Part shown: positions 1 to 40,973 of the stretch, one piece after another | Numbering within the stretch: the stretch's first letter is position 1 | Layout: every line of letters begins with the position of its first letter | From: a virus | Length of the DNA: 40,973 bases | UHGV virus genome: UHGV-0256613 | Direction: 5' to 3' (one strand) | Translations under genes and position numbers: made by a program | The notes under the pieces: model-generated | Told to the model about the DNA's origin: nothing | Database searches by the model: none | What the model saw: the letters and a program-made list of their open reading frames with translations, nothing else

Positions 1-157
1 CTGAGGGTGAAATAATCCCGTTCAGCGGTGTCTGCCAGTCGGGGGCTGGTTGCATTATCCACGCCGGAGGCGGTGGTGGCTTCACGCACTGACTGACAGA
101 CTGCTTTGATGTGCAACCGACGACGACCAGCGGCAACATCAGCGCGCAGAGTTTCAT
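1..157 (-). CDS. Rz1: o-spanin Rz1, embedded in +1 frame inside Rz (truncated)
   Basis: ATG at 157 inside Rz gives [42 protein letters not shown]: lipobox (VVGC) and proline-rich stretch typical of Rz1; no stop before window edge. Confidence 0.7.
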
Positions 158-392
158 TTTCAGCTTTCGCATTGGCTAATTCTCTCGAGTACTTTGCATC
201 GAGTGCAGCAACATCACGCTGACGCTGCTGCATGTCAGCGATGGTGGCGATCGACTGCTTCAGCTCACTGACTTTTTTATCACGCTGTTCTTTGTAGGCG
301 ATGGCGTTATCACGGTAATGATTGACCGCCCACGACAGGCAGACGATGATGCAGATAACCAAAGCATAAATAATCGCGGCGACTCTGCTCAC
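1..392 (-). CDS. Rz: i-spanin Rz (3' end truncated at window edge)
   Basis: Minus-strand translation from GTG at 392 reads [39 protein letters not shown]...[21 protein letters not shown], the N-terminal TM plus coiled-coil pattern of lambda Rz; start overlaps the endolysin stop; ORF runs off the window start. Confidence 0.85.
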
Positions 393-922
393 TGCTCTAT
401 CCCCCAACAGGCTAATGCGCTTTCCTGGTCACGACGAATAACCTGTCCATAGCAGTTATTTGAACGTATGCGGCAATCGCGCCCACCATCTTTTATCCAC
501 CAGCGAATCGCCTCGCATGCCCCCTTACGATCACCGGCATTCAGCCGCTTATAAAACGTCGACGGGAAACACTTACCGGGGCCAATGTTATAGGGACAAA
601 ATGACGCTATACCCGCTTTCTGTGGTTCGGTCAGTGGTACTTTAATATTGCGCTCCACCCATGCCAGCGCCTTATCACGTTCAATAGCGTTAACCTGGTC
701 GCATTTTTCCTTCGACAGCTTCATTCCCGGTATGACGGGCTTACCATCCACCATTATGGCACCACGACAGATGGTCCATATACCGGAACCATCGCGGTAT
801 GCCGTAGTGTGGTTACCCTCTTTTTCATCCAGAAACTGGTCAAGGATTTGAGGAGCTGACGCGCCTGCAGCAATCAGCGCCAGAACAGCAGCTGACAGGC
901 CGTATTTGATTTTTGCGCTCAT
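389..922 (-). CDS. R: SAR-endolysin (phage lysozyme, T4-lysozyme-like fold)
   Basis: 177 aa; N-terminal hydrophobic signal-anchor-release segment ([18 protein letters not shown]) then E-x8-D-x5-T catalytic spacing ([16 protein letters not shown]); placed between holin and Rz. Confidence 0.9.
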
Positions 923-977
923 GGATATTTATCAGGATGCTACCAATGAAAGATACTGGAAAGCCAACTGCAAAAAG

Positions 978-1292
978 CTAACAACCCGTAATCGAGTTAT
1001 CAGAACTGTTAATTTTTATGGTATACCGCGCCTCTGAACAGGGGCGCGTTTCTGGCAACAGCTCGTCCCCTTCACATAACCCGGCAGCAACATCCAGGAA
1101 GACCTGTCTGATGCTCCTTCTGGCTGCTGCCTCATAAAACTCCAGCGCGGCACCTTCAACACGGTCCAGCGAGATGTCCAGGTCAAAAATTTCACCGTCA
1201 AAGCGGTTTTTGTCCCGTAACGCTAAAGTTACCGTAACTTTATTCTCAAAATTGCGGATCCCTTTCACAATCAGTTCATAGTTTTGAGTCAT
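978..1292 (-). CDS. DUF1327 family protein (YdfR-like) within lysis cassette
   Basis: 104 aa MTQNYELIVKGIRNFENKVTVT...; recalled resemblance to Qin-prophage YdfR that sits between holin and lysozyme. Confidence 0.7.
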   Translation of the reverse strand: MTQNYELIVKGIRNFENKVTVTLALRDKNRFDGEIFDLDISLDRVEGAALEFYEAAARRSIRQVFLDVAAGLCEGDELLPETRPCSEARYTIKINSSDNSITGC

Positions 1293-1296
1293 TGAA

Positions 1297-1512
1297 TTAC
1301 TCTCCCCGTGCAGCCTTACGCTTGTCTTCTTTAATCTTGAAATAAAGATTTGTCAGATACGTCAGCAGGCCAAACACCAGACTACCCAGCACACCTATTG
1401 CCGCCCACTGTGAGGGCGTGACTTTATCGAGCAACTGTAAAAACCAGTACCCGGCACTACCTGCTGAGGTGCCATAGGCGACACCCGTTGTTAACTTATC
1501 CATGGATTTCAT
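1297..1512 (-). CDS. S: class II pinholin (S21-like) with dual-start MKSM motif
   Basis: [71 protein letters not shown]; two TM segments, basic C-terminus, Met1/Met4 dual start typical of antiholin/holin pair. The ORF track extends to 1575 via an upstream alternative start. Confidence 0.8.
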
Positions 1513-1579
1513 AACCCCACCTCGCAGATGCGGGTGCTGTGTAATGGAAATAAAAAGGCCACCTGACGTGGCCACCAGA

Positions 1580-2632
1580 TTATTTCCCCACCAGCTCGTT
1601 TATCTCTTTCACTGTCTGGTTAAACCGCTCTGACTCAAGCTCAACACCTAAGGCCCGACGCCCCAGCGCCATTGCTGCTTTTATTGTGGAACCGGATCCC
1701 ATAAAAAAATCAGCAACCAGATCACCAGGTCGACTACTGGCATTGATTATTTGCCTGAGCATATCCGCCGGTTTCTCACACGGATGTTTACCCGGGTAGA
1801 ACTGAACGGGTTTATGCATCCAGACATCGGTATAAGGCACGGAGACTGATACGGAGAAATAGCGCCGGAGAGATTTAAACTCATCCAGCAATTCAGAATA
1901 TTTGCGATTCAGTGAATCATAAGATGCCACCAGCTGGTGGTGTGGTTGTTCCAGTTGTTGTTCCTGAAACTTCTCTGCCGCTATACGGGAAAACAGTGCC
2001 TGTAACTTCCGATAGTCAGCCTCATTCGGCAACTGCCACTGACTGGCACCAAACCAGTGGGAAACCATATTTTTCTTACCTGTGGCTTCGGCAATTTGTT
2101 TTGCCGTTATACCCAGTTCGGCACGAGCATCCCTGAAATACGATATCAGCGGTGCCATTATGTGCTGTTTGAGTTCCCTTTCTTTTGCCGCATAGCCGTC
2201 ACTTTTGCCGCGATATGGCCCCTGGTAATGTTCAGCAAACAGAACGCGCTCTGTGGCAGGAAAATATGCGCGCAGACTTTCTTTATTACACCCATTCCAA
2301 CGTCCGGACGGCTTCGCCCAGATGATATGGTTAAGCACGTTGAAACGTTCACGCATCATGATCTCAATATCAGATGCCAGGCGATGCCCACAGAACAGGT
2401 AAAGGCTTCCGGCAGGTTTTAACACCCGCCAGAACTGGGCCAGACAGTGGTCCAGCCACTTAAGGTAATCTTCGTCCCCTTTCCACTGATTGTCCCAGCC
2501 GTTGGGTTTCACCTTGAAGTACGGCGGATCGGTAACAATCAGGTCAATGGAATCATCAGGCAGGGACTGAATAAAATGCAGGCAATCAGCGTTGATTAAA
2601 TCAACACTGTTTATTTTTACAGTATTTTTCAT
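1580..2632 (-). CDS. DNA methyltransferase (N6-adenine/N4-cytosine type, DPPY motif)
   Basis: 350 aa; motif [11 protein letters not shown] near N-terminus and AdoMet-binding FFMGSGST near C-terminus (beta-class amino-methyltransferase order). Confidence 0.85.
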
Positions 2633-2782
2633 GGATCAGTAAGCGTAACTCTGGTAGGCTCACTCTGCTTTTGCGCTAAAGCAGTGGGCCGTGGTTCGCT
2701 TGTGACCAGTAAGCATGAGCGAATGGCTGGCAGGTGCTACCAACACCCACCAGCCGCCCATTTTCACAGCAGGAAACCGCCA

Positions 2783-3010
2783 TTACTGGCAGCGTCTGAA
2801 TTTATTCCCGTACCCGCCGTTATCCTTCGCCAGACCCGCCAGAACTAACTGAGTCAGTATTAACTGGCACCGGGCTTCGCTTACTCCGGTAGTTCTCGTC
2901 ATCATGCGTGGCGTTACCCACTTGTCAGCAGGTAAGAAATGAAGGACTGCTGCGGCGGTTTCTGTCATATCTTGCTGTTTTAGCATGTCTTTTTCCCTTC
3001 TGGTTAACAT
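2783..3010 (-). CDS. hypothetical small protein
   Basis: 75-aa ORF between Q and the lysis genes; no recognised domain. Confidence 0.4.
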   Translation of the reverse strand: MLTRREKDMLKQQDMTETAAAVLHFLPADKWVTPRMMTRTTGVSEARCQLILTQLVLAGLAKDNGGYGNKFRRCQ

Positions 3011-3107
3011 GACATACCAATAACTCTTGTCTAAAAAGCCAGCAAGATAAAAAGTCAGTATTCACGACCACCAGCGTGTTTACTGTACTGCACCAGGTTT
3101 ACAGGTA

Positions 3108-3131
3108 CAAAAAAACCGCTCAGCGGCGGGT
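3108..3131 (-). terminator. weak intrinsic terminator-like hairpin (candidate late-leader terminator)
   Basis: On minus strand: short GC stem (CCGC/GCGG, 3-nt loop) followed by TTTTTTT; lies downstream of Q and upstream of the lysis genes. Confidence 0.3.
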
Positions 3132-3256
3132 TTAAGTTGTGTGGCGAAGTAACCACTCTTAACAGCATATTTGATTTTTTACGATTGTAAACGGTTGATT
3201 ATTCATCTCCAATAAAAATAATTGTGTGGGTATGCCCTTAACAATGGATAAGAAAC

Positions 3257-3703
3257 ATGAATAAAATGACTGTATTATTACTTAGCGCAACTATCATTTC
3301 AGGTTGTACTTCTTCCGTACCATTGATAAAGAAAACTCAATCAGGAAAACCTGAGGGGGTTTATCAAAATACGACAAAAGATAAAGTCAAAGATGCCCTT
3401 GTGAATTACTGCAATAGTAGAGGGTTGATAATTTACAACGCGGATAACAGCAGTGTTATATGTGGTAAAGAACTGGAAGGCGGGTCTGCTGTTTTTGGAC
3501 AAATGTTAATCGGCAATGCCTATTCAACAACCCCGGTATCAAAAGTCAAATTTACTATCGCTCAAGTTAATAACGATACAAAAGTGTGGGCCGATATGTG
3601 GATGGAAACTCAAATGGCAATGGGGCAAGTACAACAAATGGCTATAACAGACAACGCAAGCAAAAACACTATCCAACAACGTCTTGATGAATTAAAACCT
3701 TAA
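3257..3703 (+). CDS. lipoprotein (moron), unknown function
   Basis: 148 aa; signal peptide with lipobox LLLSATIISGC; AT-rich; opposite strand to all flanking phage genes; followed by a hairpin terminator. Confidence 0.7.
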   Translation: MNKMTVLLLSATIISGCTSSVPLIKKTQSGKPEGVYQNTTKDKVKDALVNYCNSRGLIIYNADNSSVICGKELEGGSAVFGQMLIGNAYSTTPVSKVKFTIAQVNNDTKVWADMWMETQMAMGQVQQMAITDNASKNTIQQRLDELKP

Positions 3704-3723
3704 GTAAATTAATTAAATAAAAT

Positions 3724-3745
3724 GGGGAGAATAAATCGACTCCCC
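3724..3745. terminator. bidirectional intrinsic terminator
   Basis: GGGGAG-aataaatcga-CTCCCC hairpin; T/A-rich flank on the minus strand (attttattt); sits between convergent lipoprotein and Q genes. Confidence 0.5.
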
Positions 3746-3787
3746 ACACATTAAACTGATTCAATTACCCCCTCAATAAGAGGTCTT

Positions 3788-4153
3788 CTAACGATCCATC
3801 TCTAGCTCAATTTCTAACATCATTAACATGCCATCAACTACACCTTCAGCCTTTTGCAATAAACGCCCAACCCAGCAATCAGAACGCCCATGTTTACGGG
3901 CAAGCGCCATAAACGTCATACCACCTACATAATAATCCACTAATAAATCGTGCAAATCGCTGTTGTTCTTTTTCAGGCGAGCCATGCATCCACAAATGAT
4001 CATCGCGTCATCGTCACAACATTGCGGGCGGGATTTTACTTTTGAAGGGATTAGTCCTTTAAATCCTGCAGCAATAGACGACCAAGTGACATCCTCGTGA
4101 TTATTTGCCACCCATGCCCCCCAACGTTCAAGAACCATTTGAATATCACGCAT
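3788..4153 (-). CDS. Q: late-gene antiterminator Q (QuuD / phage-21 Q-like)
   Basis: [33 protein letters not shown]...[18 protein letters not shown] matches recalled QuuD; GGAG SD before ATG at 4153. ORF track extends to 4168 (TTG). Confidence 0.85.
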
Positions 4154-4170
4154 CAACTTTCTCCACAAAA

Positions 4171-5166
4171 TCAGGCCAGCACGCCAATTGCCAGCGCACG
4201 ATCGATAAAACGAAATATCAGCTCCAGCTGGGAGCCATACTTCTCTTCAAATGCCACGGTATCCGCATGCAGCTCGTCGTGATGCTTTCTGCACAAAGGC
4301 AACACAAAAAGGTCATGCGCTTTTGTTCCCATTCCACCCTGACCGTGACCTATCAGGTGGTGGGGATCATCAGCGGGCTTTCCACAACATGCACACGGCT
4401 GTGTCTTAACCCAGCGCGTGTACTTTTCATTAACCCAGCGGCGACGTTTTGGGCGTAACATAAAAGACTCCGGCGACTCCGGATCCACTTTCAGCGCCAG
4501 CACCTTTTTCGCCTTATCCTGGATGATGCTGGTGGCAGGAACCGAAGGCACAAGGTCACTTTCCCGGGTAACAGACGGCACAACAGGCTTCGGTAATCTC
4601 AGTGCCTTACGGGCTGCACTTTCCGGTAAGGCATCCGCCAGATCATTACGAATCAGCCACCAGCACAGTTCCGGCATTGTCACAACGTGACTGTCATCAA
4701 AACCGAGATCCCGACGCACAACAGACAACACCCAGCGGGCACAGTTATCCGTTGCCATTGATTCCAGCCGTTCCGTGAACTGATCGCGCAGCTGGTTATC
4801 GCAGTGCCAGCACAGACGGATTGCACCCGGAGCGTGTCGCATTGTGGTCATGTTCTCGCTGTGCCAGTCGGAATGAGGCCACTGGCAGCCTTTTTCACGA
4901 AGTAACCAGCTTTCAAGACATTCCACGCCACCAGCACGACGGATCACTGCCTCATTGCGGAACACGGCCCGAACGGCAGGATCATCCGCCAGCGGTTGTG
5001 ATGCCGCCGGAACGGCACCACTGGCGAAAGATGAATAACGTTCCGGCTCAGGCTCCAGCAGGACACGCCCCTGCATAAACAGGGGCATCAGCTCTGAACC
5101 TGGCCTGAACAATACGATCCCCATACGCGGGGCAATTTCAGGGGTCAGTAGTGCTCTCACGGTCAC
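4171..5166 (-). CDS. DUF968 domain protein (YdfU-like) with C-terminal HNH-like Cys/His motif
   Basis: 331 aa; C-terminus [21 protein letters not shown]...CRKHHDELH; typical nin-region location next to Q. Confidence 0.75.
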
Positions 5167-5167
5167 C

Positions 5168-5977
5168 TCAATGAACGGTATCGAGCAGCTTTAACAGCTC
5201 AGGGAATCGGGATTCGAAGAAATGCGGCTGCGTCTCGCGCGGATTTGCGGGACTGGTGATGTTCTTGCCGAACATGCAGCCTTTCGCCGTCAGCGACCAG
5301 AATTTTTTGATGTTGTTAATCGCGGTACGGCTGTATCGTTCGCGCTGCTCGACGATCCCCAGCTTCACCATCTGGTGATATGCCTGATTAGCCGTCAGGC
5401 GGATACCATACTGTTTCAGCAGTGCACTCAGTGACAGTGTCGGGCGACTTGAGCCATCGTGTGCATCAGCAGGAGCATCAATGGCATAGCGCGGTGCCAG
5501 ATTCGGTAAGCCAACAGCCTCCTGGAGTTTCTGACAGGCACCAAGCACTGATGAGTTAGACAGGTTTAATTCCCGGCGCATAAAGTCCAGCAGGATCACG
5601 CCAGCCTGCATCTTGTCAGCAGCCTGTCCGGATAATTTTTCCGGTGCGCTGGTTACCATATCGAAAGTACGGATCACCTTCAGATGGAATGACGGGCTGA
5701 TCCACATTGCATAGGCATACACCAGTTCCTTGCAGACATACGTTCCCCGTTCATTTCCCCCATGAATCACACTCACCGGGTCAACACCCAAATTCTGGGT
5801 GTTGGTCAATTCATGAACAAGCTCAACAGTTTGTTGGCTGGAAAGAAACTTTCCTGGCTCCTTGGTTCTGGCATTTGCACCAGATGCTACTGCTGCGCGA
5901 TGCAGATCGTTCAGGCTGTAACGCCCATAAGCATCACGACGAACTTCAATACCATCAATGACCATCAGATTATTCAT
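5168..5977 (-). CDS. KilA-N domain protein
   Basis: MNNLMVIDGIEVRRDAYGRYSLNDLHRA... N-terminal KilA-N-like domain; GGAG SD before ATG at 5977. ORF track extends to 6010. Confidence 0.75.
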   Translation of the reverse strand: MNNLMVIDGIEVRRDAYGRYSLNDLHRAAVASGANARTKEPGKFLSSQQTVELVHELTNTQNLGVDPVSVIHGGNERGTYVCKELVYAYAMWISPSFHLKVIRTFDMVTSAPEKLSGQAADKMQAGVILLDFMRRELNLSNSSVLGACQKLQEAVGLPNLAPRYAIDAPADAHDGSSRPTLSLSALLKQYGIRLTANQAYHQMVKLGIVEQRERYSRTAINNIKKFWSLTAKGCMFGKNITSPANPRETQPHFFESRFPELLKLLDTVH

Positions 5978-5996
5978 ACTTCGTTTCTCCTCTTGA

Positions 5997-6386
5997 TCAG
6001 GCGGCTGCACCCGCCGTTTTCTCGTACTTACTGATGGTGATCTCGACCTTCCCTTTCGGGATAACCGGTCCCCACTCCACCAGCATTCTTTTCACCTGTC
6101 TGTCGTCTTCCCACACACCCGCGTGGGTCAACGCGTCAAACAGCGCCTTGTTATAGTTGTCCAGATCGCGGATCCGGTTATCCGGAGGAAACAACACGAT
6201 CTCCACTGCAGCAGGTGCCGACGTTGGTTTTGGCAGACGACGTAACTGCTCAACTATTGCTGCGCACGCCGCGCTCTGAAATTTTCGCCCCGCCGCGCTT
6301 ATCAGGCTCTTACCAGCAAATGCCCCTTTGTTGGGGTGTCGCCAGTACGTGTTCACGCTGGGCGGGAAAGGCAGGATCAGCTTCAT
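5997..6386 (-). CDS. rusA: Holliday-junction resolvase RusA
   Basis: 129 aa; LPFPPSVNTYWRH...DLDNYNKALFDALTHAGVWEDDRQV matches RusA signature (DLDN acidic catalytic motif). Confidence 0.85.
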   Translation of the reverse strand: MKLILPFPPSVNTYWRHPNKGAFAGKSLISAAGRKFQSAACAAIVEQLRRLPKPTSAPAAVEIVLFPPDNRIRDLDNYNKALFDALTHAGVWEDDRQVKRMLVEWGPVIPKGKVEITISKYEKTAGAAA

Positions 6387-6709
6387 ACTTTCAGGCCTCT
6401 CTCATGTAACCAGTGGGTTGCACGCAGCCTGGCGTTTTCCTCACCGGCAAGCAGTGAGCGGATAATCCCGACCGCCTCGCTGTCGTCGTCCTTCACCGCG
6501 GTATGAAGAGTGATACCCCGGGCCACGCCACGCTTTATCGTGATGACGCCTTTTTTCTCCAGTGCGCGAAGATGTTCCACCGCTGCATTCACTGAACGGT
6601 ATCCCAGCATGGTTGCCACCTCCTGATTGGTTGGCGGGAAGCCACGTTCTTTCTGATAAGAAATCAGCATATCCAGCACCTGCTGCTGGCATTGAGTTAA
6701 CGTCGTCAT
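6383..6709 (-). CDS. LexA-family DNA-binding-domain protein lacking the S24 peptidase domain
   Basis: 108 aa; LTQCQQQVLDMLISYQKERGFPPTNQEVATMLGYRSVNAAVEHLRALEKKGVITIKRGVARGITL parallels the LexA N-terminal winged-helix almost motif for motif; no Ser/Lys protease domain follows. Confidence 0.65.
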   Translation of the reverse strand: MTTLTQCQQQVLDMLISYQKERGFPPTNQEVATMLGYRSVNAAVEHLRALEKKGVITIKRGVARGITLHTAVKDDDSEAVGIIRSLLAGEENARLRATHWLHERGLKV

Positions 6710-7359
6710 GCCGCCATCTCCCTGACCAGTTTTTCCGCCTGCTGGCGAACCTGCGCCAGAAACGCCTCACCACATGCCTCAAGTTCATCGCGCCCGATGT
6801 AGCTGATTGCCGGTCCCTTCCAGGTCTTGTCGAAAACAGCAATAGCACCAGCGAAGAACGCTCCTGTCGGCACCTGCTTCTCATCCTTCGGGATAAACCA
6901 GGCAGGCAGTTCAAAACCAATACGCCCGCGAATAAAAGCAATATGGTCTGCATCTTCCGGCCACCAAACTTCGCTGGTGGCAGCTTTGATCAGGAAAACA
7001 TAGCGCCCGCCCTTATCACGCATGGCACTGGCATGCTTCATGATGTAACGCATGCCGGTGATGTATTGCCCCTCATGCTGACTGGCGCGGCTGTATGGGG
7101 GATTACCAAAGGCAGCACCTTTAAGCTCCGCAAGACGTTCTGACCAGTCATGCGCCAGCGCGTTGTCTTCCGCCGTGTAATACGCAGCACATTTGGCGTT
7201 ATCACCGTCAGTGAACAGATCCAGAACAAACGGGCCAAACAGGGTGTTAATTCCCCAGAAAATGTTGTCCGGCGTGCGCCACTGATCACCTACTTCCTTC
7301 AGTTCATGGGCTGGTTTGTTCCGCAGTTCCACCAGCTCCTGGCAATATTTATTACTCAT
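6706..7359 (-). CDS. phage Dam-family N6-adenine DNA methyltransferase
   Basis: GNPPYS motif IV; ATG at 7359 overlaps the stop of the upstream gene. ORF track extends to 7392. Confidence 0.85.
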   Translation of the reverse strand: MSNKYCQELVELRNKPAHELKEVGDQWRTPDNIFWGINTLFGPFVLDLFTDGDNAKCAAYYTAEDNALAHDWSERLAELKGAAFGNPPYSRASQHEGQYITGMRYIMKHASAMRDKGGRYVFLIKAATSEVWWPEDADHIAFIRGRIGFELPAWFIPKDEKQVPTGAFFAGAIAVFDKTWKGPAISYIGRDELEACGEAFLAQVRQQAEKLVREMAA

Positions 7360-7853
7360 TAAGCCCCCACGTAATTCCCTGAGAGATACCACTCTTCACC
7401 TGATGCAGCCCGCTTACTGCTTTTCCGTAAACACCGTTCACGACGTGCCAGAAAATTGTTTCGTTCTGGCTGGGAGTGGCTTTCACGGAATGCCGCCATC
7501 CACACCGTTGCAGCACGACGGTATAAGCCCCTGGACTCCAGTTCTTCCGCCTGGCGGGTCAGGCACAAAATCACCCGGGGATCGTTAGTGCCGACATAGA
7601 AATTGCGCACAGGTCTGGTTTCACGAACTGGTTGTGGTTCCGGCTCCTGCGCTCTCTCAGTCAGGCGTGGGAAATGTCTGCGTGTATCTCCTTCACAACG
7701 GTGAGCCACACGCCCACTCTGACGTAACTTGCTTGCTGACTGCAGAACGCGCTGCCGTGAGTAACCTGCAAAAGCATCCGCAATGTCTCCGGAAGTACAC
7801 CCCGGATGGGCTTCAATGAATTTCTGAACTTCATTCAAAAGACTCATGATCAC
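7359..7853 (-). CDS. hypothetical regulatory protein (possible PerC-like C-terminal region)
   Basis: 164 aa; helix-rich N-terminus; C-terminal LTRQAEELESRGLYRRAATVWMAAFRESH recalled as PerC-like; low certainty on family. Confidence 0.55.
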   Translation of the reverse strand: MIMSLLNEVQKFIEAHPGCTSGDIADAFAGYSRQRVLQSASKLRQSGRVAHRCEGDTRRHFPRLTERAQEPEPQPVRETRPVRNFYVGTNDPRVILCLTRQAEELESRGLYRRAATVWMAAFRESHSQPERNNFLARRERCLRKSSKRAASGEEWYLSGNYVGA

Positions 7854-8668
7854 CCCCTGAATCCTGCCGGGATCTGGCTGTAGTCCACGTTGTCGTAACT
7901 GGCTTTGAAGTACGGGTCCTCGCGTCTGGCTGCAGATACCGCAGGAACTTCCCAGAATTCTTCGAAATGACGATCCGGACCAAAGAACGTGACAGCCTGT
8001 TTCACAAATTGTGTGCCGCTGTTACCCATCGCAGATACCCAGCCCGCGTAGCGTTTCACACCTTCCAGCATGGTTTCGGGGTTTACTCCCTCATTCAAAC
8101 GGGCTTTCCAGGCTTTGAAGGCTGCAGATTTTGAATTGCCACCAGCACGTTTGGGATATGCCAGCCATGCCTGCTCAAACTCCGGAGAGTATTCCGGTCG
8201 GTTTGAACGAACTCGCACGGACTCATCAACTGATGCACCAACAGCTATTGGTTCATTGACTGGTTCTTTGACTGGTTCAAAAGAGTGACTGGTTCTGGGT
8301 GAATCTCCTGCACTACCCCCTGGTGCAACTCCTGCACTACCTGGTGAATTTGCTGCACCAGATAGTGAATTATTTGCACTACCCCCTAGTGAATCTCCTG
8401 CACCATCCAGATGAAGGAGATAGATATTACTTGAGTTACCTTTTTCACCTTTCCGGGTGACTTTTTTTACCAGCCCGGACTCACAAAGGGCCGCAATATG
8501 ATTCATCACAGAACGTTTGCTAATTTCGCACTGGTCAGCAATATGCTGGTAGCTGGGCCAGCACTCACCCTGATCGCTGGCATTATCAGCCAGCTTGATC
8601 AGAACCAGTTTTCGCAATGGATTACCCACTCGAATTTTCATCGCTTTAACCATCAGCTCCATACTCAT
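7850..8668 (-). CDS. replication initiator (O-like, N-terminal HTH) with iterons inside the coding sequence
   Basis: 272 aa; N-terminal HTH (PSYQHIADQCEISKRSVMNHIAALCESGLVKK); low-complexity Gly/Ser/Ala linker encoded by the tandem repeats; lambda-O-like arrangement. Confidence 0.7.
   Translation of the reverse strand: MSMELMVKAMKIRVGNPLRKLVLIKLADNASDQGECWPSYQHIADQCEISKRSVMNHIAALCESGLVKKVTRKGEKGNSSNIYLLHLDGAGDSLGGSANNSLSGAANSPGSAGVAPGGSAGDSPRTSHSFEPVKEPVNEPIAVGASVDESVRVRSNRPEYSPEFEQAWLAYPKRAGGNSKSAAFKAWKARLNEGVNPETMLEGVKRYAGWVSAMGNSGTQFVKQAVTFFGPDRHFEEFWEVPAVSAARREDPYFKASYDNVDYSQIPAGFRG
8299..8410. repeat. five tandem imperfect 21-24 bp direct repeats (candidate ori iterons) followed by an AT-rich stretch
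   Basis: Units GTGAATCTCCTGCACTACCCCCTG / GTGCAACTCCTGCACTACCTG / GTGAATTTGCTGCACCAGATA / GTGAATTATTTGCACTACCCCCTA / GTGAATCTCCTGCACCATCCAG, inside the replication gene. Confidence 0.55.
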
Positions 8669-8901
8669 GCTGCACCTCCGAGATGCTTCATGTTTTTTCC
8701 GGAGCGAAAGGCTATAAGCGGCATACTGACGCGGTAATTACGGCCCAGCGGTTCACAAATCACCTTCTGGCATTCACGGTCAACCAGGCTAACACGTAGA
8801 ACATGCCCTGCAGGCGTGGTGTACCACTGCCCAACTGTAGGAATTGATGTTTTTTTACGCTGAAGCAAACGGCAAATATTGAGGATCAACGGATTAAGCA
8901 T
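8665..8901 (-). CDS. hypothetical small protein
   Basis: 78-aa ORF overlapping both neighbours by a few nt (coupled arrangement). Confidence 0.4.
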   Translation of the reverse strand: MLNPLILNICRLLQRKKTSIPTVGQWYTTPAGHVLRVSLVDRECQKVICEPLGRNYRVSMPLIAFRSGKNMKHLGGAA

Positions 8902-9730
8902 GACGATGCCCTCCGCTGATATTCAGGAGACGGTGAATATGAAAATTAGCCTTATCCGCCAGACGAATACGTTCAGCCTGCAAGTTAAGAAGGGTTTCTA
9001 CCAAAACCTGATGCGCCTGCGGATCCGAAAGAGTTACCTTGCGCAGAGCACGTAGTGCAGTTGTTACATAACTGAGTTTATGTAAGTCTTCATCATTCAG
9101 ACGAGAGAGGGCTGGGACAGTAGCCATGATGGCAGCCTCCGTATGCAATGGATAACTTCCACCACCGGAAACGCCAATTTCGCTGGTGGTGAACTGAGCA
9201 GGGTTGGCGTAACCGGCGCATACGGAAACCGGCGCACCTTTCGGTGCCCCCACCCAGCCCACCATAATTTGGGTATAGCTGAGTTGTAGCAACAAAAAAG
9301 ACGCTAACGCGCCAATTGTCGCCGTATGCAATTCCAGGACGCCAATCCCGACACCCACTTTATAAGGTGCCTGAACAGTGTAACGTCCCGGAATGGCAGA
9401 ATCAATGTGCTGGTGGTCCTTCACACTCAACAAAATCACGCCTGAATTTCCACAAAGGACTAAAGCACTCATGCGGGTAGTCTTTGCGAAGATAGATAAC
9501 GCGCTGTGTTTCTGGCTCCCAACGAATAACATGGACATAAAGCCCTCTTCCGTCACGAAACCAGCGGTTAAGTTCCTGCACAACTCGCCCCCCACAGTCA
9601 GGTAAAGTTCTCTGTGGTTACTTACAGCCAGGTGATTTGGTAATCTGCATTCATGCCGTAACAACAGGTGTTCAGCGACGCTGACCACCAGCTGTTGCGA
9701 CAAACGGTTATTTGCCGTTAAACTGTTCAT
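8894..9730 (-). CDS. hypothetical protein (start uncertain; alternative ATG at 9265)
   Basis: 278-aa ORF whose ATG overlaps the CII-like stop (ATGA); the N-terminal 155 aa are not convincingly protein-like, and an internal ATG at 9265 gives MVGWVGAPKGAP..., matching the 28-codon relic at 38016-38098. Confidence 0.4.
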   Translation of the reverse strand: MNSLTANNRLSQQLVVSVAEHLLLRHECRLPNHLAVSNHRELYLTVGGELCRNLTAGFVTEEGFMSMLFVGSQKHSALSIFAKTTRMSALVLCGNSGVILLSVKDHQHIDSAIPGRYTVQAPYKVGVGIGVLELHTATIGALASFLLLQLSYTQIMVGWVGAPKGAPVSVCAGYANPAQFTTSEIGVSGGGSYPLHTEAAIMATVPALSRLNDEDLHKLSYVTTALRALRKVTLSDPQAHQVLVETLLNLQAERIRLADKANFHIHRLLNISGGHRHA

Positions 9731-10290
9731 GCGTTAGTTTCTCCACAGACACAAAACGCCACGACGCCCGGAGCTGCACACTCGCGGGCGTCACTCTTTT
9801 CTGGAGCGCAAAAGATTTTGTAGACCAGTGCTGCATGCTCCTGGAGCTTCGAAATTGACAGATACAACTCATCATTAATTGCTGTCTGCTCGTGTGGCTC
9901 CACTACCCCATCTTCGATTGCCGAACGAATCTGCTTTGAGTAACTCCCGATCTGTTCGATGACTTCCAGCAGGCGCTGGTTTATATCGGCGTTCTCTACT
10001 TCCTCAATTTCAGGAAGCGATACAAACACCCCACCAGCAGACTGTGCGACAGCATCCGCAATGTAGTGAGTGCCAGCCGCGCGCTGTAAAATCATTGCCC
10101 ATCCCAGCGGGAAAATCTGATCGCCATCTGCACGAAGGCGGTTGAATAAAGCGTTCTCTGTTACATCCAGCCACTCAGCAGCTTCAGCGTACCCCCCCGG
10201 CAACGCCGCGATAGTTTTTCTGACAGCTTTCACGTACCACTCAGGCTGTTTTTCTACTTTCCAGTGATGCTTACCCACGGTTAGCCTCAT
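9727..10290 (-). CDS. CII-like regulatory protein (possibly Phage_CP76 family)
   Basis: 187-aa ORF immediately downstream of cro in the early-right operon; family assignment from recall only. Confidence 0.5.
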   Translation of the reverse strand: MRLTVGKHHWKVEKQPEWYVKAVRKTIAALPGGYAEAAEWLDVTENALFNRLRADGDQIFPLGWAMILQRAAGTHYIADAVAQSAGGVFVSLPEIEEVENADINQRLLEVIEQIGSYSKQIRSAIEDGVVEPHEQTAINDELYLSISKLQEHAALVYKIFCAPEKSDARECAAPGVVAFCVCGETNA

Positions 10291-10321
10291 CGTTCTGTGG
10301 TTAAAAATTGAAGGTGTTCTG

Positions 10322-10522
10322 TTAATCTTTCGGATAGATATCCGGTCTTAAGTCAGATTTCGTAATTGCACCTGACGTGCATTGCTCAAGTTTTTTAGCC
10401 AGCACAAAACTGGCTTTTTTATAACCATTGAAAACCAGCCGTAAGTAGCCTGGTGTTGAGCCAACTTTTCCGGCCAACTCGCCCTGCTGTTCTTTGGTTA
10501 AAGAGTCCCAATACGCTTTCAT
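10322..10522 (-). CDS. cro: Cro-like HTH regulator
   Basis: 66 aa MKAYWDSLTKEQQGELAGKVGSTPGYLRLVFNGYKKASFVL...; GGAGGT SD; divergent from the cI gene. ORF track extends upstream to 10825. Confidence 0.7.
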   Translation of the reverse strand: MKAYWDSLTKEQQGELAGKVGSTPGYLRLVFNGYKKASFVLAKKLEQCTSGAITKSDLRPDIYPKD

Positions 10523-10612
10523 ACAATATGTACCTCCGATGTACATATTACATGATTGAGATGAACCTTCAAGATACTTGTACCCTATCGGTACAAAGGT
10601 TTTAATTTCGTT
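10523..10612. promoter_or_regulatory. cI/cro divergent operator-promoter region
   Basis: Two palindromes with 5-nt spacers: ATGTA-catat-TACAT (10539-10553) and TTGTACC-ctatc-GGTACAA (10578-10596) between divergent cro and cI starts. Confidence 0.5.
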
Positions 10613-11287
10613 ATGAAAACAGTCCATGACATCCGGCGGTCTAACGCCAGAAAACTGAGAGATGGTGTTGGCGGGAATTCTTCCTTTGCCACCATGATTG
10701 ATCGCGAGCCAACCCAGACCAGCAGGTTTATGGGAGATGGTGCTACTAAAAATATCGGTGACAGCATGGCACGGCACATCGAAAAATGTTTCGACCTGCC
10801 TGTCGGATGGCTTGATCAAGAACACCAGACAACAAACATCACAAAAAAACCTGATGTTTCAATTACTAACAAACAAATAACGTTAGTCCCTGTCATATCA
10901 TGGGTACAGGCCGGAGCATGGAAAGAAGTTGGCTATTCTGAGGTTGATTTGAGCACAGCAGAAACTTATCCCTGCCCTGTACCCTGTGGCGAAATGACTT
11001 ATATCTTGCGGGTGATTGGTGATTCAATGATTGATGAGTACCGCCCGGGAGACATGATTTTTGTTGATCCTGAAGTCCCTGCCTGCCACGGTGACGACGT
11101 TATTGCATTGATGCACGATACAGGCGAAACCACCTTCAAGCGGTTGATAGAAGATGGAACACAGCGTTACCTCAAAGCATTAAACCCAAACTGGCCTGAA
11201 CCTTACATTAAGATCAACGGTAATTGCTCTATAATTGGTACAGTGATTTTCTCAGGAAAACCAAGAAGATACATAATAAAGGCCTAA
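10613..11287 (+). CDS. cI: CI-type repressor (HTH plus LexA-like S24 peptidase domain)
   Basis: 224 aa; C-terminal autocleavage-type domain (VIGDSM...DMIFVDPEV...GDDVIAL); divergent from cro. Confidence 0.85.
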   Translation: MKTVHDIRRSNARKLRDGVGGNSSFATMIDREPTQTSRFMGDGATKNIGDSMARHIEKCFDLPVGWLDQEHQTTNITKKPDVSITNKQITLVPVISWVQAGAWKEVGYSEVDLSTAETYPCPVPCGEMTYILRVIGDSMIDEYRPGDMIFVDPEVPACHGDDVIALMHDTGETTFKRLIEDGTQRYLKALNPNWPEPYIKINGNCSIIGTVIFSGKPRRYIIKA

Positions 11288-11300
11288 TCAATATTTATAA

Positions 11301-11321
11301 CCTGCTTCGGCAGGTTTTTTT
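11301..11321 (+). terminator. rho-independent terminator after cI
   Basis: CCTGC-ttcg-GCAGG hairpin followed by TTTTTTT. Confidence 0.7.
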
Positions 11322-11407
11322 ATACTTGACAATGTACCCTTGGGATACATAATGTATCTAAAAGAAACACAACACAGGCAAGATTAAACAAAATTTGGTT
11401 GTAACAC

Positions 11408-11757
11408 GGCGTATGGCACATGCGTCGTTAGCGGTCTGGGGACGTTAAAGGGGACAATCCACTCCTTGCTCGGGCAAACAAACCAGGTAGCCGGAATGTG
11501 CAAGTCAATGATGATGCTGATAAGACGCCTAACCAGCGTGGCGATCCGGTTTGACGCCTGGGAAGAGACCAGGGTGCAACGATGAGGGTATTTATGGAGC
11601 CGCGACAAAGTGTGGTGCCGTAACTGGCTAAGTGCTCTCAGCGTTGTGGTAATCCGCGAAATGGCGCGGCGGTAAGTATGGCGGGGTTACTCTTTCCCCG
11701 TTGAGGACACCGGATTGTCAGGTTGACCATACGCCTGAGTGACAACCCCACCACAAC
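11408..11757 (+). ncRNA. candidate structured RNA, left copy (conserved ~240-nt module plus a 115-nt multi-stem 3' domain)
   Basis: 11408-11650 is homologous to the reverse complement of 18574-18829; no plus-strand ORF; UCGG tetraloop hairpin CUUGC-UCGG-GCAAG; stem CCUGG/CCAGG covaries with CCUCG/CGAGG in the other copy; 3' domain closed by GTTGTGG(11643-11649)/CCACAAC(11751-11757) with nested hairpins. Confidence 0.4.
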
Positions 11758-11953
11758 AGCCACTGCTTTGGCGGTACCAGTTTGTACACTTGCTTCCGGC
11801 TGGTACCGCTCTTTTTACAAAACAGAGAAGAGCATCACCGGACGACGGGCTCATAACCCAATCCATCCGGGCGGCTGCCACCGCAGGTGTTCTTCTCTGT
11901 TTTGTGGAGAAACTAATCGGCCTTGCAGGGTCGATATGATGAGGAGCAACAAA

Positions 11954-12316
11954 ATGGCTAGCGAACGCAGTACTGATGTGCAGGCATTTATCGGGGAGCT
12001 GGACGGCGGCGTATTTGAAACAAAAATCGGCGCAGTTCTCAGTGAAGTCGCTTCCGGTGTGATGAACACGAAAACCAAAGGTAAGGTCTCACTCAACCTG
12101 GAAATCGAACCATTTGATGAGAACCGTGTGAAAATCAAACACAAACTCTCATATGTTCGCCCGACTAACCGCGGGAAAATTTCCGAAGAAGACACCACCG
12201 AAACGCCGATGTATGTCAATCGCGGTGGTCGCCTGACTATTCTGCAGGAAGACCAGGGACAATTACTGACTCTTGCCGGTGAACCTGACGGAAAACTCCG
12301 CGCAGCAGGTCGTTAA
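11954..12316 (+). CDS. YfdP-like hypothetical protein
   Basis: 121 aa from ATG with GAGGAG SD; MASERSTDVQAFIGELDGGVFETKIG...; first gene of a YfdP/Q/R/S-like block. ORF track extends upstream to 11723. Confidence 0.6.
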   Translation: MASERSTDVQAFIGELDGGVFETKIGAVLSEVASGVMNTKTKGKVSLNLEIEPFDENRVKIKHKLSYVRPTNRGKISEEDTTETPMYVNRGGRLTILQEDQGQLLTLAGEPDGKLRAAGR

Positions 12317-12381
12317 TATCATACTTAATAAACTGATTATTTATCTCATCACTGAATATCTTTATATAGTGAGGACTGATT

Positions 12382-13206
12382 ATGTCTCATAACTTAGACG
12401 CAACCGCAATTAATCAAATCCATGCCCTTATTTCTGCTCAGGGTGTTAATGAAATCATCAGTAAGATTGGTGCCGATGCTGTGGCATTGCCTGAGAATTT
12501 CCGCATTCATGATCTGGAAAAATTAAATTTAAATCGCTTCCGTTTCCGTGGTGCGCTTTCCACTGCCAGCATCGATGACTTTACCCGTTATTCTAAAGAT
12601 CTTGCAGATGAAGGCACCCGCTGCTTTATCGATGCCGATAATATGCGTGCCGTCAGTGTGCTTAACCTGGGTACTATTGATGAACCAGGTCACGCAGATA
12701 ACACCGCCACTCTCAAACTGAAAAAGACAGCACCGTTCTCTGCTCTGTTGTCTGTTAACGGCGAGCGTAACTCCCAGAAGTCACTAGCAGAATGGATTGA
12801 AGACTGGGCCGACTATCTTGTGGGCTTTGATGCTAATGGTGACACCATTCAGGCAACCAAAGCGGCTGCGGCGATCCGTAAAATCACAATTGAAGCGAAC
12901 CAGACCGCTGATTTTGAAGATAATGACTTCAGCGGCAAACGCTCCCTGATGGAGTCTGTCGAAGCGAAGACCAAAGACATTATGCCAGTGGCATTTGAAT
13001 TTAAATGCGTTCCGTTTGAAAGCTTGAAAGAACGTCCGTTTAAATTACGTCTCAGCATTATCACTGGCGATCGTCCTGTACTGGTTCTGCGCATTATTCA
13101 GCTGGAAGCGGTGCAGGAAGAAATGGCTAACGAATTTCGTGATCTGCTTGTTGAGAAATTCAAAGACAGCAAAGTAGAAACCTTTATTGGTACTTTCACC
13201 GCCTGA
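12382..13206 (+). CDS. YfdQ-like protein (DUF2303)
   Basis: 274 aa, same length and gene-order context as CPS-53 YfdQ; family recalled, not searched. Confidence 0.7.
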
Positions 13207-13220
13207 TTTCATTACTGCAA

Positions 13221-13240
13221 ATGCCCCTGCGGGGGCATTT
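13221..13240 (+). terminator. hairpin (possible attenuator/terminator) after the YfdQ-like gene
   Basis: ATGCCCC-tgc-GGGGGCAT followed by TT; weak U-tract. Confidence 0.35.
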
Positions 13241-13334
13241 ATGGAAACGTAATTAACTCAATAATCGCCGGATGGTAAGGGCTTCTTTTTACCAAAATTC
13301 AGTGCGGTGCAGCGCACATAACGTGGAGAACAAA

Positions 13335-13871
13335 ATGTCATTTATTAAAACTTTTTCCGGGAAGCATTTTTATTATGACAAGATAAATAAAGACGACATC
13401 GTTATTAACGATATCGCGGTTTCCCTTTCAAATATCTGTCGCTTTGCAGGGCATCTTTCACACTTCTACAGCGTCGCCCAACATGCGGTGCTTTGCAGCC
13501 AGCTGGTACCGCAGGAATTTGCTTTTGAAGCGTTAATGCATGATGCAACAGAAGCATATTGCCAGGACATCCCCGCACCACTGAAACGACTTCTTCCTGA
13601 CTATAAACGGATGGAAGAAAAAATAGACGCCGTAATCCGTGAGAAATACGGGTTACCCCCAGTTATGAGTACGCCCGTGAAATATGCCGATCTCATCATG
13701 CTGGCAACCGAACGCCGCGATCTCGGGCTTGATGATGGCTCTTTCTGGCCTGTACTGGAAGGCATCCCGGCAACAGAGATGTTCAACGTGATTCCACTGG
13801 CACCGGGTCATGCCTACGGGATGTTTATGGAACGTTTTAACGATTTATCGGAGTTACGCAAATGCGCATGA
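13335..13871 (+). CDS. HD-domain phosphohydrolase (YfdR-like 5'-deoxynucleotidase)
   Basis: 178 aa from ATG with GGAGAA SD; HD motif context (ALMHDATEAYCQDIPAPLK). ORF track extends upstream to 13272. Confidence 0.75.
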   Translation: MSFIKTFSGKHFYYDKINKDDIVINDIAVSLSNICRFAGHLSHFYSVAQHAVLCSQLVPQEFAFEALMHDATEAYCQDIPAPLKRLLPDYKRMEEKIDAVIREKYGLPPVMSTPVKYADLIMLATERRDLGLDDGSFWPVLEGIPATEMFNVIPLAPGHAYGMFMERFNDLSELRKCA

Positions 13872-14224
13872 ATATTTTCGAAATGGAAGGGTTTCTTCGC
13901 GGGAAATGTGTACCGCGAGATCTGAAAGTGAACGAAACAAATGCTGAGTACCTGGTACGTAAATTCGACGCGCTTGAAGCTAAATGTGCGGCACTGGAAA
14001 ACAAAATAATACCAGTGTCAGCTGAACTGCCACCAGCAAATGAAAGTGTTCTGTTATTTGATGCTAATGGAGAAGGCTGGCTGATTGGCTGGCGTTCTCT
14101 CTGGTACACCTGGGGACAAAAAGAAACCGGAGAATGGCAGTGGACATTTCAGGTCGGGGACCTTGAAAACGTCAATATCACTCACTGGGCAGTAATGCCA
14201 AAAGCACCGGAGGCTGGAGCATAA
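13862..14224 (+). CDS. DUF551-like C-terminal domain protein (YfdS-like)
   Basis: 120 aa; C-terminal W-rich motif ending ITHWAVMPKAPE. Confidence 0.6.
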   Translation: MRMNIFEMEGFLRGKCVPRDLKVNETNAEYLVRKFDALEAKCAALENKIIPVSAELPPANESVLLFDANGEGWLIGWRSLWYTWGQKETGEWQWTFQVGDLENVNITHWAVMPKAPEAGA

Positions 14225-15003
14225 TGACCACATTTACCAATAAAGAACTGATTAAAGAAATCAAAGAACGAATCAGCAGCCTAGAGGTTCGAGACGATAT
14301 TGAGCGCCGTGCTTATGAAATTGCTCTGGCATCGCTAGAAGAGGAGCCGGTGGCATGGCTGCATTCAGAAAATGGCTTAGGTATTCCGGCAATAACGAGG
14401 AGTAAAAACATTGCTGACAGTTGGTTATCAAAGGGCTGGTATGTTCAGCCGCTATATATAGCCAAGCCAGTGCCGGTAGTGCCAGATGCTCGTCCGTCTT
14501 TAAATAATGGCATAGTCGGTTTTGATGAAGGCTGGAACGCCTGCCGCGCCGCCATGCTTCATGGTGCCAAACCTGTAAACCAAACTTACAAGTCACCACA
14601 CACGCTGTTTGAACAAGTTGCTGACCTCTACGAAATGCAATTTGATGACGGTCGCACTTGTGCCTTTCACACTGATGCGCAAAAGGCTGCGCAATGGCTT
14701 CAGGTGTGCGACGGAAACAGGGTTCAGGAATACGTTAAGCTGGAACGGCTGCAGAACGCGCTGTCTGGCAACTCTCCGGTAAGTCCGGGTGGTTGGATAA
14801 GCTGTAGTGAGCGAATGCCGAACGATAAACAGTATGTTTGGTGTTGGGGTAAGTCTTACGGCTGGACTGAGTGCGATACCTTCGAAGGGTATTACGATTG
14901 GTCGAGAAACAAATGGTGGGCAGTTACTGACGATGGGGAAGAACCGGCATCGAAAGTAACCCACTGGATGCCGCTACCAGAACCGCCGCAGGAGGTGAAG
15001 TGA
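14224..15003 (+). CDS. hypothetical protein with C-terminal DUF551-like domain
   Basis: 259 aa; C-terminus ...WCWGKSYGWTECDTFEGYYDW...VTHWMPLPEPP. Confidence 0.65.
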   Translation: MTTFTNKELIKEIKERISSLEVRDDIERRAYEIALASLEEEPVAWLHSENGLGIPAITRSKNIADSWLSKGWYVQPLYIAKPVPVVPDARPSLNNGIVGFDEGWNACRAAMLHGAKPVNQTYKSPHTLFEQVADLYEMQFDDGRTCAFHTDAQKAAQWLQVCDGNRVQEYVKLERLQNALSGNSPVSPGGWISCSERMPNDKQYVWCWGKSYGWTECDTFEGYYDWSRNKWWAVTDDGEEPASKVTHWMPLPEPPQEVK

Positions 15004-15125
15004 TGAACAAGTGCAACGCTCTGCTTTATGCCATGGTGATTGGTTTCGGCCTGGTTGCTGGTATCCGGGTTTATATTACCTGGGAGTCATTAATCAATCT
15101 GGCGTGGAGTGCGATTCGTGGCTAA
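15003..15125 (+). CDS. possible small hydrophobic membrane peptide (40 aa)
   Basis: ATG overlaps the upstream stop (TGATG); MNKCNALLYAMVIGFGLVAGIRVYITWESLINLAWSAIRG; not in ORF track (below size cut-off). Confidence 0.3.
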   Translation: MNKCNALLYAMVIGFGLVAGIRVYITWESLINLAWSAIRG

Positions 15126-15420
15126 ATCCCCCGCAGAACGCAAAGCCGCGCAGCGCGCTCGGCAGTCCGCCGCCGGTGAGCGCAAAATTGAACTGGTGCT
15201 GGATAAGCAGGAGCAGGAAATGCTGGCGCGGAACTGCGCCGCCCGGCGCCCTGGTCGCGATCCCTATGAAATGGCCGAGTACATCGCGCTGCTGATCCGC
15301 CAGGATGATGCACGTGTGCGCGGGCGTATAAAATCGATCAGCAGAAACTTTGCGGTAAGTGCGGCGAGAGAGTTCCCGTTAATTCATGCCCGTGTAATGG
15401 TGACTCGCAATGCTGGGTGA
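15109..15420 (+). CDS. hypothetical basic protein
   Basis: 103-aa ORF with GTG start, Arg/Ala-rich; last gene before the terminase leader. Confidence 0.45.
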   Translation: MRFVAKSPAERKAAQRARQSAAGERKIELVLDKQEQEMLARNCAARRPGRDPYEMAEYIALLIRQDDARVRGRIKSISRNFAVSAAREFPLIHARVMVTRNAG

Positions 15421-15451
15421 CTAAAGGCTGGCATGAAACGAAATTAATAGT

Positions 15452-15463
15452 GTGACATGTCAC
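15452..15463. promoter_or_regulatory. perfect 12-bp palindrome GTGACATGTCAC upstream of the terminase operon (second copy at 36061-36072)
   Basis: Exact palindrome; both copies are immediately followed by an intrinsic-terminator hairpin. Confidence 0.4.
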
Positions 15464-15504
15464 GAGTAGATTATGCATGATGAATTTGATGGGTTTTGAA
15501 TACT

Positions 15505-15530
15505 GCCGCCAACTATGGCGGCTTTATTTT
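15505..15530 (+). terminator. intrinsic terminator-like hairpin in the leader of the structural operon
   Basis: GCCGCC-aactat-GGCGGC followed by TTTATTTT, ~45 nt upstream of the terminase small-subunit start. Confidence 0.45.
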
Positions 15531-15573
15531 GCATGGTACTATTACCACAACGGTAACAATTACCATGGTGGTT

Positions 15574-16170
15574 ATGATGCCTGCTGAACCTAAAACCTAT
15601 AAACGCAAATCAACGCAATTTAAGCCACTAACCGCAATGCAGGAGGCTTATTGCCAGTCATACATCAAAACGCCTGAAAACCAGACTCAGGCAGCGATTA
15701 ACGCAGGATTCTCCCCAAATACAGCGGCAGTTAAAGCCAGTGTCATGATGCGCGATGAACGCATTCAAAAACGGATTGCCGAGTTGATGGAGGAGCGCAA
15801 CAAACGAATGCGCGTCAGTGCCGATTACGTTCTCATGCGCCTGGTGGAGATCGACCAGATGGACGTGATTGATATCCTCAATGACGATGGGAGCCTTAAG
15901 CCAATCCGCGAGTGGCCGAAAATCTGGCGCACTACGCTTAGTGGCTTTGATCTGTCATCGACCATCATGAACATGAACGAGGATTCGATAGAGACAATTC
16001 TCAAAAAAATTAAATGGCCTGACAAGGTGAAGAACCTCGAACTGATTGGTAAGCACGTCGACGTCAATGCATTCAAAGAACGCCTGGATGTTAATGTGAA
16101 TGTGACAATTGCTGATCGCATAGCGGCAGCCAGGAAGCGACTCAAAGAACGTCAGGATGGTAATCAGTGA
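15574..16170 (+). CDS. terminase small subunit
   Basis: Basic helix-rich protein immediately upstream of, and overlapping, the large terminase; ORF track extends upstream to 15496 through the terminator hairpin. Confidence 0.8.
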   Translation: MMPAEPKTYKRKSTQFKPLTAMQEAYCQSYIKTPENQTQAAINAGFSPNTAAVKASVMMRDERIQKRIAELMEERNKRMRVSADYVLMRLVEIDQMDVIDILNDDGSLKPIREWPKIWRTTLSGFDLSSTIMNMNEDSIETILKKIKWPDKVKNLELIGKHVDVNAFKERLDVNVNVTIADRIAAARKRLKERQDGNQ

Positions 16171-17636
16171 CAGATACAGCGTTATCTCCTGAAGAGCAGT
16201 TGATCGAGGATATTGCAGGGTTCACTCACGATCCGCTTGGCTATGCCCTCTATGCGTTCCCGTGGGGGGAAGAGGGGACTGAACTGGCACATGCTACCGG
16301 CCCACGTCAGTGGCAGGCTGATGCGTTCCGAGAGATACGTGATCACCTGCAGAATCCAGAGACGCGCTATCAGCCGCTTATGCTGGCACGCGCTTCTGGT
16401 CACGGTATTGGTAAATCCGCATTCATCTCAATGCTGATCAACTGGGGCATGTCCACTTGCGAGGATTGTAAGGTCGTGGTGACCGCCAACACCGACAACC
16501 AGCTACGAACGAAGACCTGGCCGGAAATTATCAAGTGGTCGAACCTTGCTATCACGAAAGACTGGTTTACCTGTACCGCTACTGCGATGTACAGCAATGA
16601 TCCTGGGCACGACAAGCGGTGGCGAGCTGACGCAATCCCCTGGTCTGAGCACAACACTGAGGCATTCGCCGGACTACACAACGAGCGCAAACGCATCATC
16701 GTGGTATTCGATGAAGCGTCGAACATTGCGGATCTGGTGTGGGAAGTTGCTGAGGGTGCGCTTACGGACGAAGACACTGAGATTATCTGGGTGGCGTTCG
16801 GAAACCCTACACGTAATACCGGGCGTTTTCGCGAATGTTTCCGCAAATACAAACACCGCTGGAAAACTGCGCAGATTGACAGCCGGACGGTGGAAGGTAC
16901 TAACAAACAGCAGTTGCAGAAATGGGTTGATGACTACGGGGAAGACAGCGACTTCGTTAAAATCCGTGTGCGCGGCATATTCCCTGATGCATCTGAATTG
17001 CAGTTTATCCCTACCGGTCTTACTGATGAGGCAATGAAACGGGTGGTAACCGCTGCGCAGGTTGCACATGCTCCGGTGATAATCGGCGTTGACCCGGCAT
17101 ACTCCGGAGTTGATGACGCTGTGATATACCTGCGGCAGGGGCTGCACAGTAAGGTGCTGTGGACTGGCAACAAGACCACTGACGATCTGATAATGGCGAA
17201 GCGTATCGCTGACTTTGAAGACCAGTACCAGGCTGACGCAGTGTTCATCGACTTCGGTTACGGAACTGGTCTGAAGTCAATCGGTGACGGCTGGGGTCGT
17301 ACATGGCAACTTGTTCCGTTCGGTGGCGCGTCTACTGACCCGCAGATGCTCAACAAGCGTGGGGAGATGTTCAACTCATGCAAGACATGGCTGAGGCTGG
17401 GCGGGATGCTGGATGACCAGGAAACAGCAGACGACCTGTCGACGGCAGAGTACAAAGTTCGCGTGGACGGTAAAATCGTTATCGAACCGAAGGAAGATAT
17501 CAAAGAGCGACTTGGGCGTTCGCCGGGTAAAGGTGATGCGCTGCTGCTAACGTTCGCCTTCCCGGTAGCCAAGAAAACTAATGACCCACGGCAGCAGCAG
17601 GGGAAAGCTATTACTGAGTACGATCCGTTTTCATAA
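16167..17636 (+). CDS. terminase large subunit
   Basis: 489 aa; Walker A-like GHGIGKS; GTG start overlapping the small-subunit stop (GTGA). Confidence 0.9.
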   Translation: MTDTALSPEEQLIEDIAGFTHDPLGYALYAFPWGEEGTELAHATGPRQWQADAFREIRDHLQNPETRYQPLMLARASGHGIGKSAFISMLINWGMSTCEDCKVVVTANTDNQLRTKTWPEIIKWSNLAITKDWFTCTATAMYSNDPGHDKRWRADAIPWSEHNTEAFAGLHNERKRIIVVFDEASNIADLVWEVAEGALTDEDTEIIWVAFGNPTRNTGRFRECFRKYKHRWKTAQIDSRTVEGTNKQQLQKWVDDYGEDSDFVKIRVRGIFPDASELQFIPTGLTDEAMKRVVTAAQVAHAPVIIGVDPAYSGVDDAVIYLRQGLHSKVLWTGNKTTDDLIMAKRIADFEDQYQADAVFIDFGYGTGLKSIGDGWGRTWQLVPFGGASTDPQMLNKRGEMFNSCKTWLRLGGMLDDQETADDLSTAEYKVRVDGKIVIEPKEDIKERLGRSPGKGDALLLTFAFPVAKKTNDPRQQQGKAITEYDPFS

Positions 17637-17640
17637 AGTT

Positions 17641-18246
17641 TTAAGCAGCATTGTCTGTGTTGCGATTGTTCCTTGAGTTAAACTTATTTGCAATTCTGGT
17701 ATTGGATTTTATTTTTTCTTCTGCAAGTTCTTTTTCAAGCGCCATTATTTTTTCAATAAGGGAATCTCTTTCCTGCAAAAAAGAATTCAAAGACTCTTGG
17801 TGCTTGATTAAATCATTTTTATAGAATTGAATCTCAGACTCAAACTCAACCTTAACTCTGTCGTATGTAATGTCCCTTTGTGCCTCAAGCTTACGCAATT
17901 CTATGGCGTTTTTAACATCCCTGAGGCTTTTGTTGTGTTTGAAGTTATCGATGTTCTGTAGTGGAATTTTTTGAAACATCACCACTATATTGTTAAACCA
18001 TGGAACTATTACACACAGCGCGAATGCACATAAAGCTGGATATAAGAGTGAGTGGTACGCATCACTATGGGAAGATATATAATTTATTTTTTCTTCAATT
18101 CCTGACTTACTGAAGAATAAAAATAATAGTGGATTCCAGTTAAAAGAACACCACGAAAACACAAATGCCCCAAGTGCTGGGTTGCGGACTCTCTCTGACG
18201 CTGTGCTAATAGCCGATGATGCGATCTCTTTAAATTGCTCGAACAT
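17641..18246 (-). CDS. membrane protein with C-terminal coiled-coil (moron), unknown function
   Basis: 201 aa; AT-rich; two hydrophobic segments then a charged helical region (ELRKLEAQRDITYDRVKVEFESEIQFYKNDLIKHQESL...); convergent with the terminase genes. Confidence 0.65.
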   Translation of the reverse strand: MFEQFKEIASSAISTASERVRNPALGAFVFSWCSFNWNPLLFLFFSKSGIEEKINYISSHSDAYHSLLYPALCAFALCVIVPWFNNIVVMFQKIPLQNIDNFKHNKSLRDVKNAIELRKLEAQRDITYDRVKVEFESEIQFYKNDLIKHQESLNSFLQERDSLIEKIMALEKELAEEKIKSNTRIANKFNSRNNRNTDNAA

Positions 18247-18278
18247 GTCTAAACCAGATGTTAAATGTTTTTGTTATC

Positions 18279-18293
18279 TTACCTTCAAGGTAA
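18279..18293. promoter_or_regulatory. TTACC-N5-GGTAA palindrome (copy 1 of 4)
   Basis: TTACCttcaaGGTAA ~30 nt upstream of the minus-strand moron gene start at 18246. Confidence 0.4.
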
Positions 18294-18309
18294 CGTTCAG
18301 TCACCAGGC

Positions 18310-18333
18310 AAAAAAATGCCCGGCGAACCGGGC
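18310..18333 (-). terminator. rho-independent terminator downstream of the minus-strand tRNA
   Basis: On minus strand GCCCGG-uucg-CCGGGC followed by a T7 run. Confidence 0.55.
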
Positions 18334-18496
18334 GAACTGGAAGCAATGAGTTATGCCTTCCGTGGCTGTACTGGTTTACAGCATGAAGTCATCGCAATGG
18401 CGTCCTGCTGTAAAAAGGGCGGTGATAGTCCTTCAAGGGAAACAGTCACCGCCAATCCCCTGGAACTTCTGGCATCACGGTCCTTAGGCGTGATTC

Positions 18497-18573
18497 TGGC
18501 GTGGCATGCAGGATTCGAACCTGCGACCAACCGCTTAGAAGGCGGTTGCTCTGTCCAACTGAGCTAATGCCAC
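18497..18573 (-). tRNA. tRNA-Arg (anticodon UCU), phage-encoded
   Basis: Minus-strand GTGGCATTAGCTCAGTTGGACAGAGCAACCGCCTTCTAAGCGGTTGGTCGCAGGTTCGAATCCTGCATGCCACGCCA folds as a cloverleaf: 7-bp acceptor, D-arm GCTC/GAGC, anticodon loop CUUCUAA, T-loop TTCGAAT, encoded CCA; acceptor stem differs from recalled host argU. Confidence 0.9.
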
Positions 18574-18829
18574 AACGCTGAGAGCACTGGTTTGGCTCGA
18601 TATCAGGTAGGGTGGAACAGCCCGCTAATATCCAATGCTCTCATCGTTGTACCCTCGTCTCTTCCGAGGCGTCACACCGAATCGCCGGGATGGTGAATCC
18701 CCGTGCGCGGAATAAAACCGCTCGACTTGCACATTCCGGCTACCTGGTTCGTTTGCCCGAGCAAGGGAGGGTGCCCCTTAAACGTATCCAGACCGCTATC
18801 GTCGCATGTGCCATACGCCGTACTGCTCA
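18574..18829 (-). ncRNA. candidate structured RNA, right copy, directly 5' of tRNA-Arg
   Basis: Reverse complement is homologous to 11408-11650 with conserved flanks and a diverged central hairpin region; the conserved 3' block AGTGCUCUCAGCGUU abuts the tRNA 5' end. Confidence 0.4.
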
Positions 18830-18902
18830 AAATAAAAGCTCACTCCACCTGTTCAATTTAACGACAAGCCAGTCAGGTTAGTAACCGGAATGAACTCTTT
18901 GG

Positions 18903-18917
18903 TTACCTTAAAGGTAA
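18903..18917. promoter_or_regulatory. TTACC-N5-GGTAA palindrome (copy 2 of 4)
   Basis: TTACCttaaaGGTAA between the right RNA element and the small ORF/portal operon. Confidence 0.4.
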
Positions 18918-19007
18918 TAATTCGTGCATTAAATGTCAACTGTCTACGATAAATAAATCATATGTGGTTAAATTGGTAATAATTTAATTGCGTACGGAGT
19001 CATTGAT

Positions 19008-19214
19008 ATGTGCATGGGTAGCTCACCATCAGTGCCTGCAACACCAGAAGTTCAGGCAGCACCACAGGAGCAGGATGCCGCCGTTGTTGATGCCCGCGAC
19101 GAAGAAACTCGTCGCCGTCGCGCTGCTGCTGGTCGTAGTTCTACGCTGCTTACCGGTTCTCAGGGCGACACATCAACCGCTAATACCAGCGGTAAAACGC
19201 TGCTTGGTCAGTAA
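19008..19214 (+). CDS. hypothetical small protein upstream of portal
   Basis: 68 aa with GGAG SD; the same SD context (ccggagtcattga) recurs before the portal gene. Confidence 0.5.
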   Translation: MCMGSSPSVPATPEVQAAPQEQDAAVVDARDEETRRRRAAAGRSSTLLTGSQGDTSTANTSGKTLLGQ

Positions 19215-19228
19215 CCGGAGTCATTGAA

Positions 19229-20908
19229 ATGGCGGAAACAACTAAAGAGCGATTGAACAAACAGTTCGCACAACTTGAAAGCGAGCGTCAATCGTTCGAG
19301 CCGCACTGGCGCGAGTTGAGTGATTACATCAACCCGCGTGGTTCCCGCTTTCTGACTTCTGAGGTCAACCGTAACGATCGACGCAATACACGTATTATTG
19401 ATTCGACCGGGACTATGGCGGCGCGCACTCTCGCCAGCGGCATGATGTCAGGCATCACAAGCCCCGCGCGTCCGTGGTTTCGCCTGGCTACGCCAGATCC
19501 TGAAATGATGGATTATGGCCCTGTTAAGTTGTGGCTTGAGGCGGTGCAGAACCGCATGAACGATATGTTCAATAAGTCGAATCTCTATCAGTCTCTGCCG
19601 CAGTTATACGGAAGCCTCGGCACATACAGCACTGGTGCAATGGCAGTGCTGGAGGATGACGAGGACATCATTCGCACAATGCCATTCCCGATAGGCAGTT
19701 ACTACCTGGCTAACTCACCTCGTGGCAGTGTGGACACCTGTTTTCGCAAGTTCTCTATGACTGTTCGTCAGCTTGTTCAGGAGTTCGGGCTAAATAACGT
19801 CAGCGAATCCGTAAAAAGCATGTGGGAAAGCGGCACCTACGAGAAGTGGATTGAAGTGATGCATTCGGTTTACCCGAACATTGACCGCGATGCATCGAAG
19901 CTGGATAGCAAGAACAAGCCATTCAAATCGGTTTATTACGAGGTTGGTGGCGATAACGACAAGTTGTTGCGCGAGTCCGGATTCGATGAGTTTCCAATTA
20001 TGGCTCCGCGCTGGGAAGTTAACGGCGAAGATGTTTATGGATCATCATGCCCGGGTATGCTGGCGCTTGGACCTGTTAAGGCATTGCAGCTTCTCCAGAA
20101 GCGCAAGTCGCAGTTGATTGATAAAGCCACCAATCCGCCGATGGTTGCTCCGACTTCCCTCAAGAATCAGCGCGCCTCCCTTCTTCCTGGCGACATCACG
20201 TATATCGATCAGATTACTGGTCAGGATGGCTTCAGGCCTGCTTATCTGGTTAACCCCAGTACAGCAGATTTGGTGGCAGACATTCAGGACACTCGTCAAA
20301 TCATTAACAGCGCCTACTTCGTCGATCTGTTCATGATGTTGCAGAACATCAATACCCGCTCAATGCCTGTTGAAGCGGTGATCGAAATGAAAGAAGAAAA
20401 GCTTCTGATGTTGGGGCCGGTTCTGGAGCGTCTGAACGACGAATGTCTTAATCCTCTCATTGACCGCGCTTTCTCGATGATGGTGCGTAAAAACATGCTG
20501 CCGCCACCGCCTGACGCGATGGAAGGTATGCCCCTGAAGGTCGAATACATTTCTGTCATGGCTCAGGCGCAGAAGTCTATCGGCCTGTCCAGTCTGGCGT
20601 CCACGGTTAACTTCATTGGTCAACTTGCGCAAGCGAAACCAGAAGCTTTCGACAAACTCAACGTTGATCAGGCGATCGATGCATTCGCTGATATGTCCGG
20701 AGTGTCTCCAACCGTCATTGTTCCGCAGGAACAGGTTGAGCAGGCTCGCCAGCAACGGGCACAGCAACAACAGCAGCAACAAATGATGGCGATGGGGATG
20801 GCGGCGGCACAGGGTGCCAAGACGCTAAGCGAAGCTAAAACTTCGGATCCGAGTGTTTTGTCAGCTATGGCGAATGCAGTTAGTGGTCAGGGTGGGCAAT
20901 CACAATGA
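19229..20908 (+). CDS. portal (head-to-tail connector, T7 gp8-like)
   Basis: 559 aa; position after terminase; Gln/Ala-rich C-terminal tail; first gene of a T7-order structural module. Confidence 0.85.
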   Translation: MAETTKERLNKQFAQLESERQSFEPHWRELSDYINPRGSRFLTSEVNRNDRRNTRIIDSTGTMAARTLASGMMSGITSPARPWFRLATPDPEMMDYGPVKLWLEAVQNRMNDMFNKSNLYQSLPQLYGSLGTYSTGAMAVLEDDEDIIRTMPFPIGSYYLANSPRGSVDTCFRKFSMTVRQLVQEFGLNNVSESVKSMWESGTYEKWIEVMHSVYPNIDRDASKLDSKNKPFKSVYYEVGGDNDKLLRESGFDEFPIMAPRWEVNGEDVYGSSCPGMLALGPVKALQLLQKRKSQLIDKATNPPMVAPTSLKNQRASLLPGDITYIDQITGQDGFRPAYLVNPSTADLVADIQDTRQIINSAYFVDLFMMLQNINTRSMPVEAVIEMKEEKLLMLGPVLERLNDECLNPLIDRAFSMMVRKNMLPPPPDAMEGMPLKVEYISVMAQAQKSIGLSSLASTVNFIGQLAQAKPEAFDKLNVDQAIDAFADMSGVSPTVIVPQEQVEQARQQRAQQQQQQQMMAMGMAAAQGAKTLSEAKTSDPSVLSAMANAVSGQGGQSQ

Positions 20909-21201
20909 CAGATTACGAAGACGATCAACTGAAAGAAGAAAACGCCCGTAAGCAACGTGACATGGCACAGCGTGAAATTGATGACATTCGCTTTGTCATG
21001 AGCAGTGAACAGGGGCGTCGCGTTGTCTGGTCTGTGCTGGAGAAAGGCCGGGTGTTTTCCGCTATCTCACCGATGGACGCTATGGCAATGGCATTTAATG
21101 AGGGGCAACGCAATCTGGCGCTGGAACTGTTTCAGCGCGTTATGGCGCATTGCCCTGAACAGTATTTGAAGATGGCCAAAGAGGCCAGTGAACAGGAGTG
21201 A
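20905..21201 (+). CDS. hypothetical head-assembly protein
   Basis: 98 aa; ATGA overlap with the portal stop. Confidence 0.55.
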   Translation: MTDYEDDQLKEENARKQRDMAQREIDDIRFVMSSEQGRRVVWSVLEKGRVFSAISPMDAMAMAFNEGQRNLALELFQRVMAHCPEQYLKMAKEASEQE

Positions 21202-21899
21202 TCATGAATTTATTTGAGCGTTTGCTGTATCGCCGTCTTTGCAATGAGCAACCAGTCGATGGTGGAGCAGCTCCGGCTGCGTCAGAACCGTCAGCGCCTG
21301 CAGGTGATAACCCTGCTCCAGTTGGTGATCCATCACAACAGGAAGGTGATAAGCCACAACCTGTTGCTGATGGCGATAAACCTGCTGATGACAAAAAGCC
21401 TGAAAACGATAAGCAGGATGAAAAAAAGGACGGCGATAAACCAGAGGGTGCGCCTGAGAAGTACGAGTTTCAGGCTGCCGAAGGCGTAGAGCTGGATACA
21501 GAAGCGTTGAAGGAGTTCGAGCCGGTGGCGCGAGAACTTAACCTGACCAACGAGCAAGCGCAAAAGCTGGTTGATGCTTATCCGAAAATTCTGGCAGGTG
21601 TTCAGCAGCGCCAGGCAGAAGCCTGGCAGAAAACAACCGAGCAGTGGGCTGCGGATGTAAAAGCTGACAAAGAAATCGGTGGCGACAAGTTGATTTCTAA
21701 CCTTAGCGCCGCACAGCGTGCGCTTGACCAGTTCGGGACACCTGAACTCAAAGAATATCTGAACACCACCGGGCTGGGTAATCACCCTGATCTGGTCAAA
21801 ACGTTCGTGAAAATCGGAAAGGCTATGTCTGAAGATGGCATGGTCACCGGTGGTAATGAAGGCCAGCGTAGTGCGGCCGAAGTGCTCTATGGCAAATAA
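21198..21899 (+). CDS. scaffolding protein
   Basis: 233 aa; highly acidic, Pro/Asp/Lys-rich N-terminus and helical C-terminus, between portal and capsid genes. Confidence 0.65.
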   Translation: MIMNLFERLLYRRLCNEQPVDGGAAPAASEPSAPAGDNPAPVGDPSQQEGDKPQPVADGDKPADDKKPENDKQDEKKDGDKPEGAPEKYEFQAAEGVELDTEALKEFEPVARELNLTNEQAQKLVDAYPKILAGVQQRQAEAWQKTTEQWAADVKADKEIGGDKLISNLSAAQRALDQFGTPELKEYLNTTGLGNHPDLVKTFVKIGKAMSEDGMVTGGNEGQRSAAEVLYGK

Positions 21900-21913
21900 G
21901 AGAGGAGATAACA

Positions 21914-22900
21914 ATGTCTGTTAAAGGCTTAACTGCGCTAACGCTGGCTGACTGGGGTAAGCGCGTCGATCCAAATGGGAAAGTCGATAAGATTATCGAG
22001 CTTCTCAATCAAACTAACCCAATTCTTCAGGATATGCCTTTTGTTGAAGGAAACCTTCCTACCGGACACCGAACCACCATTCGTTCTGGTTTACCTTCTG
22101 CTACCTGGCGTTTGCTGAACTATGGCGTACAGCCAAGCAAATCAACCACAGTGCAGGTCACCGATTCCATTGGCATGCTGGAAACCTATGCTGAAGTCGA
22201 TAAGTCTCTGGCTGATCTGAACGGTAATACTGCCGAATTCCGTCTGTCTGAAGACCGAGCATTTATTGAAGCGATGAATCAGGCGATGGCGCAGACACTG
22301 TTTTACGGTGATTCCAGCGTTAACCCTCAGCAGTTTATGGGACTGTCCTCCCGCTATTCCAGCCTGTCTGCGGGTAATGCTCAGAACATCATTGATGCTG
22401 GTGGCACGGGTACAGATAACACTTCAATCTGGTTAGTGGTGTGGGGCGAAAACACCGTGCATGGCATCTTCCCGAAAGGACAGAAGGCTGGCATTCAGAT
22501 GGAAGATAAAGGCCAGGTGACACTGGAAGATGCTAAAGGCGGCAAGTACGAAGGTTATCGTACCCATTATAAGTGGGACAACGGGCTGACATTACGTGAC
22601 TGGCGCTATGTAGTTCGTATCGCAAACATTGATGTCAGTAATCTTGACGCTCCTTCTACTGCCGCGAATATCGCAAAACTGATGATTCGTGCCCTTCATC
22701 GAATCCCAAATCGTGGGATGGGACGTCCTGTTTTCTACATGAACAGAACCATTAACGAAGTGCTTGACCTGCAATCTCTGGAGAAGAGTTCTCTGGCGAT
22801 CAGCGTGAAAGAGACAGAAGGCGAATGGTGGACAGCACTTCGTGGTGTGCCGATTCGTGAAACTGACGCACTTCTGGAAACAGAAGCCCGCGTGGTGTAA
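21914..22900 (+). CDS. major capsid protein
   Basis: 328 aa; follows the scaffold gene; strong SD (AGAGGAGA). Confidence 0.8.
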   Translation: MSVKGLTALTLADWGKRVDPNGKVDKIIELLNQTNPILQDMPFVEGNLPTGHRTTIRSGLPSATWRLLNYGVQPSKSTTVQVTDSIGMLETYAEVDKSLADLNGNTAEFRLSEDRAFIEAMNQAMAQTLFYGDSSVNPQQFMGLSSRYSSLSAGNAQNIIDAGGTGTDNTSIWLVVWGENTVHGIFPKGQKAGIQMEDKGQVTLEDAKGGKYEGYRTHYKWDNGLTLRDWRYVVRIANIDVSNLDAPSTAANIAKLMIRALHRIPNRGMGRPVFYMNRTINEVLDLQSLEKSSLAISVKETEGEWWTALRGVPIRETDALLETEARVV

Positions 22901-22951
22901 CGCCTGTTATTAACCTGTGGGCCGCAACAGGCCCACTAATGGAGAAAGAAG

Positions 22952-23389
22952 ATGATCACCGACAAACTGTTGATGTTCTCCGAAGCACAGGCGGTAACTG
23001 ATACCGCGGCTTCTACTGACGTAATCGATCTCGGTCCAATTGACGGAAACCGTCGCGATATCGGTGTGGGTTACCCGCTTGAGTTTTGGGTGCTGGTTAA
23101 CGAAGCCGCCACGGCAAGTGGTGAGGCAACTGTAAACATCCAGTTGCAGACGAGTGAGAATAACAGCTCATGGTCCACTATTTATGATAGTGGCGCACTG
23201 GCAAAGGCCACCCTGACAGCAGGTAAGCGAGTTGTTTCTGCAAAGGTGCCTGCCGGTGTTCAGCGATATCTGCGTGTTAACTACTCCGTCGCAACTGGCC
23301 CACTAACGGCTGGCAAATTCACTGCGGGTATCAATCTTGATGTTGATGCCAATACGCCGTATCCGATCCGCTCAAAAGTAACTGGTTAA
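22952..23389 (+). CDS. hypothetical virion protein
   Basis: 145 aa; strong SD; within structural operon. Confidence 0.6.
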   Translation: MITDKLLMFSEAQAVTDTAASTDVIDLGPIDGNRRDIGVGYPLEFWVLVNEAATASGEATVNIQLQTSENNSSWSTIYDSGALAKATLTAGKRVVSAKVPAGVQRYLRVNYSVATGPLTAGKFTAGINLDVDANTPYPIRSKVTG

Positions 23390-23390
23390 G

Positions 23391-23735
23391 GTGATATTGA
23401 TGTCAGGTGAGAAACCAAGATACCGCGTTCTGCGCCTCTCTCATATCCATAACACTCTGTGGCCGGAGGGGGCAGAAATCGAATACGAAGGTGAGCCTGG
23501 TAGCGCACTGGAACCTGTTAACGATGCAGCCAGACAGGCAAAAGCAAAAGTTGCAGGAAAGGTGTCAATGGCAGCAACCAGCACCAAAATCATCAACGAT
23601 GTGTCAGATGATGGTGAACTGGATAAGCTCCGTGAAGAGTACGAATTGCTCTTTAACGAGAAGCCACACCATAACGCCAAAGCCGAAACGCTCCGCGAGA
23701 AGATCGCAGATAAGCGTAAAGAACTGGGCGTGTAA
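23391..23735 (+). CDS. hypothetical virion protein
   Basis: 114 aa; tightly coupled to the preceding gene; followed by a terminator. Confidence 0.6.
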   Translation: MILMSGEKPRYRVLRLSHIHNTLWPEGAEIEYEGEPGSALEPVNDAARQAKAKVAGKVSMAATSTKIINDVSDDGELDKLREEYELLFNEKPHHNAKAETLREKIADKRKELGV

Positions 23736-23752
23736 GCCTCGCGAATCAGACA

Positions 23753-23773
23753 AGGGGCTTCGGCCCCTTTATT
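23753..23773 (+). terminator. rho-independent terminator after the capsid gene block
   Basis: AGGGGC-ttcg-GCCCCT followed by TTATT; position analogous to T7 T-phi. Confidence 0.65.
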
Positions 23774-23791
23774 GCAGGAGTATAGAAACTT

Positions 23792-24397
23792 ATGGCCTCT
23801 GTAGTAGAGATCTGCAATCGTGCGCTGTCCAATATTGGCAACAGCCGCAGTATTAACAGCCTGACGGAAGCCAGCAAGGAAGCGGGGGAATGTTCGCTGC
23901 ACTTTGAGGCCTGCCGTGATGCTGTGCTTTCTGATTTTGACTGGAACTTTGCTACCAAACGCGTGGCGCTTGCAGATACGAGCAATCCACCGCCTGACTG
24001 GGAATATGCGTACCAGTACCCGTCCGATTGTCTGCGCATTACTGAAATTATGCTTCCTGGTGTACGCAATCCAACAGCAGCAATGCGCGTTCAGTACGAA
24101 GTTGGTGCAGACACCAACGGAACAGGAAAGTTGATCTACACAGACCAGCCGCAGGCATGGCTCAAGTATGTATCTCGCGTTTCAGATGTGAACATGTTTG
24201 ATGCCATTTTTATGGAGGCGTTGGCCTGGCGTCTTGCGGCAGCCATTAACATGGCGCTGACTGGGAATGCAGACCTCGGTACGTTTGCCCTCAATATGTA
24301 CAATCGCGTGATTCTTAGTGCTGGCTCGCATAGCCAGAATGAATCACAGGAACCACAGCCACCGGTTGACGAGTTTACCATTGCGAGGTTGTCCTGA
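23792..24397 (+). CDS. tail tubular protein A (T7 gp11-like)
   Basis: 201 aa; size, position and N-terminal pattern (..NRALSNIG..SINSLTE..) resemble T7 gp11. Confidence 0.6.
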   Translation: MASVVEICNRALSNIGNSRSINSLTEASKEAGECSLHFEACRDAVLSDFDWNFATKRVALADTSNPPPDWEYAYQYPSDCLRITEIMLPGVRNPTAAMRVQYEVGADTNGTGKLIYTDQPQAWLKYVSRVSDVNMFDAIFMEALAWRLAAAINMALTGNADLGTFALNMYNRVILSAGSHSQNESQEPQPPVDEFTIARLS

Positions 24398-26868
24398 TGG
24401 CTATCAGTTGGATCCAGCCCAGCTTTGCCGGTGGTGAGATTGGACCGTCGTTGTACGGACGTATCGACATGGCGAAGTACCAGGTGGCATTGCGCAAGTG
24501 CGATAACTTTATCGTGCGGCAGTATGGCGGCGTTGAGAATCGACCAGGTACGCGTTTTGTCGGTGCCGCAAAATACCCAAATCGGAAATGCCGCCTGATC
24601 CCGTTCCAGTTCTCGACGGTTCAGACCTATGCTCTGGAGTTCGGACACCAGTACATGCGCGTTATCAAAGATGGTGCGTTGGTGCTGAACAGCAGCAATG
24701 TTATTTATGAAATTGCCACGCCATATACTGAAGCCGATCTGTTCCGAATTAAATTCACGCAAAGCGCCGACGTGCTTACGCTGGTTCACCCGGCATACCC
24801 GCCGAAAGAGTTGCGCCGCTACGCGCATGACAACTGGCAACTGGTTGATGTGGTAACGAAGAACGGGCCATTTGAAGATATCAATATTGACGAGTCAGTG
24901 ACGGTTTATGCCAGCGCCAGCACCGGGACAATTACGTTAACGGCAAGCGCCTCTATTTTTGGCGCGGAGCAGGTAGGCAAATTGTTCTATCTGGAACAGC
25001 CTGCAGTGGATTCAGTGCCGGTATGGGAAACCAGTAAGAGTACGTCGATTGGCGATATTCGCCGTGCAGACAGTAATTACTATCGCGCCGTTACAGCAGG
25101 CAAAACAGGCACTTTGCGCCCTTCGCATACAGAAGGCACATCATGGGATGGCTGGGGCGGCTCCGGTGATGATGATACTGGCATTGAGTGGGAGTATCTG
25201 CACAGTGGTTTTGGCATTGCCCGTATCACTGCTGTAAACGGCACTACTGCAACTGCCGAGGTGATTTCCTATATCCCTTCGCAGGTCGTTGGCGAGGATA
25301 ATGCCAGCTATAAATGGGCTAAATATGCCTGGAACAGTGTTAATGGTTATCCTGGCACTGTTGTTTATTATCAACAACGTCTTTACTTCGCCGCATCGAC
25401 TGCGTTCCCTCAGACTATCTGGGCCAGCCGTACCGGGGATTATAAGGATTTTGGCAAAAGCAATCCTACGCAGGATGACGACAGAATTATCTACACCTAT
25501 GCCGGGCGTCAGGTTAATGAGATCCGCCACCTGATTGATGTTGGTTCGCTGGTGGCGCTGACTTCCGGAGGTGAGTACGTCATCACCGGCGACCAGAACA
25601 AAGTGTTAACCCCATCATCATTTGCATTCAGCTCTCAGGGATCAAATGGCTCAAGCAACGTCCCACCAATTGCTGTGGCGAATATTGCTCTGTTCGTCCA
25701 GGAGAAAGGCAGTGTTGTCCGTGATCTGGCCTACTCATTCGATGTTGACGGCTATCAGGGGAACGACCTTACTATCCTTGCCAATCATCTTTTTCAGAAG
25801 CACAGCATTGTTGACTGGTGCTTCTCTATTGTCCCTTACTCCAGCGCCTTCTGCATTCGTGATGACGGTAAATTACTGGTGATGACCTATTTGCGTGATC
25901 AACAGGTTTTTGCATGGGCACCACAGTCCAGTACCGGAAAATATGAAAGCACATGCAGTATCAGCGAAGGCAATGAAGATGCGGTGTATTTCGTCATTAA
26001 CCGAACCGTTAACGGGCAAACAGTGAGATACATCGAGCGACTGTCCAGCCGTTTATTTACCAGCGATGAAGATGCTTTCTTTGTTGATTCTGGCCTTAGC
26101 TATGATGGAAGAAATACGTCTGACAGAACGATGACCATCACTGGTGGTTCTGGTGAATGGGATTACCGTGCGGAATATACAATCAGTGTTTCTGGTGGTG
26201 CGTACTTCACCAGTAGTGATGTCGGCGCGCAACTACAGTTCCCTTATACCGGAACTGATCCTGATACTGGCGATGAAGTGTCAAAAGAATTACGTTGCGA
26301 CATTATTTCTGTAACCAGCAATACCGCAGTAGTGGTTCGTGCTAACAGGAACGTCCCGCCATCCCTCAGGAATGTGGCCACCACGAACTGGCAGATGGCG
26401 CGCCGGACATTTGGCGGCTTGTCTCATCTTGAAGGCCAGACCGTAAACATCCTCTCTGATGCGAACGTGGAACCACAAAAAGTGGTTTCCGGAGGTGCCG
26501 TCACGCTGGAATCACCGGGGGCTGTTGTGCACATCGGCCTGCCAATAACTGCTGAATTCGAAACACTGGATATCAACATTAACGGACAGGAAACGCTGCT
26601 GGACAAAAAACAGGTGATCCCGTCCGTTACTCTGGTTGTGAATGCCAGTCGCGGCATCTGGGCGACTACGCCCGGCGGTAAATGGTACGAATATCCACAG
26701 CGTGAATTCGAGTTCTACGATGATCCTGTTGATGATGCTACCGGAAAAGTAGAAGTGAAGCTGGACAGTAACTGGGGCAAAAACGGGCGTGTAAAAATCC
26801 GTCAGCTTGACCCGTTGCCGCTGTCTGTTCTTGCCGTTATTCCTCGCCTTACTGTTGGGGGATTCTGA
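24397..26868 (+). CDS. tail tubular protein B (T7 gp12-like)
   Basis: 823 aa; overlapping start; size and order match T7 gp12. Confidence 0.65.
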   Translation: MAISWIQPSFAGGEIGPSLYGRIDMAKYQVALRKCDNFIVRQYGGVENRPGTRFVGAAKYPNRKCRLIPFQFSTVQTYALEFGHQYMRVIKDGALVLNSSNVIYEIATPYTEADLFRIKFTQSADVLTLVHPAYPPKELRRYAHDNWQLVDVVTKNGPFEDINIDESVTVYASASTGTITLTASASIFGAEQVGKLFYLEQPAVDSVPVWETSKSTSIGDIRRADSNYYRAVTAGKTGTLRPSHTEGTSWDGWGGSGDDDTGIEWEYLHSGFGIARITAVNGTTATAEVISYIPSQVVGEDNASYKWAKYAWNSVNGYPGTVVYYQQRLYFAASTAFPQTIWASRTGDYKDFGKSNPTQDDDRIIYTYAGRQVNEIRHLIDVGSLVALTSGGEYVITGDQNKVLTPSSFAFSSQGSNGSSNVPPIAVANIALFVQEKGSVVRDLAYSFDVDGYQGNDLTILANHLFQKHSIVDWCFSIVPYSSAFCIRDDGKLLVMTYLRDQQVFAWAPQSSTGKYESTCSISEGNEDAVYFVINRTVNGQTVRYIERLSSRLFTSDEDAFFVDSGLSYDGRNTSDRTMTITGGSGEWDYRAEYTISVSGGAYFTSSDVGAQLQFPYTGTDPDTGDEVSKELRCDIISVTSNTAVVVRANRNVPPSLRNVATTNWQMARRTFGGLSHLEGQTVNILSDANVEPQKVVSGGAVTLESPGAVVHIGLPITAEFETLDININGQETLLDKKQVIPSVTLVVNASRGIWATTPGGKWYEYPQREFEFYDDPVDDATGKVEVKLDSNWGKNGRVKIRQLDPLPLSVLAVIPRLTVGGF

Positions 26869-27332
26869 TGGTCGATGTTCAAATTATTCCCGCTACCGAA
26901 GAGCATCTTCAGATGATTTTGCCGGATGTTCGTCAGGCTGATATTGACGAACTGTATGCGGTATCGCTGATGACTACCGAAGATGCGCTGCGTGTTGGTC
27001 TGCGCACTGCGACTATGGCCTGGTCAGGATTTGCGAACGGAGAACTGGTAACCATGTTTGGCGTATCTCCGGCGTCAATGATCGGTGGCAATGGTACGCC
27101 CTGGCTGGTAGGAACCAGCCGTATTGAAAAATATCAGAAGACATTTCTGCGCCACTGCCGCCCTGTATTGCAGCAGATGCTGGCAGTTTATCCGCGCCTG
27201 GAAAACTACGTCGACGAGCGAAACCATGTTGCCAAAGCATGGCTGCACTGGCTTGGATTCAGGCTTGAAGAAGCCGCGCCTTATGGTGCTCTTGGTCTTA
27301 ATTTCCACAGATTTCACATGGAGAGAAAATAA
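26868..27332 (+). CDS. internal virion protein (gp13 position)
   Basis: 154 aa; ATGA-coupled. Confidence 0.55.
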   Translation: MVDVQIIPATEEHLQMILPDVRQADIDELYAVSLMTTEDALRVGLRTATMAWSGFANGELVTMFGVSPASMIGGNGTPWLVGTSRIEKYQKTFLRHCRPVLQQMLAVYPRLENYVDERNHVAKAWLHWLGFRLEEAAPYGALGLNFHRFHMERK

Positions 27333-27895
27333 TGTGCGATCCGGTTATTGCTGGTGGCGCAATGCTCGCCATGAGTGGCATTCAGGCATACACCCAGTAC
27401 CAACAGGGAAGGTATGCCTCGAAGGTTGCAGAAGCGAACGCAGATATAGCCACAGCTCAGGCAAATGATGCAATAAACAGGGGTAACGCTGAAGCTGAGC
27501 AACGGCGCAGAGAGACCCGACAGCGGCTTGGTACACAGGCGGCGACAATGGGGGCTACCGGTGCGGAATTAAGTAGCGGAACAGCTCTTGACGTTTTTGC
27601 GGATAATGCTCAGTTCGGCACTCTTGATGCGTTAACGACAGTGAATAATGCTCAGCGTGAGGCATATGGGTATCAGGTTCAGGGAATGAATGCTCAGGCA
27701 CAGGGGGCTGCTGCTCAGTCGGCTGCTAAATCATCGATGACCAGCACTTTGTTAACGGCACCACTAAAAGCATACGGTGCATATAAGTTGGGTAGCGGAA
27801 GTATCAATCCGATTAGTAAGCAAGGAAACACGCCAATGTTATCTAACTCAGGTTTTATGAATTCTGACTCCCGATTCAAAATAGGAGGTTACTGA
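27332..27895 (+). CDS. internal virion protein (gp14 position)
   Basis: 187 aa; hydrophobic N-terminus, Ala/Gln-rich. Confidence 0.55.
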   Translation: MCDPVIAGGAMLAMSGIQAYTQYQQGRYASKVAEANADIATAQANDAINRGNAEAEQRRRETRQRLGTQAATMGATGAELSSGTALDVFADNAQFGTLDALTTVNNAQREAYGYQVQGMNAQAQGAAAQSAAKSSMTSTLLTAPLKAYGAYKLGSGSINPISKQGNTPMLSNSGFMNSDSRFKIGGY

Positions 27896-30612
27896 TGCCT
27901 GTTGTTCCTACTACATCCGGACGTCAGGTTGAGAGTCGTGGTGTGCAAACCGGTGGTTTTCAGACCTTCGATGTTCCTCAAGCAGGTCAGGTGCTGGCGA
28001 ATGTCGCAGATCAGTATGCGGTGGCATATGGTGAAGCCAGGCAGAAAGCGAATGTTGCATTGTCTCAGGATGCCATCCTTCAGCTTAATCAGCGCAGCAA
28101 TGAACGTCTTTATAACCCTCAAACCGGTTTTTATGCACAACAAGGCAAAAATGCGATTGGTAAGGGGCAAGAGTACATATCTGGATTTGATCAGGATGTG
28201 GAAGAAATAGCTGCTTCATTGACTGATGAAGCAGCAAGAAATATGTTTTTGCAACAAGCCAGAACACAGAAAATTCAGTTCAGTACTGGAGTTCTCAGAC
28301 ATGAGATAGGGCAGACAAATGCCTATGAAGATGAGCAATATCAGGCAACGAGAAAATTATGGATACAAAATGAAGCGGATGCCTGGAATGACCCGCAAAC
28401 TGCCACTTTAGCCAGAAATTCCAGAATGGTAGCCATTGCCAGATATGGAGCAGCCAGGGGATGGTCACAAGAACGCATTCTGGAAGAAATAGAAAGTGAT
28501 GATCGCAGTGCCACAGAAATGCGGGCGAAGAATTATGCCGCTGCTAATCCGGAAGGATGGTTAAATGGTCAGTTTCAGAAAAATGATTCTGGAGGCATGG
28601 ACATGCGTGCCATACGCCTTGTTGAATCAGGTGATCGTCATTTTAATCCTGATGGTAGTATTCTTGAAGGACCGAAAACATCTTCTGGAGAGAGGGCCCA
28701 GGGGAAATACCAGTTAATGCCGGGCACAGGGAAAGAACTGGCGGCCAAACGTGGCGTTGAATACAACCCTACGGACGAACAACAGCATGAAATGCTTGCC
28801 AGTGACTATGTAAATCAACTGTATGGTAAGTACGGCTCCGAAATATTGGCCGGAGCAGCATATAACTGGGGGATGGGTAACGTGGATAAACTGATCGCCA
28901 AAGTCGGTGATCCACGTAAAGGTGAAATATCAGAAGAAGAATTTATCCGAAATCTTCCATCAGAAACACAAGGGTGGCTTTCCCGATATAGAAAAAATAA
29001 AACTGGAATGGATCCGCTGACTATTTATCAAATAGATAACCTTGCTAATAGTCAGATAGAAAAGCAAAGGAAGTTAATATTAGAACAGCTTGAGCCAGCT
29101 ATTAATAACACCATGGCCCAGCTATATAACGGTGAGGTTCCAGATTATATACCGGCTCAGGAGACCATCATCAGGGGGTATGGAAAAAACGCAGATAAAA
29201 TAATCAATCAACTGGATATAGCGATTGATAACGCGAGAATATTCCAGGCAATTCAGTATTTGCCTCCTTCTCAGCAGCAAGAAGAAATGCAGAAAGTGAA
29301 GCCTGAGGTTAACGATCCTCACTATGCGTTAAAACTCGATGCTTACGGAAAATTGTCTGCATTGCTTCAGAGATCAAATGAAGCAATTCAGGCGCAACGG
29401 GATTCACGCAGATTCAATGAGGCGCTGACAATAGGTGAAAAATTAGACCCAAGCAACAAGTCAATGCAGAAAGCTGCTGATTACACAGAAATGGCGCAGA
29501 ACTTTCGTATTAATGATGTCTCCACTCATGATGGGGTTGTTCGGCTTGTGGCTCAGACTGGCATAATGCCTTCGCAGGTCATCACGCAGCTTTCAGCAGT
29601 ATCCCGATCCAGCAATCAGGAAGTGGTTAAAAATGCGGCGGAACTGTTTAGTCGGTTATATGAAACAGACAATGCATCTATTGGAAATATGCCGAAGGAT
29701 ATGCAGGGTTTTTATCTGACTGTTAAGCAACTAACTGATTCTGGCATGTCTGCTGATGTGGCTATCGAGCAGGCGCAGAACCTTACGTACAACCAGACCG
29801 ATGCTCTTAAAGCTCAATTGGCATCAACGCAGAGTTCAAAAGAGTACAAAAATGATCGCAGCAAGGCGATGAATTCTGCTGTCAGCAATATGGCGCAGTG
29901 GTTCCGTTGGGATCCGTCTGCGGATGACCAGACGCCGGAAGCAGCTAGATTCCGTAATGACTATCAGACGATGTATGACATTAACTACCGCGTTGCTGGT
30001 GGTAACGCTGACGTAGCGAAGCAAATGACCAACCAGCAGATAGCCCGCACTTGGAGTATCAGCGAGGTTAACGGAGAAGCGCAGTTTATGAAATATGCAC
30101 CGGAGGCGCTTTATCAATATGGGCCGTCAGGCTGGCAGGCGGCGCAGTGGAAAGCTGAAAAAGAACGGCTGATGTACGGTGAGCGCAAAGAGATTATAAC
30201 AACCAGTCCGACGTTGCTTGGGATCACGTCAGGTAATGCTCCTGTAGTTGAGACAAAAACCCCTGAGAGTCGTATTAATGGAGAATTATTCATAACCCCT
30301 GACGTGTTAACACCCCGTAATGGTGATTACGCCATTATGGTAAGAACTAAGGATGAAAATGGCATCGATCGGGTCCAGCCGTTTTATAACAAACATGGGC
30401 GTCCTATGCGTTGGGAACCATCACTAGAAGATTGGGAACCTTATAAGAAAATGCAGCAGGAACGGGAGCAGTACGAGCAGGAAGAAATTATGCGTGGACA
30501 GGCTATACGAAACTTCAAAGACAAGCATCGCGCTCTGGATGAGCAGTATCAGCGCCTGCATAACGAACGTATGGACAAATTTAAAGATTACTTTTCGTGG
30601 GGATCTAAATAA
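27895..30612 (+). CDS. internal virion/ejection protein with lytic-transglycosylase-like motifs
   Basis: 905 aa; segment VESGDRHF...GKYQLMPGTGKEL...AAYNWGMGNV resembles SLT-domain motifs. Confidence 0.7.
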   Translation: MPVVPTTSGRQVESRGVQTGGFQTFDVPQAGQVLANVADQYAVAYGEARQKANVALSQDAILQLNQRSNERLYNPQTGFYAQQGKNAIGKGQEYISGFDQDVEEIAASLTDEAARNMFLQQARTQKIQFSTGVLRHEIGQTNAYEDEQYQATRKLWIQNEADAWNDPQTATLARNSRMVAIARYGAARGWSQERILEEIESDDRSATEMRAKNYAAANPEGWLNGQFQKNDSGGMDMRAIRLVESGDRHFNPDGSILEGPKTSSGERAQGKYQLMPGTGKELAAKRGVEYNPTDEQQHEMLASDYVNQLYGKYGSEILAGAAYNWGMGNVDKLIAKVGDPRKGEISEEEFIRNLPSETQGWLSRYRKNKTGMDPLTIYQIDNLANSQIEKQRKLILEQLEPAINNTMAQLYNGEVPDYIPAQETIIRGYGKNADKIINQLDIAIDNARIFQAIQYLPPSQQQEEMQKVKPEVNDPHYALKLDAYGKLSALLQRSNEAIQAQRDSRRFNEALTIGEKLDPSNKSMQKAADYTEMAQNFRINDVSTHDGVVRLVAQTGIMPSQVITQLSAVSRSSNQEVVKNAAELFSRLYETDNASIGNMPKDMQGFYLTVKQLTDSGMSADVAIEQAQNLTYNQTDALKAQLASTQSSKEYKNDRSKAMNSAVSNMAQWFRWDPSADDQTPEAARFRNDYQTMYDINYRVAGGNADVAKQMTNQQIARTWSISEVNGEAQFMKYAPEALYQYGPSGWQAAQWKAEKERLMYGERKEIITTSPTLLGITSGNAPVVETKTPESRINGELFITPDVLTPRNGDYAIMVRTKDENGIDRVQPFYNKHGRPMRWEPSLEDWEPYKKMQQEREQYEQEEIMRGQAIRNFKDKHRALDEQYQRLHNERMDKFKDYFSWGSK

Positions 30613-33600
30613 TGCCAGTTTATGCACAAGCTGAAGATCTTAATAACGGACTGATCCCGTCAGGTAATGTTTTGCCGGAACAAACTGGGTTTGATGTTGC
30701 CCTTCCGGAAGGGGCTAATCCTGAGCCATTGCCACCTGAGCCTTCCGTATGGGGGGCTGCAATGCGACAGAACAATATTCTGTCTGGTTTTTTCCGCCCA
30801 GCCAGACAGTTTGAACCGGTCGAGGGTTATAACCCATATGCTGATAAAAATGAGTTGCACGGTTATGAATACTGGGGGGCGAAATTTGCAGATTCCCGAT
30901 CGCCAGAGGAAACGGCGTGGATTAAGCAGCAGATAGATGATGAAAATGAAGACAGACGTTTATTGTCTGATGCTGGCGTAGTTGGAACCCTTGCCAGTAT
31001 TGCTGCGGGAATGGATCCGGTTACTGTTGCGTCAATGTTTATTCCCGGTGCTCAAGGAGGGGCACTGGCGCGTATTGGCTCACAGATTGCGATTGGTGCT
31101 GCCGGTACAGCATTAAGCGAGGTTGTACTGAATAATCAGCAAATAACACGCTCATGGGGTGAAAGTGCCGCTCACGTTGCAGCGGGTGCGATGATGAGCG
31201 GCGTGTTTGCCAGTGCTGGTGTTGCGCTTTCGCCATCCGTCCGGGCTGCAGCCACACGTGAGGTTGCTGATGCTCTTGATAATATGAGCATTACATCAGT
31301 GACTGACAGGGCTGCCGCTTCGCTTTCCGATGGTGGTAGTGTTGGTGCTATGAAAATTGATACAGCGACTCTGGATGATTTAACCCCTGTTTCCGGTGGG
31401 TGGGTTGGAAAGGCTGCATGGAAAGCAGGGAGCTATCTTACTCCTTTGACAAGGTTAATGGAGTCTCCGTCCAAGACGGTGCGAAAAACAACGCTGGAGT
31501 TAGCCGAAAATAATTTCACCCTTAAAGGAAATGAAAGGGGGATTGAAACACCGGTAGCTGTAGAAACCCGTACACGTGGATGGCAGCGTGAAGAAGCTGC
31601 TGTTGTTGTCGGAAATAAACAGGCATACGCAAAGTATAAAGCTGATGGTGGTGACATGAGTTTTGATTCATTTCGTCAGCAGGTTGGGAATGCTATGCGA
31701 AGCGGTGATGTGCATGCTAATCCTGTTGTTCAGGAAACGGCGCAGGCGATGCGAACTGTATTAAATCGGGTGAAAGTTGAAATGCAAAAGCTTGGTTTAT
31801 TGCCGCCAGATGAAGAACTGAAAGCATTAGGCCAGGCAAGCTATTTCCCACGCATATATAAAGTTGGAAAAATAATCAGTGAACGCGATAAATTTCGACG
31901 TATTTTGGTTGACTGGTGGTCGAGAGGAAATAAAACACTGGATCCTGAGGATGCTGAAATTGCAGCGGATATCGTAATTAATAAAATTACTGGTGCTAAG
32001 GTTCCACAGGATTTTGTCAGCGTATTTTCTGTAAAAGCCGCAGGTAGTACGAAAGAAAGAACATTAAATGTTCCTGATAGTCTTATCAGGGATTATCTTG
32101 AAAGTGATGTGAATTACGTGCTGCAACGTCATATCCGTGAAGCGGCAGCAGAAATTGAGTTGACGAGAACATTTGGCAAACGAACTATGACTGAGCGTCT
32201 GCAATTAATTGAGGACGAATATGACAGTCTGTTACGGGAAGTGCCTGAAAAAATAAAGGCGAAATATGACGAAAGTGTGGCAAATCTGAAAGCACGTTAT
32301 GAGAGCAATGGTGAAGTTGTTCCTCAGGGTAAACTCGATTCATTAATGCGAAAGTACGAAAAGGAATTACGGAAAGAACAGTCCAGACTTTCAAAATCAA
32401 GAGCAAATGATCTCAGAGACATAACAGCATTACGCGATCGTCTTGTTGGTACATATGGGATGCCTGATGATCCGTCTTCGTTTTTTGTTCGTGCTGGCGC
32501 TTTTCTGCGGGATGTGAACTTCACGACCAAACTCGGTGGAATGACAGTATCAGCTATTCCAGATCTGGCCAGAGGGGTTATGGTTAATGGTTTCCGTAAC
32601 ACCATGAAAGGCTATGCTTCTCAGATATCCCAATCACCGGCATTTAAGGCCAGCAAAGAAGATATGTTGAAGATGGGGATTGGATTGGAAGCTGTACTAC
32701 ATTCACGTTCTCGTGCAATTGGTGATCTTGTTGACAGTTCTTCCAGGACAACAGCAGTCGAAGCAGGAATGGAGCGAATTACTGATGCCTTCGGCAAGCT
32801 GACACTCATGGATCGATTTAATGACATAAACAAATCCATGAACGGAATGCTCACGTCAGACGGTATTTTGTCCGGTGCGTTTTCTGCACGTCGCATGGCA
32901 AAACTCGGTATCAACGACAATATGGCTGCGCGTATTCGCAGTGAGTTCGAGAAACATGGTGAGGTAATTGATGGATGGCACATTGGTAACTTTGATAAAT
33001 GGGACGATCAGTACGTTGCCGGAGTATTCCAGTCAGCGGTTCTGAAAGACGTTAATAACACTATCATCACCCCCGGTATTGGTGACACACCTTTATGGGC
33101 GAGTACTCCAATGGGGCGAACGATATTTCAGTTTAAATCATTCACAACGGCTTCATACAACCGTGCGCTACTTGGTGGGTTACAGGAAGGAACTGCGCAA
33201 TTTTATTATGGCACTGCATTTCAGATTGCTCTTGGCTCACTGGTCTATGCGCTAAAAGAAGCATCGAAAGGGAAAAATGTTGACTGGTCACCAGAGAAGC
33301 TGGTGCTTGAGGGTATAGATAGATCCGGTATTCTTGGGCCATTGATGGAATATAACAACATGGCTGAAAAGGCTACTGGTGGTGCTGTTGGGCTGGGGGC
33401 TTTATTTGGCACTGGCACACAGTCTAGGTATGCCAGTCGTGGATTCGTAGGATCTCTATTCGGACCGTCATTTGGTCTTGCGGATAGCATCATTGATGTG
33501 ACCGCAGGAGTGTTGAATGGTGATGCCGGTGATCGTATTGCGCATAATGTCCGAACCCTGATACCAGGCAATAACCTGTTCTGGATTGCGCCACTAATAA

Positions 33601-33626
33601 ACCAGGTGGATCCGGTGATGCGGTGA
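30612..33626 (+). CDS. internal virion/ejection protein (large core protein)
   Basis: 1004 aa; ATGA-coupled; last gene of the core block. Confidence 0.7.
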   Translation: MPVYAQAEDLNNGLIPSGNVLPEQTGFDVALPEGANPEPLPPEPSVWGAAMRQNNILSGFFRPARQFEPVEGYNPYADKNELHGYEYWGAKFADSRSPEETAWIKQQIDDENEDRRLLSDAGVVGTLASIAAGMDPVTVASMFIPGAQGGALARIGSQIAIGAAGTALSEVVLNNQQITRSWGESAAHVAAGAMMSGVFASAGVALSPSVRAAATREVADALDNMSITSVTDRAAASLSDGGSVGAMKIDTATLDDLTPVSGGWVGKAAWKAGSYLTPLTRLMESPSKTVRKTTLELAENNFTLKGNERGIETPVAVETRTRGWQREEAAVVVGNKQAYAKYKADGGDMSFDSFRQQVGNAMRSGDVHANPVVQETAQAMRTVLNRVKVEMQKLGLLPPDEELKALGQASYFPRIYKVGKIISERDKFRRILVDWWSRGNKTLDPEDAEIAADIVINKITGAKVPQDFVSVFSVKAAGSTKERTLNVPDSLIRDYLESDVNYVLQRHIREAAAEIELTRTFGKRTMTERLQLIEDEYDSLLREVPEKIKAKYDESVANLKARYESNGEVVPQGKLDSLMRKYEKELRKEQSRLSKSRANDLRDITALRDRLVGTYGMPDDPSSFFVRAGAFLRDVNFTTKLGGMTVSAIPDLARGVMVNGFRNTMKGYASQISQSPAFKASKEDMLKMGIGLEAVLHSRSRAIGDLVDSSSRTTAVEAGMERITDAFGKLTLMDRFNDINKSMNGMLTSDGILSGAFSARRMAKLGINDNMAARIRSEFEKHGEVIDGWHIGNFDKWDDQYVAGVFQSAVLKDVNNTIITPGIGDTPLWASTPMGRTIFQFKSFTTASYNRALLGGLQEGTAQFYYGTAFQIALGSLVYALKEASKGKNVDWSPEKLVLEGIDRSGILGPLMEYNNMAEKATGGAVGLGALFGTGTQSRYASRGFVGSLFGPSFGLADSIIDVTAGVLNGDAGDRIAHNVRTLIPGNNLFWIAPLINQVDPVMR

Positions 33627-33637
33627 GTTAAACGCCT

Positions 33638-34249
33638 TTAGCATGATTCAGGGGAAACCCCAATATTAAATATGAGTGACTCCCCTGAATCAGCATAATA
33701 ATGTAATATTATTGACTTACGTTGTTTTCTTGCTTCGTAGAATAAACGCTCCTGCGGCGATAATTTGTGAAAACTGCCGGATGCACAATATATGTTTTTT
33801 AACTTTTCGCTGGTTGCTTTTATTGTATCTTCTGAGATGTATTTTAGGTATTTATCCGTATAGATGTTGCTACTATAAGAAATTAATGTTTTGCTGTTGT
33901 TGTGATGTGTTGTATTTTTATCGTTGAAGTCTGTATTTTTATTTACTGTCATTAGGTTTTTAATGATTACATGTAATACAATAGTCTCCCCATCATCAAT
34001 TCCATATTTGATGTCATAGTCAGTATATTTATTTGTTATACCGCTTCCTGATAGCGGCACTATGTACTCTGAGAAAAATGAGTTTGCCGCGTGACCATCA
34101 AGAGCAATAGCATTTTTTTTGTGGTAAAAATAAAACAATATTGAGAGAGTCAAAATAATAGCGACGCCTAATGCAACCTTTAATATAGATATGGTTTTCA
34201 AAATATCGCTCCTTGTTGTAACATACATCAGTAATGTGGCGTTTTTCAA
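33638..34249 (-). CDS. membrane-anchored protein (moron), unknown function; probable TTG start at 34201
   Basis: AT-rich; AAGGAG SD 6 nt before TTG at 34201 giving MKTISILKVALGVAIILTLSILFYFYHKK...; Asn/Tyr/Lys-rich body; 3' end overlaps a 12-bp-arm inverted repeat. Confidence 0.6.
   Translation of the reverse strand: MKNATLLMYVTTRSDILKTISILKVALGVAIILTLSILFYFYHKKNAIALDGHAANSFFSEYIVPLSGSGITNKYTDYDIKYGIDDGETIVLHVIIKNLMTVNKNTDFNDKNTTHHNNSKTLISYSSNIYTDKYLKYISEDTIKATSEKLKNIYCASGSFHKLSPQERLFYEARKQRKSIILHYYADSGESLIFNIGVSPESC
33644..33692. repeat. 12-bp perfect inverted repeat (TGATTCAGGGGA ... TCCCCTGAATCA) with 25-nt spacer
   Basis: Lies between convergent genes (core protein stop 33626; moron stop 33638). 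Confidence 0.6.
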
Positions 34250-34291
34250 TTGTATTAAAGACGTGTAATATGTACACGCCTTTTGTTCTTC

Positions 34292-34723
34292 CTATTCAGG
34301 TATTTCAATTCCAAAACCATCTGCATCCCATGAGTTTTCACAGATGATGTAACCTAGTTCATTGAGCTTATTAAATGTTTTTTCAAAGATGATCTGGTAA
34401 TCATTATCTGCAAGTGATTCCAGTTCAAGGTCATTAAGGTTTATATAAAAACTTGTATGTCCAAGTGTTATTTTCTTATTAATTTCATTAAAGGTTCTTT
34501 TGAAAATAATATTTGATATTTCATGCCGTGCATTGTTTGCAATAATTTTTGCTTCATAAGCAGAAATTACGTCATCTTCATGAATATCTTTCAGAAAGCT
34601 GGTGTCAAGACGTTGTACTATTTCAGCGTTCATTGATCGCTTATTGGCTTTTGCAGAAATTTCTATTTTTTCTTTTACTTCAACGGGAAGTCTGATCCTT
34701 AGTTGTGGATCTTCTCTGCTCAT
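34292..34723 (-). CDS. Mnt-like ribbon-helix-helix repressor with C-terminal extension
   Basis: N-terminus DPQLRIRLPVEVKEKIEISAKANKRSMNAEIVQRLDTSF matches the Arc/Mnt RHH pattern; divergent from the arc-ant operon as in P22 immI. ORF track extends to 34753 (TTG). Confidence 0.65.
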   Translation of the reverse strand: MSREDPQLRIRLPVEVKEKIEISAKANKRSMNAEIVQRLDTSFLKDIHEDDVISAYEAKIIANNARHEISNIIFKRTFNEINKKITLGHTSFYINLNDLELESLADNDYQIIFEKTFNKLNELGYIICENSWDADGFGIEIPE

Positions 34724-34814
34724 GTTCTTCACCAAATATTGAGTTACTTGCAATGATTGAAGTATGCCTCACCGTGTGCTTGACATCAATGACGCACGGT
34801 GTGACAATTGTTTT

Positions 34815-34829
34815 GCCCCACCGTGGGGC
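34815..34829. promoter_or_regulatory. Mnt-operator-like palindrome overlapping the arc/ant promoter
   Basis: GCCCCAC-c-GTGGGGC, 15-29 nt upstream of the arc ATG; core CCACCGTGG resembles P22 Omnt core CCACGGTGG (recalled). Confidence 0.5.
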
Positions 34830-34843
34830 TAAGGAGATATGAA

Positions 34844-35011
34844 ATGCAAAAAGCAAAAGAGATGTGTCAACGACGAGTTCGTTTTCCGGACGATGTGAAG
34901 TTAGCTATTGAAAGAAATGGCGAAAAAGAATGCCGAAAGTTCAATACAGAGATTATCTATCAGCTGAGGAAAGTGTATGGACTCACTGGTGAGAAGAATA
35001 GCGTGGCATAA
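34844..35011 (+). CDS. arc: Arc-like ribbon-helix-helix repressor
   Basis: 55 aa from ATG with AAGGAG SD; RVRFPDDVKLAIERNGEKECRKFNTEIIYQL parallels Arc. ORF track starts at TTG 34808. Confidence 0.7.
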   Translation: MQKAKEMCQRRVRFPDDVKLAIERNGEKECRKFNTEIIYQLRKVYGLTGEKNSVA

Positions 35012-35083
35012 AACAGCGAAGCCCAACGGTGGCCAGACCGTCAGGGCTTCAGTATCGTAAAACTACGTATAGGAATTAACGAC

Positions 35084-36022
35084 ATGACGAGTATAGCAAC
35101 AGCGGTATCTACTATCAACGTGCCATTCCACGGCGCAGAGCTTTATGTTGTCAATCACAACGGTGAACCGTATACCCCAATGAAACCTATCGTTGAGGGA
35201 ATGGGGCTAGACTGGAAATCTCAACATAAGAAGATTTCTCAACGCTTCTCGAAGGGTATGGTGGAAATCACCATACCTTCTGCCGGTGGGGTGCAAGCCA
35301 TGATTTGTATGGCTTTACGAAAATTGGCAGCTTGGTTGAACAGCATCAGTCCAAACAAAGTACGCCCTGAAATCCGCGACAAGGTAATCCAGTATCAGGA
35401 AGAGTGTGACGATGTGCTCTACGATTACTGGACTAAAGGCCATGTAGTTAACCCACGCAAAGCTAAAAAGGCGTTGCCGGGTAAAATCACCACTGAACAG
35501 CAGGAAGCCATTAAACAACTCGTCATGAGTCGCGGTCAGTCTCTGCCAAAAGAAAAACAGGCTAAGGCGATGATCACCATGTGGTCGTCACTGAAATCTC
35601 ATTTTGGCTGTTCGTACAAAGAAATTGATGAAGATCAATTCGCCGAAGCGTTGTCTCTTGTTGCTCGGGTTCCGCTTGAAGGGGAGTATCTCCCTGCTGG
35701 ATCTGCATCAGAGAATGATGAAGTGGCAGTCAAGATGTTAGATGCGCTTCGTGAGGCAATTAAAACACAGACAAAATGTTATGGTTATCCGCTGAAGCCC
35801 GGCTACCGCAGTTTGATTCACTCGCCGTCTGGTGTTCTCGGCCTGACGGAGAACTCACTGCTGATGAATCTGCTGAACCAGTTACAGGAAGACGGGCACG
35901 ACGTATCGGGTGCGGCGGCGGAACTGACCACCATGTTCTGCTACATCGTCGGTGTGAGTAAATGCCTGCGTGATATCCAGACCCACGCGGAGTACATCAA
36001 CGACAAGGCAGGGTTCTTCTGA
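35084..36022 (+). CDS. ant: antirepressor Ant (AntA-type N-terminal domain, shared C-terminal domain)
   Basis: 312 aa; N-terminus ...MKPIVEGMGLDWKSQHKKIS...; C-terminal ~85 aa nearly identical to the C-terminus of the 37274-37966 protein. Confidence 0.8.
   Translation: MTSIATAVSTINVPFHGAELYVVNHNGEPYTPMKPIVEGMGLDWKSQHKKISQRFSKGMVEITIPSAGGVQAMICMALRKLAAWLNSISPNKVRPEIRDKVIQYQEECDDVLYDYWTKGHVVNPRKAKKALPGKITTEQQEAIKQLVMSRGQSLPKEKQAKAMITMWSSLKSHFGCSYKEIDEDQFAEALSLVARVPLEGEYLPAGSASENDEVAVKMLDALREAIKTQTKCYGYPLKPGYRSLIHSPSGVLGLTENSLLMNLLNQLQEDGHDVSGAAAELTTMFCYIVGVSKCLRDIQTHAEYINDKAGFF
35780..36022. repeat. left arm of ~245-bp inverted repeat (antirepressor C-terminal coding region)
   Basis: Reverse complement is near-identical by eye to 37274-37520 (a handful of mismatches). 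Confidence 0.8.
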
Positions 36023-36073
36023 CAGAACGGCGGCACAGGGATGTGCAAAACGGAACTATCGTGACATGTCACA

Positions 36074-36097
36074 GGCCGCTTTCGCGGCCTTGTTTTT
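36074..36097 (+). terminator. rho-independent terminator after ant (preceded by GTGACATGTCAC palindrome at 36061-36072)
   Basis: GGCCGC-tttc-GCGGCC followed by TTGTTTTT; identical hairpin recurs at 39327-39350. Confidence 0.6.
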
Positions 36098-36257
36098 AAC
36101 GAATGCCACCGCCACCCGGGCGGGAATCCGCAGAACGCCCACCGCAGCGGGAGCCGTCAGCAGCAGTGTCGCTGTCGTGCTGACAACGACCGGCAAAGGC
36201 CTGAGTTGAAGCTACCAGAGACAACAAAACGAACAGTGCAGCAAATGCTTTTTTCAT
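36096..36257 (-). CDS. possible small secreted peptide
   Basis: MKKAFAALFVLLSLVASTQAFAGRCQHDSDTAADGSRC...; clear signal-peptide-like N-terminus but weak SD and GC-rich; uncertain. Confidence 0.3.
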   Translation of the reverse strand: MKKAFAALFVLLSLVASTQAFAGRCQHDSDTAADGSRCGGRSADSRPGGGGIR

Positions 36258-36328
36258 TGTGAAATTTCCATCTATAAGCCACCTCAATGTGGCGTCAATG
36301 AGTGTAGCACTGACTTTTGTTTCGTCCA

Positions 36329-36350
36329 CAAAAAAGCCCGCAGCGCGGGC
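36329..36350 (-). terminator. rho-independent terminator (minus strand)
   Basis: On minus strand GCCCGC-gcu-GCGGGC followed by TTTTTT, directly after the stop of the 36351-36899 gene. Confidence 0.55.
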
Positions 36351-36899
36351 TTACTTTTCTTCAGGTTTGTTGTCTTCAGATTTCTTCTTGATGCTTGGTT
36401 TTTGTCTAAGAACGAAAATACCAGCCACTGCAACAACTGTACCGATCACTGTGCCAGCTAGAACTTCATGACCTGTTAAACCTAATAATGTTGCACAAGC
36501 TACTGTAAAAATAGTTGCACTCAGGCCAAACCACTGCCCACGTTTATCTCTATTAATAGCCCCGTCAAGTGCCTTTTCCTCCATTTTCTGGCGGTGAGCA
36601 AACTCCTTCTCCGTCAGCTGGAAGATGCGTTCGGGGGCATCAGGTAAAATATCCTGATACCCGCGAAGCAGATAGGGGGGAGGAAGCGGACCCTGAAACG
36701 CATGGTGAGCGACAACTATCTCCTGAATTTCAGGGCGATCAAGAACTCTTGTGAAGGCATCTGGGTGTTGAATGATCTCGTTACTTAGCCCTTCCTCAAC
36801 TTCCTCGAACTCAGTTTCTTCGTTATCACTTGGTTGCCCAATAGATTTTTGCATATTTGTCGAAGGACATTCCTTTAGCTTCTGGTTTTCCTCTTGCAT
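36351..36899 (-). CDS. membrane protein (acidic N-terminus, two C-terminal TM helices)
   Basis: 182 aa; C-terminal WFGLSATIFTVACATLLGLTGHEVLAGTVIGTVVAVAGIFVL; start uncertain (internal Met at residue 16). Confidence 0.6.
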   Translation of the reverse strand: MQEENQKLKECPSTNMQKSIGQPSDNEETEFEEVEEGLSNEIIQHPDAFTRVLDRPEIQEIVVAHHAFQGPLPPPYLLRGYQDILPDAPERIFQLTEKEFAHRQKMEEKALDGAINRDKRGQWFGLSATIFTVACATLLGLTGHEVLAGTVIGTVVAVAGIFVLRQKPSIKKKSEDNKPEEK

Positions 36900-37152
36900 T
36901 TGAGTTTTTCCCTGTCACTATTGCCCATTTTCCGCCAGCAGGCGCTGCAATTTTTTTTCCGTTCTTTACTATATATTCAGCATAAACACGATTTTCTGAC
37001 CGTCTGAGATCGTCTCCGACCATATTCATGTCTCTTGATATAACTTTGACGACAGAGTCTCGGTTTAAAGCCTTGGCATAGTTGGAGCCAGGAACGATAC
37101 CCAAAGGGGTGCCAGACTCTATAGCCAGCTCCTTGACATATCTTCTGCTCAT
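36826..37152 (-). CDS. hypothetical protein
   Basis: 108 aa from ATG at 37152 with GAGGT SD; overlaps the next gene's 5' end. ORF track extends to 37167. Confidence 0.45.
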   Translation of the reverse strand: MSRRYVKELAIESGTPLGIVPGSNYAKALNRDSVVKVISRDMNMVGDDLRRSENRVYAEYIVKNGKKIAAPAGGKWAIVTGKNSNARGKPEAKGMSFDKYAKIYWATK

Positions 37153-37273
37153 ATGAACCTCAACCAATCGACTTTACCAATCGGGTAATTTTAAACATGA
37201 GTATAATGCTTTTAACTGCAACGAGTGTAAACAATTATTGATAATTGTAGGCACATCCCTGTGCCGCCGCCCG

Positions 37274-37520
37274 TCAGAAGAACCCTGCTTTGTCGTTGAT
37301 GTACTCCGCGTGCGTCTGGATATCACGCAGGCATTTGCTCACACCGACGATGTAGCAGAACATGGTGGTCAACTCCGCCGCCGCGCCCGATACGTCGTGC
37401 CCGTCTTCCTGTAACTGGTTTAGCAGATTCATCAGCAGTGAGTTCTCCGTCAGGCCGAGAACACCAGACGGCGAATGAATCAGGCTGCGGTAGCCGGGCT
37501 TCAGTGGGGCGCTGTAGGTT
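37274..37520. repeat. right arm of ~245-bp inverted repeat (antirepressor C-terminal coding region)
   Basis: Near-identical to reverse complement of 35780-36022. Confidence 0.8.
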
Positions 37521-37966
37521 TTGTTCTCTACCTTCATTGCCTGCATCACTGCTGATGCTGTGGCGTTGGCTACCTGGTCGGCAACCATCTTTATGCGTTC
37601 TTCCTGCGGGAGCGAGTTTTTAATGTAACTTCCGGTGCGGCGGATCTGAGGAAGAACCTCACCTGTAACCCATTCAAGAAATCTGAATGCTCTCGTTCCC
37701 TCAGTCATTGCCTCTTTGCAACGCAGAATAAGGATGTAGAGACCTGATTCTGAAACGATGGATAGTTCTTGTATTCCACCAGGGGTCTGTATTGAATACA
37801 GCCCCTTTTTGTTCCAGCCTTTTTTATCAAGTTTTCTCGCTTGTGTAACATCAATATTCAAAGCATTGCACACATCTTTGGTGACAAACCAAGGTTCTCC
37901 GTCAATCATGAACATACGGATCTGGCAGGATGACTCAAAGGAAAAGATGGAAGGTTTGGTATTCAT
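37274..37966 (-). CDS. antirepressor paralog (Bro-N-type N-terminal domain, shared Ant C-terminal domain)
   Basis: N-terminus MNTKPSIFSFESSCQIRMFMIDGEPWFVTKDVCNALNI... (Bro-N-like); C-terminal ~85 aa shared with Ant at 35084-36022. ORF track extends to 38011. Confidence 0.75.
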   Translation of the reverse strand: MNTKPSIFSFESSCQIRMFMIDGEPWFVTKDVCNALNIDVTQARKLDKKGWNKKGLYSIQTPGGIQELSIVSESGLYILILRCKEAMTEGTRAFRFLEWVTGEVLPQIRRTGSYIKNSLPQEERIKMVADQVANATASAVMQAMKVENKTYSAPLKPGYRSLIHSPSGVLGLTENSLLMNLLNQLQEDGHDVSGAAAELTTMFCYIVGVSKCLRDIQTHAEYINDKAGFF

Positions 37967-38015
37967 AGCGATCACCTTTGTAGTTAGGTTAATCACCACC
38001 GCTGAGACCAATCAG

Positions 38016-38098
38016 ATGGTGGTGAACTGTGCAGAGTTGGTCTTACCGGCTACAAAGGAACCCGGCGCACCTTTCGGTGCCCCCACACAGCCCACCAT
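38016..38098. repeat. diverged duplicate of 9184-9266 (leader/N-terminal module with GNRA hairpin)
   Basis: ggtggtgaactg..cccggcgcacctttcggtgcccccac..cagcccaccata shared by both loci; here encodes only a 28-codon relic (MVGCVGAPKGAPGSFVAGKTNSAQFTTI*) upstream of the Bro-N antirepressor. Confidence 0.7.
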
Positions 38099-38233
38099 AG
38101 AATAGGTGCGCTTTACACATAAAAAAACCGCTTATGCGGCATATGTGCCTCTGTAGTAATCCGGGAGACCAATCCCGGCACTGGATTTTGCCAGTGCCCG
38201 ATTACTATGGCACAAGAGGAGTGCAATGTAAAT

Positions 38234-38248
38234 TTACCGAAAAGGTAA
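38234..38248. promoter_or_regulatory. TTACC-N5-GGTAA palindrome (copy 3 of 4)
   Basis: TTACCgaaaaGGTAA in the divergent region between the Bro-N antirepressor and the two-gene module. Confidence 0.4.
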
Positions 38249-38326
38249 TAATAAATGCATAACTCACGTTATTTCAACCCTATATGGTTTGATTTATCCC
38301 ATTTCAGAAAATACCTGCCTATTTTT

Positions 38327-38356
38327 TTGCCAGTATGCGTATACTTTCGATAGAAT
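38327..38356 (+). promoter_or_regulatory. candidate sigma70 promoter for the two-gene module
   Basis: TTGCCA (38327-38332), 18-nt spacer, TAGAAT (38351-38356); AT-rich upstream region. Confidence 0.35.
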
Positions 38357-38373
38357 GTTTACCCTAGAGGTAG

Positions 38374-38829
38374 TTGGGGGTGCCCGTGAACACGAAGAGA
38401 GCTACAGTAATGCAGCATTTGAGGAAATCAGAAAAAAATAAAGACCATGAAATATTGAGTAAGGCCATTGTTCGGGCTTCCAATAATACTGTTATACCTC
38501 ATGCTGAAGAGTCTGGACAGAAATTTCTTATTCGGTATTTCACTGAAAATAGTGCAGTTGAGGAGATTTTAAAACATCAGGGAGGGGAATTTAAATGTGG
38601 AAAACTGGCAGATTATGTTCGTCGTGAAACGTCTGAACAAGAAGTATATTATGCTGATATTAATCATAAGTCAGGTGTGAAAATTGTAATAGGCTATTAC
38701 ACAACTCCCAAAAATGTTATGCATGAGGTCCCAAAGATGTCCGTCGAGAAATCTCATGCAATCTCGCGCAGGATGTTTGCACGCACTGCCGAAGATATGG
38801 CTCAGGAGCTCTACGACGATGCTGAATAA
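38374..38829 (+). CDS. hypothetical protein, upstream partner of the YafO-like gene (start uncertain: TTG 38374 or ATG 38410)
   Basis: 139-151 aa; AT-rich; stop overlaps the downstream start by 11 nt (ATGCTGAATAA). Confidence 0.6.
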   Translation: MGVPVNTKRATVMQHLRKSEKNKDHEILSKAIVRASNNTVIPHAEESGQKFLIRYFTENSAVEEILKHQGGEFKCGKLADYVRRETSEQEVYYADINHKSGVKIVIGYYTTPKNVMHEVPKMSVEKSHAISRRMFARTAEDMAQELYDDAE

Positions 38830-39325
38830 ATTCCAGGGGTTGGTTCACCCTGGAATTTTTGGGAAGGACCCTGAGCTAATACCTATCAAAAACGCGTTCA
38901 TAGATCACTGGCGCTACGGTCATCATAAGGATTTCGGAAAGGACACTCTGTTTCGGGATCCACCGAAAGAAATGCTGGAATATCACATACGCCACGTTCA
39001 CGTAAACATCGGAAACTATACTGACAAGTTTGGTGAGAGCGGTACGGAACAATGCTGGAAAAACTGGGCGTCTGGGAAGAAAGACAAGACCACTAACAAG
39101 CATAAAAAGATCCCAACCAGTGACGTGTATGTGATTTATCTGGTCACATCTGAACGCCATGCCTTCCTTCTGGATTATTGGGATGAACCAGCACATAAGA
39201 CAGTAGAAATTGACGAGCAGAAGCAAAAATTAGTTGTCGAGTGTGACAGAATTTTGCGGCTGAAAAAGTTAGAATCCATGCCGCGCGATGCTAGTTTGTG
39301 GGACCCAGAATTTTACGACTGTTAA
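38819..39325 (+). CDS. YafO-family-like toxin-domain protein (putative)
   Basis: 168 aa; motifs GIFGKDPEL / DFGKDTLF, HIRHVHVNIGN and DVYVIYLVTSERHAFLLDYWDEPAHK parallel recalled YafO motifs (IFGRDALYDD, HIHLAN, HLVYCQGAFDEQAWLLIAILKPEPHK); AGGAG SD. Confidence 0.55.
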   Translation: MLNKFQGLVHPGIFGKDPELIPIKNAFIDHWRYGHHKDFGKDTLFRDPPKEMLEYHIRHVHVNIGNYTDKFGESGTEQCWKNWASGKKDKTTNKHKKIPTSDVYVIYLVTSERHAFLLDYWDEPAHKTVEIDEQKQKLVVECDRILRLKKLESMPRDASLWDPEFYDC

Positions 39326-39326
39326 T

Positions 39327-39350
39327 GGCCGCTTTCGCGGCCTTTTCTTT
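39327..39350 (+). terminator. rho-independent terminator after the two-gene module
   Basis: GGCCGC-tttc-GCGGCC followed by TTTTCTTT; same hairpin as 36074-36097. Confidence 0.6.
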
Positions 39351-39606
39351 ATGTGGTTTGTTTTCGTAATTGTTCGGCACAATAGTCGAGATGTGTTTGC
39401 AGATCCTGCATAGACATCTGTGAGCTGGTGACGTAGTTAATCAGTGCAGTCAGTTCGGCAAGTGGGCCATCGACATTAAATCCATCCTTATCGAGATCCC
39501 GGAGTAATTTCATCAAGTGCGATCCCTCCACCAGTGACCTGACGCCTCCCGGCGTGTGAATCCTTTCGGTAAATCCGTCTTCCAGTGGATAGTGATACTG
39601 CTGCAT
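39349..39606 (-). CDS. small protein homologous to the antirepressor C-terminal domain only
   Basis: 85 aa from ATG with GGAGAAG SD; PGGVRSLVEGSHLMKLLRDLDKDGFNVDGPLAELTALINYVTSSQMSMQDLQTHLDYCAEQL parallels the Ant C-terminus. ORF track extends to 39729. Confidence 0.5.
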   Translation of the reverse strand: MQQYHYPLEDGFTERIHTPGGVRSLVEGSHLMKLLRDLDKDGFNVDGPLAELTALINYVTSSQMSMQDLQTHLDYCAEQLRKQTT

Positions 39607-39682
39607 CTTATCTTCTCCATGCAATAACTGTATGTTTATACAGTAACAAATAATTTGTTTGCTATCCAGCACGTTTTGCAAA

Positions 39683-39697
39683 TTACCCGAAAGGTAA
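39683..39697. promoter_or_regulatory. TTACC-N5-GGTAA palindrome (copy 4 of 4; 7-bp arms ATTACC..GGTAAT)
   Basis: aATTACCcgaaaGGTAATa between the divergent small Ant-C gene and the tailspike gene. Confidence 0.4.
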
Positions 39698-39801
39698 TAT
39701 CTATTGGTATTTATAGTCTTTTTATCCATATATGGTTTTTCAGGTAATAGAATAACCAGATATGCGGCGCAACGGGTGCTGCGACTATCTGGAGATTTAA
39801 C

Positions 39802-40973
39802 ATGACGGTCTCAACCGAAGTTGACCACAACGAATACACCGGTAACGGCGTTACGACATCGTTTCCGTATACTTTTCGAATTTTCAGAAAATCAGACCTG
39901 GTTGTTCAGGTGTCTGATCTGAACGGAAACGTAACAGAATTGGTCCTGGATACCGGTTATACGGTAACTGGGGCGGGCACTTATAGTGGCGGTTCTGTGG
40001 TTCTTCCGTCTCCGCTTGCTACTGGATGGCGAATTACGATAGATCGTGTGCTTGATGTAGTGCAGGAGACAGACCTTCGCAATCAGGGAAAATTTTTCCC
40101 CGAAGTGCATGAAGATGCCTTTGACTACCTGACGATGCTGATCCAGCAATGTTTTGGGTGGTTCAGACGTGCATTGATGAAGCCCTCTCTGCTTGCAAAA
40201 TATTACGATGCAAAGCAAAACAGAATTTCTAACCTTGCAGATCCATCACTTGAGCAGGATGCTGTAAATAATCGCTCAATGCGTAATTATGTCGATGCTG
40301 CAATCGCCGGGGTTGTTGGTGGTTTTGGTTGGTTTATTCAGTATGGTTCTGGGGCTGTGTACCGAACGTTCCAGGATAAGATGAGAGACACCATTAGTGT
40401 TCGTGATTTTGGTGCAAAAGGAGACGGCATAACAGATGATACTGTAGCAATTCAAAATGCTATTAATGCAGTACCAGAAGGGGCTATACTTGGATTTTAT
40501 GGTGGTGAATTTGTTTTTGATAAGGTTGAATTGTTTAAGCCAATAACATTAGTTGGTGATGCAACGTTAATTCACAACGGATTTAGAATAAAATCTAGCA
40601 GAATCCGATCACTTTTATCTGGCGTTCAGAAATGCAAGGATTACTCCGAGTCTTCAAGAGCATTTTATTGCTATGCAAATGAAGACCAAAGAGATTATGA
40701 CGATATTCAGATTTTATTTAATAGATTTGAAGGTTTCTTTTACTCTACGGCATTTGTTGCAAAAAACTATTATTTGGAGAATGACCCTAATTCAAGAATT
40801 GTCAAAAACACAAAAGTAATAGGGTGTACATCAGTTGCTCCTGATTCTGTAAATGCCGGTCATTTTCAACATATAGGCGTTACAAATGCTGAAACATCAC
40901 ATAACTCAACTTATGGCGGACAAAATGCAACATCATACAACTTCATTAACCAGAATGGATTTGTAAGGATTAT
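39802..40973 (+). CDS. tailspike/tail fibre (T7-type N-terminal adaptor; pectate-lyase-like start of receptor-binding domain), 3'-truncated at window end
   Basis: Open frame from ATG 39802 (GGAGAT SD) to the window end: MTVSTEVDHNEYTGNGVTTSFPYTFRIF... then ...ISVRDFGAKGDGITDDTVAIQNAINAVPEG; not in ORF track because no stop is reached. Confidence 0.8.
   Translation, partial: MTVSTEVDHNEYTGNGVTTSFPYTFRIFRKSDLVVQVSDLNGNVTELVLDTGYTVTGAGTYSGGSVVLPSPLATGWRITIDRVLDVVQETDLRNQGKFFPEVHEDAFDYLTMLIQQCFGWFRRALMKPSLLAKYYDAKQNRISNLADPSLEQDAVNNRSMRNYVDAAIAGVVGGFGWFIQYGSGAVYRTFQDKMRDTISVRDFGAKGDGITDDTVAIQNAINAVPEGAILGFYGGEFVFDKVELFKPITLVGDATLIHNGFRIKSSRIRSLLSGVQKCKDYSESSRAFYCYANEDQRDYDDIQILFNRFEGFFYSTAFVAKNYYLENDPNSRIVKNTKVIGCTSVAPDSVNAGHFQHIGVTNAETSHNSTYGGQNATSYNFINQNGFVRI

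Follow-up and report, generated by a model that had tools for sequence, protein, structure and literature searches.

A lipoprotein moron between a QuuD-type Q gene and the late promoter PR', and the mobile family to which it belongs

Lipoprotein morons, among them Bor, Cor, and Llp, are a known route by which phages remodel the envelope of their hosts. Bor/Iss of lambda is an outer-membrane lipoprotein moron that lies near the lysis genes and is expressed in the lysogen; Llp and Cor are, like Rtp45, small proteins (Cor being carried by phi80, N15, HK022, and T1), and lc of phage PA-2 has a lysogenic-conversion phenotype. A moron in the sense of Juhala et al. 2000 is extra DNA with its own promoter and terminator that is expressed in the repressed prophage (PMC3594210). 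Llp of T5, Cor, and Rtp45 of Rtp are phage lipoproteins of the inner leaflet of the outer membrane that bind the receptor of their own phage from the periplasmic side, Rtp45 having a mass of ~6 kDa (PMC12685063). Exclusion without blockage of surface receptors is exemplified by HK97 gp15, a prophage-expressed moron of the tail operon and a small inner-membrane protein related to YebO, whose effect depends on features of the tail region of the incoming phage; Cor is a further precedent for phage exclusion (PMC3594210).

Here we analyse a lipoprotein gene in UHGV virus genome UHGV-0256613, of which the whole 40,973-nucleotide stretch examined is called the window. The gene occupies the same slot as the porin moron of DLP12 (nmpC) and PA-2 (lc), between a quuD-type Q gene and the PR'-leader-tR' element and opposite in orientation to Q and the lysis genes, and like nmpC/lc it is envelope-protein cargo; nmpC/lc is, however, a beta-barrel porin of ~365 aa, whereas the lipoprotein has 148 aa and an alpha+beta domain, and the two have no sequence relation. 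The genes for Llp, Cor, and Rtp45 stand close to tail or receptor-binding genes, as do those for most homologues of the lipoprotein, but Llp and Cor are keyed to FhuA and Rtp45 to LptD, whereas the lipoprotein does not covary with the receptor-binding domain of J, and its mature part of ~14 kDa, modelled with a helix-grip fold, has no homology to any of the three. Like HK97 gp15, most of the homologues are single-gene morons of a lambdoid tail operon, and both have bacterial relatives outside phages; gp15 is an inner-membrane protein, whereas the lipoprotein is predicted to reside in the outer membrane, and their sequences are unrelated. Bor/Iss differs in size and fold and shows no homology, and the bor slot lies downstream of Rz. 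A prophage lipoprotein moron is a known kind of gene, but the present family is uncharacterised, has no entry in Pfam or NCBIfam, and bears no relation to the examples known so far.

The Q-PR' gap as a cargo slot

The relevant features of the window are as follows.

389-922, minus strand: lysozyme gene (Pfam)
978-1292, minus strand: gene for a DUF1327 protein (Pfam)
1297-1575, minus strand: P21-type holin gene (Pfam)
1580-2632, minus strand: N6/N4 DNA methylase gene (Pfam)
2783-3010, minus strand: gene for a 75-aa protein of unknown function (PHROG 331), the first gene of the late transcript after tR'
3108-3131, minus strand: terminator tR' with stem GCCGCTGAGCGG and then T7, ~30 nt beyond the predicted PR' start
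3164-3191, minus strand: late promoter PR' (QuuD-type Q), -35 TTTACA at 3191-3186, 16 nt, -10 TATGCT at 3169-3164, from scan and alignment
3192-3787, plus strand: AT-rich cargo cassette of ~600 bp, with candidate promoter, coding sequence, and hairpin
3195-3222, plus strand: candidate sigma-70 promoter of the lipoprotein gene, TTGATT, 16 nt, AATAAT (9/12 in a consensus scan)
3257-3703, plus strand: lipoprotein coding sequence, stop codon included, 148 aa, from the ORF list
3305-3307, plus strand: codon of the predicted lipidation site Cys17, after a predicted signal peptide of residues 1-16
3724-3745: GC-rich hairpin, part of the cassette, between the lipoprotein and Q stop codons
3788-4168, minus strand: gene for antiterminator Q, QuuD type, 126 aa (PF06530, E 2e-51), the right-hand neighbour

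PR', a short leader, and tR' form a classic lambdoid arrangement. A minus-strand alignment of the window with five other prophages, reaching from the lipoprotein start to the 75-aa gene, has in all six loci an invariant initial transcribed stretch, GTTAAGAGTGGTTACTTCGCCACACA(A/G)CTTAAA, followed by a strong terminator (3129-3108). Three of the loci, the window and the two prophages whose Q genes are related to its own, have the PR' hexamers and their spacer directly upstream of this stretch; three prophages with differing promoter-proximal sequence have other sequence at the hexamer site. Segment 3100-3165 is common to ~950 of 5426 complete E. coli genomes at 90-100% identity, including that of K-12, in whose DLP12 prophage the PR'-leader-tR' element sits between nmpC and essD, and the break points of the shared PR'/tR' segment fall between 3164 and 3192. 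The Q gene has ~82% nucleotide identity to K-12 quuD, and the PHROG 331 gene adjoining the methylase gene is conserved in phiP27, mEp460, and E. coli prophages. With PR' placed by these comparisons, the lipoprotein gene is shown to lie upstream of the predicted promoter, divergent from it and outside the predicted late transcript, so late transcription should not cross it. Antisense reading of the gene by late transcription, which we had considered, was rejected once PR' had been placed, because the gene lies upstream of that promoter.

Sequence comparison also shows that the predicted cassette fills precisely the gap separating the stop codon of the QuuD-type Q gene from the PR' -35 element. 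Its left break point, 3191/3192, coincides with the edge of that element when the window is compared with prophages that share PR' and carry other cargo, and its right break point, ~3794, is a few nucleotides from the Q stop codon, where homology to other quuD-type Q loci ends. The lipoprotein gene is the sole ORF of these ~600 bp, and GC content is 0.34-0.39 over positions 3000-3900 vs 0.46-0.59 in the flanks. What marks a moron, cargo DNA that is absent from the same site in related prophages and deviates in base composition, is thus found here, and the comparison supports a horizontally acquired, AT-rich, oppositely oriented cargo adjoining Q.

The candidate promoter is back-to-back with PR', and its predicted start near 3229 lies ~27 nt 5' of the ATG. 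It is a consensus match in AT-rich DNA, and as this region gives 8 promoter-like matches where shuffles lead one to expect 3.3, we regard it as a mere candidate. A second match at 3238-3267 (10/12) was dropped, its -10 overlapping the start codon. The hairpin at 3724-3745 has a stem of 7-8 bp (-11 kcal/mol) and a T-run solely on its minus-strand side (GGGGAGTCGATTTATTCTCCCC-ATTTTATTT); downstream of the stem the plus strand reads ACACATTAAAC, with no U-tract in the direction of the lipoprotein gene, and the terminator scan calls the hairpin for the minus strand only. The hairpin travels with the cassette, as the similarity to other quuD-type Q loci stops at ~3794.

These results bear unevenly on the first-pass annotation, which had been made from the sequence of the window alone. 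The 148-aa plus-strand ORF with a lipobox that it described conforms to a PROSITE-type rule and has its Cys17 invariant among 33 aligned homologues; the AT-richness and the orientation opposite to Q and the lysis genes are borne out by the GC values and the ORF list, and its moron beside Q by the break points, the GC dip, and the different cargo of related prophages. Its 'possible own promoter' stands as a 9/12 sigma-70-like match at 3195-3222, a candidate in a region with an excess of such matches, and of its 'bidirectional terminator' the hairpin exists, with both the T-run and the scan supporting a terminator on the minus strand only. Two of its statements had to be given up: the gene is not embedded in the leftward late operon but lies upstream of PR', between that promoter and the Q stop codon, and the position is not the Shiga-toxin slot of related phages, since stx2e of phiP27 lies downstream of PR', the methylase gene, and tRNAs, in a slot other than the Q-PR' one.

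In related prophages the Q-PR' slot holds the following cargo.

DLP12 (K-12): nmpC porin gene (plus IS5), opposite strand to Q
phiP27 (L22): gene for a 409-aa GIY-YIG protein with a match to PD-Lambda-1 (E 2e-89), same strand as Q
E. coli H8: gene for a 483-aa ATP-dependent, OLD-like nuclease, opposite strand to Q
mEp460, RM11911, ECONIH6: unknown one- or two-gene cassettes, opposite strand to Q

The H8 nuclease matches the HEC-04 (E 4e-47), ATPase-Toprim, and AriA/GajA models. The comparison shows the gap to be a hotspot for cargo that is mostly encoded on the opposite strand and includes predicted envelope-conversion and anti-phage defence genes. Now that the slot between QuuD-type Q genes and PR' has been mapped, it offers a convenient place to seek further prophage-borne defence genes.

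The lipoprotein, its fold and its relatives

The lipoprotein ORF corresponds to WP_001038605.1, named 'hypothetical protein' in RefSeq, and matches PHROG 3152 (function unknown) over its full length (E 6.3e-104, residues 1-148 to profile positions 1-148 of 148). Its N-terminus reads MNKMTVLLLSATIISG followed by C, the lipobox being LLLSATIISG followed by C17. It conforms to a PROSITE PS51257-type rule, having an n-region that contains K3, an h-region free of charge, and I-S-G-C with the Cys at 17; the rule we used was [LVI][ASTVI][GAS]C with Cys at position 15-35 and K or R in the n-region. The predicted mature periplasmic domain, of ~131 aa and ~14 kDa, is about twice as large as Rtp45. When 33 diverse homologues are aligned, with identity to the window protein down to 29%, Cys17 is invariant, and so are Cys52 and Cys69, which suggests a periplasmic C52-C69 disulfide. 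The strict lipobox rule is passed by 108 of 148 family representatives, the remainder being mostly truncated or having relaxed lipoboxes. The +2 residue of the lipoprotein is Thr and not Asp, and none of the 108 lipobox-bearing representatives has Asp there. In Enterobacterales, Asp at +2 is the Lol-avoidance signal by which lipoproteins are retained in the inner membrane. By this established rule the lack of Asp predicts sorting to the outer membrane, from which we infer that the protein would face the periplasm from that membrane.

Selection and distribution indicate that the ORF is a real, conserved gene. It is under purifying selection (pN 0.19 vs pS 0.78 against the Salmonella orthologue), and dN/dS is ~0.07 between two orthologues. 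A 701-bp region containing it was found in 185 of 5426 complete E. coli genomes (~3%), the lipoprotein being conserved at full length, and also in two induced phages, PhiR40_1 and PhiR55_1, which were the only carriers among 50,697 sequenced phages searched by tblastn; a search of plasmids gave four records only. The gene comes from human, pig, dog, chicken, and pigeon sources, its carriers including clinical, ETEC, and avian isolates.

An exhaustive profile search recovered 790 homologous clusters at E<=1e-3 and 397 at E<=1e-10 (50%-identity clusters), where a word-indexed search had given only ~30 relatives, all from Enterobacterales. The first-pass annotation had recognised no homologue and had proposed a homology and structure search. 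Homologues prove abundant and typically lie in tail-tip gene clusters of other prophages, but all of them are uncharacterised; on the structural side, prediction gave a helix-grip model, and a profile search gave no sequence match in the PDB. Scans of the protein against Pfam and NCBIfam found no family, and a Pfam scan of the 33 diverse homologues returned lipid-attachment-site matches only, so that a large family present in many prophages of Enterobacterales and Pasteurellaceae has neither a Pfam or NCBIfam model nor a match among solved structures. Bor (PF06291) and TraT (PF05818) were without a match at E<=0.1 for the lipoprotein and at E<=0.05 for the 33 homologues, in agreement with the earlier remark that the protein is not Bor-like. 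The defence HMMs of PADLOC-DB v2 gave no family match to the lipoprotein, and we read a hit to PbeC (E 0.013, 12 bits) as noise. The o-spanins of the Rz1 type are small, proline-rich lipoproteins of the outer membrane whose genes accompany or lie within an i-spanin gene of the lysis cassette. We also rejected an o-spanin (Rz1-like) assignment, given that the PHROG matches on which it would draw are confined to residues 1-45 and that the gene, on the opposite strand and outside the lysis cassette, encodes a folded domain of 130 aa. Literature searches yielded no study of WP_001038605.1.

The family consists mostly of lipoproteins 140-160 aa long that share the motifs TxSGxPE, GN(S/A)YSTTP, and ETQMAxGQ, and some members or distant homologues carry C-terminal PDZ, SHOCT, or TPR (YfiO-like) domains. 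The AlphaFold (AF2) model of the lipoprotein (pLDDT 85) is a helix-grip alpha+beta domain, with the following scores of structural likeness.

KA1 domains: 9.3
Francisella lipoprotein Flpp3: 8.8
BamC N-domain: 8.0
Bet v1/SRPBCC proteins and DUF4468: at most 8.0

Identity to these matches is 6-17%, so the fold alone assigns no function. BamC domains, Flpp3 (DUF3568), and KA1 share the helix-grip-like alpha+beta fold of the model, but at 6-11% identity they have no profile-level relation to the lipoprotein, and the fold is common rather than function-defining. A profile search of PDB sequences with the lipoprotein gave no match, and Foldseek against the BFVD viral structures gave none at E<=0.001, the best being an unnamed 'Lipoprotein' (TM 0.31). 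Neither the PDB profile search nor PADLOC brought out a likeness, in sequence or in fold, to an exclusion lipoprotein of proven activity.

We classified the genomic contexts of homologues from ten protein look-ups and scans of two collections, IMG/VR and species-representative genomes; at high-GC loci (Stenotrophomonas, an alphaproteobacterial MAG, and IMG/VR loci L110-L116) contexts were only partly classified, simple ORF calling being noisy there. IMG/VR copies at least 97% identical to the lipoprotein were all (50/50) in the Q slot, on the opposite strand and 81-86 bp from Q, and of the 19 at 48-70% identity, 18 belonged to lambda-like tail-tip clusters and read in the same direction as the tail genes, the remaining one being in a nin region. 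The tail-tip copies occupy three junctions, those between tape measure and gpM (H/M), gpM and gpL (M/L), and gpK and gpI (K/I). Most Enterobacterales and Haemophilus loci of the family in the species-representative genomes are likewise in the tail module, and single look-ups placed further copies there in Salmonella, Jejubacter, Citrobacter, and metagenomic contigs. Homologues also occur in prophages of Photorhabdus, Xenorhabdus, Haemophilus, and Phytobacter, the Phytobacter one in the nin region; another adjoins P1-like DarA_N/ddrB (dar) genes, one is carried by a Kosakonia conjugative plasmid, and distant members adjoin RecT/Gp157 or umuDC/SRAP in a partial Pfam check. These contexts show the family to be mobile, an accessory carried by temperate phages as well as by other mobile elements, and enriched in tail modules. 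Canonical intrinsic terminators follow directly 3' of two tail-module copies (L020 and L016), and tail-module copies mostly have no recognisable upstream promoter; such promoter-poor copies may be expressed late, which would suit a role in the lytic cycle.

Possible roles of the lipoprotein

The explanation that we consider best, with a probability of roughly 0.45, is a mobile lysogenic-conversion lipoprotein of the outer membrane that probably gives exclusion at the level of the envelope. The gene would be transcribed in the repressed prophage from its own candidate sigma-70 promoter, and its product, placed on the periplasmic side of the outer membrane, would exert its action on the cell envelope from there. 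Most probably it would shield the lysogen from incoming phages, and perhaps from colicins too, and the likely mechanism would be binding to a conserved envelope component rather than to the receptor recognised by J of its own phage. Expression in the lysogen and lysogenic conversion are plausible from the architecture of the gene, and the porin and defence cargo of neighbouring prophages at the same slot argues that the lipoprotein is probably a protective factor at the envelope level.

Several other explanations have to be set against it. That the ORF arose by chance, or is a decaying remnant in an AT-rich spacer, would be in keeping with its bare 'hypothetical protein' annotation and the absence of a Pfam or NCBIfam family, but is effectively refuted by the conservation data, since the ORF is full-length in 185 complete E. 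coli genomes, has 790 homologous clusters, is under strong purifying selection, and has a confident fold prediction; we give it almost no weight. We also think it unlikely that the protein is a host-interaction or virulence factor in the manner of lambda Bor, Iss, and TraT, raising serum resistance, adhesion, or survival in the host. It shares with Bor the design of a small outer-membrane lipoprotein moron near lambdoid lysis genes, probably expressed in the lysogen, bor in DLP12 adjoins the same lysis cassette, and clinical, ETEC, and avian isolates are among the carriers; Pfam scans, however, detected no similarity to Bor (PF06291) or TraT, and the carriers are ecologically broad, with homologues in Photorhabdus, Xenorhabdus, Haemophilus, and Phytobacter, which points to no single niche. 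An accessory role in the lytic cycle seems similarly doubtful. The protein would then condition the outer membrane or peptidoglycan for lysis and release, or block superinfection in lytic growth only, and the copy in the Q slot would be an unusual relocation. Most of the divergent homologues do stand co-oriented and tightly packed in late tail operons with no convincing promoters of their own, and there are weak PHROG matches to Rz-like spanins (E 0.018-0.035), but these matches do not extend beyond the signal peptide and lipobox (residues 1-45) and this type of prophage has its own Rz/Rz1. Moreover, terminators follow tail-module copies, further copies are found in the early nin region and on a conjugative plasmid, and the gene in the window lies outside the late transcript and divergent from it, which should preclude its expression with the late genes.

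The most specific alternative follows the precedent of Llp, Cor, and Rtp45, in which the lipoprotein would bind the periplasmic face of the receptor of its own phage's J and block adsorption allosterically, so that lysogens are protected and loss of progeny on cell debris is prevented. The predicted outer-membrane location fits, and most of the divergent homologues lie in the tail-tip cluster a few genes from J, a position that recalls the placing of llp, cor, and rtp45 close to receptor-binding genes (PMC12685063). Against this, near-identical lipoproteins (98-100%) are paired with J proteins whose C-termini share only 20-30% identity, as in the first two of the following pairs of loci.

L099/L102: lipoprotein identity 98%, J C-terminal 200 aa 30%
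L107/L108: lipoprotein identity 100%, J C-terminal 200 aa 20%
L012/L026: lipoprotein identity 87%, J C-terminal 200 aa 20%

The Spearman coefficient of the lipoprotein was 0.38 against the C-terminal 200 aa of J, no higher than against gpL (0.47) or the J N-terminus (0.47). Three E. coli prophages whose cassettes are at least 99% identical, again counter to masking, have J C-termini of 50-56% identity and tape-measure proteins of 28-95% identity, and between PhiR40_1 and the Salmonella copy the lipoprotein is 77%, gpL 33%, and the J C-terminus 18% identical. Nor did the lipoprotein give a sequence match to the Llp or Rtp45 chains of the PDB. By these comparisons its sequence is shown to be independent of the receptor-binding tip of J, and because there is no covariation with the J C-terminus in excess of that with gpL or the J N-terminus we rank masking of the phage's own receptor low, as quite improbable.

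It follows from the same lack of covariation that any phage exclusion by the lipoprotein must target something conserved. One specific form of this, to which we attach little probability, is that the lipoprotein stands in E. coli for a large, hitherto undescribed family of periplasmic helix-grip lipoproteins on mobile elements, and that this family gives receptor-independent exclusion, either by binding a conserved envelope machine (e.g. BAM, Lpt, or Tol-Pal) or because it halts siphophage DNA delivery at a conserved step in the periplasm. If true, it would explain both the home of the family in the tail-tip cluster and its indifference to the receptor-binding domain of J, and exclusion independent of the carrier phage's receptor would constitute a new class of envelope-level defence, with a bearing on host range in phage therapy. 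The distant homologues fused to PDZ, SHOCT, or TPR domains suggest a general periplasmic binding module, which need not concern phages.

Cargo between Q and the late promoter

The gap between Q and the late promoter PR', in which the lipoprotein gene lies, is a cargo hotspot, as seen at five compared loci (L004 3095-4324, L037 2800-4251, L039 2657-4069, L038 2659-3138 and L003 3153-4079). Some of this cargo resembles known defence genes: phiP27 L22 matched PD-Lambda-1 (E 2e-89), and the cargo of E. coli H8 is an OLD-like nuclease with a HEC-04/ATPase-Toprim match (E 4e-47). In ECONIH6, RM11911 and mEp460 the gap holds opposite-strand cassettes of uncharacterised kind, which had no match in PADLOC and are candidates for new defence genes.

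Late-region features on the PR' side of the cargo site are the following.

Window 3108-3191, minus strand: PR'-leader-tR' element, with the invariant initial transcribed region GTTAAGAGTGGTTACTTCGCCACACA
L117 (compared locus) 2040-2125: counterpart of window 3108-3191
Window 2783-3010, minus strand: 75-aa PHROG 331 protein, among the first genes past tR'
Window 1580-2632, minus strand: N6/N4 DNA methylase, among the first genes past tR'

Among complete E. coli genomes, the PR'-leader-tR' element with GTTAAGAGTGGTTACTTCGCCACACA occurs in about 950 of the 5426, and phiP27, mEp460, phage cdtI and K-12 DLP12 carry it too. Upstream of GTTAAGAGTGGTTACTTCGCCACACA, the promoter hexamers vary from prophage to prophage in the comparison, perhaps because the Q types differ. 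As the first genes past the terminator tR' are those for the PHROG 331 protein (annotated in phiP27 as a 'TrmB family regulator') and the methylase, the methylase stands at the front of the late transcript and precedes the holin; this gene pair is kept in many prophages.

The lipoprotein family beyond the late region

L119 6001-6453, Kosakonia radicincitans plasmid pKrDSM107547: lipoprotein homologue, 46% identity
L120 9166-9504, E. coli fECg99.1 prophage, tail-tip cluster: hypothetical gene, 112 aa

Plasmid pKrDSM107547 is conjugative (118 kb, MOBF/MPF_F) and carries its lipoprotein copy beside an integrase and IS21, so the range of the family exceeds phages. Distant homologues of the lipoprotein domain (P0100, P0142, P0163, P0096 and others, together with L033 7950-8912 and H148 from an Erythrobacter plasmid) occur fused to C-terminal PDZ, SHOCT or TPR/YfiO-like domains, and in some an ordinary signal peptide replaces the lipobox. 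Stenotrophomonas copies of the domain adjoin umuD, umuC and a SRAP gene. The fECg99.1 gene, flanked by a tail assembly protein (gpI-like) and J, is possibly another moron, at a junction that the lipoprotein family occupies elsewhere.

Two phage modules in the window

Window 142-15010 matches PhiR40_1-like lambdoid prophages at 99.6%, whereas window 15000-40973 matches a different phage module encoding terminase, portal, capsid, a T7-gp14-family core protein and SLT transglycosylase, as well as Arc/antirepressor, YafO toxin and tail fibre. Because the PhiR40_1-like homology stops at about 15010 and a different module lies beyond, the window is either a chimeric prophage or two prophages side by side. 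RNA genes occur in both modules.

Window 9182-9370, minus strand: C4 antisense RNA and isrK pair, copy 1 (Rfam)
Window 38015-38197, minus strand: C4 antisense RNA and isrK pair, copy 2 (Rfam)
Window 35015-35082: sar RNA (P22 immI-type antisense), close to the Arc/antirepressor genes
Window 18497-18573, minus strand: tRNA-Arg (anticodon TCT), second module, terminase-portal interval

Each module has one C4-isrK pair (Rfam bits 57-81). The tRNA-Arg sits within the second module and is a phage-borne tRNA; it does not mark a prophage end as an attachment site would.

Follow-up and report, generated by a model that had tools for sequence, protein, structure and literature searches.

Truncated LexA proteins of bacteria and phages

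A LexA head that is immune to RecA*, as in the LexA(Ind-) alleles, keeps SOS promoters repressed. Likewise, the isolated N-terminal fragment of LexA still binds operators and represses, unless the fragment is removed by ClpXP. In the case of the cleavage product LexA(1-84), ClpXP removes the fragment via its new C-terminus, and the product is devoid of the dimerisation module. Only one phage-encoded truncated LexA homologue has been characterized, namely gp6 of the Bacillus thuringiensis tectivirus GIL01, which binds a private palindrome, GaCACAnnTGTGaC, that overlaps the -35 element, and which activates the late promoter P3 (PMC6182141).

Here, we describe a LexA-like gene in the virus genome UHGV-0256613. 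The whole stretch of 40,973 nucleotides that was analyzed is termed the window, and all positions refer to it. The first-pass annotation, made from the sequence alone, had reported a 108-aa ORF at 6383-6709, and the ORF listing of the window contained it at this place, on the minus strand, with an ATG start and with a sequence matching the quoted one. The encoded protein had been said to follow the N-terminal domain of LexA closely, and a Pfam search had been named as a check. This search was run and returned LexA_DNA_bind (PF01726), with residues 1-65 matching positions 1-65 of the 65-position model (E 2.9e-19; 69 bits, above the gathering cutoff of 23.7). In a phmmer search of the PDB, the best solved relatives were E. 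coli LexA structures (E about 1e-15), and BLASTP against E. coli LexA yielded 43% identity across 90 aa (E 8e-22). Residues 1-69 are about 50% identical to LexA in the alignments, with zero indels. Also, the correspondence that had been noted for the recognition helix was recovered, as the helix SVNAAVEHLRAL pairs gap-free with SPNAAEEHLKAL of LexA in both the phmmer and the BLASTP alignments.

The absence of an S24 peptidase domain, which had likewise been proposed, was confirmed. A Pfam search of the LexA-like protein for Peptidase_S24 (PF00717) gave no match, and the CI-type prophage repressor of the same phage (10613-11287, plus strand; phrog_4), which was used as the positive control, gave a clear match (E 1.5e-26). 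This CI protein is the cleavable repressor of the phage and is separate from the LexA-like gene. With residue 108 the LexA-like chain is complete, and RusA is encoded directly after it. The NCBIfam lexA equivalog model TIGR00498 scored 70.8 bits, under its cutoff of 110.95, and only positions 1-91 of its 203 positions were covered. PHROG 362 ("transcriptional repressor") was matched over the full length of both protein and profile (residues 1-108 against positions 1-106 of 106, E 1.1e-59). The protein is a member of PF01726 and PHROG 362. It is not LexA proper: it has neither an S24 domain nor a conserved cleavage site, and its equivalog score lies below the cutoff.

The structure of the single chain was predicted with AlphaFold2 (AF2) on the basis of 21 family members (mean pLDDT 84, pTM 0.57). 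In the model, residues 1-68 (6506-6709, minus strand) form a winged helix-turn-helix (pLDDT 79-89) with helices at 6-22, 28-35, and 40-52 and strands at 56-58 and 66-68. Foldseek superimposed this head onto the LexA-DNA structure 3JSO with an rmsd of 1.0 A over 68 residues, at 50% identity. The linker, residues 71-74, was modeled as disordered (pLDDT <50). It leads into a two-helix hairpin, residues 74-103 (6401-6490, minus strand), with helices at 74-88 and 93-103 and a pLDDT of about 90. The initial description of this part as a "short tail" was therefore only half right: the protein does end soon after the head, but the tail is a conserved and confidently predicted hairpin. A hydrophobic stripe runs along it (V80, I82, I83, L86, L87, A93, A97, W100, and L101). 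A97 and L101 do not vary in the family alignment, A93 hardly does, and length and tail are retained in relatives down to 40% identity.

Because the pTM is only 0.57 despite the pLDDT of about 90, the hairpin gives the impression of a separate module in the model. A Foldseek search of the PDB retrieved no convincing match for it; weak full-length matches were obtained with Rv1846c (2G9W) and MntR (6KTA), with E values of 0.02-0.04 and large rmsd values. The winged-helix repressors BlaI/MecI and MntR/DtxR also combine an N-terminal winged helix with C-terminal helices, a likeness of architecture only, without sequence kinship. A tethered hairpin of 30 residues with a hydrophobic stripe is unlikely to be stable alone, and, judged from the model, the tail therefore probably serves for dimerisation in place of the absent S24 domain.

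Comparison with E. coli LexA (1LEA, 3JSO) revealed common as well as divergent features. Both proteins share the winged-helix fold, the residues S39, N41, A42, and E45 at identical numbering, and the wing residues G61, R64, G65, and I66, which are invariant or nearly so in the short family. In contrast, because the LexA-like protein has no S24 domain, it is devoid of the catalytic Ser119/Lys156, of RecA*-stimulated autocleavage, and of the C-terminal dimer interface. Instead, it carries a C-terminal helical hairpin of 35 residues that is unrelated to LexA, and it has a Val at position 44. Furthermore, the gene is phage-borne and lies in a delayed-early operon, whereas lexA of E. coli has an autoregulated SOS promoter. 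LexA(1-84) and LexA(Ind-) may be regarded as functional analogies, but, unlike LexA(1-84), the phage protein has ...GLKV at its C-terminus and possesses the conserved hairpin.

With gp6 of GIL01, the LexA-like protein has in common that a LexA head without a protease is encoded among the early genes of a temperate phage. However, gp6 comprises only 66 aa, has no helical tail, and is of Firmicute LexA origin, whereas the protein described here keeps the CTGT-reading residues of gamma-proteobacteria and adds a tail. BLASTP produced no alignment between the two proteins at E <= 100. This makes the two proteins independent captures of the LexA heads of different hosts, and gp6 a precedent by architecture only. 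The proteins of SfV (orf42), SfII, SfIV, mEp460, cdtI, and Stx2c phages (PHROG 362) belong to the same family as the window protein, with 95-100% identity, the same length, and the same position between Dam and RusA; nothing material differs. Taken together, the LexA-like protein is of a known kind, a LexA head of temperate phages that has no protease.

Position within the rightward early operon

The LexA-like gene had been placed in a nin-like region beside a Dam methylase and RusA, and this context was verified. Upstream lies the gene for a Dam-family N6-adenine methyltransferase (6706-7359, minus strand; PF05869, E 1e-45, and the mEp460 annotation), and downstream lies the gene for the RusA Holliday-junction resolvase (5997-6386, minus strand; ORF listing, sequence, and the mEp460 annotation). 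Both neighbors overlap the LexA-like ORF by ATGA, one at the Dam stop and the LexA-like start, the other at the LexA-like stop and the RusA start, and a GGAG is found upstream. These sequence features indicate translational coupling of the gene to Dam on one side and to RusA on the other, within a rightward (delayed-)early operon.

The operon, on the minus strand throughout, comprises, in this order, genes for a replication protein (7850-8668), a PerC/YfdN-like activator (7359-7853), Dam, the LexA-like protein, RusA, a KilA-N protein (5168-6010), a DUF968/HNH-like protein (4171-5166), and the Q antiterminator (3788-4168). The three genes of the cassette downstream of RusA, which spans 3788-6010, were assigned by Pfam and PHROG matches. 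A scan for consensus promoters on the strand of the LexA-like gene, from 4000 to 8900, did not detect a promoter-like site. Together with the ATGA overlaps, this result assigns the LexA-like gene to the rightward early operon. In the SfV record, a putative dam promoter is annotated within orf40.

From the position in this operon, we infer that the LexA-like gene would be silent in the repressed prophage and expressed once lytic development is under way. Membership in a defence system was also considered. The sole match in a PADLOC search was a marginal, CARF-related winged-helix match (E 3.6e-4), which was judged to be non-specific, and this idea was dropped.

DNA-reading residues and candidate SOS boxes

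The residues that contact DNA were taken from reviews that cite the LexA-DNA structure work. According to a review of LexA-DNA structures, CTGT is read primarily by S39, N41, A42, and E45 (PMC11442139), and E44 is also counted among the DNA-contacting residues (PMC3091678). The recognition helix of the LexA-like protein comprises residues 40-52, VNAAVEHLRALEK (6554-6592, minus strand). Given that the protein retains the wing and all four base-reading residues, its best predicted target, as far as the sequence can tell, is a CTGT half-site. In the LexA-DNA crystal structure that Zhang, Pigli and Rice described in 2010, the wings reportedly share the central minor groove, and the wing-wing contact is said to have been proposed to set the spacing of the half-sites. 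If so, a protein consisting of the head only would favor the same 16-bp geometry.

The window was searched for SOS boxes with a position weight matrix (PWM) built from 22 E. coli boxes. Two strong candidates were found. The near-consensus box AACTGTATGTTTATACAGTA at 39626-39645 scored 25.6-26.2, equal to the best training boxes, and is located 20 bp upstream of the start codon of ant. This gene (39349-39606, minus strand) encodes an antirepressor homologue of 85 aa of the SPC32H/epsilon15/phiV10 type. In tblastn it was 88% identical to the "ant: anti-repressor protein" of SPC32H and SPC32N, and it matched the profile phrog_450 and, weakly, the anti-repressor profile phrog_1760. In the SPC32H-type system studied by Kim and Ryu in 2013, ant is reportedly under LexA control. 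The second box, CACTGTTTATTTTTACAGTA at 2605-2624, scored 22.1-22.7 and lies within the first ten codons of a late-region DNA methyltransferase (1580-2632, minus strand; PF01555).

In a control with 50 shuffled windows, the mean maximum score was 12.5 and the largest score was 19.3, so that both boxes exceeded all shuffled sequences. In addition, the exact motif CTGT-N8-ACAG was present five times in the window, compared with about 0.5 expected occurrences. Among the 256 tetramer palindromes at spacing 8, CTGT ranked first, with a nominal p of 0.0014 that was not significant after correction. Four whole genomes with the LexA-like gene were also compared with lambda, which does not contain it. 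The methylase box recurred in all four (SfV, cdtI, Stx2c_PV98-693, and mEp460), and no SOS box scoring >=16 was found in lambda. Because the four phages share the whole mosaic block, this recurrence is not independent evidence. Judged by their sequences, the boxes of the window are candidate targets of the LexA-like protein, and host LexA alone explains them equally well.

That the LexA-like protein occupies SOS boxes as a LexA mimic is plausible from the residues that it keeps. Our preferred reading, to which we assign a probability of roughly 0.45 for the E. coli/Shigella clade that contains the window, is that it acts as a RecA-insensitive LexA surrogate, which would be dimerised by its hairpin, bind CTGT-N8-ACAG, and re-repress SOS promoters of phage and host during lytic growth. 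The winged-helix head would read CTGT half-sites, and the flexible linker would join it to the hairpin, which would replace the S24 domain as dimerisation module. The gene would be co-transcribed and co-translated with the delayed-early genes of the right operon, from replication through Q. Because the operon is delayed-early, the protein would appear only after prophage induction or infection, and, following SOS induction, it would be made once host LexA had already been cleaved. Binding to CTGT-N8-ACAG would then restore repression that is beyond relief by RecA*. Presumptive targets are the phage boxes at the ant promoter and at the start of the late methylase gene; host SOS promoters, which call for the same specificity, may be bound as well.

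Several observations speak against a simple SOS mimic. First, position 44, which is Glu in LexA and Val in the window protein, is V, A, F, T, Y, or L across the short family and never acidic. Second, 5 of 10 divergent lineages depart from LexA in one or more of the four base-reading residues, with the changes A42T+E45G, A42G, E45D, N41Y, A42T+E45I, and E45L, and with altered helices such as NTIAG, NTVFI, NAVLL, and YAAYE. The latter result would be unexpected if the conserved job of the family were binding to the invariant SOS boxes of hosts. In a Citrobacter prophage variant (P0086), the helix reads RSVN-TIAG-HLRAL, while the gene resides in the same PerC-LexA-like-RusA-KilA-N-DUF968-Q cassette as in the window. 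Such a rewritten helix between fixed flanks resembles, at the sequence level, the switching of specificity together with a phage-borne operator. The lack of SOS boxes near the gene in some relatives points the same way, as does gp6 of GIL01, which demonstrates that proteins of this type can gain operators of their own.

The family could therefore be understood in a second way, namely as phage-private transcription factors similar to gp6 of GIL01: a captured LexA head would have drifted to an operator of its own and would activate or repress a phage promoter, for example in the timing of late, recombination, or moron genes. The family-wide change at position 44, the rewritten helices of sister lineages, and the activation of P3 by gp6 all fit this idea, as does the absence of any SOS box within about 12 kb of the gene in several relatives (L004, L009, and L013). 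However, the window protein itself retains the four CTGT-reading residues and the wing, and its lack of BLASTP similarity to gp6 reduces the latter to an analogy. Moreover, motif scans for a private operator, which may overlook such a site, did not yield one. Across the window and the six related early regions that were scanned, neither other spacings of CTGT/ACAG from 0 to 20 nor any alternative, non-SOS palindrome among the 256 tetramers at spacing 8 was enriched. An inverted-repeat scan of the late-promoter region revealed no candidate operator, and in the Citrobacter relative with a rewritten helix (L013) no convincing palindrome was found to co-vary with the helix. In light of these results, we regard a private regulator as possible but rather unlikely.

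Distribution, genomic linkage, and selection

The LexA-like gene is not new; numerous records of phages and of E. coli already carry an annotation for it as a LexA DNA-binding-domain protein. Of 5426 complete E. coli genomes searched by megablast, 2233 (about 41%) contain the gene, which is full-length and intact in 2223 of them. These copies are mostly 95-99% identical, number up to four per genome, and carry the PGAP label "LexA family transcriptional regulator". At least 1000 contigs encode a protein identical to that of the window. About 50 phage records contain a protein of 95-100% identity, including SfV, SfII, SfIV, mEp460, and cdtI as well as 15 Stx2c-converting phages; in mEp460 it is called "LexA DNA binding domain protein". 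The names "LexA repressor" and "transcriptional repressor" were assigned by homology. Full-text searches of the literature returned catalogue mentions only, e.g. as pham 237 in a survey of Stx phages, and no functional study.

The nin-like position near RusA, DUF968, and Q is shared by the window, mEp460, SfV, and cdtI. Divergent members with 40-65% identity occupy the same site in prophages of Citrobacter and Hafnia and in other assemblies and metagenome runs. As a rule, RusA follows immediately downstream of them, and DUF968 and Q are never far away; Dam accompanies only some of them.

This linkage raises the question of whether the protein is not a transcription factor, but a DNA-binding accessory of the recombination/nin module (RusA and the DUF968 HNH-like protein), which might, for instance, guide or tune the processing of junctions. 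The translational coupling to RusA in the window would agree with such a role, and so would the presence of RusA directly downstream or a few genes away in nearly all contexts, down to 40% identity, and of DUF968 always nearby. Nevertheless, the linkage is not universal, as the Klebsiella phage ST846-OXA48phi9.1 has no RusA and the Edwardsiella phage EPP-1 has it upstream of the LexA-like gene, and inheritance of the genes as a module can account for the synteny. In addition, the head has kept its sequence-reading residues, which are not needed for structure-specific binding. The only fusion of a LexA head with the DUF968 HNH region that was found, P0158, was considered as a Rosetta-stone link and rejected: because it is a singleton on one contig, in a degraded prophage, it was treated as a deletion artefact. 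Overall, a role in recombination appears improbable.

A further idea concerns the tail, which might act as a pseudo-substrate that docks into the S24 site of host LexA or phage CI and blocks cleavage, or that is itself cleaved in trans. Residues 79-90 align with LexA 75-86, with Leu-Leu-Ala-Gly-Glu facing Val-Ala-Ala-Gly-Glu, and in the phmmer and BLASTP alignments Ala88-Gly89 coincides with the Ala84-Gly85 cleavage site of LexA. However, this dipeptide is not conserved, being replaced by AN, AK, or VG in close relatives and by unrelated pairs in distant ones. The cleavage region of LexA is a strand-loop, whereas Ala88-Gly89 sits inside a confidently predicted helix of the hairpin. For these two reasons, a role of the tail in cleavage was rejected as very improbable.

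Lastly, although the gene is a shortened counterpart of a host gene and frameshifted variants exist as rare singletons, the notion of a decaying, functionless remnant of a captured lexA is effectively refuted by dN/dS values of 0.05-0.12 against the SfV, cdtI, and mEp460 copies, with head and tail both constrained, by the conserved length and tail, and by the intact copies that about 41% of the complete E. coli genomes contain, up to four in one genome. The LexA-like gene is a working gene under purifying selection.

If the LexA-like protein does bind SOS boxes, a large share of E. coli, Shigella, and Salmonella strains holds a second, uncleavable LexA that is switched on during lytic growth. 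The duration of SOS gene activity after DNA damage or antibiotic treatment would then be affected, and so would the outcome of the competition between resident prophages after induction and perhaps the release of toxin from Stx2c lysogens. A broader and decidedly speculative version, which we consider less likely than either the surrogate or the private regulator, is that a RecA-proof surrogate, which most Stx2c phages and the prophages of about 41% of E. coli genomes carry, closes the SOS window from within a cell that has been induced or infected. It would re-repress host SOS genes and, in elements residing in the same cell, the antirepressors, colicins, and toxins that are under LexA control, so that its own phage would gain priority and SOS dynamics, cross-induction, and possibly Shiga-toxin output would be reshaped. 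An uncharacterized layer of SOS control would thereby be added. A partial precedent is gp7 of GIL01, which acts with LexA in suppressing a co-resident prophage (PMC9700832). If, instead, a private operator is bound, the family would represent a second, independent conversion of a captured LexA head into a regulator of the phage's own, after gp6 of GIL01. In summary, the LexA-like protein is a prevalent candidate for modulating the SOS response and the competition among prophages, and it is a small protein with defined candidate sites for which the genetics of SfV and mEp460 are at hand.

An SOS box ahead of an antirepressor gene

At the right end of the genome, an 85-aa gene (within the stretch 39349-39645) shares 88% identity with the gene annotated as the Ant antirepressor in SPC32H and in the epsilon15/phiV10 group. 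At 39626-39645, 20 bp upstream of it, there is a near-consensus SOS box, and the same phage encodes an S24-type CI (10613-11287). From this, the phage is predicted to carry a LexA-controlled antirepressor in addition to the S24-type CI. Two induction strategies are thus combined as a mosaic in the window phage.

Two further Ant-like domains were found, at 35780-36007 on the plus strand and at 37289-37522 on the minus strand, which form the C-terminal parts of the larger ORFs 35084-36022 and 37274-38011, respectively. These end domains share 40-42% of their residues with the small Ant protein and therefore raise the number of Ant-like domains in the phage to three. Neither of the two larger ORFs is preceded by an SOS box.

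SOS boxes at the late methylase and in related phages

A strong SOS box was also located at 2605-2624, within the first ten codons of a late-region N6/N4 DNA methyltransferase gene (1580-2632, minus strand), and it is identical across SfV, cdtI, Stx2c_PV98-693 and mEp460. Possible readings are that the methylase is a moron under LexA control or that the box serves as an internal operator.

In the related phages, near-perfect boxes were detected in mEp460 (L001, 12522-12541, score 25.5) and in a second, different phage (L003, 836-855, score 27.0). Both are situated within the coding sequences of S24-type cI repressors, about 165-210 bp from the starts. In L007/L008, a prophage with a non-S24 repressor, a box with a score of 20.8 (5560-5579) has an inserted RNase-toxin/immunity cassette on one side and, on the other, a small gene, after which the LexA-like gene follows. 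In this prophage the LexA-like gene may itself be under SOS control, or it may be autoregulated.

Architectures and expression of the LexA-like gene

Among a set of related database proteins (P0132, P0133, P0152, P0156, P0159 and P0163), single chains of 140-220 aa with two tandem LexA_DNA_bind domains occur, as do bare LexA heads of 69-78 aa that lack a tail. There may be several independent routes to two LexA heads without an S24 dimer. Dam::LexA-like fusions of 179-185 aa (P0022, P0092, P0098) are recurrent in databases, with one cluster containing seven members; they probably arose by frameshifts at the ATGA overlap of the two genes.

A consensus scan of the window revealed no equivalent of the putative -35/-10 dam promoter that the SfV record annotates inside orf40 (L016, 29523-29549). 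If real, the SfV promoter would free the expression of Dam, the LexA-like gene and RusA from dependence on the main early promoter.

Genome mosaic and distribution among Stx phages

The genome is a mosaic in which early, nin and lysis regions of SfV/mEp460 type are joined to an epsilon15/phiV10-like structural and tailspike module; its right end (38500-40973) matches Escherichia phage EC.W1-9 at 100% identity. In the phage collection, 15 records named as Stx2c-converting phages carry the LexA-like gene, and it was found in none of the 124 Stx2a-converting and none of the 47 Stx1a-converting named records with the common lysis region. The LexA-like gene therefore tracks the Stx2c phage lineage.

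Follow-up and report, generated by a model that had tools for sequence, protein, structure and literature searches.

A probable iteron-type replication origin within the linker codons of the initiator gene of an SfV-like lambdoid prophage

In phage lambda and the Stx phages, the iterons of the replication origin lie in the middle of gene O, and additional iterons lengthen the O protein (PMC7466680). Their number differs between phages, with four in lambda and six in Stx phages (including 933W and P27), and mutations in the iterons of the lambda/Stx system abolish plasmid replication (PMC7466680). Gene 18 of P22 and of phage L also carries its own iterons inside the coding region, and these have been read as an origin on comparative grounds (PMC8022706). 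In plasmids, origin activity needs the repeats of the unwinding element, whose sequence winged-helix Rep proteins recognise in single-stranded form (PMC4081077).

Here, we analyse a locus of this kind in the UHGV virus genome UHGV-0256613, a stretch of 40,973 bp that we call the window. The segment 8243-8404 (minus strand), in the linker-coding part of the phage's own initiator gene, is probably the replication origin of this SfV-like lambdoid prophage. As a class, this is an iteron origin embedded in an initiator gene, a known kind of element that is unannotated in the records checked; in particular, neither the SfV nor the cdtI record has an annotated rep_origin feature. The searchable literature holds no description of this origin (an earlier remark in the SfV genome paper is possible) and no binding, unwinding or origin-activity experiments for this initiator family.

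The initiator gene and its repeats

The initiator is part of a lambdoid early rightward operon whose genes all lie on the minus strand, in the order cro, cII-like, Ash-like, a 78-aa ORF, initiator, PerC-like, Dam, LexA-like, RusA, KilA-N-type regulator, HNH-like and Q. SfV has a matching gene order. Inspection of the downstream genes found no P-like, DnaC-like, helicase or helicase-loader gene in the operon. The gene, its DNA-binding domain and cI are located as follows:

7850-8668, minus strand: replication initiator gene, 272 aa (ORF list, Pfam, PHROG, AlphaFold2)
8405-8668, minus strand: winged-helix DNA-binding domain, codons 1-88 (Pfam, AlphaFold2, fold search)
10613-11287, plus strand: cI

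The protein is 98.8-99.3% identical to SfV orf39 ('replication protein') and to its counterparts in mEp460, cdtI and many Stx2c-converting phages. It matches PHROG 270 ('replication initiation protein', E 2e-88), and a Pfam scan assigns it to HTH_36 (E 1.8e-11) with a weaker DnaD_N match; Phage_rep_O is not among its Pfam matches. The label 'O-like' carried by some matching PHROG families is a name only. Since the N- and C-terminal halves match different PHROG families, the initiator is a two-module protein. Its layout consists of an N-terminal winged helix (aa 1-88; pLDDT 77-89 in the AlphaFold2 model), with the recognition helix around CEISKRSVMNHIAAL and the wing around KKVTRKGEKGNSSNIYLLHL, a disordered linker (aa ~89-156; pLDDT 30-48 over aa 90-156) and a small helical C-terminal domain (aa ~160-225) modelled with moderate confidence. 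A fold search with the N-domain recovers winged-helix proteins, including the DnaD N-domain (2v79) and a plasmid Rep-DNA complex (5kbj); these matches are generic winged-helix ones, at E ~0.01-0.06, and concern the N-domain only. For the C-terminal domain, the Pfam search returns no family even at E = 10, and NCBIfam gives weak helix-turn-helix matches and nothing stronger. No PDB relatives of this domain or of the whole initiator were found by sequence or profile, and none of the RepA/RepE/TrfA/Pi initiators appears as a sequence relative in that search.

Five tandem repeats had been noticed inside the initiator ORF by the first-pass annotation, and they are readily recovered. Tandem Repeats Finder reports an array at 8299-8403 (period 24, 4.6 copies, score 77), and a second repeat search recovers the same units. 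Each unit is a 15-bp imperfect palindrome, GTG(C/A)A-N5-T(T/G)CAC (GTGmA-N5-TkCAC), and the units are spaced at 24, 21, 21 and 24 bp, or about two helical turns:

8389-8403, minus strand: iteron 1, GTGCAGGAGATTCAC
8365-8379, minus strand: iteron 2, GTGCAAATAATTCAC, with the arms retained and the central 5 bp different
8344-8358, minus strand: iteron 3, GTGCAGCAAATTCAC
8323-8337, minus strand: iteron 4, GTGCAGGAGTTGCAC
8299-8313, minus strand: iteron 5, GTGCAGGAGATTCAC, 3 bp from the conserved element described below

The exact-arm pattern occurs five times in the window, each time within the array, and not at all in 50 shuffles. Allowing up to three mismatches, GTGCAGGAGATTCAC has eight matches where 1.1 are expected, a number that none of 100 shuffles reaches. 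Away from this locus, Tandem Repeats Finder found no other repeat array or candidate origin in the window. A lone iteron-like site lies at 7682-7696, 600 bp downstream of the array.

The array corresponds to codons 89-124, part of the stretch that separates the winged helix from the C-domain, and specifies GAGDSLGGSANNSLSGAANSPGSAGVAPGGSAGDSP, for which AlphaFold2 predicts disorder (pLDDT 30-48). The repeats do encode a low-complexity Gly/Ser/Ala linker, as had been proposed. Their number varies among near-identical prophages, whose proteins of 242, 250, 272, 283, 294 and 302 aa differ solely in units, and ranges from two to nine copies in relatives. Some prophages have just one or two iterons and are possibly defective. 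Orthologous genes conserve the repeats, and their absence or divergence there is what the first-pass annotation had named as telling against an origin.

Conservation of the linker codons as DNA

Relatives were gathered through a protein search (5,426 database matches to the initiator family, from Escherichia, Shigella, Salmonella, Klebsiella, Pectobacterium and Vibrio), the loci of a Klebsiella-type homolog, three odd homologs and DNA-pattern scans. A viral-contig search with the window's protein gave only near-identical genes, and the diversity of the set comes from the Klebsiella-type homolog and the DNA patterns. Records retrieved in a plasmid search, 33-45 kb in length, look like circular phage genomes and not like true plasmids; they were therefore set aside as independent evidence of origin function.

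In ten orthologs with 70-90% protein identity, synonymous-codon identity is 0.32-0.65 over the gene versus 0.94-1.00 over codons 89-142 (8243-8404), where amino-acid identity is only 0.66-0.89. The low synonymous identity holds even for the perfectly conserved peptide PLRKLVLIKLADNASD. It is this constraint, running without interruption from the array to codon 142, that places the proposed origin at 8243-8404. The same signal can be read from the variability of the three codon positions in 68 unique sequences sharing the five-unit layout. The winged helix shows the ordinary coding pattern (0.17/0.13/0.85 for positions 1/2/3), the array has its least variable bases at third positions (0.37/0.30/0.08), and the adjoining conserved element gives 0.22/0.26/0.27. 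Within the array, the arms of the iterons are fixed and the variable bases are those of the spacers and the central 5 bp.

Moreover, the motif is kept where the reading frame is not. In 11 relatives (including L142, L169, L252, L282, L208 and L178), one iteron is out of frame, with a spacing of 23+22 bp, and encodes VVQEIHQ instead of GSAGDSP. In a sister subfamily, the palindrome CCGTCAGAwTCTGAC is read in two frames, as HPSDSD and as TRQNLT. Judged from these comparisons, the repeats are maintained as DNA and not as protein. The two half-sites of the iteron vary independently, the commonest pairing being GTGCA with TTCAC, and thus show no stem covariation. Such independence is expected of degenerate half-sites read by a protein dimer and does not agree with a hairpin.

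The constrained region does not stop at the last iteron. A second, shorter array adjoins it, which had escaped the first-pass annotation:

8243-8298, minus strand: family-wide conserved element, CCA-GAACCAGTCA-CTCTTTT-GAACCAGTCA-AA-GAACCAGTCA-AT-GAACCA, encoding RTSHSFEPVKEPVNEP
8286-8295, 8269-8278 and 8257-8266, minus strand: three exact copies of the 10-mer GAACCAGTCA
8249-8254, minus strand: partial fourth copy of GAACCAGTCA
8279-8285, minus strand: T-tract (CTCTTTT)

The three full copies and the partial fourth (8249-8298) are spaced at 17, 12 and 12 bp. In the ten orthologs, the synonymous-codon identity of the element is 0.96-1.00. Its core, CCAGAAyCAGTCACTCTTTTGAACCAGTCAwwGAAyC..., encodes R[TI]SHSFEPVxEP and is the same at almost every base in all N-domain types and alongside several unrelated C-domains. 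Much of the comparative set was collected with DNA patterns taken from this element, so its near-invariance rests mainly on the protein-based set and on a scan in which five wobble bases were left free; in that scan, 121 of the 123 family members use identical codons. For comparison, the invariant N-terminal peptide LRKLVLIKLADNA has a codon entropy of 0.6-2.2 bits per site; the corresponding figure for the element is biased by the gathering of loci. A ~37-nt stretch of the element is 97% identical in Vibrio crassostreae phages and present both in gp14 of Pectobacterium phage ZF40, followed by a DnaB-like helicase gene, and in the 'O' gene of phi24B, followed by a primase-helicase gene. Taken together, the ortholog comparisons demonstrate selection at the DNA level on the five dyad sites and on the adjoining block of ~55 bp.

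In all 27 helix classes, the AT content of the element exceeds the gene mean (0.52-0.66 versus 0.39-0.61). In the window, 8249-8298 is 56% AT, compared with 50% for the array and 65% for the segment on the other flank, which had been put forward as the AT-rich part of the origin:

8411-8470, minus strand: AT-rich segment, 65% AT, coding for the end of the recognition helix and the wing

This AT-rich stretch beside the repeats is real, and it is a modest and local feature. Against 52% AT for the window, it stands at the 92nd percentile of 60-bp windows, and the 30 bp around 8410-8450 form the least stable duplex within 7000-10500 (nearest-neighbour free energy, z ~2). It lacks conservation at the DNA level: its synonymous-codon identity in the ten orthologs (0.48-0.62) is that of the gene background, and the upstream flank simply follows the background composition of each relative in its AT content. 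In the gene sense it also precedes the repeats, on the opposite side from 8243-8298. On these three counts, a role as the partner element of the iterons is not supported. Of the interval 8299-8470 proposed earlier, the repeats are retained, and the conserved block shifts the candidate origin to 8243-8404. The DNA at 8411-8450 may still contribute to melting, since the element is just 56% AT and the least stable DNA lies on the other flank. A strongly AT-rich tract is absent from the array and element, and neither flank comes near the AT content of the lambda tract.

Searches for other signals returned no DnaA box or IHF consensus near the candidate origin and no promoter-like site in the array region. 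A terminator-like hairpin was seen in antisense at 8445-8470, and such hairpins occur at the rate expected by chance.

The repeats are, in addition, matched to the DNA-binding domain encoded next to them. Across 142 unique genes, GTGmA-N5-TkCAC occurs only with the recognition helix CEIS[KRE]RSV, and genes of this type have 2-9 copies of the motif, all of them within the linker codons. Other helix types have their own repeats in the same linker position: GGGGCAGGAGCTGCCC with GRSTVK, CCTrTGCC...AAAAGCAC with CSKSAV[KR], and TGTAGGCCCA.AAAGCAC with DRSTVR. Adjacency by itself could yield such a linkage, but recombinants make a stronger case. Downstream of the array (the C-part), L160-L162 share 98-99% identity with the window, as against only 67-68% in the N-domain, and they have other repeat types. 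Conversely, the phi24B 'O' gene and L162 have the N-domain and repeats in common and unrelated C-domains. These recombinants indicate that N-domain and repeats move as one cassette, as would be expected for an initiator and its iterons. The pattern supports a role of the repeats in cis, as DNA sites whose sequence is matched to the N-terminal domain of their own initiator. We are somewhat more confident that the initiator binds the 15-bp sites than we are in the assignment of the origin itself.

Competing explanations and a possible mechanism

Binding by the initiator does not by itself make an origin. The sites could be bound for regulation (autorepression, a transcription roadblock, titration or handcuffing) with the true origin elsewhere, an explanation that we regard as unlikely. 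Plasmid iterons serve copy control and autoregulation as well (PMC3401445), the array lacks a strongly AT-rich tract, and the lone similar site 600 bp downstream would suit a regulatory role. Yet the window offers no second array or candidate where the true origin might be, and the same position within the gene is the origin in lambda, the Stx phages and P22/L (PMC7466680, PMC8022706). In particular, the iterons abut a second conserved repeat block, which starts 2-3 bp after the last iteron in every N-domain type; this fixed abutment is the layout of an origin and not of an operator.

It is more doubtful still that the near-identical DNA, especially 8243-8298, has no function in cis and is simply kept by frequent recombination at a mosaic joint. 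Mosaicism is extensive in lambdoid phages (PMC2629481), and the element sits exactly at the exchange point between N- and C-modules, as L160-L162 and the comparison of phi24B with L162 reveal. Against this, recombination alone would not freeze wobble bases in phages of Escherichia, Klebsiella, Vibrio and Pectobacterium between whose flanks blastn no longer detects similarity, and the block tolerates substitutions that change amino acids but not wobble changes. Conserved arms with variable spacers are, moreover, the pattern of a binding site. A conservation driven by function would itself make the recombination joint.

We give very little credence to the possibility that the repeats are just a slippage-prone, low-complexity Gly/Ser/Ala linker without a role as DNA. 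Such a linker would be disordered, as this region is predicted to be, and could vary in frame from 1-2 up to 9 copies among near-identical genes, as it does. It would hardly freeze synonymous sites while amino acids vary, have third codon positions as the least variable ones, keep the same DNA motif out of frame with a different peptide, or be built from a palindromic motif tied to the type of recognition helix. Finally, that the synonymous constraint stems from an overlapping gene or a structured RNA is scarcely credible and both candidates were ruled out: open alternative frames do cover the array here (8299-8460 plus, 8245-8379 minus), but none is consistently open in 116 unique origin regions (best 16/116), and as for RNA or DNA hairpins, there is no Rfam family at gathering score, the folding is no better than that of shuffles (z-score -1.0) and the half-sites lack stem covariation.

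With 8243-8404 as the probable origin, initiation could proceed as follows. The initiator would be produced from the early rightward transcript, and dimers of its N-terminal winged helix would sit on the five iterons along one face of the DNA, giving a complex like the lambda O-some. This complex would then open the adjacent, relatively AT-rich 10-mer/T-tract element and might also hold on to it in single-stranded form, in the manner of plasmid Rep proteins at the repeats of their unwinding elements. By this analogy, the 10-mer/T-tract block is probably an unwinding element or a single-strand contact site, a reading suggested by its synonymous conservation, unlike that of 8411-8470, and by an AT enrichment seen in every helix class. 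The C-terminal domain would recruit the helicase, presumably that of the host through DnaB-DnaC, since neither a helicase nor a loader is encoded in the operon. This is the weakest step, as the C-domain is without a Pfam or PDB relative. In relatives with other C-domains, phage-encoded helicase genes follow.

A broader and tentative idea, to which we lean slightly less than we doubt it, is that the block of ~40-55 bp is a universal origin core for this large initiator family. It would act as a sequence-specific unwinding or single-strand docking element, preserved at every base within a coding sequence and flanked by swappable cassettes of N-domain and iterons on one side and helicase-recruiting domains on the other, and its conserved centre would also be the recombination joint. 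The searchable literature contains no description of such a three-part, plug-and-play origin with a conserved centre.

The analysis locates a probable origin to ~160 bp of a very common prophage replication module, found in SfV, mEp460, cdtI and Stx2c-converting phages and with relatives in the Stx2 phage phi24B. Knowing an origin together with its specificity pairs would be useful for studying or blocking induction. The locus is also an example of dual coding, where a disordered linker offers 'free' coding room to a DNA element that acts in cis. Frozen synonymous sites, an inverted codon-position variability and a motif retained across frames may serve as a signature for such origins, and the family-wide invariant element beside the iterons is a concrete candidate for the unwinding site.

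Comparison with known origins

The closest likeness is with lambda ori and the six-iteron origins of 933W and P27. There, as here, dyad repeats occupy codons of the linker between a DNA-binding N-domain and a C-domain that recruits the replication machinery (by prediction in the present case), variation in iteron number adds or removes linker residues, and the origin lies in the early rightward operon after cro and cII. Several features differ from lambda. The initiator is HTH_36/DnaD_N-like in Pfam terms instead of Phage_rep_O, the iteron is GTGmA-N5-TkCAC, the operon has no P, helicase or loader gene, and a moderately AT-rich conserved block of three 10-mers takes the place of a strongly AT-rich tract of 40 bp. 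The parallel with lambda ori drawn by the first-pass annotation thus stands as regards iterons of variable number in the codons of an interdomain linker, and does not extend to the initiator family or to a P gene.

Gene 18 of P22 and L offers a second parallel, in that distantly related or unrelated origin-binding proteins each have their own short intragenic repeats. In that case, the initiator is paired with a DnaB-type helicase (gene 12), and both the repeats and the protein family differ from those of the window. In phage SPP1, oriL lies inside gene 38, so that the sites of the G38P protein are within its own gene, beside an AT-rich region. The SPP1 system differs in host phylum, in the sequence of its boxes and in its partners, the G39P loader and the G40P helicase.

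Iteron plasmids such as RK2 (TrfA) and F (RepE) likewise combine a winged-helix initiator with tandem iterons and, next to these, short direct repeats. Unlike the candidate described here, a plasmid origin is intergenic and its Rep protein has two winged-helix domains; the present origin would be intragenic and served by an initiator with one predicted winged helix and an unrelated C-domain. The origin proposed for this prophage module would work like a lambdoid or iteron-plasmid origin, yet it stands outside the lambda O/P family.

Recombinant and sister initiator genes

The initiator genes of L160, L161 and L162 (metagenome contigs) are recombinant. The DNA encoding their N-domain, the N-terminal winged helix, is 67-68% identical to that of the window's own gene (7850-8668), whereas downstream of the conserved element (8243-8298, adjoining the iterons) identity to the window is 98-99% throughout, a step that places the crossover at the conserved element.

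A sister subfamily of viral contigs (L134, L140 and L143-L146) lacks the SHSFEPV motif encoded by this element, with the layout unchanged. It carries the palindromic site CCGTCAGAwTCTGAC four times, one of the four in another reading frame. After these sites comes an AT-rich 24-bp direct repeat (GATCCACAAGTAAATTCAAAACAT), present twice.

Repeat number and frameshifted genes

Near-identical prophages are polymorphic in iteron copy number, from 1-2 up to 9 units, and the 12-bp array is likewise variable, reading EPVNEP, EPVKEPVNEP or EPVKEPVKEPVNEP (proteins P0001-P0043; loci L083, L099, L111 and L176). Initiator proteins of the iteron copy-number variants range from 242 to 305 aa. In the viral contigs L119 and L131 the gene carries a frameshift within or just upstream of the repeat array, and its products are 88 and 140 aa long; the probable cause is either prophage decay or misassembly of the repeats.

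Sites around the array and genome context

Three further features were recorded in the window:

7682-7696, minus strand: single iteron-like site (GTGAAGGAGATACAC) roughly 600 bp away from the array, in the PerC-like gene downstream
8445-8470, plus strand: hairpin resembling a terminator, with a T-run after it (TCACCTTTCCGGGTGA CTTTTTTTAC), on the strand opposite the initiator gene
16167-17636, plus strand: terminase-large-subunit-like ORF, just ~5 kb past cI on the leftward-operon side

The iteron-like site has the same central GGAGA, with one arm mismatch; matches this good number eight outside the array against about four expected, which is close to chance. The hairpin falls within the AT-rich segment (8411-8470) singled out by the first-pass annotation, and one terminator-like site is expected by chance in this stretch. 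Given the position of the terminase-like ORF, the window may include the end or a junction of a prophage, or its gene order may be unusual.

Four records classed as non-mobilizable 'plasmids', 33-45 kb in size (NZ_CP148393.1, CP077666.1, NZ_CP019281.1 and NZ_CP118695.1), also contain the initiator gene; by appearance they are circular phage genomes that were assembled as plasmids.

Follow-up and report, generated by a model that had tools for sequence, protein, structure and literature searches.

The window analysed here is a 40,973-nt stretch of DNA from the virus genome UHGV-0256613. Two loci in the window carry a related module, and both copies lie on the minus strand as judged with Rfam covariance models. 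The functional units comprise promoter, isrK, C4, target sites, SD sequence and AUG, and extend over approximately 9405..9125 (cassette A) and 38232..37964 (cassette B), somewhat wider than the 9184-9350 and 38016-38178 of the initial annotation. The features in and around cassette A are as follows.

8894..9730, minus strand: open reading frame (ORF) of 278 codons; a composite artefact, not a gene
9581..9402, minus strand: DUF4222 gene (PF13973, E 9.5e-14)
9377..9405, minus strand: promoter-like site A; -35 TTGATT (9405..9400), 17-nt spacer, -10 TACACT (9382..9377)
9370, minus strand: +1 of isrK-A
9294..9370, minus strand: IsrK-A (P1 a1/b1 leader RNA); RF01394, 56.7 bits against a gathering score of 50
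9345..9339, minus strand: a1 of IsrK-A, UUGGCGU, in the loop of hairpin 2
9329..9322, minus strand: b1 of IsrK-A, GCAUACGG, in the linker (bipartite site search)
9313..9300 (stem) and U-tract to 9294, minus strand: intrinsic terminator of IsrK-A (terminator scan)
9182..9269, minus strand: C4-A antisense RNA; RF01695, 80.7 bits, E 2e-14, gathering score 45
9246..9233, minus strand: hairpin 1 of C4-A with a GAAA loop, within the outer stem
9225..9218, minus strand: b' of C4-A, CCGUAUGC, in the loop of hairpin 2
9210..9204, minus strand: a' of C4-A, ACGCCAA, in the 3' bulge
9125..9177, minus strand: target leader A; a2 UUGGCGU (9177..9171) and b2 GCAUACGG (9146..9139)
9140..9136 and 9127..9125, minus strand: SD (GGAGG), into which b2 runs, and AUG of leader A
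8894..9127, minus strand: orf77, 77 amino acids; real gene, helical-hairpin protein in the AF2 model
8901..8665, minus strand: orf38; its start is overlapped by the orf77 stop
8668..7850, minus strand: O-like replication gene; its start is overlapped by orf38

Cassette B has the corresponding parts.

38204..38232, minus strand: promoter B; -35 TTTACA, 17-nt spacer, TG-extended -10 CATAGT; 9/12 with TG in the scan
38121..38197, minus strand: IsrK-B; RF01394, 74.7 bits
38172..38166, minus strand: a1 of IsrK-B, UUGGUCU (site search)
38155..38148, minus strand: b1 of IsrK-B, UACAGAGG, one G·U relative to b2
38140..38127 (stem) plus U7, minus strand: terminator of IsrK-B (terminator scan)
38015..38102, minus strand: C4-B antisense RNA; RF01695, 78.6 bits, MFE -43.6 kcal/mol
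38098..38012, minus strand: 28-codon ORF beginning MVGCVGAPKGAP, in C4-B (from the ORF list)
38080..38067, minus strand: hairpin 1 of C4-B with a GAAA loop
38058..38051, minus strand: b' of C4-B, CCUUUGUA, in the loop of hairpin 2
38043..38037, minus strand: a' of C4-B, AGACCAA, in the bulge
37964..38011, minus strand: target leader B; a2 UUGGUCU (38011..38005) and b2 UACAAAGG (37982..37975)
37966..37964, minus strand: AUG of leader B; its SD (AAGGUGA) is overlapped by b2
37274..37966, minus strand: Bro-N antirepressor, 230 amino acids; Pfam Bro-N E 1.9e-13, phrog_130 'anti-repressor Ant' E 4e-51

When the cassette A region was compared with the whole window by BLASTN, 9354..9184 was aligned with 38181..38017 over 173 nt (74% identity, E 8.9e-24). 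This was the single non-self match, and no further match within the window was better than E 2. Thus, the similarity between the two loci is beyond chance. The identity was highest in C4 (83%) and lower in isrK (69%), the leader (58%) and the spacer (56%). A database search found the module in 342 phage records, and among 5426 complete E. coli genomes 1400 matched the A type and 449 the B type, so the module is not limited to one genome. The two loci had been described as diverged duplicates; the similarity stands, the duplication does not. Phage Ayreon matches copy A at 99.7-99.8% identity, phage EC.W1-9 matches copy B at 100%, and the two halves of the window match different phage lineages, joined near 14.8 kb. 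On these matches, the two copies appear to come from two joined phage lineages and not from duplication. At least 80% of the window was covered in 3 of the 5426 complete E. coli genomes, in pieces. The cassette edges coincide with mosaic junctions.

The C4 model was matched full-length and above its gathering threshold of 45 bits at both loci, and the isrK model (threshold, 50 bits) was also matched at both. The c4-a1b1 model (RF03163), which co-matches isrK in P1 and Gifsy-1, is not listed for the window; in P4 it scores 44.1 bits, just below its gathering score of 46.7. By MFE folding, C4 has a similar structure in both copies, namely a long outer stem around two hairpins, and the fold of C4-A (-45.0 kcal/mol) has the family architecture. 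By homology to the P1 annotation, mature C4-A would extend over approximately 9264..9185. The GCACC-GAAA-GGUGC hairpin noticed initially is hairpin 1 of C4 at both loci, and the shared motif 'ccaatcccg' corresponds to isrK hairpin 2. In 61 sequences, compensatory double changes were observed in 16 of the 23 C4 consensus pairs. Each of the five hairpin-1 pairs had 5-36 double changes (four of the five, 19-36). The stem of hairpin 2 was fixed by the search pattern and is therefore uninformative for covariation. Hairpin 1 of isrK covaries. The IsrK architecture is the same at both loci: two 5' hairpins, a1 in the second loop, a b1 linker, a terminator and its own promoter. Features related to RNase P are visible in C4 as a conserved acceptor-like stem and a 3' CCACC.

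Each cassette holds the a/b signature in three places and no more: isrK and the leader carry it directly, and C4 carries its complement. The bipartite signature of cassette A was found three times in the window against 0.00 expected by chance, and that of cassette B three times against 0.01. Co-variation of these sites was analysed in 92 unique cassettes from viral contigs, which represent 37 specificity types. The complement of the loop lies 47-57 nt past a conserved CCAAC and abuts the SD and AUG. The cognate loop target was exact in 83% of cassettes and had at most one mismatch in 96%, as compared with 0.04% and 2.6%, respectively, for non-cognate pairs. The upstream copy of the loop target was exact in 67% (at most one mismatch in 89%) and the bulge sites were exact in 96% and 98%. 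Furthermore, an overlap between b2 and the SD, with constant spacing to the AUG, was seen in 96% of cassettes. Cassettes A and B differ exactly at the specificity sites, loop b' and bulge a', and each carries the matching changes in its own three sites. Because a' and b' differ between the cassettes and the targets match accordingly, cassettes A and B should be orthogonal, without cross-reaction. Additional targets of C4-A or C4-B were not found in the window, where single octamers occurred at chance level, and there were no bipartite sites in the window outside the cassettes. The calculated energy of the b':b2 duplex is -21.6 kcal/mol for cassette A and -15.4 kcal/mol for cassette B.

A consensus promoter scan did not call a promoter over cassette A: promoter-like site A has 8 of 12 consensus matches, is under the scan threshold and was recovered by cassette comparison alone. 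In this comparison (the 59 distinct upstream sequences listed, from the 79 cassettes, out of 90, in which isrK hairpin 2 could serve as the anchor), the -35 and -10 columns lie at a fixed distance from isrK. The position of promoter B is conserved across cassettes, and the +1 of isrK-B is 38197. The promoter of cassette A is weak and inside the PR operon, and transcription may largely come from PR.

The repeated module is two P1-immI-type IsrK-C4 cassettes and not a protein start. This kind of element is already known, and the finding is real but ordinary. A regulatory RNA hairpin had been among the initial suggestions; a regulatory RNA is the right reading, but it is not a hairpin alone, being a full C4 gene with an IsrK/a1b1 leader and a2/b2 sites. 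An identical layout (a1, b1, c4, a2, b2, icd, ant) is annotated in the P1 record, with the description 'repression of icd ant translation'. Like the cassettes, P1/P7 immI belongs to the same Rfam family (P1, 68.8 bits), has the order promoter, a1/b1, C4, a2/b2 and gene, and carries a' in the 3' bulge, b' in the hairpin-2 loop and b2 next to the SD. As in the case of P1 icd, a small ORF comes first behind cassette A, and it runs over the start of the next gene. As in the heteroimmunity of P1 and P7, specificity comes from variation of the a/b sequences. There are also differences. The cassettes lie in lambdoid and epsilon15-like phage backbones, whereas P1 is a plasmid prophage; the hairpin 1 loop is GAAA in the window cassettes and UUCG in P1, and the a/b sequences differ. 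Cassette B would act directly on the Bro-N antirepressor, without an intervening icd-like ORF, and cassette A on orf77, which is unlike Icd, and then on replication genes, not ant.

We consider it highly probable that both loci are control cassettes of the P1 immI / P4 / Gifsy-1 type, each complete in itself and based on IsrK and the C4 antisense RNA. This reading is based on family membership, covariation of the structures, complementarity and co-variation of the sites, promoters, terminators and the absence of coding constraint; from these we infer processing, direction of regulation and biological role. Transcription would begin at isrK from a constitutive-looking sigma-70 promoter, and the isrK terminator would stop most transcripts, giving a 77-nt IsrK RNA in which a hairpin loop exposes a1 and a single-stranded linker exposes b1. 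C4 would be carried on read-through transcripts, where the hairpin 2 loop presents b' and the 3' bulge presents a'. In P1, C4 is excised by RNase P. The a' and b' sequences are complementary to a2 and b2 in the downstream leader, and because b2 runs into the SD, their pairing should block ribosome binding, either in trans (processed C4) or in cis (read-through RNA). The genes behind would be silenced too, via overlapping stop and start codons and polarity. IsrK, with the same a/b sequences, would be a competing decoy that relieves the block. Cassette A would gate orf77, then orf38 and then the O-like replication gene in the early-right operon, and cassette B would gate the Bro-N antirepressor. 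Thus, orf77 and the Bro-N antirepressor are the putative genes under the control of cassettes A and B, respectively. Phage TL-2011b has gp46, annotated as a BRO-N domain-containing protein, in the corresponding position behind C4. In the predicted read-through fold of cassette A, b':b2 and a':a2 are paired and GGAGG is buried (z -4.9). In that of cassette B, a' and b' pair with a1 and b1, not with a2 and b2, and the ant SD is left open. Because these MFE folds give opposite answers, MFE folding is not decisive for the pairing partner in cis.

Relief of the block by an IsrK decoy has experimental precedent in Gifsy-1, where IsrK supplied in trans raises anrP translation more than 100-fold (Hershko-Shalev et al. 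2016, PMC4825925). Hfq binding of IsrK and trans-activation of the downstream antirepressor come from the Gifsy-1 experiments only (PMC4825925). As in the window, isrK of Gifsy-1 adjoins C4, and the antirepressor gene anrP follows. The a' sequence of Gifsy-1, ACGCCAA, is identical to that of cassette A, and the published compensatory pairs G28-C162 and G31-C159 (PMC4825925) fall in a1 and a'. In contrast, b' differs (GGUGAU type in Gifsy-1), and the Gifsy-1 cassette is located after Q and not in the early operon.

A possible but rather unlikely alternative is that C4 acts as in P4 and N15, where pairing causes premature transcription termination, here at the isrK terminator or downstream, and not a block of translation. 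P4 CI RNA and seqA match the same Rfam families (CI with C4, 74.9 bits; the seqA region with isrK, 60.8 bits), and the literature equates C4 with CI and IsrK with seqA. Moreover, a1/b1 and C4 are separated by an intrinsic terminator in each cassette, and cassette A is upstream of replication functions, like CI in P4. The homologous RNA of P4 works by premature transcription termination (PMC4825925, discussion; Barquist et al. 2013). Barquist et al. (2013) named the 'IsrK-C4 immunity system', noted copies in lambdoid prophages and cited the N15 CA RNA as structurally similar; according to the literature alone, the likeness to N15 is that a small processed RNA controls an antirepressor operon. 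However, the overlap of b2 with the SD, seen in both window cassettes as in nearly all others compared, differs from P4 and points to a translational block, being the hallmark of the block annotated for P1. A terminator scan did not find a terminator-like site between C4 and the regulated AUG in either cassette. Because Rho-dependent polarity is added to the block in P1, translational block and termination are not mutually exclusive.

It is less probable, and in our view unlikely, that the function of the module lies in translation of a leader ORF (the MVGxVGAPKGAP peptide), to which the downstream gene would be coupled, with RNA pairing gating only the ORF's own ribosome binding site. A translated leader peptide had been suggested initially. 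The idea has a precedent, because the ORF corresponds to Gifsy-1 orf45 (STnc1160), which starts at the same conserved AUG (A107) on C4. An early stop in orf45 lowers IsrK-dependent anrP translation, a Western blot of SPA-tagged orf45 is among the methods of that study, and in its authors' interpretation control depends on orf45 (C4 region) being translated in coupling with anrP (PMC4825925). In cassette A, the ORF reads through in frame into orf77, and such in-frame fusion is the commonest arrangement (56 of 92 cassettes, many of them close relatives). We drew no conclusion on selection for the fusion, since the types are phylogenetically dependent. Against this reading, conservation of the ORF is lacking: several types have a stop after 4-14 codons (P1 after 14 codons), length changes in the loop and bulge shift the frame, and ATGG is absent in 6 cassettes. 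No SD precedes its AUG, which is sequestered in the covarying outer stem. Whereas orf45 overlaps the anrP start (AUGA), the 28-codon ORF of cassette B, which is indeed present within C4-B, stops 45 nt short of the ant AUG and thus offers no overlap for coupling. Coding constraint was not seen in the window: the isrK/C4 stretch has no codon periodicity (128/128/131 substitutions at positions 1/2/3), synonymous changes number 40 versus 207 non-synonymous, and stops occur in 7 variants. The account based on orf45 translation is a different reading of the same element.

We regard it as highly improbable that the module is mainly a recombination linker, marking module junctions in mosaic phages but regulating nothing itself. 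In favour of this, translations of the window and mEp460 agree at 100% as far as the isrK start; the two sequences then diverge within the cassette, and past it they share only the first residues of the next gene. The downstream gene differs among relatives (Rha, Ant or orf77), and a and b specificities occur in differing combinations. A passive sequence, however, would not show compensatory stem changes, and neither the three-way co-variation of loop, bulge and targets nor the conserved placement of promoter and terminator would be expected of it. The mosaic-boundary linker proposed initially is thus retained as a by-product, with cassette edges at mosaic junctions, and not as the main role.

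The weakest reading, that ORF 8894-9730 is a genuine 278-amino-acid 'immunity region' or 'Ash family' protein and the repeat its domain PF10554, can be dismissed with near certainty, although Pfam PF10554 (Phage_ASH) scores 59.7 bits on residues 117-209 (cut-off, 26), SfV, Ayreon and RefSeq list the ORF as a CDS, and a stop-free run of 278 codons is unusual. The ORF first crosses the DUF4222 gene in another frame, continues across isrK and C4, and enters orf77 in frame. The gene that its N-terminal third overlies out of frame is under real coding constraint: at 9402-9581, 39 of 66 substitutions fall at position 3 in the DUF4222 frame (33 synonymous, 22 non-synonymous), whereas in the long-ORF frame substitutions fall at position 2 (5 synonymous, 50 non-synonymous). 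The stretch matched by PF10554 showed no coding signature of purifying selection, the frames are broken in many cassettes, and the frame is closed in cassette B. The bare translation of 9382..9104 gave 62.7 bits with PF10554. The P4 match of PF10554 is the obsolete 'cI gene product' ORF, which overlies the CI RNA gene, and not epsilon; true P4 epsilon belongs to another family, PF25738. PF10554 has nevertheless served as a marker for P4 epsilon, and cassette-A-like sequence has been reported as an 'Ash domain' in Rha and antirepressor proteins of Stx phages. From these results, PF10554 appears to model translated RNA. The start of the 8894-9730 gene had been called ambiguous. The ATG at 9265 is an internal in-frame Met of this ORF, and substitution patterns settle the matter: the long ORF is, as judged from them, an artefact, with AUG 9127 as the start of the real gene.

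The gene starting at this AUG, orf77, had 7/1/13 substitutions at codon positions 1/2/3 (13 synonymous, 8 non-synonymous); orf38 and orf77 both show codon periodicity, unlike the RNA stretch. AF2 modelled orf77 as a confident helical hairpin (pLDDT 84). It had no match in Pfam or NCBIfam, and in PHROGs only families built on artefactual long ORFs were found. A search of 5.8 billion proteins gave 7 near-identical clusters, which are called 'ash family protein' only because of an N-terminal extension. With Foldseek, no PDB structure matched the model with E < 0.5, and no similarity to P1 Icd was found. Relatives carry Rha or Ant at the orf77 position. We also considered orf77 as a recognisable antirepressor; no such match was obtained in the Pfam, NCBIfam, protein or structure searches.

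These results bear on annotation. The 278-codon CDS, which databases label 'immunity region' or 'ash family protein' (PF10554), should become two ncRNA genes and a 77-amino-acid gene. Cassette-A-like sequence is present in about a quarter of complete E. coli genomes and is annotated as an Ash or immunity CDS in the listed records. The a'/b' sequences define specificity groups of immunity and anti-immunity, and these groups could predict cross-regulation of antirepressors among co-resident or superinfecting phages, Stx phages included. The understanding of how such cassettes work is unchanged. Taking the observations together, we tentatively raise the possibility, with the odds against it, that cassette A is an RNA gate on replication genes and that orf45 and the Ash class are misread C4 genes. 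The gate would lie in the PR operon of SfV/Ayreon-type lambdoid phages, between the cII-like and replication genes, and overlapping stop and start codons of orf77 and orf38 would tie expression of the O-like gene to a hypervariable a'/b' 'barcode'. If so, a second, RNA-based immunity layer like that of P4 would exist inside a lambdoid phage, with IsrK as an anti-antisense decoy. As a corollary, C4 RNA genes read as protein would account for Gifsy-1 'orf45' and for all of the Pfam/RefSeq 'Ash family protein' class.

The window also contains a P22-type sar antisense RNA (RF00262, 35082..35015). Like the C4 cassettes, sar of P22 immI is an antisense RNA that controls an antirepressor (ant). Unlike C4, it belongs to an unrelated RNA family, is cis-antisense over the ant start and has no bipartite loop-target system.

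The region of cassette A was compared with the whole window by BLASTN. One non-self match was found (9354..9184 with 38181..38017, 173 nt, 74% identity, E 8.9e-24), and no further copy was present in the whole window, where the remaining matches had E values of 2 or more. A global alignment, with its long invariant core, agrees with BLASTN that the two loci are related. The identity is 83% in an 88-nt core, 69% in the 77 nt upstream and 56-58% in the spacer and downstream leader, and the weaker "ccaatcccg" similarity is also present. The repeat described in the initial annotation is real, and its interpretation as a linker, leader peptide or regulatory RNA hairpin was right in part. When all Rfam models were scanned on the window at gathering thresholds (45 bits for C4 and 50 bits for isrK), the following matches were obtained.

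9370..9294, minus strand: isrK (RF01394), copy A, 56.7 bits
9269..9182, minus strand: C4 antisense RNA (RF01695), copy A, 80.7 bits
38197..38121, minus strand: isrK (RF01394), copy B, 74.7 bits
38102..38015, minus strand: C4 antisense RNA (RF01695), copy B, 78.6 bits

Both copies are standard members of a described and experimentally studied family, and their kind is already known: both motifs were listed by Weinberg et al. 2010, and the term "IsrK-C4 immunity system" was used for lambdoid prophages by Barquist et al. 2013. Each cassette consists of a promoter, IsrK, C4, a target leader and a gene, which is orf77 (77 amino acids) in cassette A and the Bro-N antirepressor (Ant) in cassette B. 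The predicted folds of C4-A (-45.0 kcal/mol) and C4-B (-43.6 kcal/mol) have the family shape, two hairpins within a long outer stem. The GCACC-GAAA-GGUGC hairpin, which had been noticed as a GNRA hairpin in both copies, corresponds to hairpin 1 of C4. Among 61 aligned sequences including P1 and Gifsy-1, pairing is kept through changes on both sides in 16 of the 23 C4 consensus pairs. The five hairpin-1 pairs have 5 to 36 two-sided changes each (19 to 36 in four of them), and covariation is also seen in isrK hairpin 1.

In the P1 sequence, the a' segment of C4 is the 3' bulge and the b' segment is the hairpin 2 loop; the window copies have the same layout. Their complements, a1/b1 in IsrK and a2/b2 in the downstream leader, were located as follows.

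9345..9339, minus strand: a1 of cassette A, UUGGCGU, in the loop of isrK hairpin 2
9329..9322, minus strand: b1 of cassette A, GCAUACGG
9225..9218, minus strand: b' of cassette A, CCGUAUGC
9210..9204, minus strand: a' of cassette A, ACGCCAA
9177..9171, minus strand: a2 of cassette A
9146..9139, minus strand: b2 of cassette A, continuing into GGAGG, with AUG at 9127
Cassette B, a sites: UUGGUCU / AGACCAA
Cassette B, b sites: UACA(A/G)AGG / CCUUUGUA
37982..37975, minus strand: b2 of cassette B, overlapping AAGGUGA, with AUG at 37966

The bipartite a/b signature occurs exactly three times per cassette, compared with 0.00-0.01 expected by chance, and no further bipartite site of either cassette was found elsewhere in the window. 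The cognate loop-target duplexes are stable, with computed energies of -21.6 (A) and -15.4 (B) kcal/mol. Between the cassettes, b' differs at 5 of 8 positions and a' at 2 of 7, and the targets change in step. Because a' and b' differ and each has matching targets, the two cassettes should act without cross-reaction, judging from these sequences. An intrinsic terminator is located at the 3' end of both isrK copies. The promoter scan found a TG-extended promoter in cassette B, which ends 7 nt 5' of the isrK +1. A weaker candidate (TTGATT-17-TACACT) lies at the same place in cassette A; it was not picked up by the promoter scan, and its -35/-10 columns are kept at this distance from isrK in dozens of distinct cassettes.

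In the GenBank record of P1, promoters, a1, b1, c4, a2, b2, icd and ant are given in the same layout, and a2/b2 are annotated as "repression of icd ant translation". This P1-type mode is the best-supported reading of the cassettes. Whether acting in trans after processing or still within a read-through RNA, C4 would pair through a'/b' with a2/b2, and this pairing would hide the Shine-Dalgarno sequence. IsrK, which bears the same a/b sequences, would compete for C4. The experiments on Gifsy-1 (L130) fit this mode. In Gifsy-1, isrK (34316..34240) is followed by the Rfam C4 match (34214..34131) and anrP. The published "orf45" coincides with this C4 match; it reads MVGRMGEPKGSP..., has 45 codons and ends on the anrP start, and the published position A107 is the conserved AUG of this type of ORF. 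The compensatory, experimentally verified IsrK:orf45 pairs G28-C162 and G31-C159 (PMC4825925) map within a1 and a' and thus represent the a1:a' interaction of P1 type, and the C4 outer stem has G114 on one strand and C175 on the other. These positions suggest a decoy role for IsrK towards C4 in Gifsy-1. IsrK in trans increases anrP translation more than 100-fold, and the authors themselves point to the P4 seqA/CI parallel and the processed RNA STnc1160 (PMC4825925). P4-like termination may act in addition to the P1-type mode, and so may translation of the orf45-like ORF. The predicted read-through RNAs fold unusually stably (z -4.9 for A and -5.3 for B), and the predicted cis partner of a'/b' differs: it is a2/b2 in A, with GGAGG buried, and a1/b1 in B.

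The ATG at 9265 is in frame in ORF 8894-9730, and a 28-codon ORF (38098..38012) exists just 5' of the Bro-N gene, as had been stated. The conserved AUG with which the "MVGxVGAPKGAP" ORF begins lies at the 5' edge of the C4 outer stem, and this ORF is the homologue of Gifsy-1 orf45. As a conserved protein it was rejected: it stops after 4-14 codons in several cassette types (14 codons in the P1 equivalent), and in others loop/bulge length changes cause frameshifts or the ATGG is absent. Substitutions in isrK, C4 and the leader fall almost equally on codon positions 1/2/3 of the 278-codon ORF 8894-9730 (128/128/131; 40 synonymous and 207 non-synonymous; stops in 7 variants). The corresponding counts are 7/1/13 in orf77 and 34/32/79 in orf38. 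These statistics cleanly part coding from non-coding stretches. At 9402-9581 (minus strand), substitutions fall on the third codon position of a different frame, which encodes a DUF4222 protein (PF13973, E 9.5e-14); 33 are synonymous and 22 non-synonymous in this frame, compared with 5 and 50 in the long-ORF frame. Because the RNA stretch is non-coding and 9402-9581 codes in another frame, ORF 8894-9730 is a composite artefact and not a single gene. The real gene after cassette A is orf77 (9127..8894, minus strand), and the start regarded as ambiguous in the initial annotation is settled at 9127. Stop and start overlap both between orf77 and orf38 and between orf38 and the O-like replication gene, and each of the three has its own GGAGG. 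The 3' end of the DUF4222 gene overlaps the -35 element of isrK-A. A mild coding signal, with 16 synonymous and 23 non-synonymous changes, is present in the ~50 codons at the beginning of the long ORF (9730..9582, minus strand), and 9582-9730 may be a separate short gene.

The PF10554 (Phage_ASH) match (62.7 bits on 9382..9104, minus strand) coincides exactly with the translated isrK, C4 and leader sequence. In RefSeq, the E. coli copies bear the name "ash family protein", and the annotation of SfV orf37 and of its homologue in Ayreon is an "immunity region" CDS. In P4 (L132 8168-8584), PF10554 matches residues 22-85 of the obsolete "cI gene product (AA 1-137)" ORF. Because this stretch overlies the Rfam C4 match, which is the CI RNA, and the true epsilon protein is PF25738, PF10554 seems to represent the IsrK-C4 RNA locus in conceptual translation. 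PF10554 has served in papers as an epsilon marker, and "Rha/Ash domain" proteins have been reported in papers on Stx phages. The most useful by-products are annotation fixes, which concern the two ncRNA pairs, the start of orf77 (9127) and the artefact of PF10554 and the "ash family protein".

When viral contigs were scanned with an exact pattern of the hairpin-2/bulge frame, at least 120 stretches were obtained; among the matches listed were 92 unique complete cassettes with 37 loop/bulge combinations. In these 92 cassettes, the loop complement is located 47-57 nt 3' of the conserved CCAAC, directly before GGAG and AUG (exact in 83%, at most one mismatch in 96%), compared with 0.04% and 2.6% for non-cognate loop/target pairs. 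The upstream copy of the target matches exactly in 67% of the listed cassettes and with at most one mismatch in 89%, and the mismatches inspected are G·U-compatible, as in cassette B (b1 UACAGAGG, b2 UACAAAGG). For the two bulge sites, exact matches were seen in 96% and 98% of them. This is a large-scale confirmation that the specificity loops co-vary with their three target copies. In viral contigs (loci L007-L126, e.g. L019, L067, L074), the a and b specificities reassort: among the matches listed, loop GTATGCG is combined with bulge TACG or AGTT, and both GATAACG and TTTGTAG are combined with TACG or AAGA. Each swap needs a coordinated change at three interleaved sites.

The two cassettes did not arise by local duplication within this genome: phage Ayreon matches the region of cassette A at 99.7-99.8% identity, and cassette B is 100% identical to phage EC.W1-9. 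Cassette A is flanked by the cII-like YmfL gene and the replication gene, and the slot between these two is also filled in SfV, 2H10, Stx2c phages, Stx1 phages, cdtI, mEp460 and PhiR40_1. mEp460 is identical to the window 5' of isrK, with a different cassette specificity and Rha in place of orf77; in Stx1_14744, Ant replaces orf77. Cassette B belongs to the epsilon15/phiV10/TL-2011b-type late region, where the same Bro-N gene follows. At ~14.78 kb, inside a DUF551 gene, the window passes from a lambdoid early region to a TL-2011b-like region; at least 80% of a query for this junction was covered in only 3 of 5426 complete E. coli genomes, and in pieces. The window is a hybrid of a lambdoid early part (like PhiR40_1 and the GN4554 prophage) and a TL-2011b/phiV10-like terminase/structural part (junction ~14775-15003; ORF 14224-15003, plus strand), and therefore PL-side genes read into terminase.

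A P22-type immI unit (34292-36022) is located 2 kb from cassette B.

34292-34753, minus strand: Arc-like repressor
35082..35015, minus strand: sar antisense RNA, 45.2 bits (threshold 43)
35084-36022, plus strand: P22_AR_N antirepressor

With cassettes A and B, the window therefore contains three RNA-/repressor-gated anti-immunity units. About 1.4 kb upstream of cassette B, a 126-amino acid ORF (39349-39729, minus strand) is a Bro-N-less paralogue of the Bro-N antirepressor, with 40% identity (E 2e-15) between its C-terminal half and the C-terminal domain of that protein. A tRNA-Arg(UCU) (18497-18573, minus strand) lies between the terminase and portal genes; because TL-2011b has the same tRNA at the same place, it is phage-encoded and not an attachment site.

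Follow-up and report, generated by a model that had tools for sequence, protein, structure and literature searches.

The window analysed here, a stretch of 40,973 nucleotides from the virus genome UHGV-0256613, contains one conserved element twice, in inverted orientation and with the two copies diverged; and the question raised by this locus is what kind of element that is, whether it acts as an RNA, and what it might do for the phages that carry it. The left copy (11407-11649, plus strand) and the right copy (18820-18574, minus strand) are diverged members of one non-coding RNA, and align via the long identical blocks GGCGTATGGCACATGCG, CCTTGCTCGGGCAAAC, GGAAGAGAC, CAACGATGAG, and AGTGCTCTCAGCGTTGTGG around diverged centres, with ACCAGGTAGCCGGAATGTGCAAGTC as an identical run of 25 nt common to both. 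An earlier note on this DNA had described precisely such shared nucleotide blocks and diverged centres, which description the alignment confirmed, and had placed all the elements that it observed either exactly or to within 1-2 nt. The antisense ORFs that it listed over the copies (11384-11608, minus strand, and 18612-18881, plus strand) are likewise present, and encode 74 and 89 aa. The 19-mer GGTAGCCGGAATGTGCAAG occurs in the window at only the two copies, with 0 occurrences expected by chance; and a covariance model of the conserved core (R1) found exactly two sites there, 11407-11582 (plus strand) and 18644-18820 (minus strand), at 164.9 bits each.

An exact scan of IMG/VR with that 19-mer gave at least 120 loci, with about 100 distinct variants among the matches listed. 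Our core alignment (A3) comprised 84 distinct sequences, from which alignment the model R1 was built. The RNA, whose overall length in the family is about 170-240 nt, consists of a conserved core of about 155-183 nt (the helices P1-P5) and, behind it, P6, a long-range helix around a variable insert. P1 is a 9-bp hairpin, one pair of which is G-C in 62 sequences and A-U in 22; P2 joins an invariant CGGU/GCCG base to a covarying inner stem closing a variable arm; and P4 is a 4-bp hairpin whose loop, CACC or AACC, forms an H-type pseudoknot with a downstream GGUG or GGUU, one pair of that pseudoknot being C-G in 64 sequences and A-U in 20, with no breaks. Across the 84 distinct cores, 96.9% of the cells in the core helices are paired, and changes on both sides were found in 12 core pairs, including the pseudoknot and the CCUGG/CCUCG stem. 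That stem (CCTGG-GAAGAGA-CCAGG at 11557-11573 versus CCTCG-GAAGAGA-CGAGG in the right copy) had been singled out in the earlier note as covarying between the two copies; at the column pair concerned, 42 of the 84 homologs have C-G and 35 have G-C.

The covariation score for the proposed pairs was 0.276, as against a mean of 0.115 in shuffles—none of the 500 shuffles reached the observed value—and of 0.02-0.05 when, as a further control, the 3' partners were slid; the proposal that the element is a structured RNA was thus borne out in a larger alignment by a covariation well above both the shuffled and the slid controls. A blind scan of all the column pairs listed 15, nine of them in the proposed helices (one each in P1, P2, the pseudoknot, and the variable P2 arm; two in P4; and three in P5), while the remaining six, which are long-range, we judged to be the result of lineage linkage, a judgement that is untested. 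In the 54 full-length sequences, P6 (CAACGAUGAGAGCAUU with AGUGCUCUCAGCGUUG) has 18 pairs with 99.4% of the cells paired and double changes in five of the pairs; that helix is missing in the members of the phage P1 type and in some of those with a gene directly behind the core, and the unit to be regarded as the functional core is P1-P5. Folding of the single sequences gave z = -1.15 for the left and z = -0.89 for the right copy, no better than shuffles, and since neither fold is significant the support for the structure rests entirely on the covariation among the homologs.

The core also carries a near-invariant single-stranded segment, GGUAGCCGGAAUGUGCAAG, and both the 19-mer and the P1 loop are nearly invariant even in species-level genome matches chosen on another part of the RNA. 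A second pseudoknot is possible, in that the GCACA of the P1 loop could pair with the UGUGC in the 19-mer; both strings are almost invariant, so that no covariation is available there. A competing pairing, P3 (GUGC with G[CU]AC), is present in 47 of the 84 variants. With respect to coding, no reading frame is conserved: at most 30 of the 84 homologs are open in any frame, all three classes modulo 3 occur among the core lengths, and the indels are not multiples of three. A conserved ORF was among the findings named beforehand as refuting an RNA, and none was met with; the element is a structured, non-coding RNA.

The earlier note could match this RNA to no known family, and neither could we. 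A scan of the whole window with Rfam 15 at the gathering threshold returned two matches to C4, two to isrK, one each to tRNA and sar, and no others, none of these being to the element; and a scan of 11250-11960 at E up to 10 gave only chance-level matches either outside the element or on the wrong strand. Homology to the put RNAs of HK022 was rejected: R1 reached, at best, 0.8 bits in HK022 27600-30200 with the filters off, and found nothing in 22000-30000 with the default filters. A likeness to the RNA annotated in HK639 as a putL-like antiterminator (NC_016158, 34187-34312; 126 nt), which had first been suspected by eye from CATGCGTCG, GGAAGAG, and AACGAT, was rejected as well; R1 had no match in HK639 with the filters off, and the local alignment score of 18.0 was reached by 176 of 500 shuffles, whose mean was 17.0. 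The HK639 RNA resembles the element in following a putative PL in a lambdoid phage, but shares with it only a few short strings (CATGCGTCG and GGAAGAG). The paper describing that RNA is reportedly King et al. 2011. In the literature we found no description of the element itself, a mention in King et al. 2011 not being excluded; judging from Rfam 15 and the literature available to us, this family of RNAs has not been described before.

The left copy lies in a lambdoid early-left region without an N gene, of which the features, all on the plus strand, are as follows.

10613-11287, plus strand: gene of a cI-type prophage repressor (PHROG phrog_4, E = 1.2e-48; repressor/cI in phage Ayreon)
11299-11323, plus strand: intrinsic terminator of the cI transcript, AACCTGCTTCGGCAGGTT and then a T-run; an annotated terminator in Ayreon and SfV
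11326-11358, plus strand: PL-type early-left promoter with operator-like sequences (TTGACA, 16 nt, CATAAT; 11/12 consensus)
11407-11582, plus strand: left conserved core (model R1, 164.9 bits, E = 3e-48)
11407-11427, 11432-11493, 11525-11539, and 11557-11573, plus strand: helices P1, P2, P4, and P5 of the left core, respectively
11486-11504, plus strand: near-invariant 19-mer
11531-11534 with 11548-11551, plus strand: pseudoknot, its strands read from the sequence
11576-11646, plus strand: P6 (5' strand 11576-11592, 3' strand 11630-11646), closing a variable insert
11643-11757, plus strand: cloverleaf-like, possibly tRNA-derived 3' domain with a GTTGTGG/CCACAAC closing stem
11770-11816, plus strand: intrinsic terminator separating the left RNA from the first early-left gene (13-bp stem GGCGGTACCAG.../...CTGGTACCGC, -20.8 kcal/mol, then TCTTTTT)
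11817-11905, plus strand: very stable long hairpin before the first gene (outer stem of about 20 bp, -45.5 kcal/mol)
11936-12316, plus strand: YfdP-like gene, the first of the early-left genes, with yfdQ- and yfbR-like genes behind it (phrog_204, phrog_210, phrog_318)

The hexamers of PL span 11326-11353, the -10 hexamer ending at 11353 and the RNA beginning at 11407. Within PL, TGTACCCTTGGGATACA at 11333-11351 has a similar counterpart in the cI-cro intergenic region, namely TGTACCCTATCGGTACA at 10578-10596, and a palindrome, GATACATAATGTATC at 11344-11358, overlaps the PL region. Ahead of the terminator at 11770-11816—which structure has a homologous counterpart at the right copy—only the RNA and its 3' domain are transcribed; and between the RNA and the first gene at 11936 we found no promoter-like site. 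In the matching regions of Ayreon, Stx2a_WGPS2, and mEp460, which have the same layout, no N gene is annotated. The left copy accordingly meets the criterion of location for a put-like element, namely to lie behind an early promoter and ahead of terminators in a phage without N.

The features of the right copy, by contrast all on the minus strand, are the following.

18903-18939, minus strand: promoter (TTGACA at 18939-18934, 17 nt, TACCTT), read from the sequence
18903-18917, minus strand: palindromic operator TTACCTTTAAGGTAA, overlapping that promoter
18644-18820, minus strand: right conserved core (model R1, 164.9 bits, E = 3.1e-48)
18820-18800, 18732-18703, 18701-18687, and 18669-18653, minus strand: helices P1, P3, P4, and P5 of the right core, respectively
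18744-18726, minus strand: 19-mer
18678-18675, minus strand: pseudoknot partner GGUG, read from the sequence
18573-18650, minus strand: P6 and its insert, the final base being the first base of the tRNA
18497-18573, minus strand: tRNA-Arg with anticodon UCU (ARAGORN; 73.3 bits with the Rfam tRNA model), directly at the 3' end of P6
18474-18494, minus strand: conserved hairpin ATCACG-CCTAAGGAC-CGTGAT behind the tRNA
18412-18453, minus strand: terminator 1 of the right unit (GGCGGTGA...TCACCGCCC and then TTTTT, -17.7 kcal/mol)
18310-18333, minus strand: terminator 2 of the right unit (GCCCGGTTCGCCGGGC and then ATTTTTTT)
17641-18246, minus strand: gene of 201 aa and unknown function behind both terminators (phrog_4780; no Pfam match)

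The right unit sits between terL and the portal gene on the opposite strand, the context of the epsilon15 type. The operator palindrome belongs to a family with 11 matches as against 0.71 expected, a second one lying at 18279-18293, just upstream of the 201-aa gene; a repressor gene of the epsilon15 type beside these TTACC-N5-GGTAA palindromes was sought and not found, the neighbouring genes being antirepressors. Phage phiV10, which has only the epsilon15-type copy, carries a different gene at the position of the 201-aa gene. In L099, an epsilon15-like relative, the unit consists of promoter, core, tRNA-like domains, and two terminators, after which comes the end of a convergent terL, and that unit contains no protein gene. 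Other phages, too, have the ATCACG-CGTGAT hairpin 3' of their tRNA or tRNA-like domain.

The window is mosaic in composition: its lambdoid similarity stops near 15010, whereupon packaging and structural genes of the epsilon15 type follow. It is because of this mosaicism that two members of the family stand 7 kb apart in convergent orientation, the one a lambdoid PL leader and the other an epsilon15-type RNA-tRNA unit. The idea of two diverged copies thus stands as far as membership in one family is concerned and has to be refined as to origin, the copies having been joined by mosaicism and not by duplication within one element.

The 3' side of the two copies calls for separate consideration, for the earlier note had pointed out that a 115-nt domain of the left copy lies exactly where the right copy has a tRNA. 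The tRNA-Arg(UCU) at 18573-18497 does directly adjoin the end of the right copy; and the left domain, with its 7-bp stem (GTTGTGG at 11643-11649 with CCACAAC at 11751-11757) and three hairpins, is indeed the minimum-free-energy fold, which fold was nevertheless no better than shuffles (z = -0.96). The left domain could not be identified as a tRNA, in that ARAGORN found only the tRNA-Arg at 18497-18573 and the Rfam tRNA model gave nothing there at E up to 10, nor did related 3' domains at other loci match a tRNA at E up to 0.5. The placement at the tRNA position holds, and the comparison with other phages adds that this domain is one of several cloverleaf-like 3' domains: wherever P6 is present GUGG follows, and then comes either tRNA-Arg or an unrelated insert of about 100-130 nt ending in CCAC(C/A)AC. 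One type of insert includes a covarying hairpin similar to a D arm and a loop, CUUUUAA, that is anticodon-like, and other inserts carry the T-arm fragments GGUUCGAUUCC. We read these inserts as decayed tRNA derivatives that have retained an acceptor-like closing stem. That the 3' domains preserve an RNase P cleavage site by which the 3' end of the upstream RNA is set is an attractive inference, though an untested one.

For the species-level scan of genomes, the search pattern was taken from a part of the RNA other than the 19-mer. Within the Enterobacteriaceae, to whose phages the family belongs, true matches were obtained in Escherichia, Citrobacter, Klebsiella, Kosakonia, Phytobacter, Kluyvera, Enterobacter, Pseudescherichia, Superficieibacter, and Pseudocitrobacter. 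Candidatus Erwinia dacicola also matched, as did a 1.7-kb contig binned as Bacillota, which contig we take to be misassigned; six further matches outside these groups, at no more than about 10 bits, were set aside as chance. The core is present in 1832 of 5426 complete E. coli genomes (about 34%), in up to four places per genome, with 551 of the places on plasmids; and the family occurs also in phage P1, in epsilon15-like phages, and in Stx phages. The element bears no RNA annotation in the records or listed matches that we examined, and no feature lies under the listed matches in E. coli.

In the majority of the contexts, that of the left copy among them, a cI-type repressor gene and its terminator are followed, in this order, by a PL-type promoter, the RNA, at least one terminator, and the co-oriented early-left genes; co-oriented ORFs form a chain downstream of the RNA in the representative contexts listed. 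A sigma-70-like promoter is found within 160 nt upstream in 53% of the unique contexts (0-4% in controls), and 86% of them show a terminator-like hairpin and T-run in the 555 nt downstream (15-45% in control windows). Between the core and the first terminator lie unrelated inserts, and the distance varies from about 100 nt to 350 nt or more. A tRNA-Arg lies directly downstream in 28 of 125 instances, and a tRNA with the anticodon CAU—trnI in P1—16 nt upstream in 16 of the 125. The genes that follow are heterogeneous across contexts, a Tad2-like anti-defence gene being directly downstream in one of them. In P1 and P7 the core, without P6, occupies an unannotated gap of 286 nt between trnI (tRNA-Ile2) and ban, within the C1-controlled ban operon; in P1 the RNA is 2.4 kb into that operon, just ahead of ban, and there, as in some other contexts, the next gene begins 25-85 nt behind P5 and no terminator intervenes. 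Because all three contexts—lambdoid, epsilon15-type, and P1—put the RNA behind an operator-bearing or repressor-controlled promoter, we take it to be an immediate-early product.

As to function, the explanation that we prefer, tentatively and with somewhat less than even confidence, is that of a cis-acting antitermination leader with an action like that of put or nut, though unrelated to either, which function is inferred and has no experimental evidence behind it. Under this hypothesis the RNA would be transcribed from the repressor-controlled early promoter and would fold into the compact pseudoknotted core P1-P5; the nascent RNA, either alone or with a host factor, might then render the transcribing RNA polymerase terminator-resistant; and in the lambdoid phages without N it would assume the role of N/nutL in lambda or putL in HK022, with which elements those two phages fill the PL slot. 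The case for antitermination rests on position and logic, in that only this RNA precedes the first strong terminator in the early-left operons without N, with the genes behind having no visible promoter. The enrichment of upstream promoters and downstream terminators over the control windows, together with the co-oriented ORFs downstream, supports it. The near-invariance of the unpaired nucleotides across heteroimmune phages and host genera would fit a conserved host target such as RNA polymerase, a target that is itself inferred. The mid-operon placement in P1 we also count in favour, as it recalls the EAR antiterminator. This RNA (eps-associated RNA) of Bacillus promotes the readthrough of distal terminators, and is similar to the element in being a structured RNA inside an operon, as the latter is in the ban operon of P1; the sequence, the fold, and the host phylum are, however, unrelated, and the Rfam scan was negative.

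The closest known counterparts in position are the put RNAs of HK022, of about 70 nt with two stem-loops, which act on RNA polymerase without a phage protein and suppress intrinsic as well as Rho-dependent terminators (PMC9378689). Like those RNAs, the element is non-coding and stands directly behind the early-left promoter of a lambdoid phage without N, with terminators after it; unlike them, it combines P6 with a core of 155-183 nt made up of five helices and a pseudoknot, and it has no second copy in the PR operon. The N/nut system of lambda occupies the same genomic slot, from PL to the first early-left terminators, but no N-like gene is present here, and the RNA itself has no boxB-type hairpin motif. 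The string UGCUCUUU, which forms the 3' strand of P6 in some variants, resembles the boxA consensus; in contrast to lambda nut, that boxA-like string is base-paired and covarying. The kind of element to which it comes closest—a cis-acting phage leader RNA at PL—is known, whereas the fold is unrelated to the known examples, and that absence of similarity to the put RNAs counts against antitermination.

Other observations count against it as well: the gene-less unit of L099, where there is nothing obvious to antiterminate into; the contexts such as P1 with a gene only 25-85 nt away and no terminator; the combination of P6 with a tRNA or tRNA-like 3' domain, which looks like a device for the release of a discrete RNA; and the phage SfV, which has the same cI, PL, terminator, and downstream genes but in which the core is replaced by an unrelated insert with orf33. 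SfV is a viable and inducible phage, and, if it is so without the core, then the core is dispensable there. We considered orf33 as an N-like replacement, but on reading the product is neither arginine-rich nor N-like.

The facts of L099, of SfV, and of P6 with the tRNA favour instead an RNA matured by RNase P and acting in trans, which alternative we regard as a real, if doubtful, possibility. What would be produced is a stable early RNA of about 240 nt—set free by an RNase P cut at the junction with the tRNA or tRNA-like domain, and in P1 by the tRNA 3'-processing enzymes—with P6 protecting its 3' end, with the terminators merely ending an RNA gene, and with a conserved target in the host, which could be RNA polymerase, a defence system, or an enzyme related to tRNA or translation. 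The L099 unit, entirely non-coding and ending in two terminators, would be readily understood in this manner, as would the enrichment of terminators downstream, the start of tRNA-Arg immediately after P6 in the right copy, the recurrence of the tRNAs on either side of the core in the proportions given above, and the retention by unrelated inserts of the GUGG...CCAC closing stem wherever P6 is present; for a tRNA or tRNA-like junction suggests maturation by RNase P. Precedents exist in operons of the same kind: the C4 RNA of phages and the CI RNA of P4 acquire their mature form through RNase P, and processing from an operon of the early-left type yields DicF, all three being antisense regulators of 50-90 nt with known complementary targets. 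C4 (of P1/P7), P4 CI, and DicF resemble the element in being small RNAs of repressor-controlled early operons in temperate phages; the new RNA is, in contrast, larger and pseudoknotted, and the Rfam models of C4 and DicF do not match it, although a weak match of the DicF kind does occur in L080, about 250 nt further downstream than the element. The window also has C4 and isrK genes at other places. Several considerations nevertheless oppose a processed RNA: the early-left genes in the PL contexts have no visible promoter of their own, so that a readthrough would still need to be explained; some contexts place a gene 25-85 nt behind P5 without a terminator; no target complementary to the 19-mer was found in the window; and the 3' domains were not recognised as tRNAs, RNase P cleavage remaining only inferred.

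That the RNA might be a sensor or a catalyst—a riboswitch-like aptamer for a metabolite or signalling molecule, a nut-like site for the binding of a phage or host protein, or a self-cleaving ribozyme that would set transcript ends and thereby control the genes downstream—we consider unlikely. A pseudoknotted fold of many helices with numerous invariant unpaired nucleotides is what aptamers and ribozymes commonly show, the RNA lies close to its promoter and ahead of terminators and genes, and in the one context with the Tad2-like gene the function directly downstream is one of anti-defence; but the spacing between core and terminator is variable and filled with unrelated inserts, so that there is no conserved expression platform overlapping the core, the downstream genes are too heterogeneous to reveal a common ligand logic, and Rfam has no riboswitch or ribozyme that matches. 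The criterion for a riboswitch, that of an aptamer with an overlapping expression platform and a consistent downstream function, is hence not met. Finally, that the conservation might not be that of an RNA at all, and would reflect instead a small protein on either strand or a DNA site (operator array, recombination, or replication), is very improbable: the antisense ORFs overlap the copies and several phage records annotate hypothetical CDSs over the element, but the frames are not kept open among the homologs, the indels disregard the triplet, and compensatory substitutions in six helices (P1, P2, P4, P5, P6, and the pseudoknot), with strand-specific G-U pairs, speak for an RNA.

Our judgement is evenly divided on whether the core represents a new class of functional RNA with a complex fold, be it a factor-independent antiterminator unrelated to put, an RNase P-released RNA that binds the polymerase or serves in anti-defence, or a riboswitch or ribozyme. 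Should that be so, the first product of derepressed temperate phages would have been overlooked in P1, in Stx phages, and in a third of the sequenced E. coli genomes. Many lambdoid phages have no N gene and their early antitermination is unexplained, and in the phages examined this RNA occupies the slot in question; if it were to bind RNA polymerase, it would constitute a second and independent RNA solution to processive antitermination, and if it were to act in trans, a new kind of immediate-early phage RNA. The well-supported pseudoknotted fold and the near-invariant nucleotides make the core suited to structural and mechanistic work. The hypothetical CDSs that several phage records place over the element look, furthermore, like spurious ORF calls, which the addition of the family to the RNA libraries would correct.

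Phage SfV (L160, NC_003444, 2560-3230) has in common with the core-bearing phages the cI gene, PL, and the 3' end of P6 (the long-range helix 3' of the core), and likewise the tRNA-like domain together with the terminator and the genes that follow; where the RNA core (P1-P5) would be, SfV has instead about 650 bp of inserted DNA with orf33, whose 98-aa protein is not N-like. SfV is a natural variant without the core. At L099 3420-4245, in an epsilon15-like relative, the RNA unit is wholly non-coding: it begins with a promoter, the core, and a P6 with a tRNA-looking insert (containing GGTTCGATTCC); next come another P6-like helix and its tRNA-like domain, then a conserved hairpin and a pair of terminators, and the unit ends against a convergent terL. 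The core itself was also encountered in the following settings, the score being that of the covariance model built from the homologs:

L022 3991-4152 and 4798-4957, minus strand: tandem core copies
L151 1159-1318, in contig JAIIAN010000430.1 (1.75 kb, labelled as a Bacillota MAG): full-scoring core copy, 158.5 bits
L155 4163-4345, equal to positions 71024-71206 of the phage P1 record (NC_005856): core RNA

The two tandem cores of L022 are about 650 nt apart within a single leader of about 1.5 kb, and the exact 19-mer of the core is missing from the second of them. The L151 contig is most likely a mis-binned fragment of an enterobacterial phage and not of Bacillota origin. In P1, and also in P7, the core RNA falls within the C1-controlled ban operon, where it occupies the stretch without annotation that separates trnI from ban; upon knock-down by CRISPRi, trnI and ban were scored as non-essential for P1vir (PMC10695390).

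Public phage records place hypothetical CDSs over both the RNA and its 3' domain, and ORFs likewise cross both copies in the window:

L001 9167-9286 and 9388-9582: hypothetical CDSs, Ayreon
L159 2462-2830 and 2872-3015: hypothetical CDSs, mEp460
11384-11608 and 18612-18881: ORFs across the RNA copies of the window

Since no frame is conserved, the hypothetical CDSs are probably spurious. PhiV10p04 (L004 2672-2923), which runs antisense over the stretch of the tRNA-Arg and the terminator and ends 3 nt short of the RNA, is a similar case by position only.

Some of the 3' domains, at L011 (about 3850-3975, minus strand) and at other loci, resemble tRNA mimics. Their D-arm-like hairpin covaries (GCGC or GCAC / AGGCUGAU / GCGC or GUGC), CUUUUAA forms the loop of an anticodon-like arm, the variable arm is long, and the acceptor stem is GUGGUGA/UCACCAC; neither ARAGORN nor Rfam returned a tRNA call on these domains. 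Two weak matches, each below its own gathering threshold, were to Methylophilales-1 over the 3' domain of L039 (2010-2105, minus strand; 29.7 bits, E = 0.064) and to a DicF-like sequence about 250 nt downstream of the RNA element in L080 (802-854, minus strand; 27.7 bits, E = 0.06). The 3' strand of P6 (window 11631-11645 and homologs) reads GUGCUCUUUCCG or CGCUCUUUUUG in several variants. The boxA core is GCUCUUU, to which these sequences bear a likeness; the strand is nevertheless paired and covarying, and a role for Nus has not been shown.

At a mosaic junction (about 15003-15500), the similarity to lambdoid phages (Ayreon, 2H10, Stx2c-phage) stops near 15010, 3' of an ea22-like gene, and epsilon15-like terS and terL follow; because these lie on the same strand past the junction, the PL operon appears to reach the packaging genes directly. 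No phage record spanning this junction was found.

The window further contains two pairs of C4 and isrK RNAs and one sar RNA:

9182-9370, minus strand: C4 antisense RNA and isrK pair, beside an antirepressor (Ant) gene
38015-38197, minus strand: C4 antisense RNA and isrK pair, beside an Ant gene
35015-35082, minus strand: sar RNA, beside an Ant gene
37274-38011, minus strand: Ant gene
35084-36022, plus strand: Ant gene

Each of these RNAs adjoins an Ant gene, and the phage thus has several RNA-controlled antirepressor modules. Palindromes of the family TTACC-N5-GGTAA, matched 11 times in the window against 0.71 expected, include the following:

18903-18917: palindrome overlapping the right-copy promoter
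18279-18293: palindrome upstream of a 201-aa ORF
38234-38248, 38359-38373, and 39683-39697: further palindromes of the family

The antirepressor genes, too, have palindromes of this family upstream, and the family has the look of an operator for an unidentified repressor, one that would control the right RNA unit and the antirepressors together.

What the first reader, a model, noticed from the sequence alone, without database searches (positions are those of the whole stretch)
17641..18246. AT-rich membrane/coiled-coil moron inserted between terminase and portal
This minus-strand gene is convergent with the terminase genes, compositionally distinct (AT-rich), and has its own upstream palindrome (18279-18293). 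Terminase and portal genes are normally adjacent, so this is an insertion. Two hydrophobic segments followed by a long charged helix resemble superinfection-exclusion or abortive-infection membrane proteins, though I recognise no specific family.
Basis: inference. Interest (0 to 1): 0.5.

Follow-up and report, generated by a model that had tools for sequence, protein, structure and literature searches.

The report
Repressor-wired phage membrane accessory gene
This is a real accessory gene of an epsilon15/phiV10-type temperate phage: it encodes an uncharacterised inner-membrane protein with a swappable helical tail, its promoter carries the phage repressor's binding site, and it is a plausible but unproven player in phage-versus-phage competition.

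Summary
ORF 17641-18246 (-) is a 201-aa gene at 36% GC, against about 52-55% in its flanks. It converges on terL, and the palindrome at 18279-18293 is there exactly as described.

It belongs to a large family with no curated model (PHROG 4780; 590 clusters at E<=1e-10). Members share a conserved N-terminal module of about 160 aa: an amphipathic helix, a two-segment membrane hairpin and a conserved juxtamembrane helix. The C-terminal coiled-coil tail is exchanged by recombination.

The gene sits in a lineage-specific cargo slot (terL | cargo | tRNA-Arg | portal) of enterobacterial epsilon15-like prophages. Distant relatives have terL and portal about 300 bp apart. phiV10 and epsilon15 carry a different gene there.

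The new point is the palindrome. It is one copy of the phage-wide motif ATTACC-N5-GGTAAT, which the epsilon15 record annotates as the repressor operator. It overlaps the -10 of a sigma70-like promoter and travels with the cassette. The gene is therefore probably regulated by Rep rather than constitutive.

Function is untested. There is no detectable homology to SieA, SieB, PADLOC, Pfam or PDB entries. Exclusion or abortive infection is my best guess (about 0.4), supported by distant relatives in the validated P2 gpA-gpQ defence hotspot.

The parts
17641..18246 (-). CDS, 201 aa. Inner-membrane protein with an N-terminal amphipathic helix, a two-segment hydrophobic hairpin (about aa 24-45 and 63-92), a conserved juxtamembrane helix (about aa 98-165) and a short variable coiled-coil tail.
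18276..18281 (-). Predicted -10 hexamer, TAAGAT. Other alleles have TAGAAT, TACAAT, TATACT or TATGAT at the same position.
   Evidence: Read. The consensus scan did not report it, because the promoter matches only 8 of 12 positions.
18279..18293 (.). Palindrome TTACCTTCAAGGTAA, a copy of the epsilon15-type Rep operator (ATTACC-N5-GGTAAT). It spans the promoter spacer and the first bases of the -10. Its matrix score is sub-optimal: 17.3, against 23-25 for the portal, ant and tailspike sites.
18299..18304 (-). Predicted -35 hexamer, GTGACT, 17 bp upstream of the -10.
   Evidence: Read. The GCCTGGTGAC context is conserved in alleles L003, L005, L015 and L018.
18310..18333 (-). Rho-independent terminator (GCCCGGTTCGCCGGGC plus a T-run) that ends the upstream tRNA-Arg unit. 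It is also the right-hand boundary of the exchangeable cassette relative to phiV10.
18497..18573 (-). tRNA-Arg(UCU), which reads AGA. It lies on the same strand, directly upstream of the cargo gene. Seven of the cargo gene's 10 Arg codons are AGA or AGG, against at most 1 AGA/AGG codon in each of terS, terL, portal and the major capsid gene.
18903..18917 (.). Second perfect Rep-operator copy, TTACCTTAAAGGTAA, upstream of the 68-aa gene and the portal gene. Epsilon15 annotates a repressor site at the equivalent position.
16167..17636 (+). terL (terminase large subunit), convergent with the cargo gene. Its last roughly 20 codons diverge from phiV10, which marks the left cassette boundary at about 17570.
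19008..19214 (+). Conserved 68-aa gene (epsilon15 gp3-like, PHROG 831) that precedes the portal gene.
19229..20908 (+). Portal gene (PF12236, Head-tail_con).

Best explanation
The ORF is a genuine, dispensable accessory gene of an epsilon15/phiV10-type temperate podophage.

Shown:
- It encodes a member of a large, unannotated family of phage-borne membrane proteins.
- Family members share a conserved N-terminal module of about 160 aa and a C-terminal coiled-coil tail that recombination swaps between otherwise near-identical alleles.
- The gene occupies a lineage-specific cargo slot between terL and tRNA-Arg/portal.
- It carries a sigma70-like promoter whose spacer and -10 are overlapped by a copy of the phage repressor operator.

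Inferred:
- Topology is N-in, loop-out, C-in, so the helical tail faces the cytoplasm.
- Rep damps the promoter in a lysogen. The promoter is released when Rep is absent or inactivated, that is on fresh infection, SOS induction or antirepressor action.
- The protein acts at the inner membrane in competition between phages, as exclusion or abortive infection. The hairpin would be the anchor or effector and the swappable tail the specificity determinant.

The gene anatomy and its regulatory wiring are well supported. The antiviral function is my best guess only.
For: - Gene and family: PHROG 4780 at E=6.5e-52. Six close homologues of the window protein and 202 homologues of the Klebsiella relative, all named hypothetical. 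A profile search gave 590 cluster representatives at E<=1e-10. Conserved motifs are NPxxGAFxxSWxxFNW, PWxNN and LxxLxAxxDxTYD.
- Topology: over 137 members the net charge is +1.5 before TM1, -0.8 in the loop and +2.0 after TM2.
- Slot: distant relatives have a terL-portal gap of about 300 bp; enterobacterial relatives have 1.1-2.2 kb with minus-strand cargo. phiV10 has the same flanks at 95-96% identity but a different gene. Family alleles fill the same slot in other genera.
- Operator: TACC-N5-GGTA occurs 8 times in the window against 0.23 expected, 10 times in phiV10, 15 in EC.W1-9 and 13 in epsilon15. Epsilon15 record AY150271.2 annotates these sites as 'repressor; lysogeny'. Rep is homologous to PDB 5D50, and the SPC32H Rep binds palindromic sites as a tetramer (PMC9638917).
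- The operator and -10 lie about 45 nt upstream of the ATG in alleles L009, L018, L003, L005 and L021.
- A prophage carrying the identical allele also encodes Rep.
- Tail swapping: of 548 pairs that are at least 95% identical over the N-terminal 160 aa, 135 are under 30% identical in the tail.
- Conflict role: the gene is a lone antisense gene in four kinds of temperate element. Two of these are in the P2-like gpA-gpQ locus, a validated antiviral hotspot (PMC9122126; PMC13586616). Only 3 of 50,697 phage records carry the family, and all three are temperate.
Against: - No sequence or fold similarity to any known exclusion or defence protein. PADLOC gave only coiled-coil noise. Pfam and NCBIfam gave nothing. 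hhalign against SieB and SieA gave probability below 1%. PDB and BFVD returned only generic long helices.
- A Rep operator over the -10 argues against strong expression in the lysogen, which is where classical Sie and Abi genes act.
- The other cargo genes seen in the same slot are of unknown function, plus one HNH endonuclease. None is a known defence gene.
- Topology rests only on the positive-inside rule. TM1 is weakly hydrophobic, and the model has low confidence in the N-terminal half (pLDDT 47-68).
- Operator function at this promoter is inferred from sequence and from a GenBank annotation, not measured. Its score is in the lowest quartile of sites.
- The window itself does not contain a Rep gene.
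Confidence: 0.4

Rival explanations
1. A lytic-cycle accessory protein rather than a protector of the lysogen. The gene would be switched on together with the Rep-controlled lytic promoters. It would act for the phage during growth, for example by countering a host membrane-based defence, by modulating the envelope, cell division or lysis timing, or by blocking secondary infection of the already infected cell, as T4 Imm and T5 Llp do.
For: The Rep operator overlaps the -10, the same arrangement as at the terS, portal, tailspike and ant promoters. The alternative cargo genes in the slot lack this operator. The adjacent tRNA-Arg(UCU) matches the gene's AGA/AGG-rich codon use, which suggests both are needed when phage genes are expressed. 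Swappable tails would also fit a counter-defence arms race.
Against: The gene is antisense to the late operon and has no terminator between it and terL, so late transcription would collide with it. It is dispensable: phiV10 and epsilon15 lack it. No virulent phage among 50,697 records carries the family. Relatives sit in the P2 gpA-gpQ locus, whose known cargo is expressed from the prophage. The promoter in front of the rep gene appears to have the same operator geometry, so an operator does not mean silence in a lysogen (my reading of the site orientation).
Confidence: 0.3
2. A lysogenic-conversion factor that changes host envelope physiology or fitness (stress tolerance, surface properties, colonisation) with no direct effect on other phages.
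For: It is a membrane protein carried by prophages that are common in clinical and animal E. coli and Klebsiella. Epsilon15-like phages are known serotype converters (annotation; PMC7380047).
Against: Recombinational swapping of the tail and placement in phage variable hotspots fit conflict better than a housekeeping host benefit. There is no signal peptide or enzyme domain. A phiV10-like lysogen showed no phenotype in growth, biofilm, stress or virulence assays (PMC9782041 abstract); whether that phage carries this gene was not checked, and the 61% coverage suggests it does not.
Confidence: 0.12
3. A member of a known exclusion or lysis family that has diverged beyond easy recognition: SieB or SieA, a class II holin, or an Rz-type i-spanin.
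For: The architecture is similar. SieB has N-terminal membrane segments plus a cytoplasmic domain, is antisense to its neighbours and has its own promoter. Class II holins are two-segment membrane proteins with N-in, C-in topology. i-spanins combine a membrane anchor with a coiled coil.
Against: hhalign of the family profile against lambda SieB, P22 SieB and P22 SieA gave probability 0.2-0.4%. No Pfam SieB, holin or spanin hit appeared at E<=0.1. The size (200-500 aa) and the location outside the lysis cassette do not fit holins or spanins. Related phages carry their own holin and Rz/Rz1 elsewhere.
Confidence: 0.03
4. Not a functional gene: a chance ORF or a decaying remnant.
For: The ribosome-binding site of this allele is weak. 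Some prophages that carry it are decaying.
Against: There are 590 diverged cluster representatives with conserved motifs. The reading frame is intact in all alleles examined. The DNA is 100% identical in 25 complete genomes. The promoter and operator are conserved.
Confidence: 0.02

Closest known systems
SieB of phages lambda and P22 (superinfection exclusion / abortive infection; Pfam PF14163)
   Same: A single small gene, AT-rich, antisense to its neighbours and with its own promoter. It has N-terminal membrane segments followed by a soluble C-terminal part, and it is carried by temperate enterobacterial phages.
   Different: No detectable homology (hhalign probability below 1%). SieB has no long coiled coil and no swappable tail. 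The P22 sieB promoter is annotated without a repressor operator. SieB lies in the early-left operon, not in the packaging and head module.
Cargo of the P2-like gpA-gpQ hotspot (old, tin and many validated antiviral systems; Rousset et al. 2022, PMC9122126)
   Same: Distant members of this family are the sole cargo at that locus in two P2/186-like prophages. Both loci show the same logic: a variable slot next to the packaging genes and an AT-rich singleton gene.
   Different: The window gene sits in a different phage type and a different slot. No member of this family is among the systems tested in that paper; a sequence-motif search of its supplementary tables found none. Sharing a location is not the same as sharing a function.
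Operators of a primary phage repressor scattered over the genome, as with P1 C1 (from my own knowledge of P1), and the Rep/Ant switch of the epsilon15-like phage SPC32H (PDB 5D50; PMC9638917)
   Same: One repressor motif lies in front of many transcription units. A C4 antisense RNA and antirepressor region is also present in the window.
   Different: This concerns how the gene is regulated, not what its product does. Rep binding at this particular site has not been shown.
Exclusion proteins expressed during lytic growth (T4 Imm, T5 Llp; from my own knowledge)
   Same: Small envelope proteins made when the phage's lytic genes are on, which block later-arriving phage.
   Different: No sequence relation was tested. 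Those proteins are much smaller (Imm) or are lipoproteins (Llp), and neither has a coiled-coil tail.

Membership tests
PHROG 4780-type family (uncharacterised phage proteins with a membrane hairpin and coiled coil) | Significant full-length match to the family profile, covering the N-terminal module | tested here: met
   E=6.5e-52 over residues 1-197 against profile positions 1-199 of 275. The protein aligns with 116 homologues and shares 15 invariant positions.
PHROG 4780-type family (uncharacterised phage proteins with a membrane hairpin and coiled coil) | Two hydrophobic segments followed by a long helix | tested here: met
Moron (Hendrix-type: an extra transcription unit between genes that are adjacent in related phages) | Lies between genes that are adjacent in relatives | tested here: met
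   The terL-portal gap is 278-360 bp in the Pseudomonas, Geopseudomonas and Sphingopyxis relatives, against 1.1-2.2 kb here.
Moron (Hendrix-type: an extra transcription unit between genes that are adjacent in related phages) | Base composition deviates from the flanks | tested here: met
   36% GC against 52-55%.
Moron (Hendrix-type: an extra transcription unit between genes that are adjacent in related phages) | Own promoter | tested here: inconclusive
   GTGACT, 17 bp, TAAGAT, with the -10 conserved across alleles. It falls below the threshold of the consensus scan, and there are no transcript data.
Moron (Hendrix-type: an extra transcription unit between genes that are adjacent in related phages) | Own terminator | tested here: not met
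   The stop codon is 4 nt from the terL stop. Only weak hairpins lie inside the neighbouring coding sequences. phiV10 has a terminator at this position, but this allele does not.
Moron (Hendrix-type: an extra transcription unit between genes that are adjacent in related phages) | Expressed from the repressed prophage | not testable with these tools
   The Rep operator over the -10 argues for at least partial repression. RNA data are needed.
SieB (PF14163) | Sequence or profile similarity to SieB | tested here: not met
   No Pfam hit at E<=0.1. hhalign probability was 0.2% against P22 SieB and 0.4% against lambda SieB.
SieA (P22) | Sequence or profile similarity to SieA | tested here: not met
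   hhalign probability 0.4%.
Known anti-phage defence systems (PADLOC-DB 2.0.0) | Match to any component model beyond compositional coiled-coil similarity | tested here: not met
   The window protein gave only one weak hit, to a CARF_HEPN model at E=0.0014 over the helix. The 42 diverse members matched only the SMC-like coiled-coil models LmuB and JetC.
Class II holin | Small (under about 150 aa) two-segment membrane protein encoded in the lysis cassette next to the endolysin | tested here: not met
   The protein is 201 aa and the family ranges from 200 to 500 aa. The gene lies in the packaging module. Holin, endolysin and Rz/Rz1 are annotated elsewhere in related genomes.
Rz-type i-spanin | Single N-terminal membrane anchor, periplasmic coiled coil, and a paired o-spanin gene | tested here: not met
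   There are two hydrophobic segments, and the charge distribution places the tail in the cytoplasm. There is no embedded or adjacent lipoprotein gene. The topology has not been verified experimentally.

The most novel reading that the evidence does not exclude
The family is a new class of single-gene, membrane-anchored antiviral proteins with recombinationally swappable coiled-coil sensor tails. In epsilon15-like prophages the gene would be held in check by the prophage repressor's own operator. It would then fire only when Rep is missing or inactivated, for example by SOS induction or by the antirepressor of an incoming related phage. That would make it a defence, or a self-limiting suicide module, that guards the repressor.
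Probability: 0.1. Interest if true: 0.75.

Novelty: new member of a known kind. Interest (0 to 1): 0.4.

Why it matters
Hundreds of diverged versions of this protein sit in prophages of E. coli, Klebsiella, Salmonella and other bacteria, and none has a name, a Pfam model or a tested function. This locus is a compact, well-delimited test case:
- one gene;
- a defined promoter with a repressor operator;
- natural tail-swap variants;
- natural 'empty' or differently filled alleles (phiV10, epsilon15) to serve as controls.

If the protein excludes or aborts other phages, it adds a widespread family to the prophage defence repertoire. It would also be an example of a defence gene wired directly to the lysis-lysogeny switch. 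If it does not, the operator still shows that accessory cargo can be recruited into the Rep regulon of epsilon15-like phages.

Tried and rejected
- Pfam, NCBIfam, PADLOC and PDB sequence searches with the single protein, the 117-sequence profile and 42 diverse members. They returned only coiled-coil noise: SMC, LmuB, JetC, myosin and similar.
- hhalign against lambda SieB, P22 SieB and P22 SieA found no relation.
- Guilt by association within the slot was uninformative. The other cargo genes are PF13876 (Sf6 gp66-like), several PHROGs of unknown function and one HNH endonuclease.
- Literature searches by accession, PHROG number, phage name and 'Uetakevirus + superinfection exclusion' found nothing on this gene.
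- The two papers that would document the operator (Kropinski 2007, PMC2698709; Kim & Ryu 2013, PMC3807360) are not held. The operator assignment therefore rests on the GenBank annotation of epsilon15 and on a secondary citation.
- I checked whether the '2TM' protein of the validated AC1 system in Rousset et al. is a family member. It is not; it lacks the family motifs. A motif search of that paper's supplementary tables found no member.
- I first suspected the 201-aa protein was truncated, because the PHROG profile is 275 positions long. I rejected this: a subfamily of 201-203 aa exists, and tails vary in length across the family.
- I treated the LexA-like box at 18366-18381 as a possible regulator and set it aside. 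It lies upstream of the terminator that separates the tRNA unit from the cargo promoter.

Full report
**1. The observation**

The ORF at 17641-18246 on the minus strand is real: 201 aa with an ATG start. Its stop codon lies 4 nt from the stop of the large terminase gene (16167-17636, +), so the two genes converge. GC content falls to 0.35-0.37 across the gene, against 0.52-0.55 in terL and the portal gene; the gene itself is 0.36. The palindrome TTACCTTCAAGGTAA sits exactly at 18279-18293.

The product has two hydrophobic segments, at about residues 24-45 (Kyte-Doolittle 1.3) and 63-92 (2.1). AlphaFold, run with a 117-sequence alignment, gives an all-helical model (mean pLDDT 73.7) with one continuous helix over residues 98-200. 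That stretch contains no Pro or Gly in 98-185, and its heptad periodicity is strongest at about 127-175.

**2. Which phage, and what kind of position**

Window 14774-27683 is 99.7% identical to Escherichia phage EC.W1-9. The gene order is that of the epsilon15/phiV10 group (Uetakevirus): terS, terL, the slot, a 68-aa gene, portal (PF12236), protease and capsid.

phiV10 and about a dozen E. coli relatives share the flanks at 95-96% identity but carry different DNA in between (61% query coverage in two pieces). phiV10 and epsilon15 have a 123-aa Sf6-gp66-like gene (PF13876) there, also on the minus strand.

Aligning the window with phiV10 places the right boundary of the exchanged segment at the terminator hairpin 18318-18333. 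The left boundary falls inside the last roughly 20 codons of terL.

I surveyed one genome per species, using TerL as the query. In Pseudomonas, Geopseudomonas and Sphingopyxis relatives, terL and portal are only 278-360 bp apart, enough for just the small gene. In enterobacterial relatives the gap is 1.1-2.2 kb and holds assorted minus-strand cargo. So 'inserted between genes that are normally adjacent' is right for the lineage. However, the position is a standing cargo slot, not a one-off insertion.

A tRNA-Arg(UCU) (18497-18573, -) lies in the same slot. The cargo gene uses AGA or AGG for 7 of its 10 arginines, whereas terS, terL, portal and the capsid gene each use at most one AGA/AGG codon.

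**3. The protein family**

The protein matches PHROG 4780 (unknown function) at E=6.5e-52, and three further PHROGs more weakly.
- A word-indexed search found close relatives (73-94% identical) in E. coli, Klebsiella michiganensis and Kluyvera.
- Searching with the 41%-identical Klebsiella phage homologue found 202 more proteins, all named hypothetical.
- An exhaustive profile search found 590 representatives of 50%-identity clusters at E<=1e-10, with lengths of about 200-500 aa.

Members share residues 1 to about 165 of the window protein:
- an N-terminal helix;
- the motif NPxxGAFxxSWxxFNW in the first hydrophobic segment;
- a KIxYI loop helix;
- PWxNN in the second segment;
- a conserved juxtamembrane stretch, QxxPLxNxD...LxxLxAxxDxTYD.

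After that the sequence becomes unalignable.

The divergence of the tail is not gradual. Of 548 pairs that are at least 95% identical over the first 160 residues, 135 are under 30% identical in the tail, and nearly all the rest are above 50%. Tails are therefore exchanged by recombination.

Charge counts over 137 members give +1.5 before TM1, -0.8 in the loop and +2.0 after TM2. By the positive-inside rule this places both ends, including the helical tail, in the cytoplasm. This is an inference. TM1 is only weakly hydrophobic, and the model is least confident in that region.

**4. The palindrome is the phage repressor's operator**

This is the main new result. The core TACC-N5-GGTA occurs 8 times in the window, against 0.23 expected; no shuffle out of 100 reaches that count. 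It occurs 10 times in phiV10, 15 in EC.W1-9 and 13 in epsilon15, against about 0.6 expected.

The sites lie in front of transcription units: upstream of terS (15543), the cargo gene (18280), the 68-aa gene and portal (18904), the C4/isrK antirepressor unit (38235) and the tailspike gene (39684). In complete genomes they also lie between the repressor gene and the cro-like gene, and as pairs 62 bp apart at the early-left and early-right promoters.

The epsilon15 GenBank record annotates exactly these sequences (ATTACC-N5-GGTAAT) as protein-binding sites labelled 'repressor; lysogeny'. That repressor is the homologue of the SPC32H Rep, whose structure is solved (5D50, E=8e-128). SPC32H Rep is reported to bind palindromic sites as a tetramer and to be disassembled by an antirepressor (PMC9638917).

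On the minus strand, the cargo copy spans the spacer and the first three bases of a -10 hexamer. The promoter reads GTGACT (18299-18304), 17 bp, TAAGAT (18276-18281), and the ATG follows 29 nt after the -10.

The same arrangement is kept in alleles whose coding sequences are only about 36% identical: an operator, then a -10 of the form TAnnnT, then an ATG about 45 nt downstream of the operator. It is also kept in copies that have moved elsewhere (L009, L018, L003, L005, L021). The alternative cargo genes of phiV10 and K. pneumoniae ATCC 13883 (L024) lack it.

A position matrix built from 38 sites scores the cargo operator at 17.3. The portal, ant and tailspike operators score 23-25, so this is a genuine but sub-optimal site.

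A prophage at guaA in E. coli IMT16316 carries the identical allele. It also encodes a Rep homologue (5D50, E=4e-42) and has 14 motif copies.

I infer that the gene belongs to the Rep regulon: damped in the lysogen and released on infection or induction. The promoter facing the rep gene itself seems to have the same geometry. An operator therefore need not mean full silence.

**5. Mobility**

Members of the same family occupy the same slot in prophages of:
- E. coli (246 aa);
- Salmonella and Citrobacter (231 aa);
- Klebsiella (246-263 aa);
- Rahnella, Pantoea and an Advenella MAG.

Copies elsewhere still carry remnants of the terL 3' end, and most carry remnants of the tRNA terminator, so they derive from the slot. 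These are in the nin region of the lambdoid Klebsiella phage KO-TP1 and next to AlpA-like genes in K. michiganensis and Kluyvera.

More distant members are lone genes in other settings. Some lie between tail-fibre and parA genes of phage-plasmid-like contigs, antisense to their neighbours. Two are in P2/186-like prophages, between gpA and the portal gene gpQ.

Among 50,697 GenBank phage records only three carry the family, and all three are temperate.

**6. What it most likely does**

There is no catalytic domain and no partner gene, and no similarity to anything characterised:
- Pfam, NCBIfam and PADLOC gave nothing, or only coiled-coil noise.
- hhalign against lambda SieB, P22 SieB and P22 SieA gave probability below 1%.

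The case for a role in conflict between phages is indirect. It rests on four points:
- the gene is an AT-rich singleton in variable regions of four kinds of temperate element;
- it is absent from virulent phages;
- its tail is swapped by recombination;
- two members occupy the P2 gpA-gpQ locus.

That locus holds old and tin and has been shown experimentally to be a reservoir of antiviral systems (PMC9122126). In the sister P4 hotspot, six of eight unannotated loci tested were protective (PMC13586616).

I therefore commit to a membrane-anchored exclusion or abortive-infection protein, at about 0.4. The conserved hairpin and juxtamembrane helix would be the anchor or effector, and the variable cytoplasmic tail would set specificity.

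The strongest rival, at about 0.3, is a lytic-phase accessory function: counter-defence, envelope or lysis-timing control, or exclusion during lytic growth. The Rep operator and the tRNA-codon coupling favour it. A host-physiology conversion factor is less likely (about 0.12). Hidden membership of SieB, holin or spanin families, and a non-functional ORF, are essentially excluded.

**7. Comparison with known systems and novelty**

In genetic layout the gene works most like SieB: a small AT-rich antisense gene with its own promoter and a membrane anchor. It fails the membership test for that family. As a moron it meets the position and composition criteria. The promoter is predicted only, it lacks its own terminator, and expression from the repressed prophage is doubtful.

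It is best filed as a member of an uncharacterised family within a known kind of thing, namely accessory membrane proteins in phage variable slots. The repressor wiring and the modular tail are its distinctive features. Interest is moderate at 0.4. A specialist would not be surprised by a hypothetical membrane gene in a phage slot. The family's size, the clean regulatory hook and the natural variants nevertheless make it a good experimental candidate.

**8. Limits**

- Operator function, promoter activity, topology and any phenotype are inferred, not measured.
- The window contains no Rep gene.
- The left part of the window (1 to about 11300) is a lambdoid mEp460-like segment with its own CI-type repressor. 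Rep control in this particular genome therefore depends on sequence outside the window.
- The primary papers on the epsilon15 genome and the SPC32H switch were not available.

Noticed in passing
window 10581, 15543, 18280, 18904, 37175, 38235, 38360, 39684: Eight copies of TACC-N5-GGTA (extended consensus ATTACC-N5-GGTAAT) against 0.23 expected. They lie in front of terS, the cargo gene, the portal unit, the antirepressor unit and the tailspike gene. The motif matches the 'repressor' binding sites annotated in epsilon15, which points to a genome-wide Rep regulon with operators overlapping -10 elements.
   Followed up: yes
window 18334-18496 and 18574-18900: The non-coding stretches on both sides of tRNA-Arg are highly conserved with phiV10; the 163-nt trailer differs at only 3 positions. 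The trailer contains an 18-nt inverted repeat (18375-18392 / 18397-18414) and a LexA-box-like CTGTACTGGTTTACAG (18366-18381). Epsilon15 annotates an RNase III site in the equivalent region, and Rfam finds nothing. The annotated ORF that overlaps the tRNA on the opposite strand (18316-18567, +) is probably spurious. These stretches could be a processed leader and trailer, or a small RNA.
   Followed up: partly
window 11406-11592 versus 18634-18821: An inverted, 78%-identical partial copy of the region upstream of tRNA-Arg lies next to the 3' end of the lambdoid CI-type repressor gene (10613-11287). This is a possible recombination scar joining the lambdoid and epsilon15-like parts of the window.
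   Followed up: partly
window 1-~11300: The left part of the window is not epsilon15-like. It is a lambdoid segment, 98% identical to mEp460/PhiR40_1, running leftward (replication, nin, Q, lysis genes). It has a CI/LexA-type repressor at 10613-11287 (+). No Rep homologue of the epsilon15 type is present in the window. The window is therefore a composite or tandem prophage region.
   Followed up: partly
window 9182-9370 and 38015-38197; 35015-35082: There are two copies of a C4 antisense RNA plus isrK pair (74% identical to each other) and one sar RNA, all on the minus strand. These are P1- and P22-style antisense control elements for antirepressor genes. An inverted repeat of about 258 bp at 94.6% identity (35789-36046 / 37251-37507) lies in the same region.
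   Followed up: no
window 39628-39643: A perfect LexA box, CTGTATGTTTATACAG, lies about 40 bp upstream of the Rep operator at 39684, between a gp19-like minus-strand gene and the tailspike gene. It could link SOS induction to this region, in line with the LexA-controlled antirepressor reported for SPC32H (from memory; not verified here).
   Followed up: no
window 17570-17645: The last roughly 20 codons of terL differ from phiV10 and fall inside the exchanged cassette. In Klebsiella alleles the 3' ends of terL and the cargo gene overlap by 4-19 nt. Tail swapping of the cargo gene therefore also rewrites the C-terminus of TerL.
   Followed up: partly
window 17641-18246 and 18497-18573: The cargo gene uses AGA or AGG for 7 of its 10 Arg codons. 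The structural genes use almost none. The tRNA directly upstream on the same strand reads AGA. This is a possible functional coupling between the tRNA and the AT-rich cargo.
   Followed up: partly
L074 41456-41968 and 43924-44430 (E. coli IMT16316 prophage); roughly window 36351-36899 and 38714-39325: RefSeq annotates two YafO-family toxin genes in the antirepressor (immI-like) region of the same prophage type. These are further accessory cargo next to the Rep-controlled ant unit.
   Followed up: no
L030 and L033 (Pseudomonas lundensis and Rahnella sp. contigs), slot between terL and portal: A different membrane protein of 148-165 aa (PHROG 3054, unknown function) occupies the same slot on the minus strand. 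So do several other PHROGs of unknown function and one HNH endonuclease (L043). The slot is a general cargo hotspot whose contents are almost entirely uncharacterised.
   Followed up: partly
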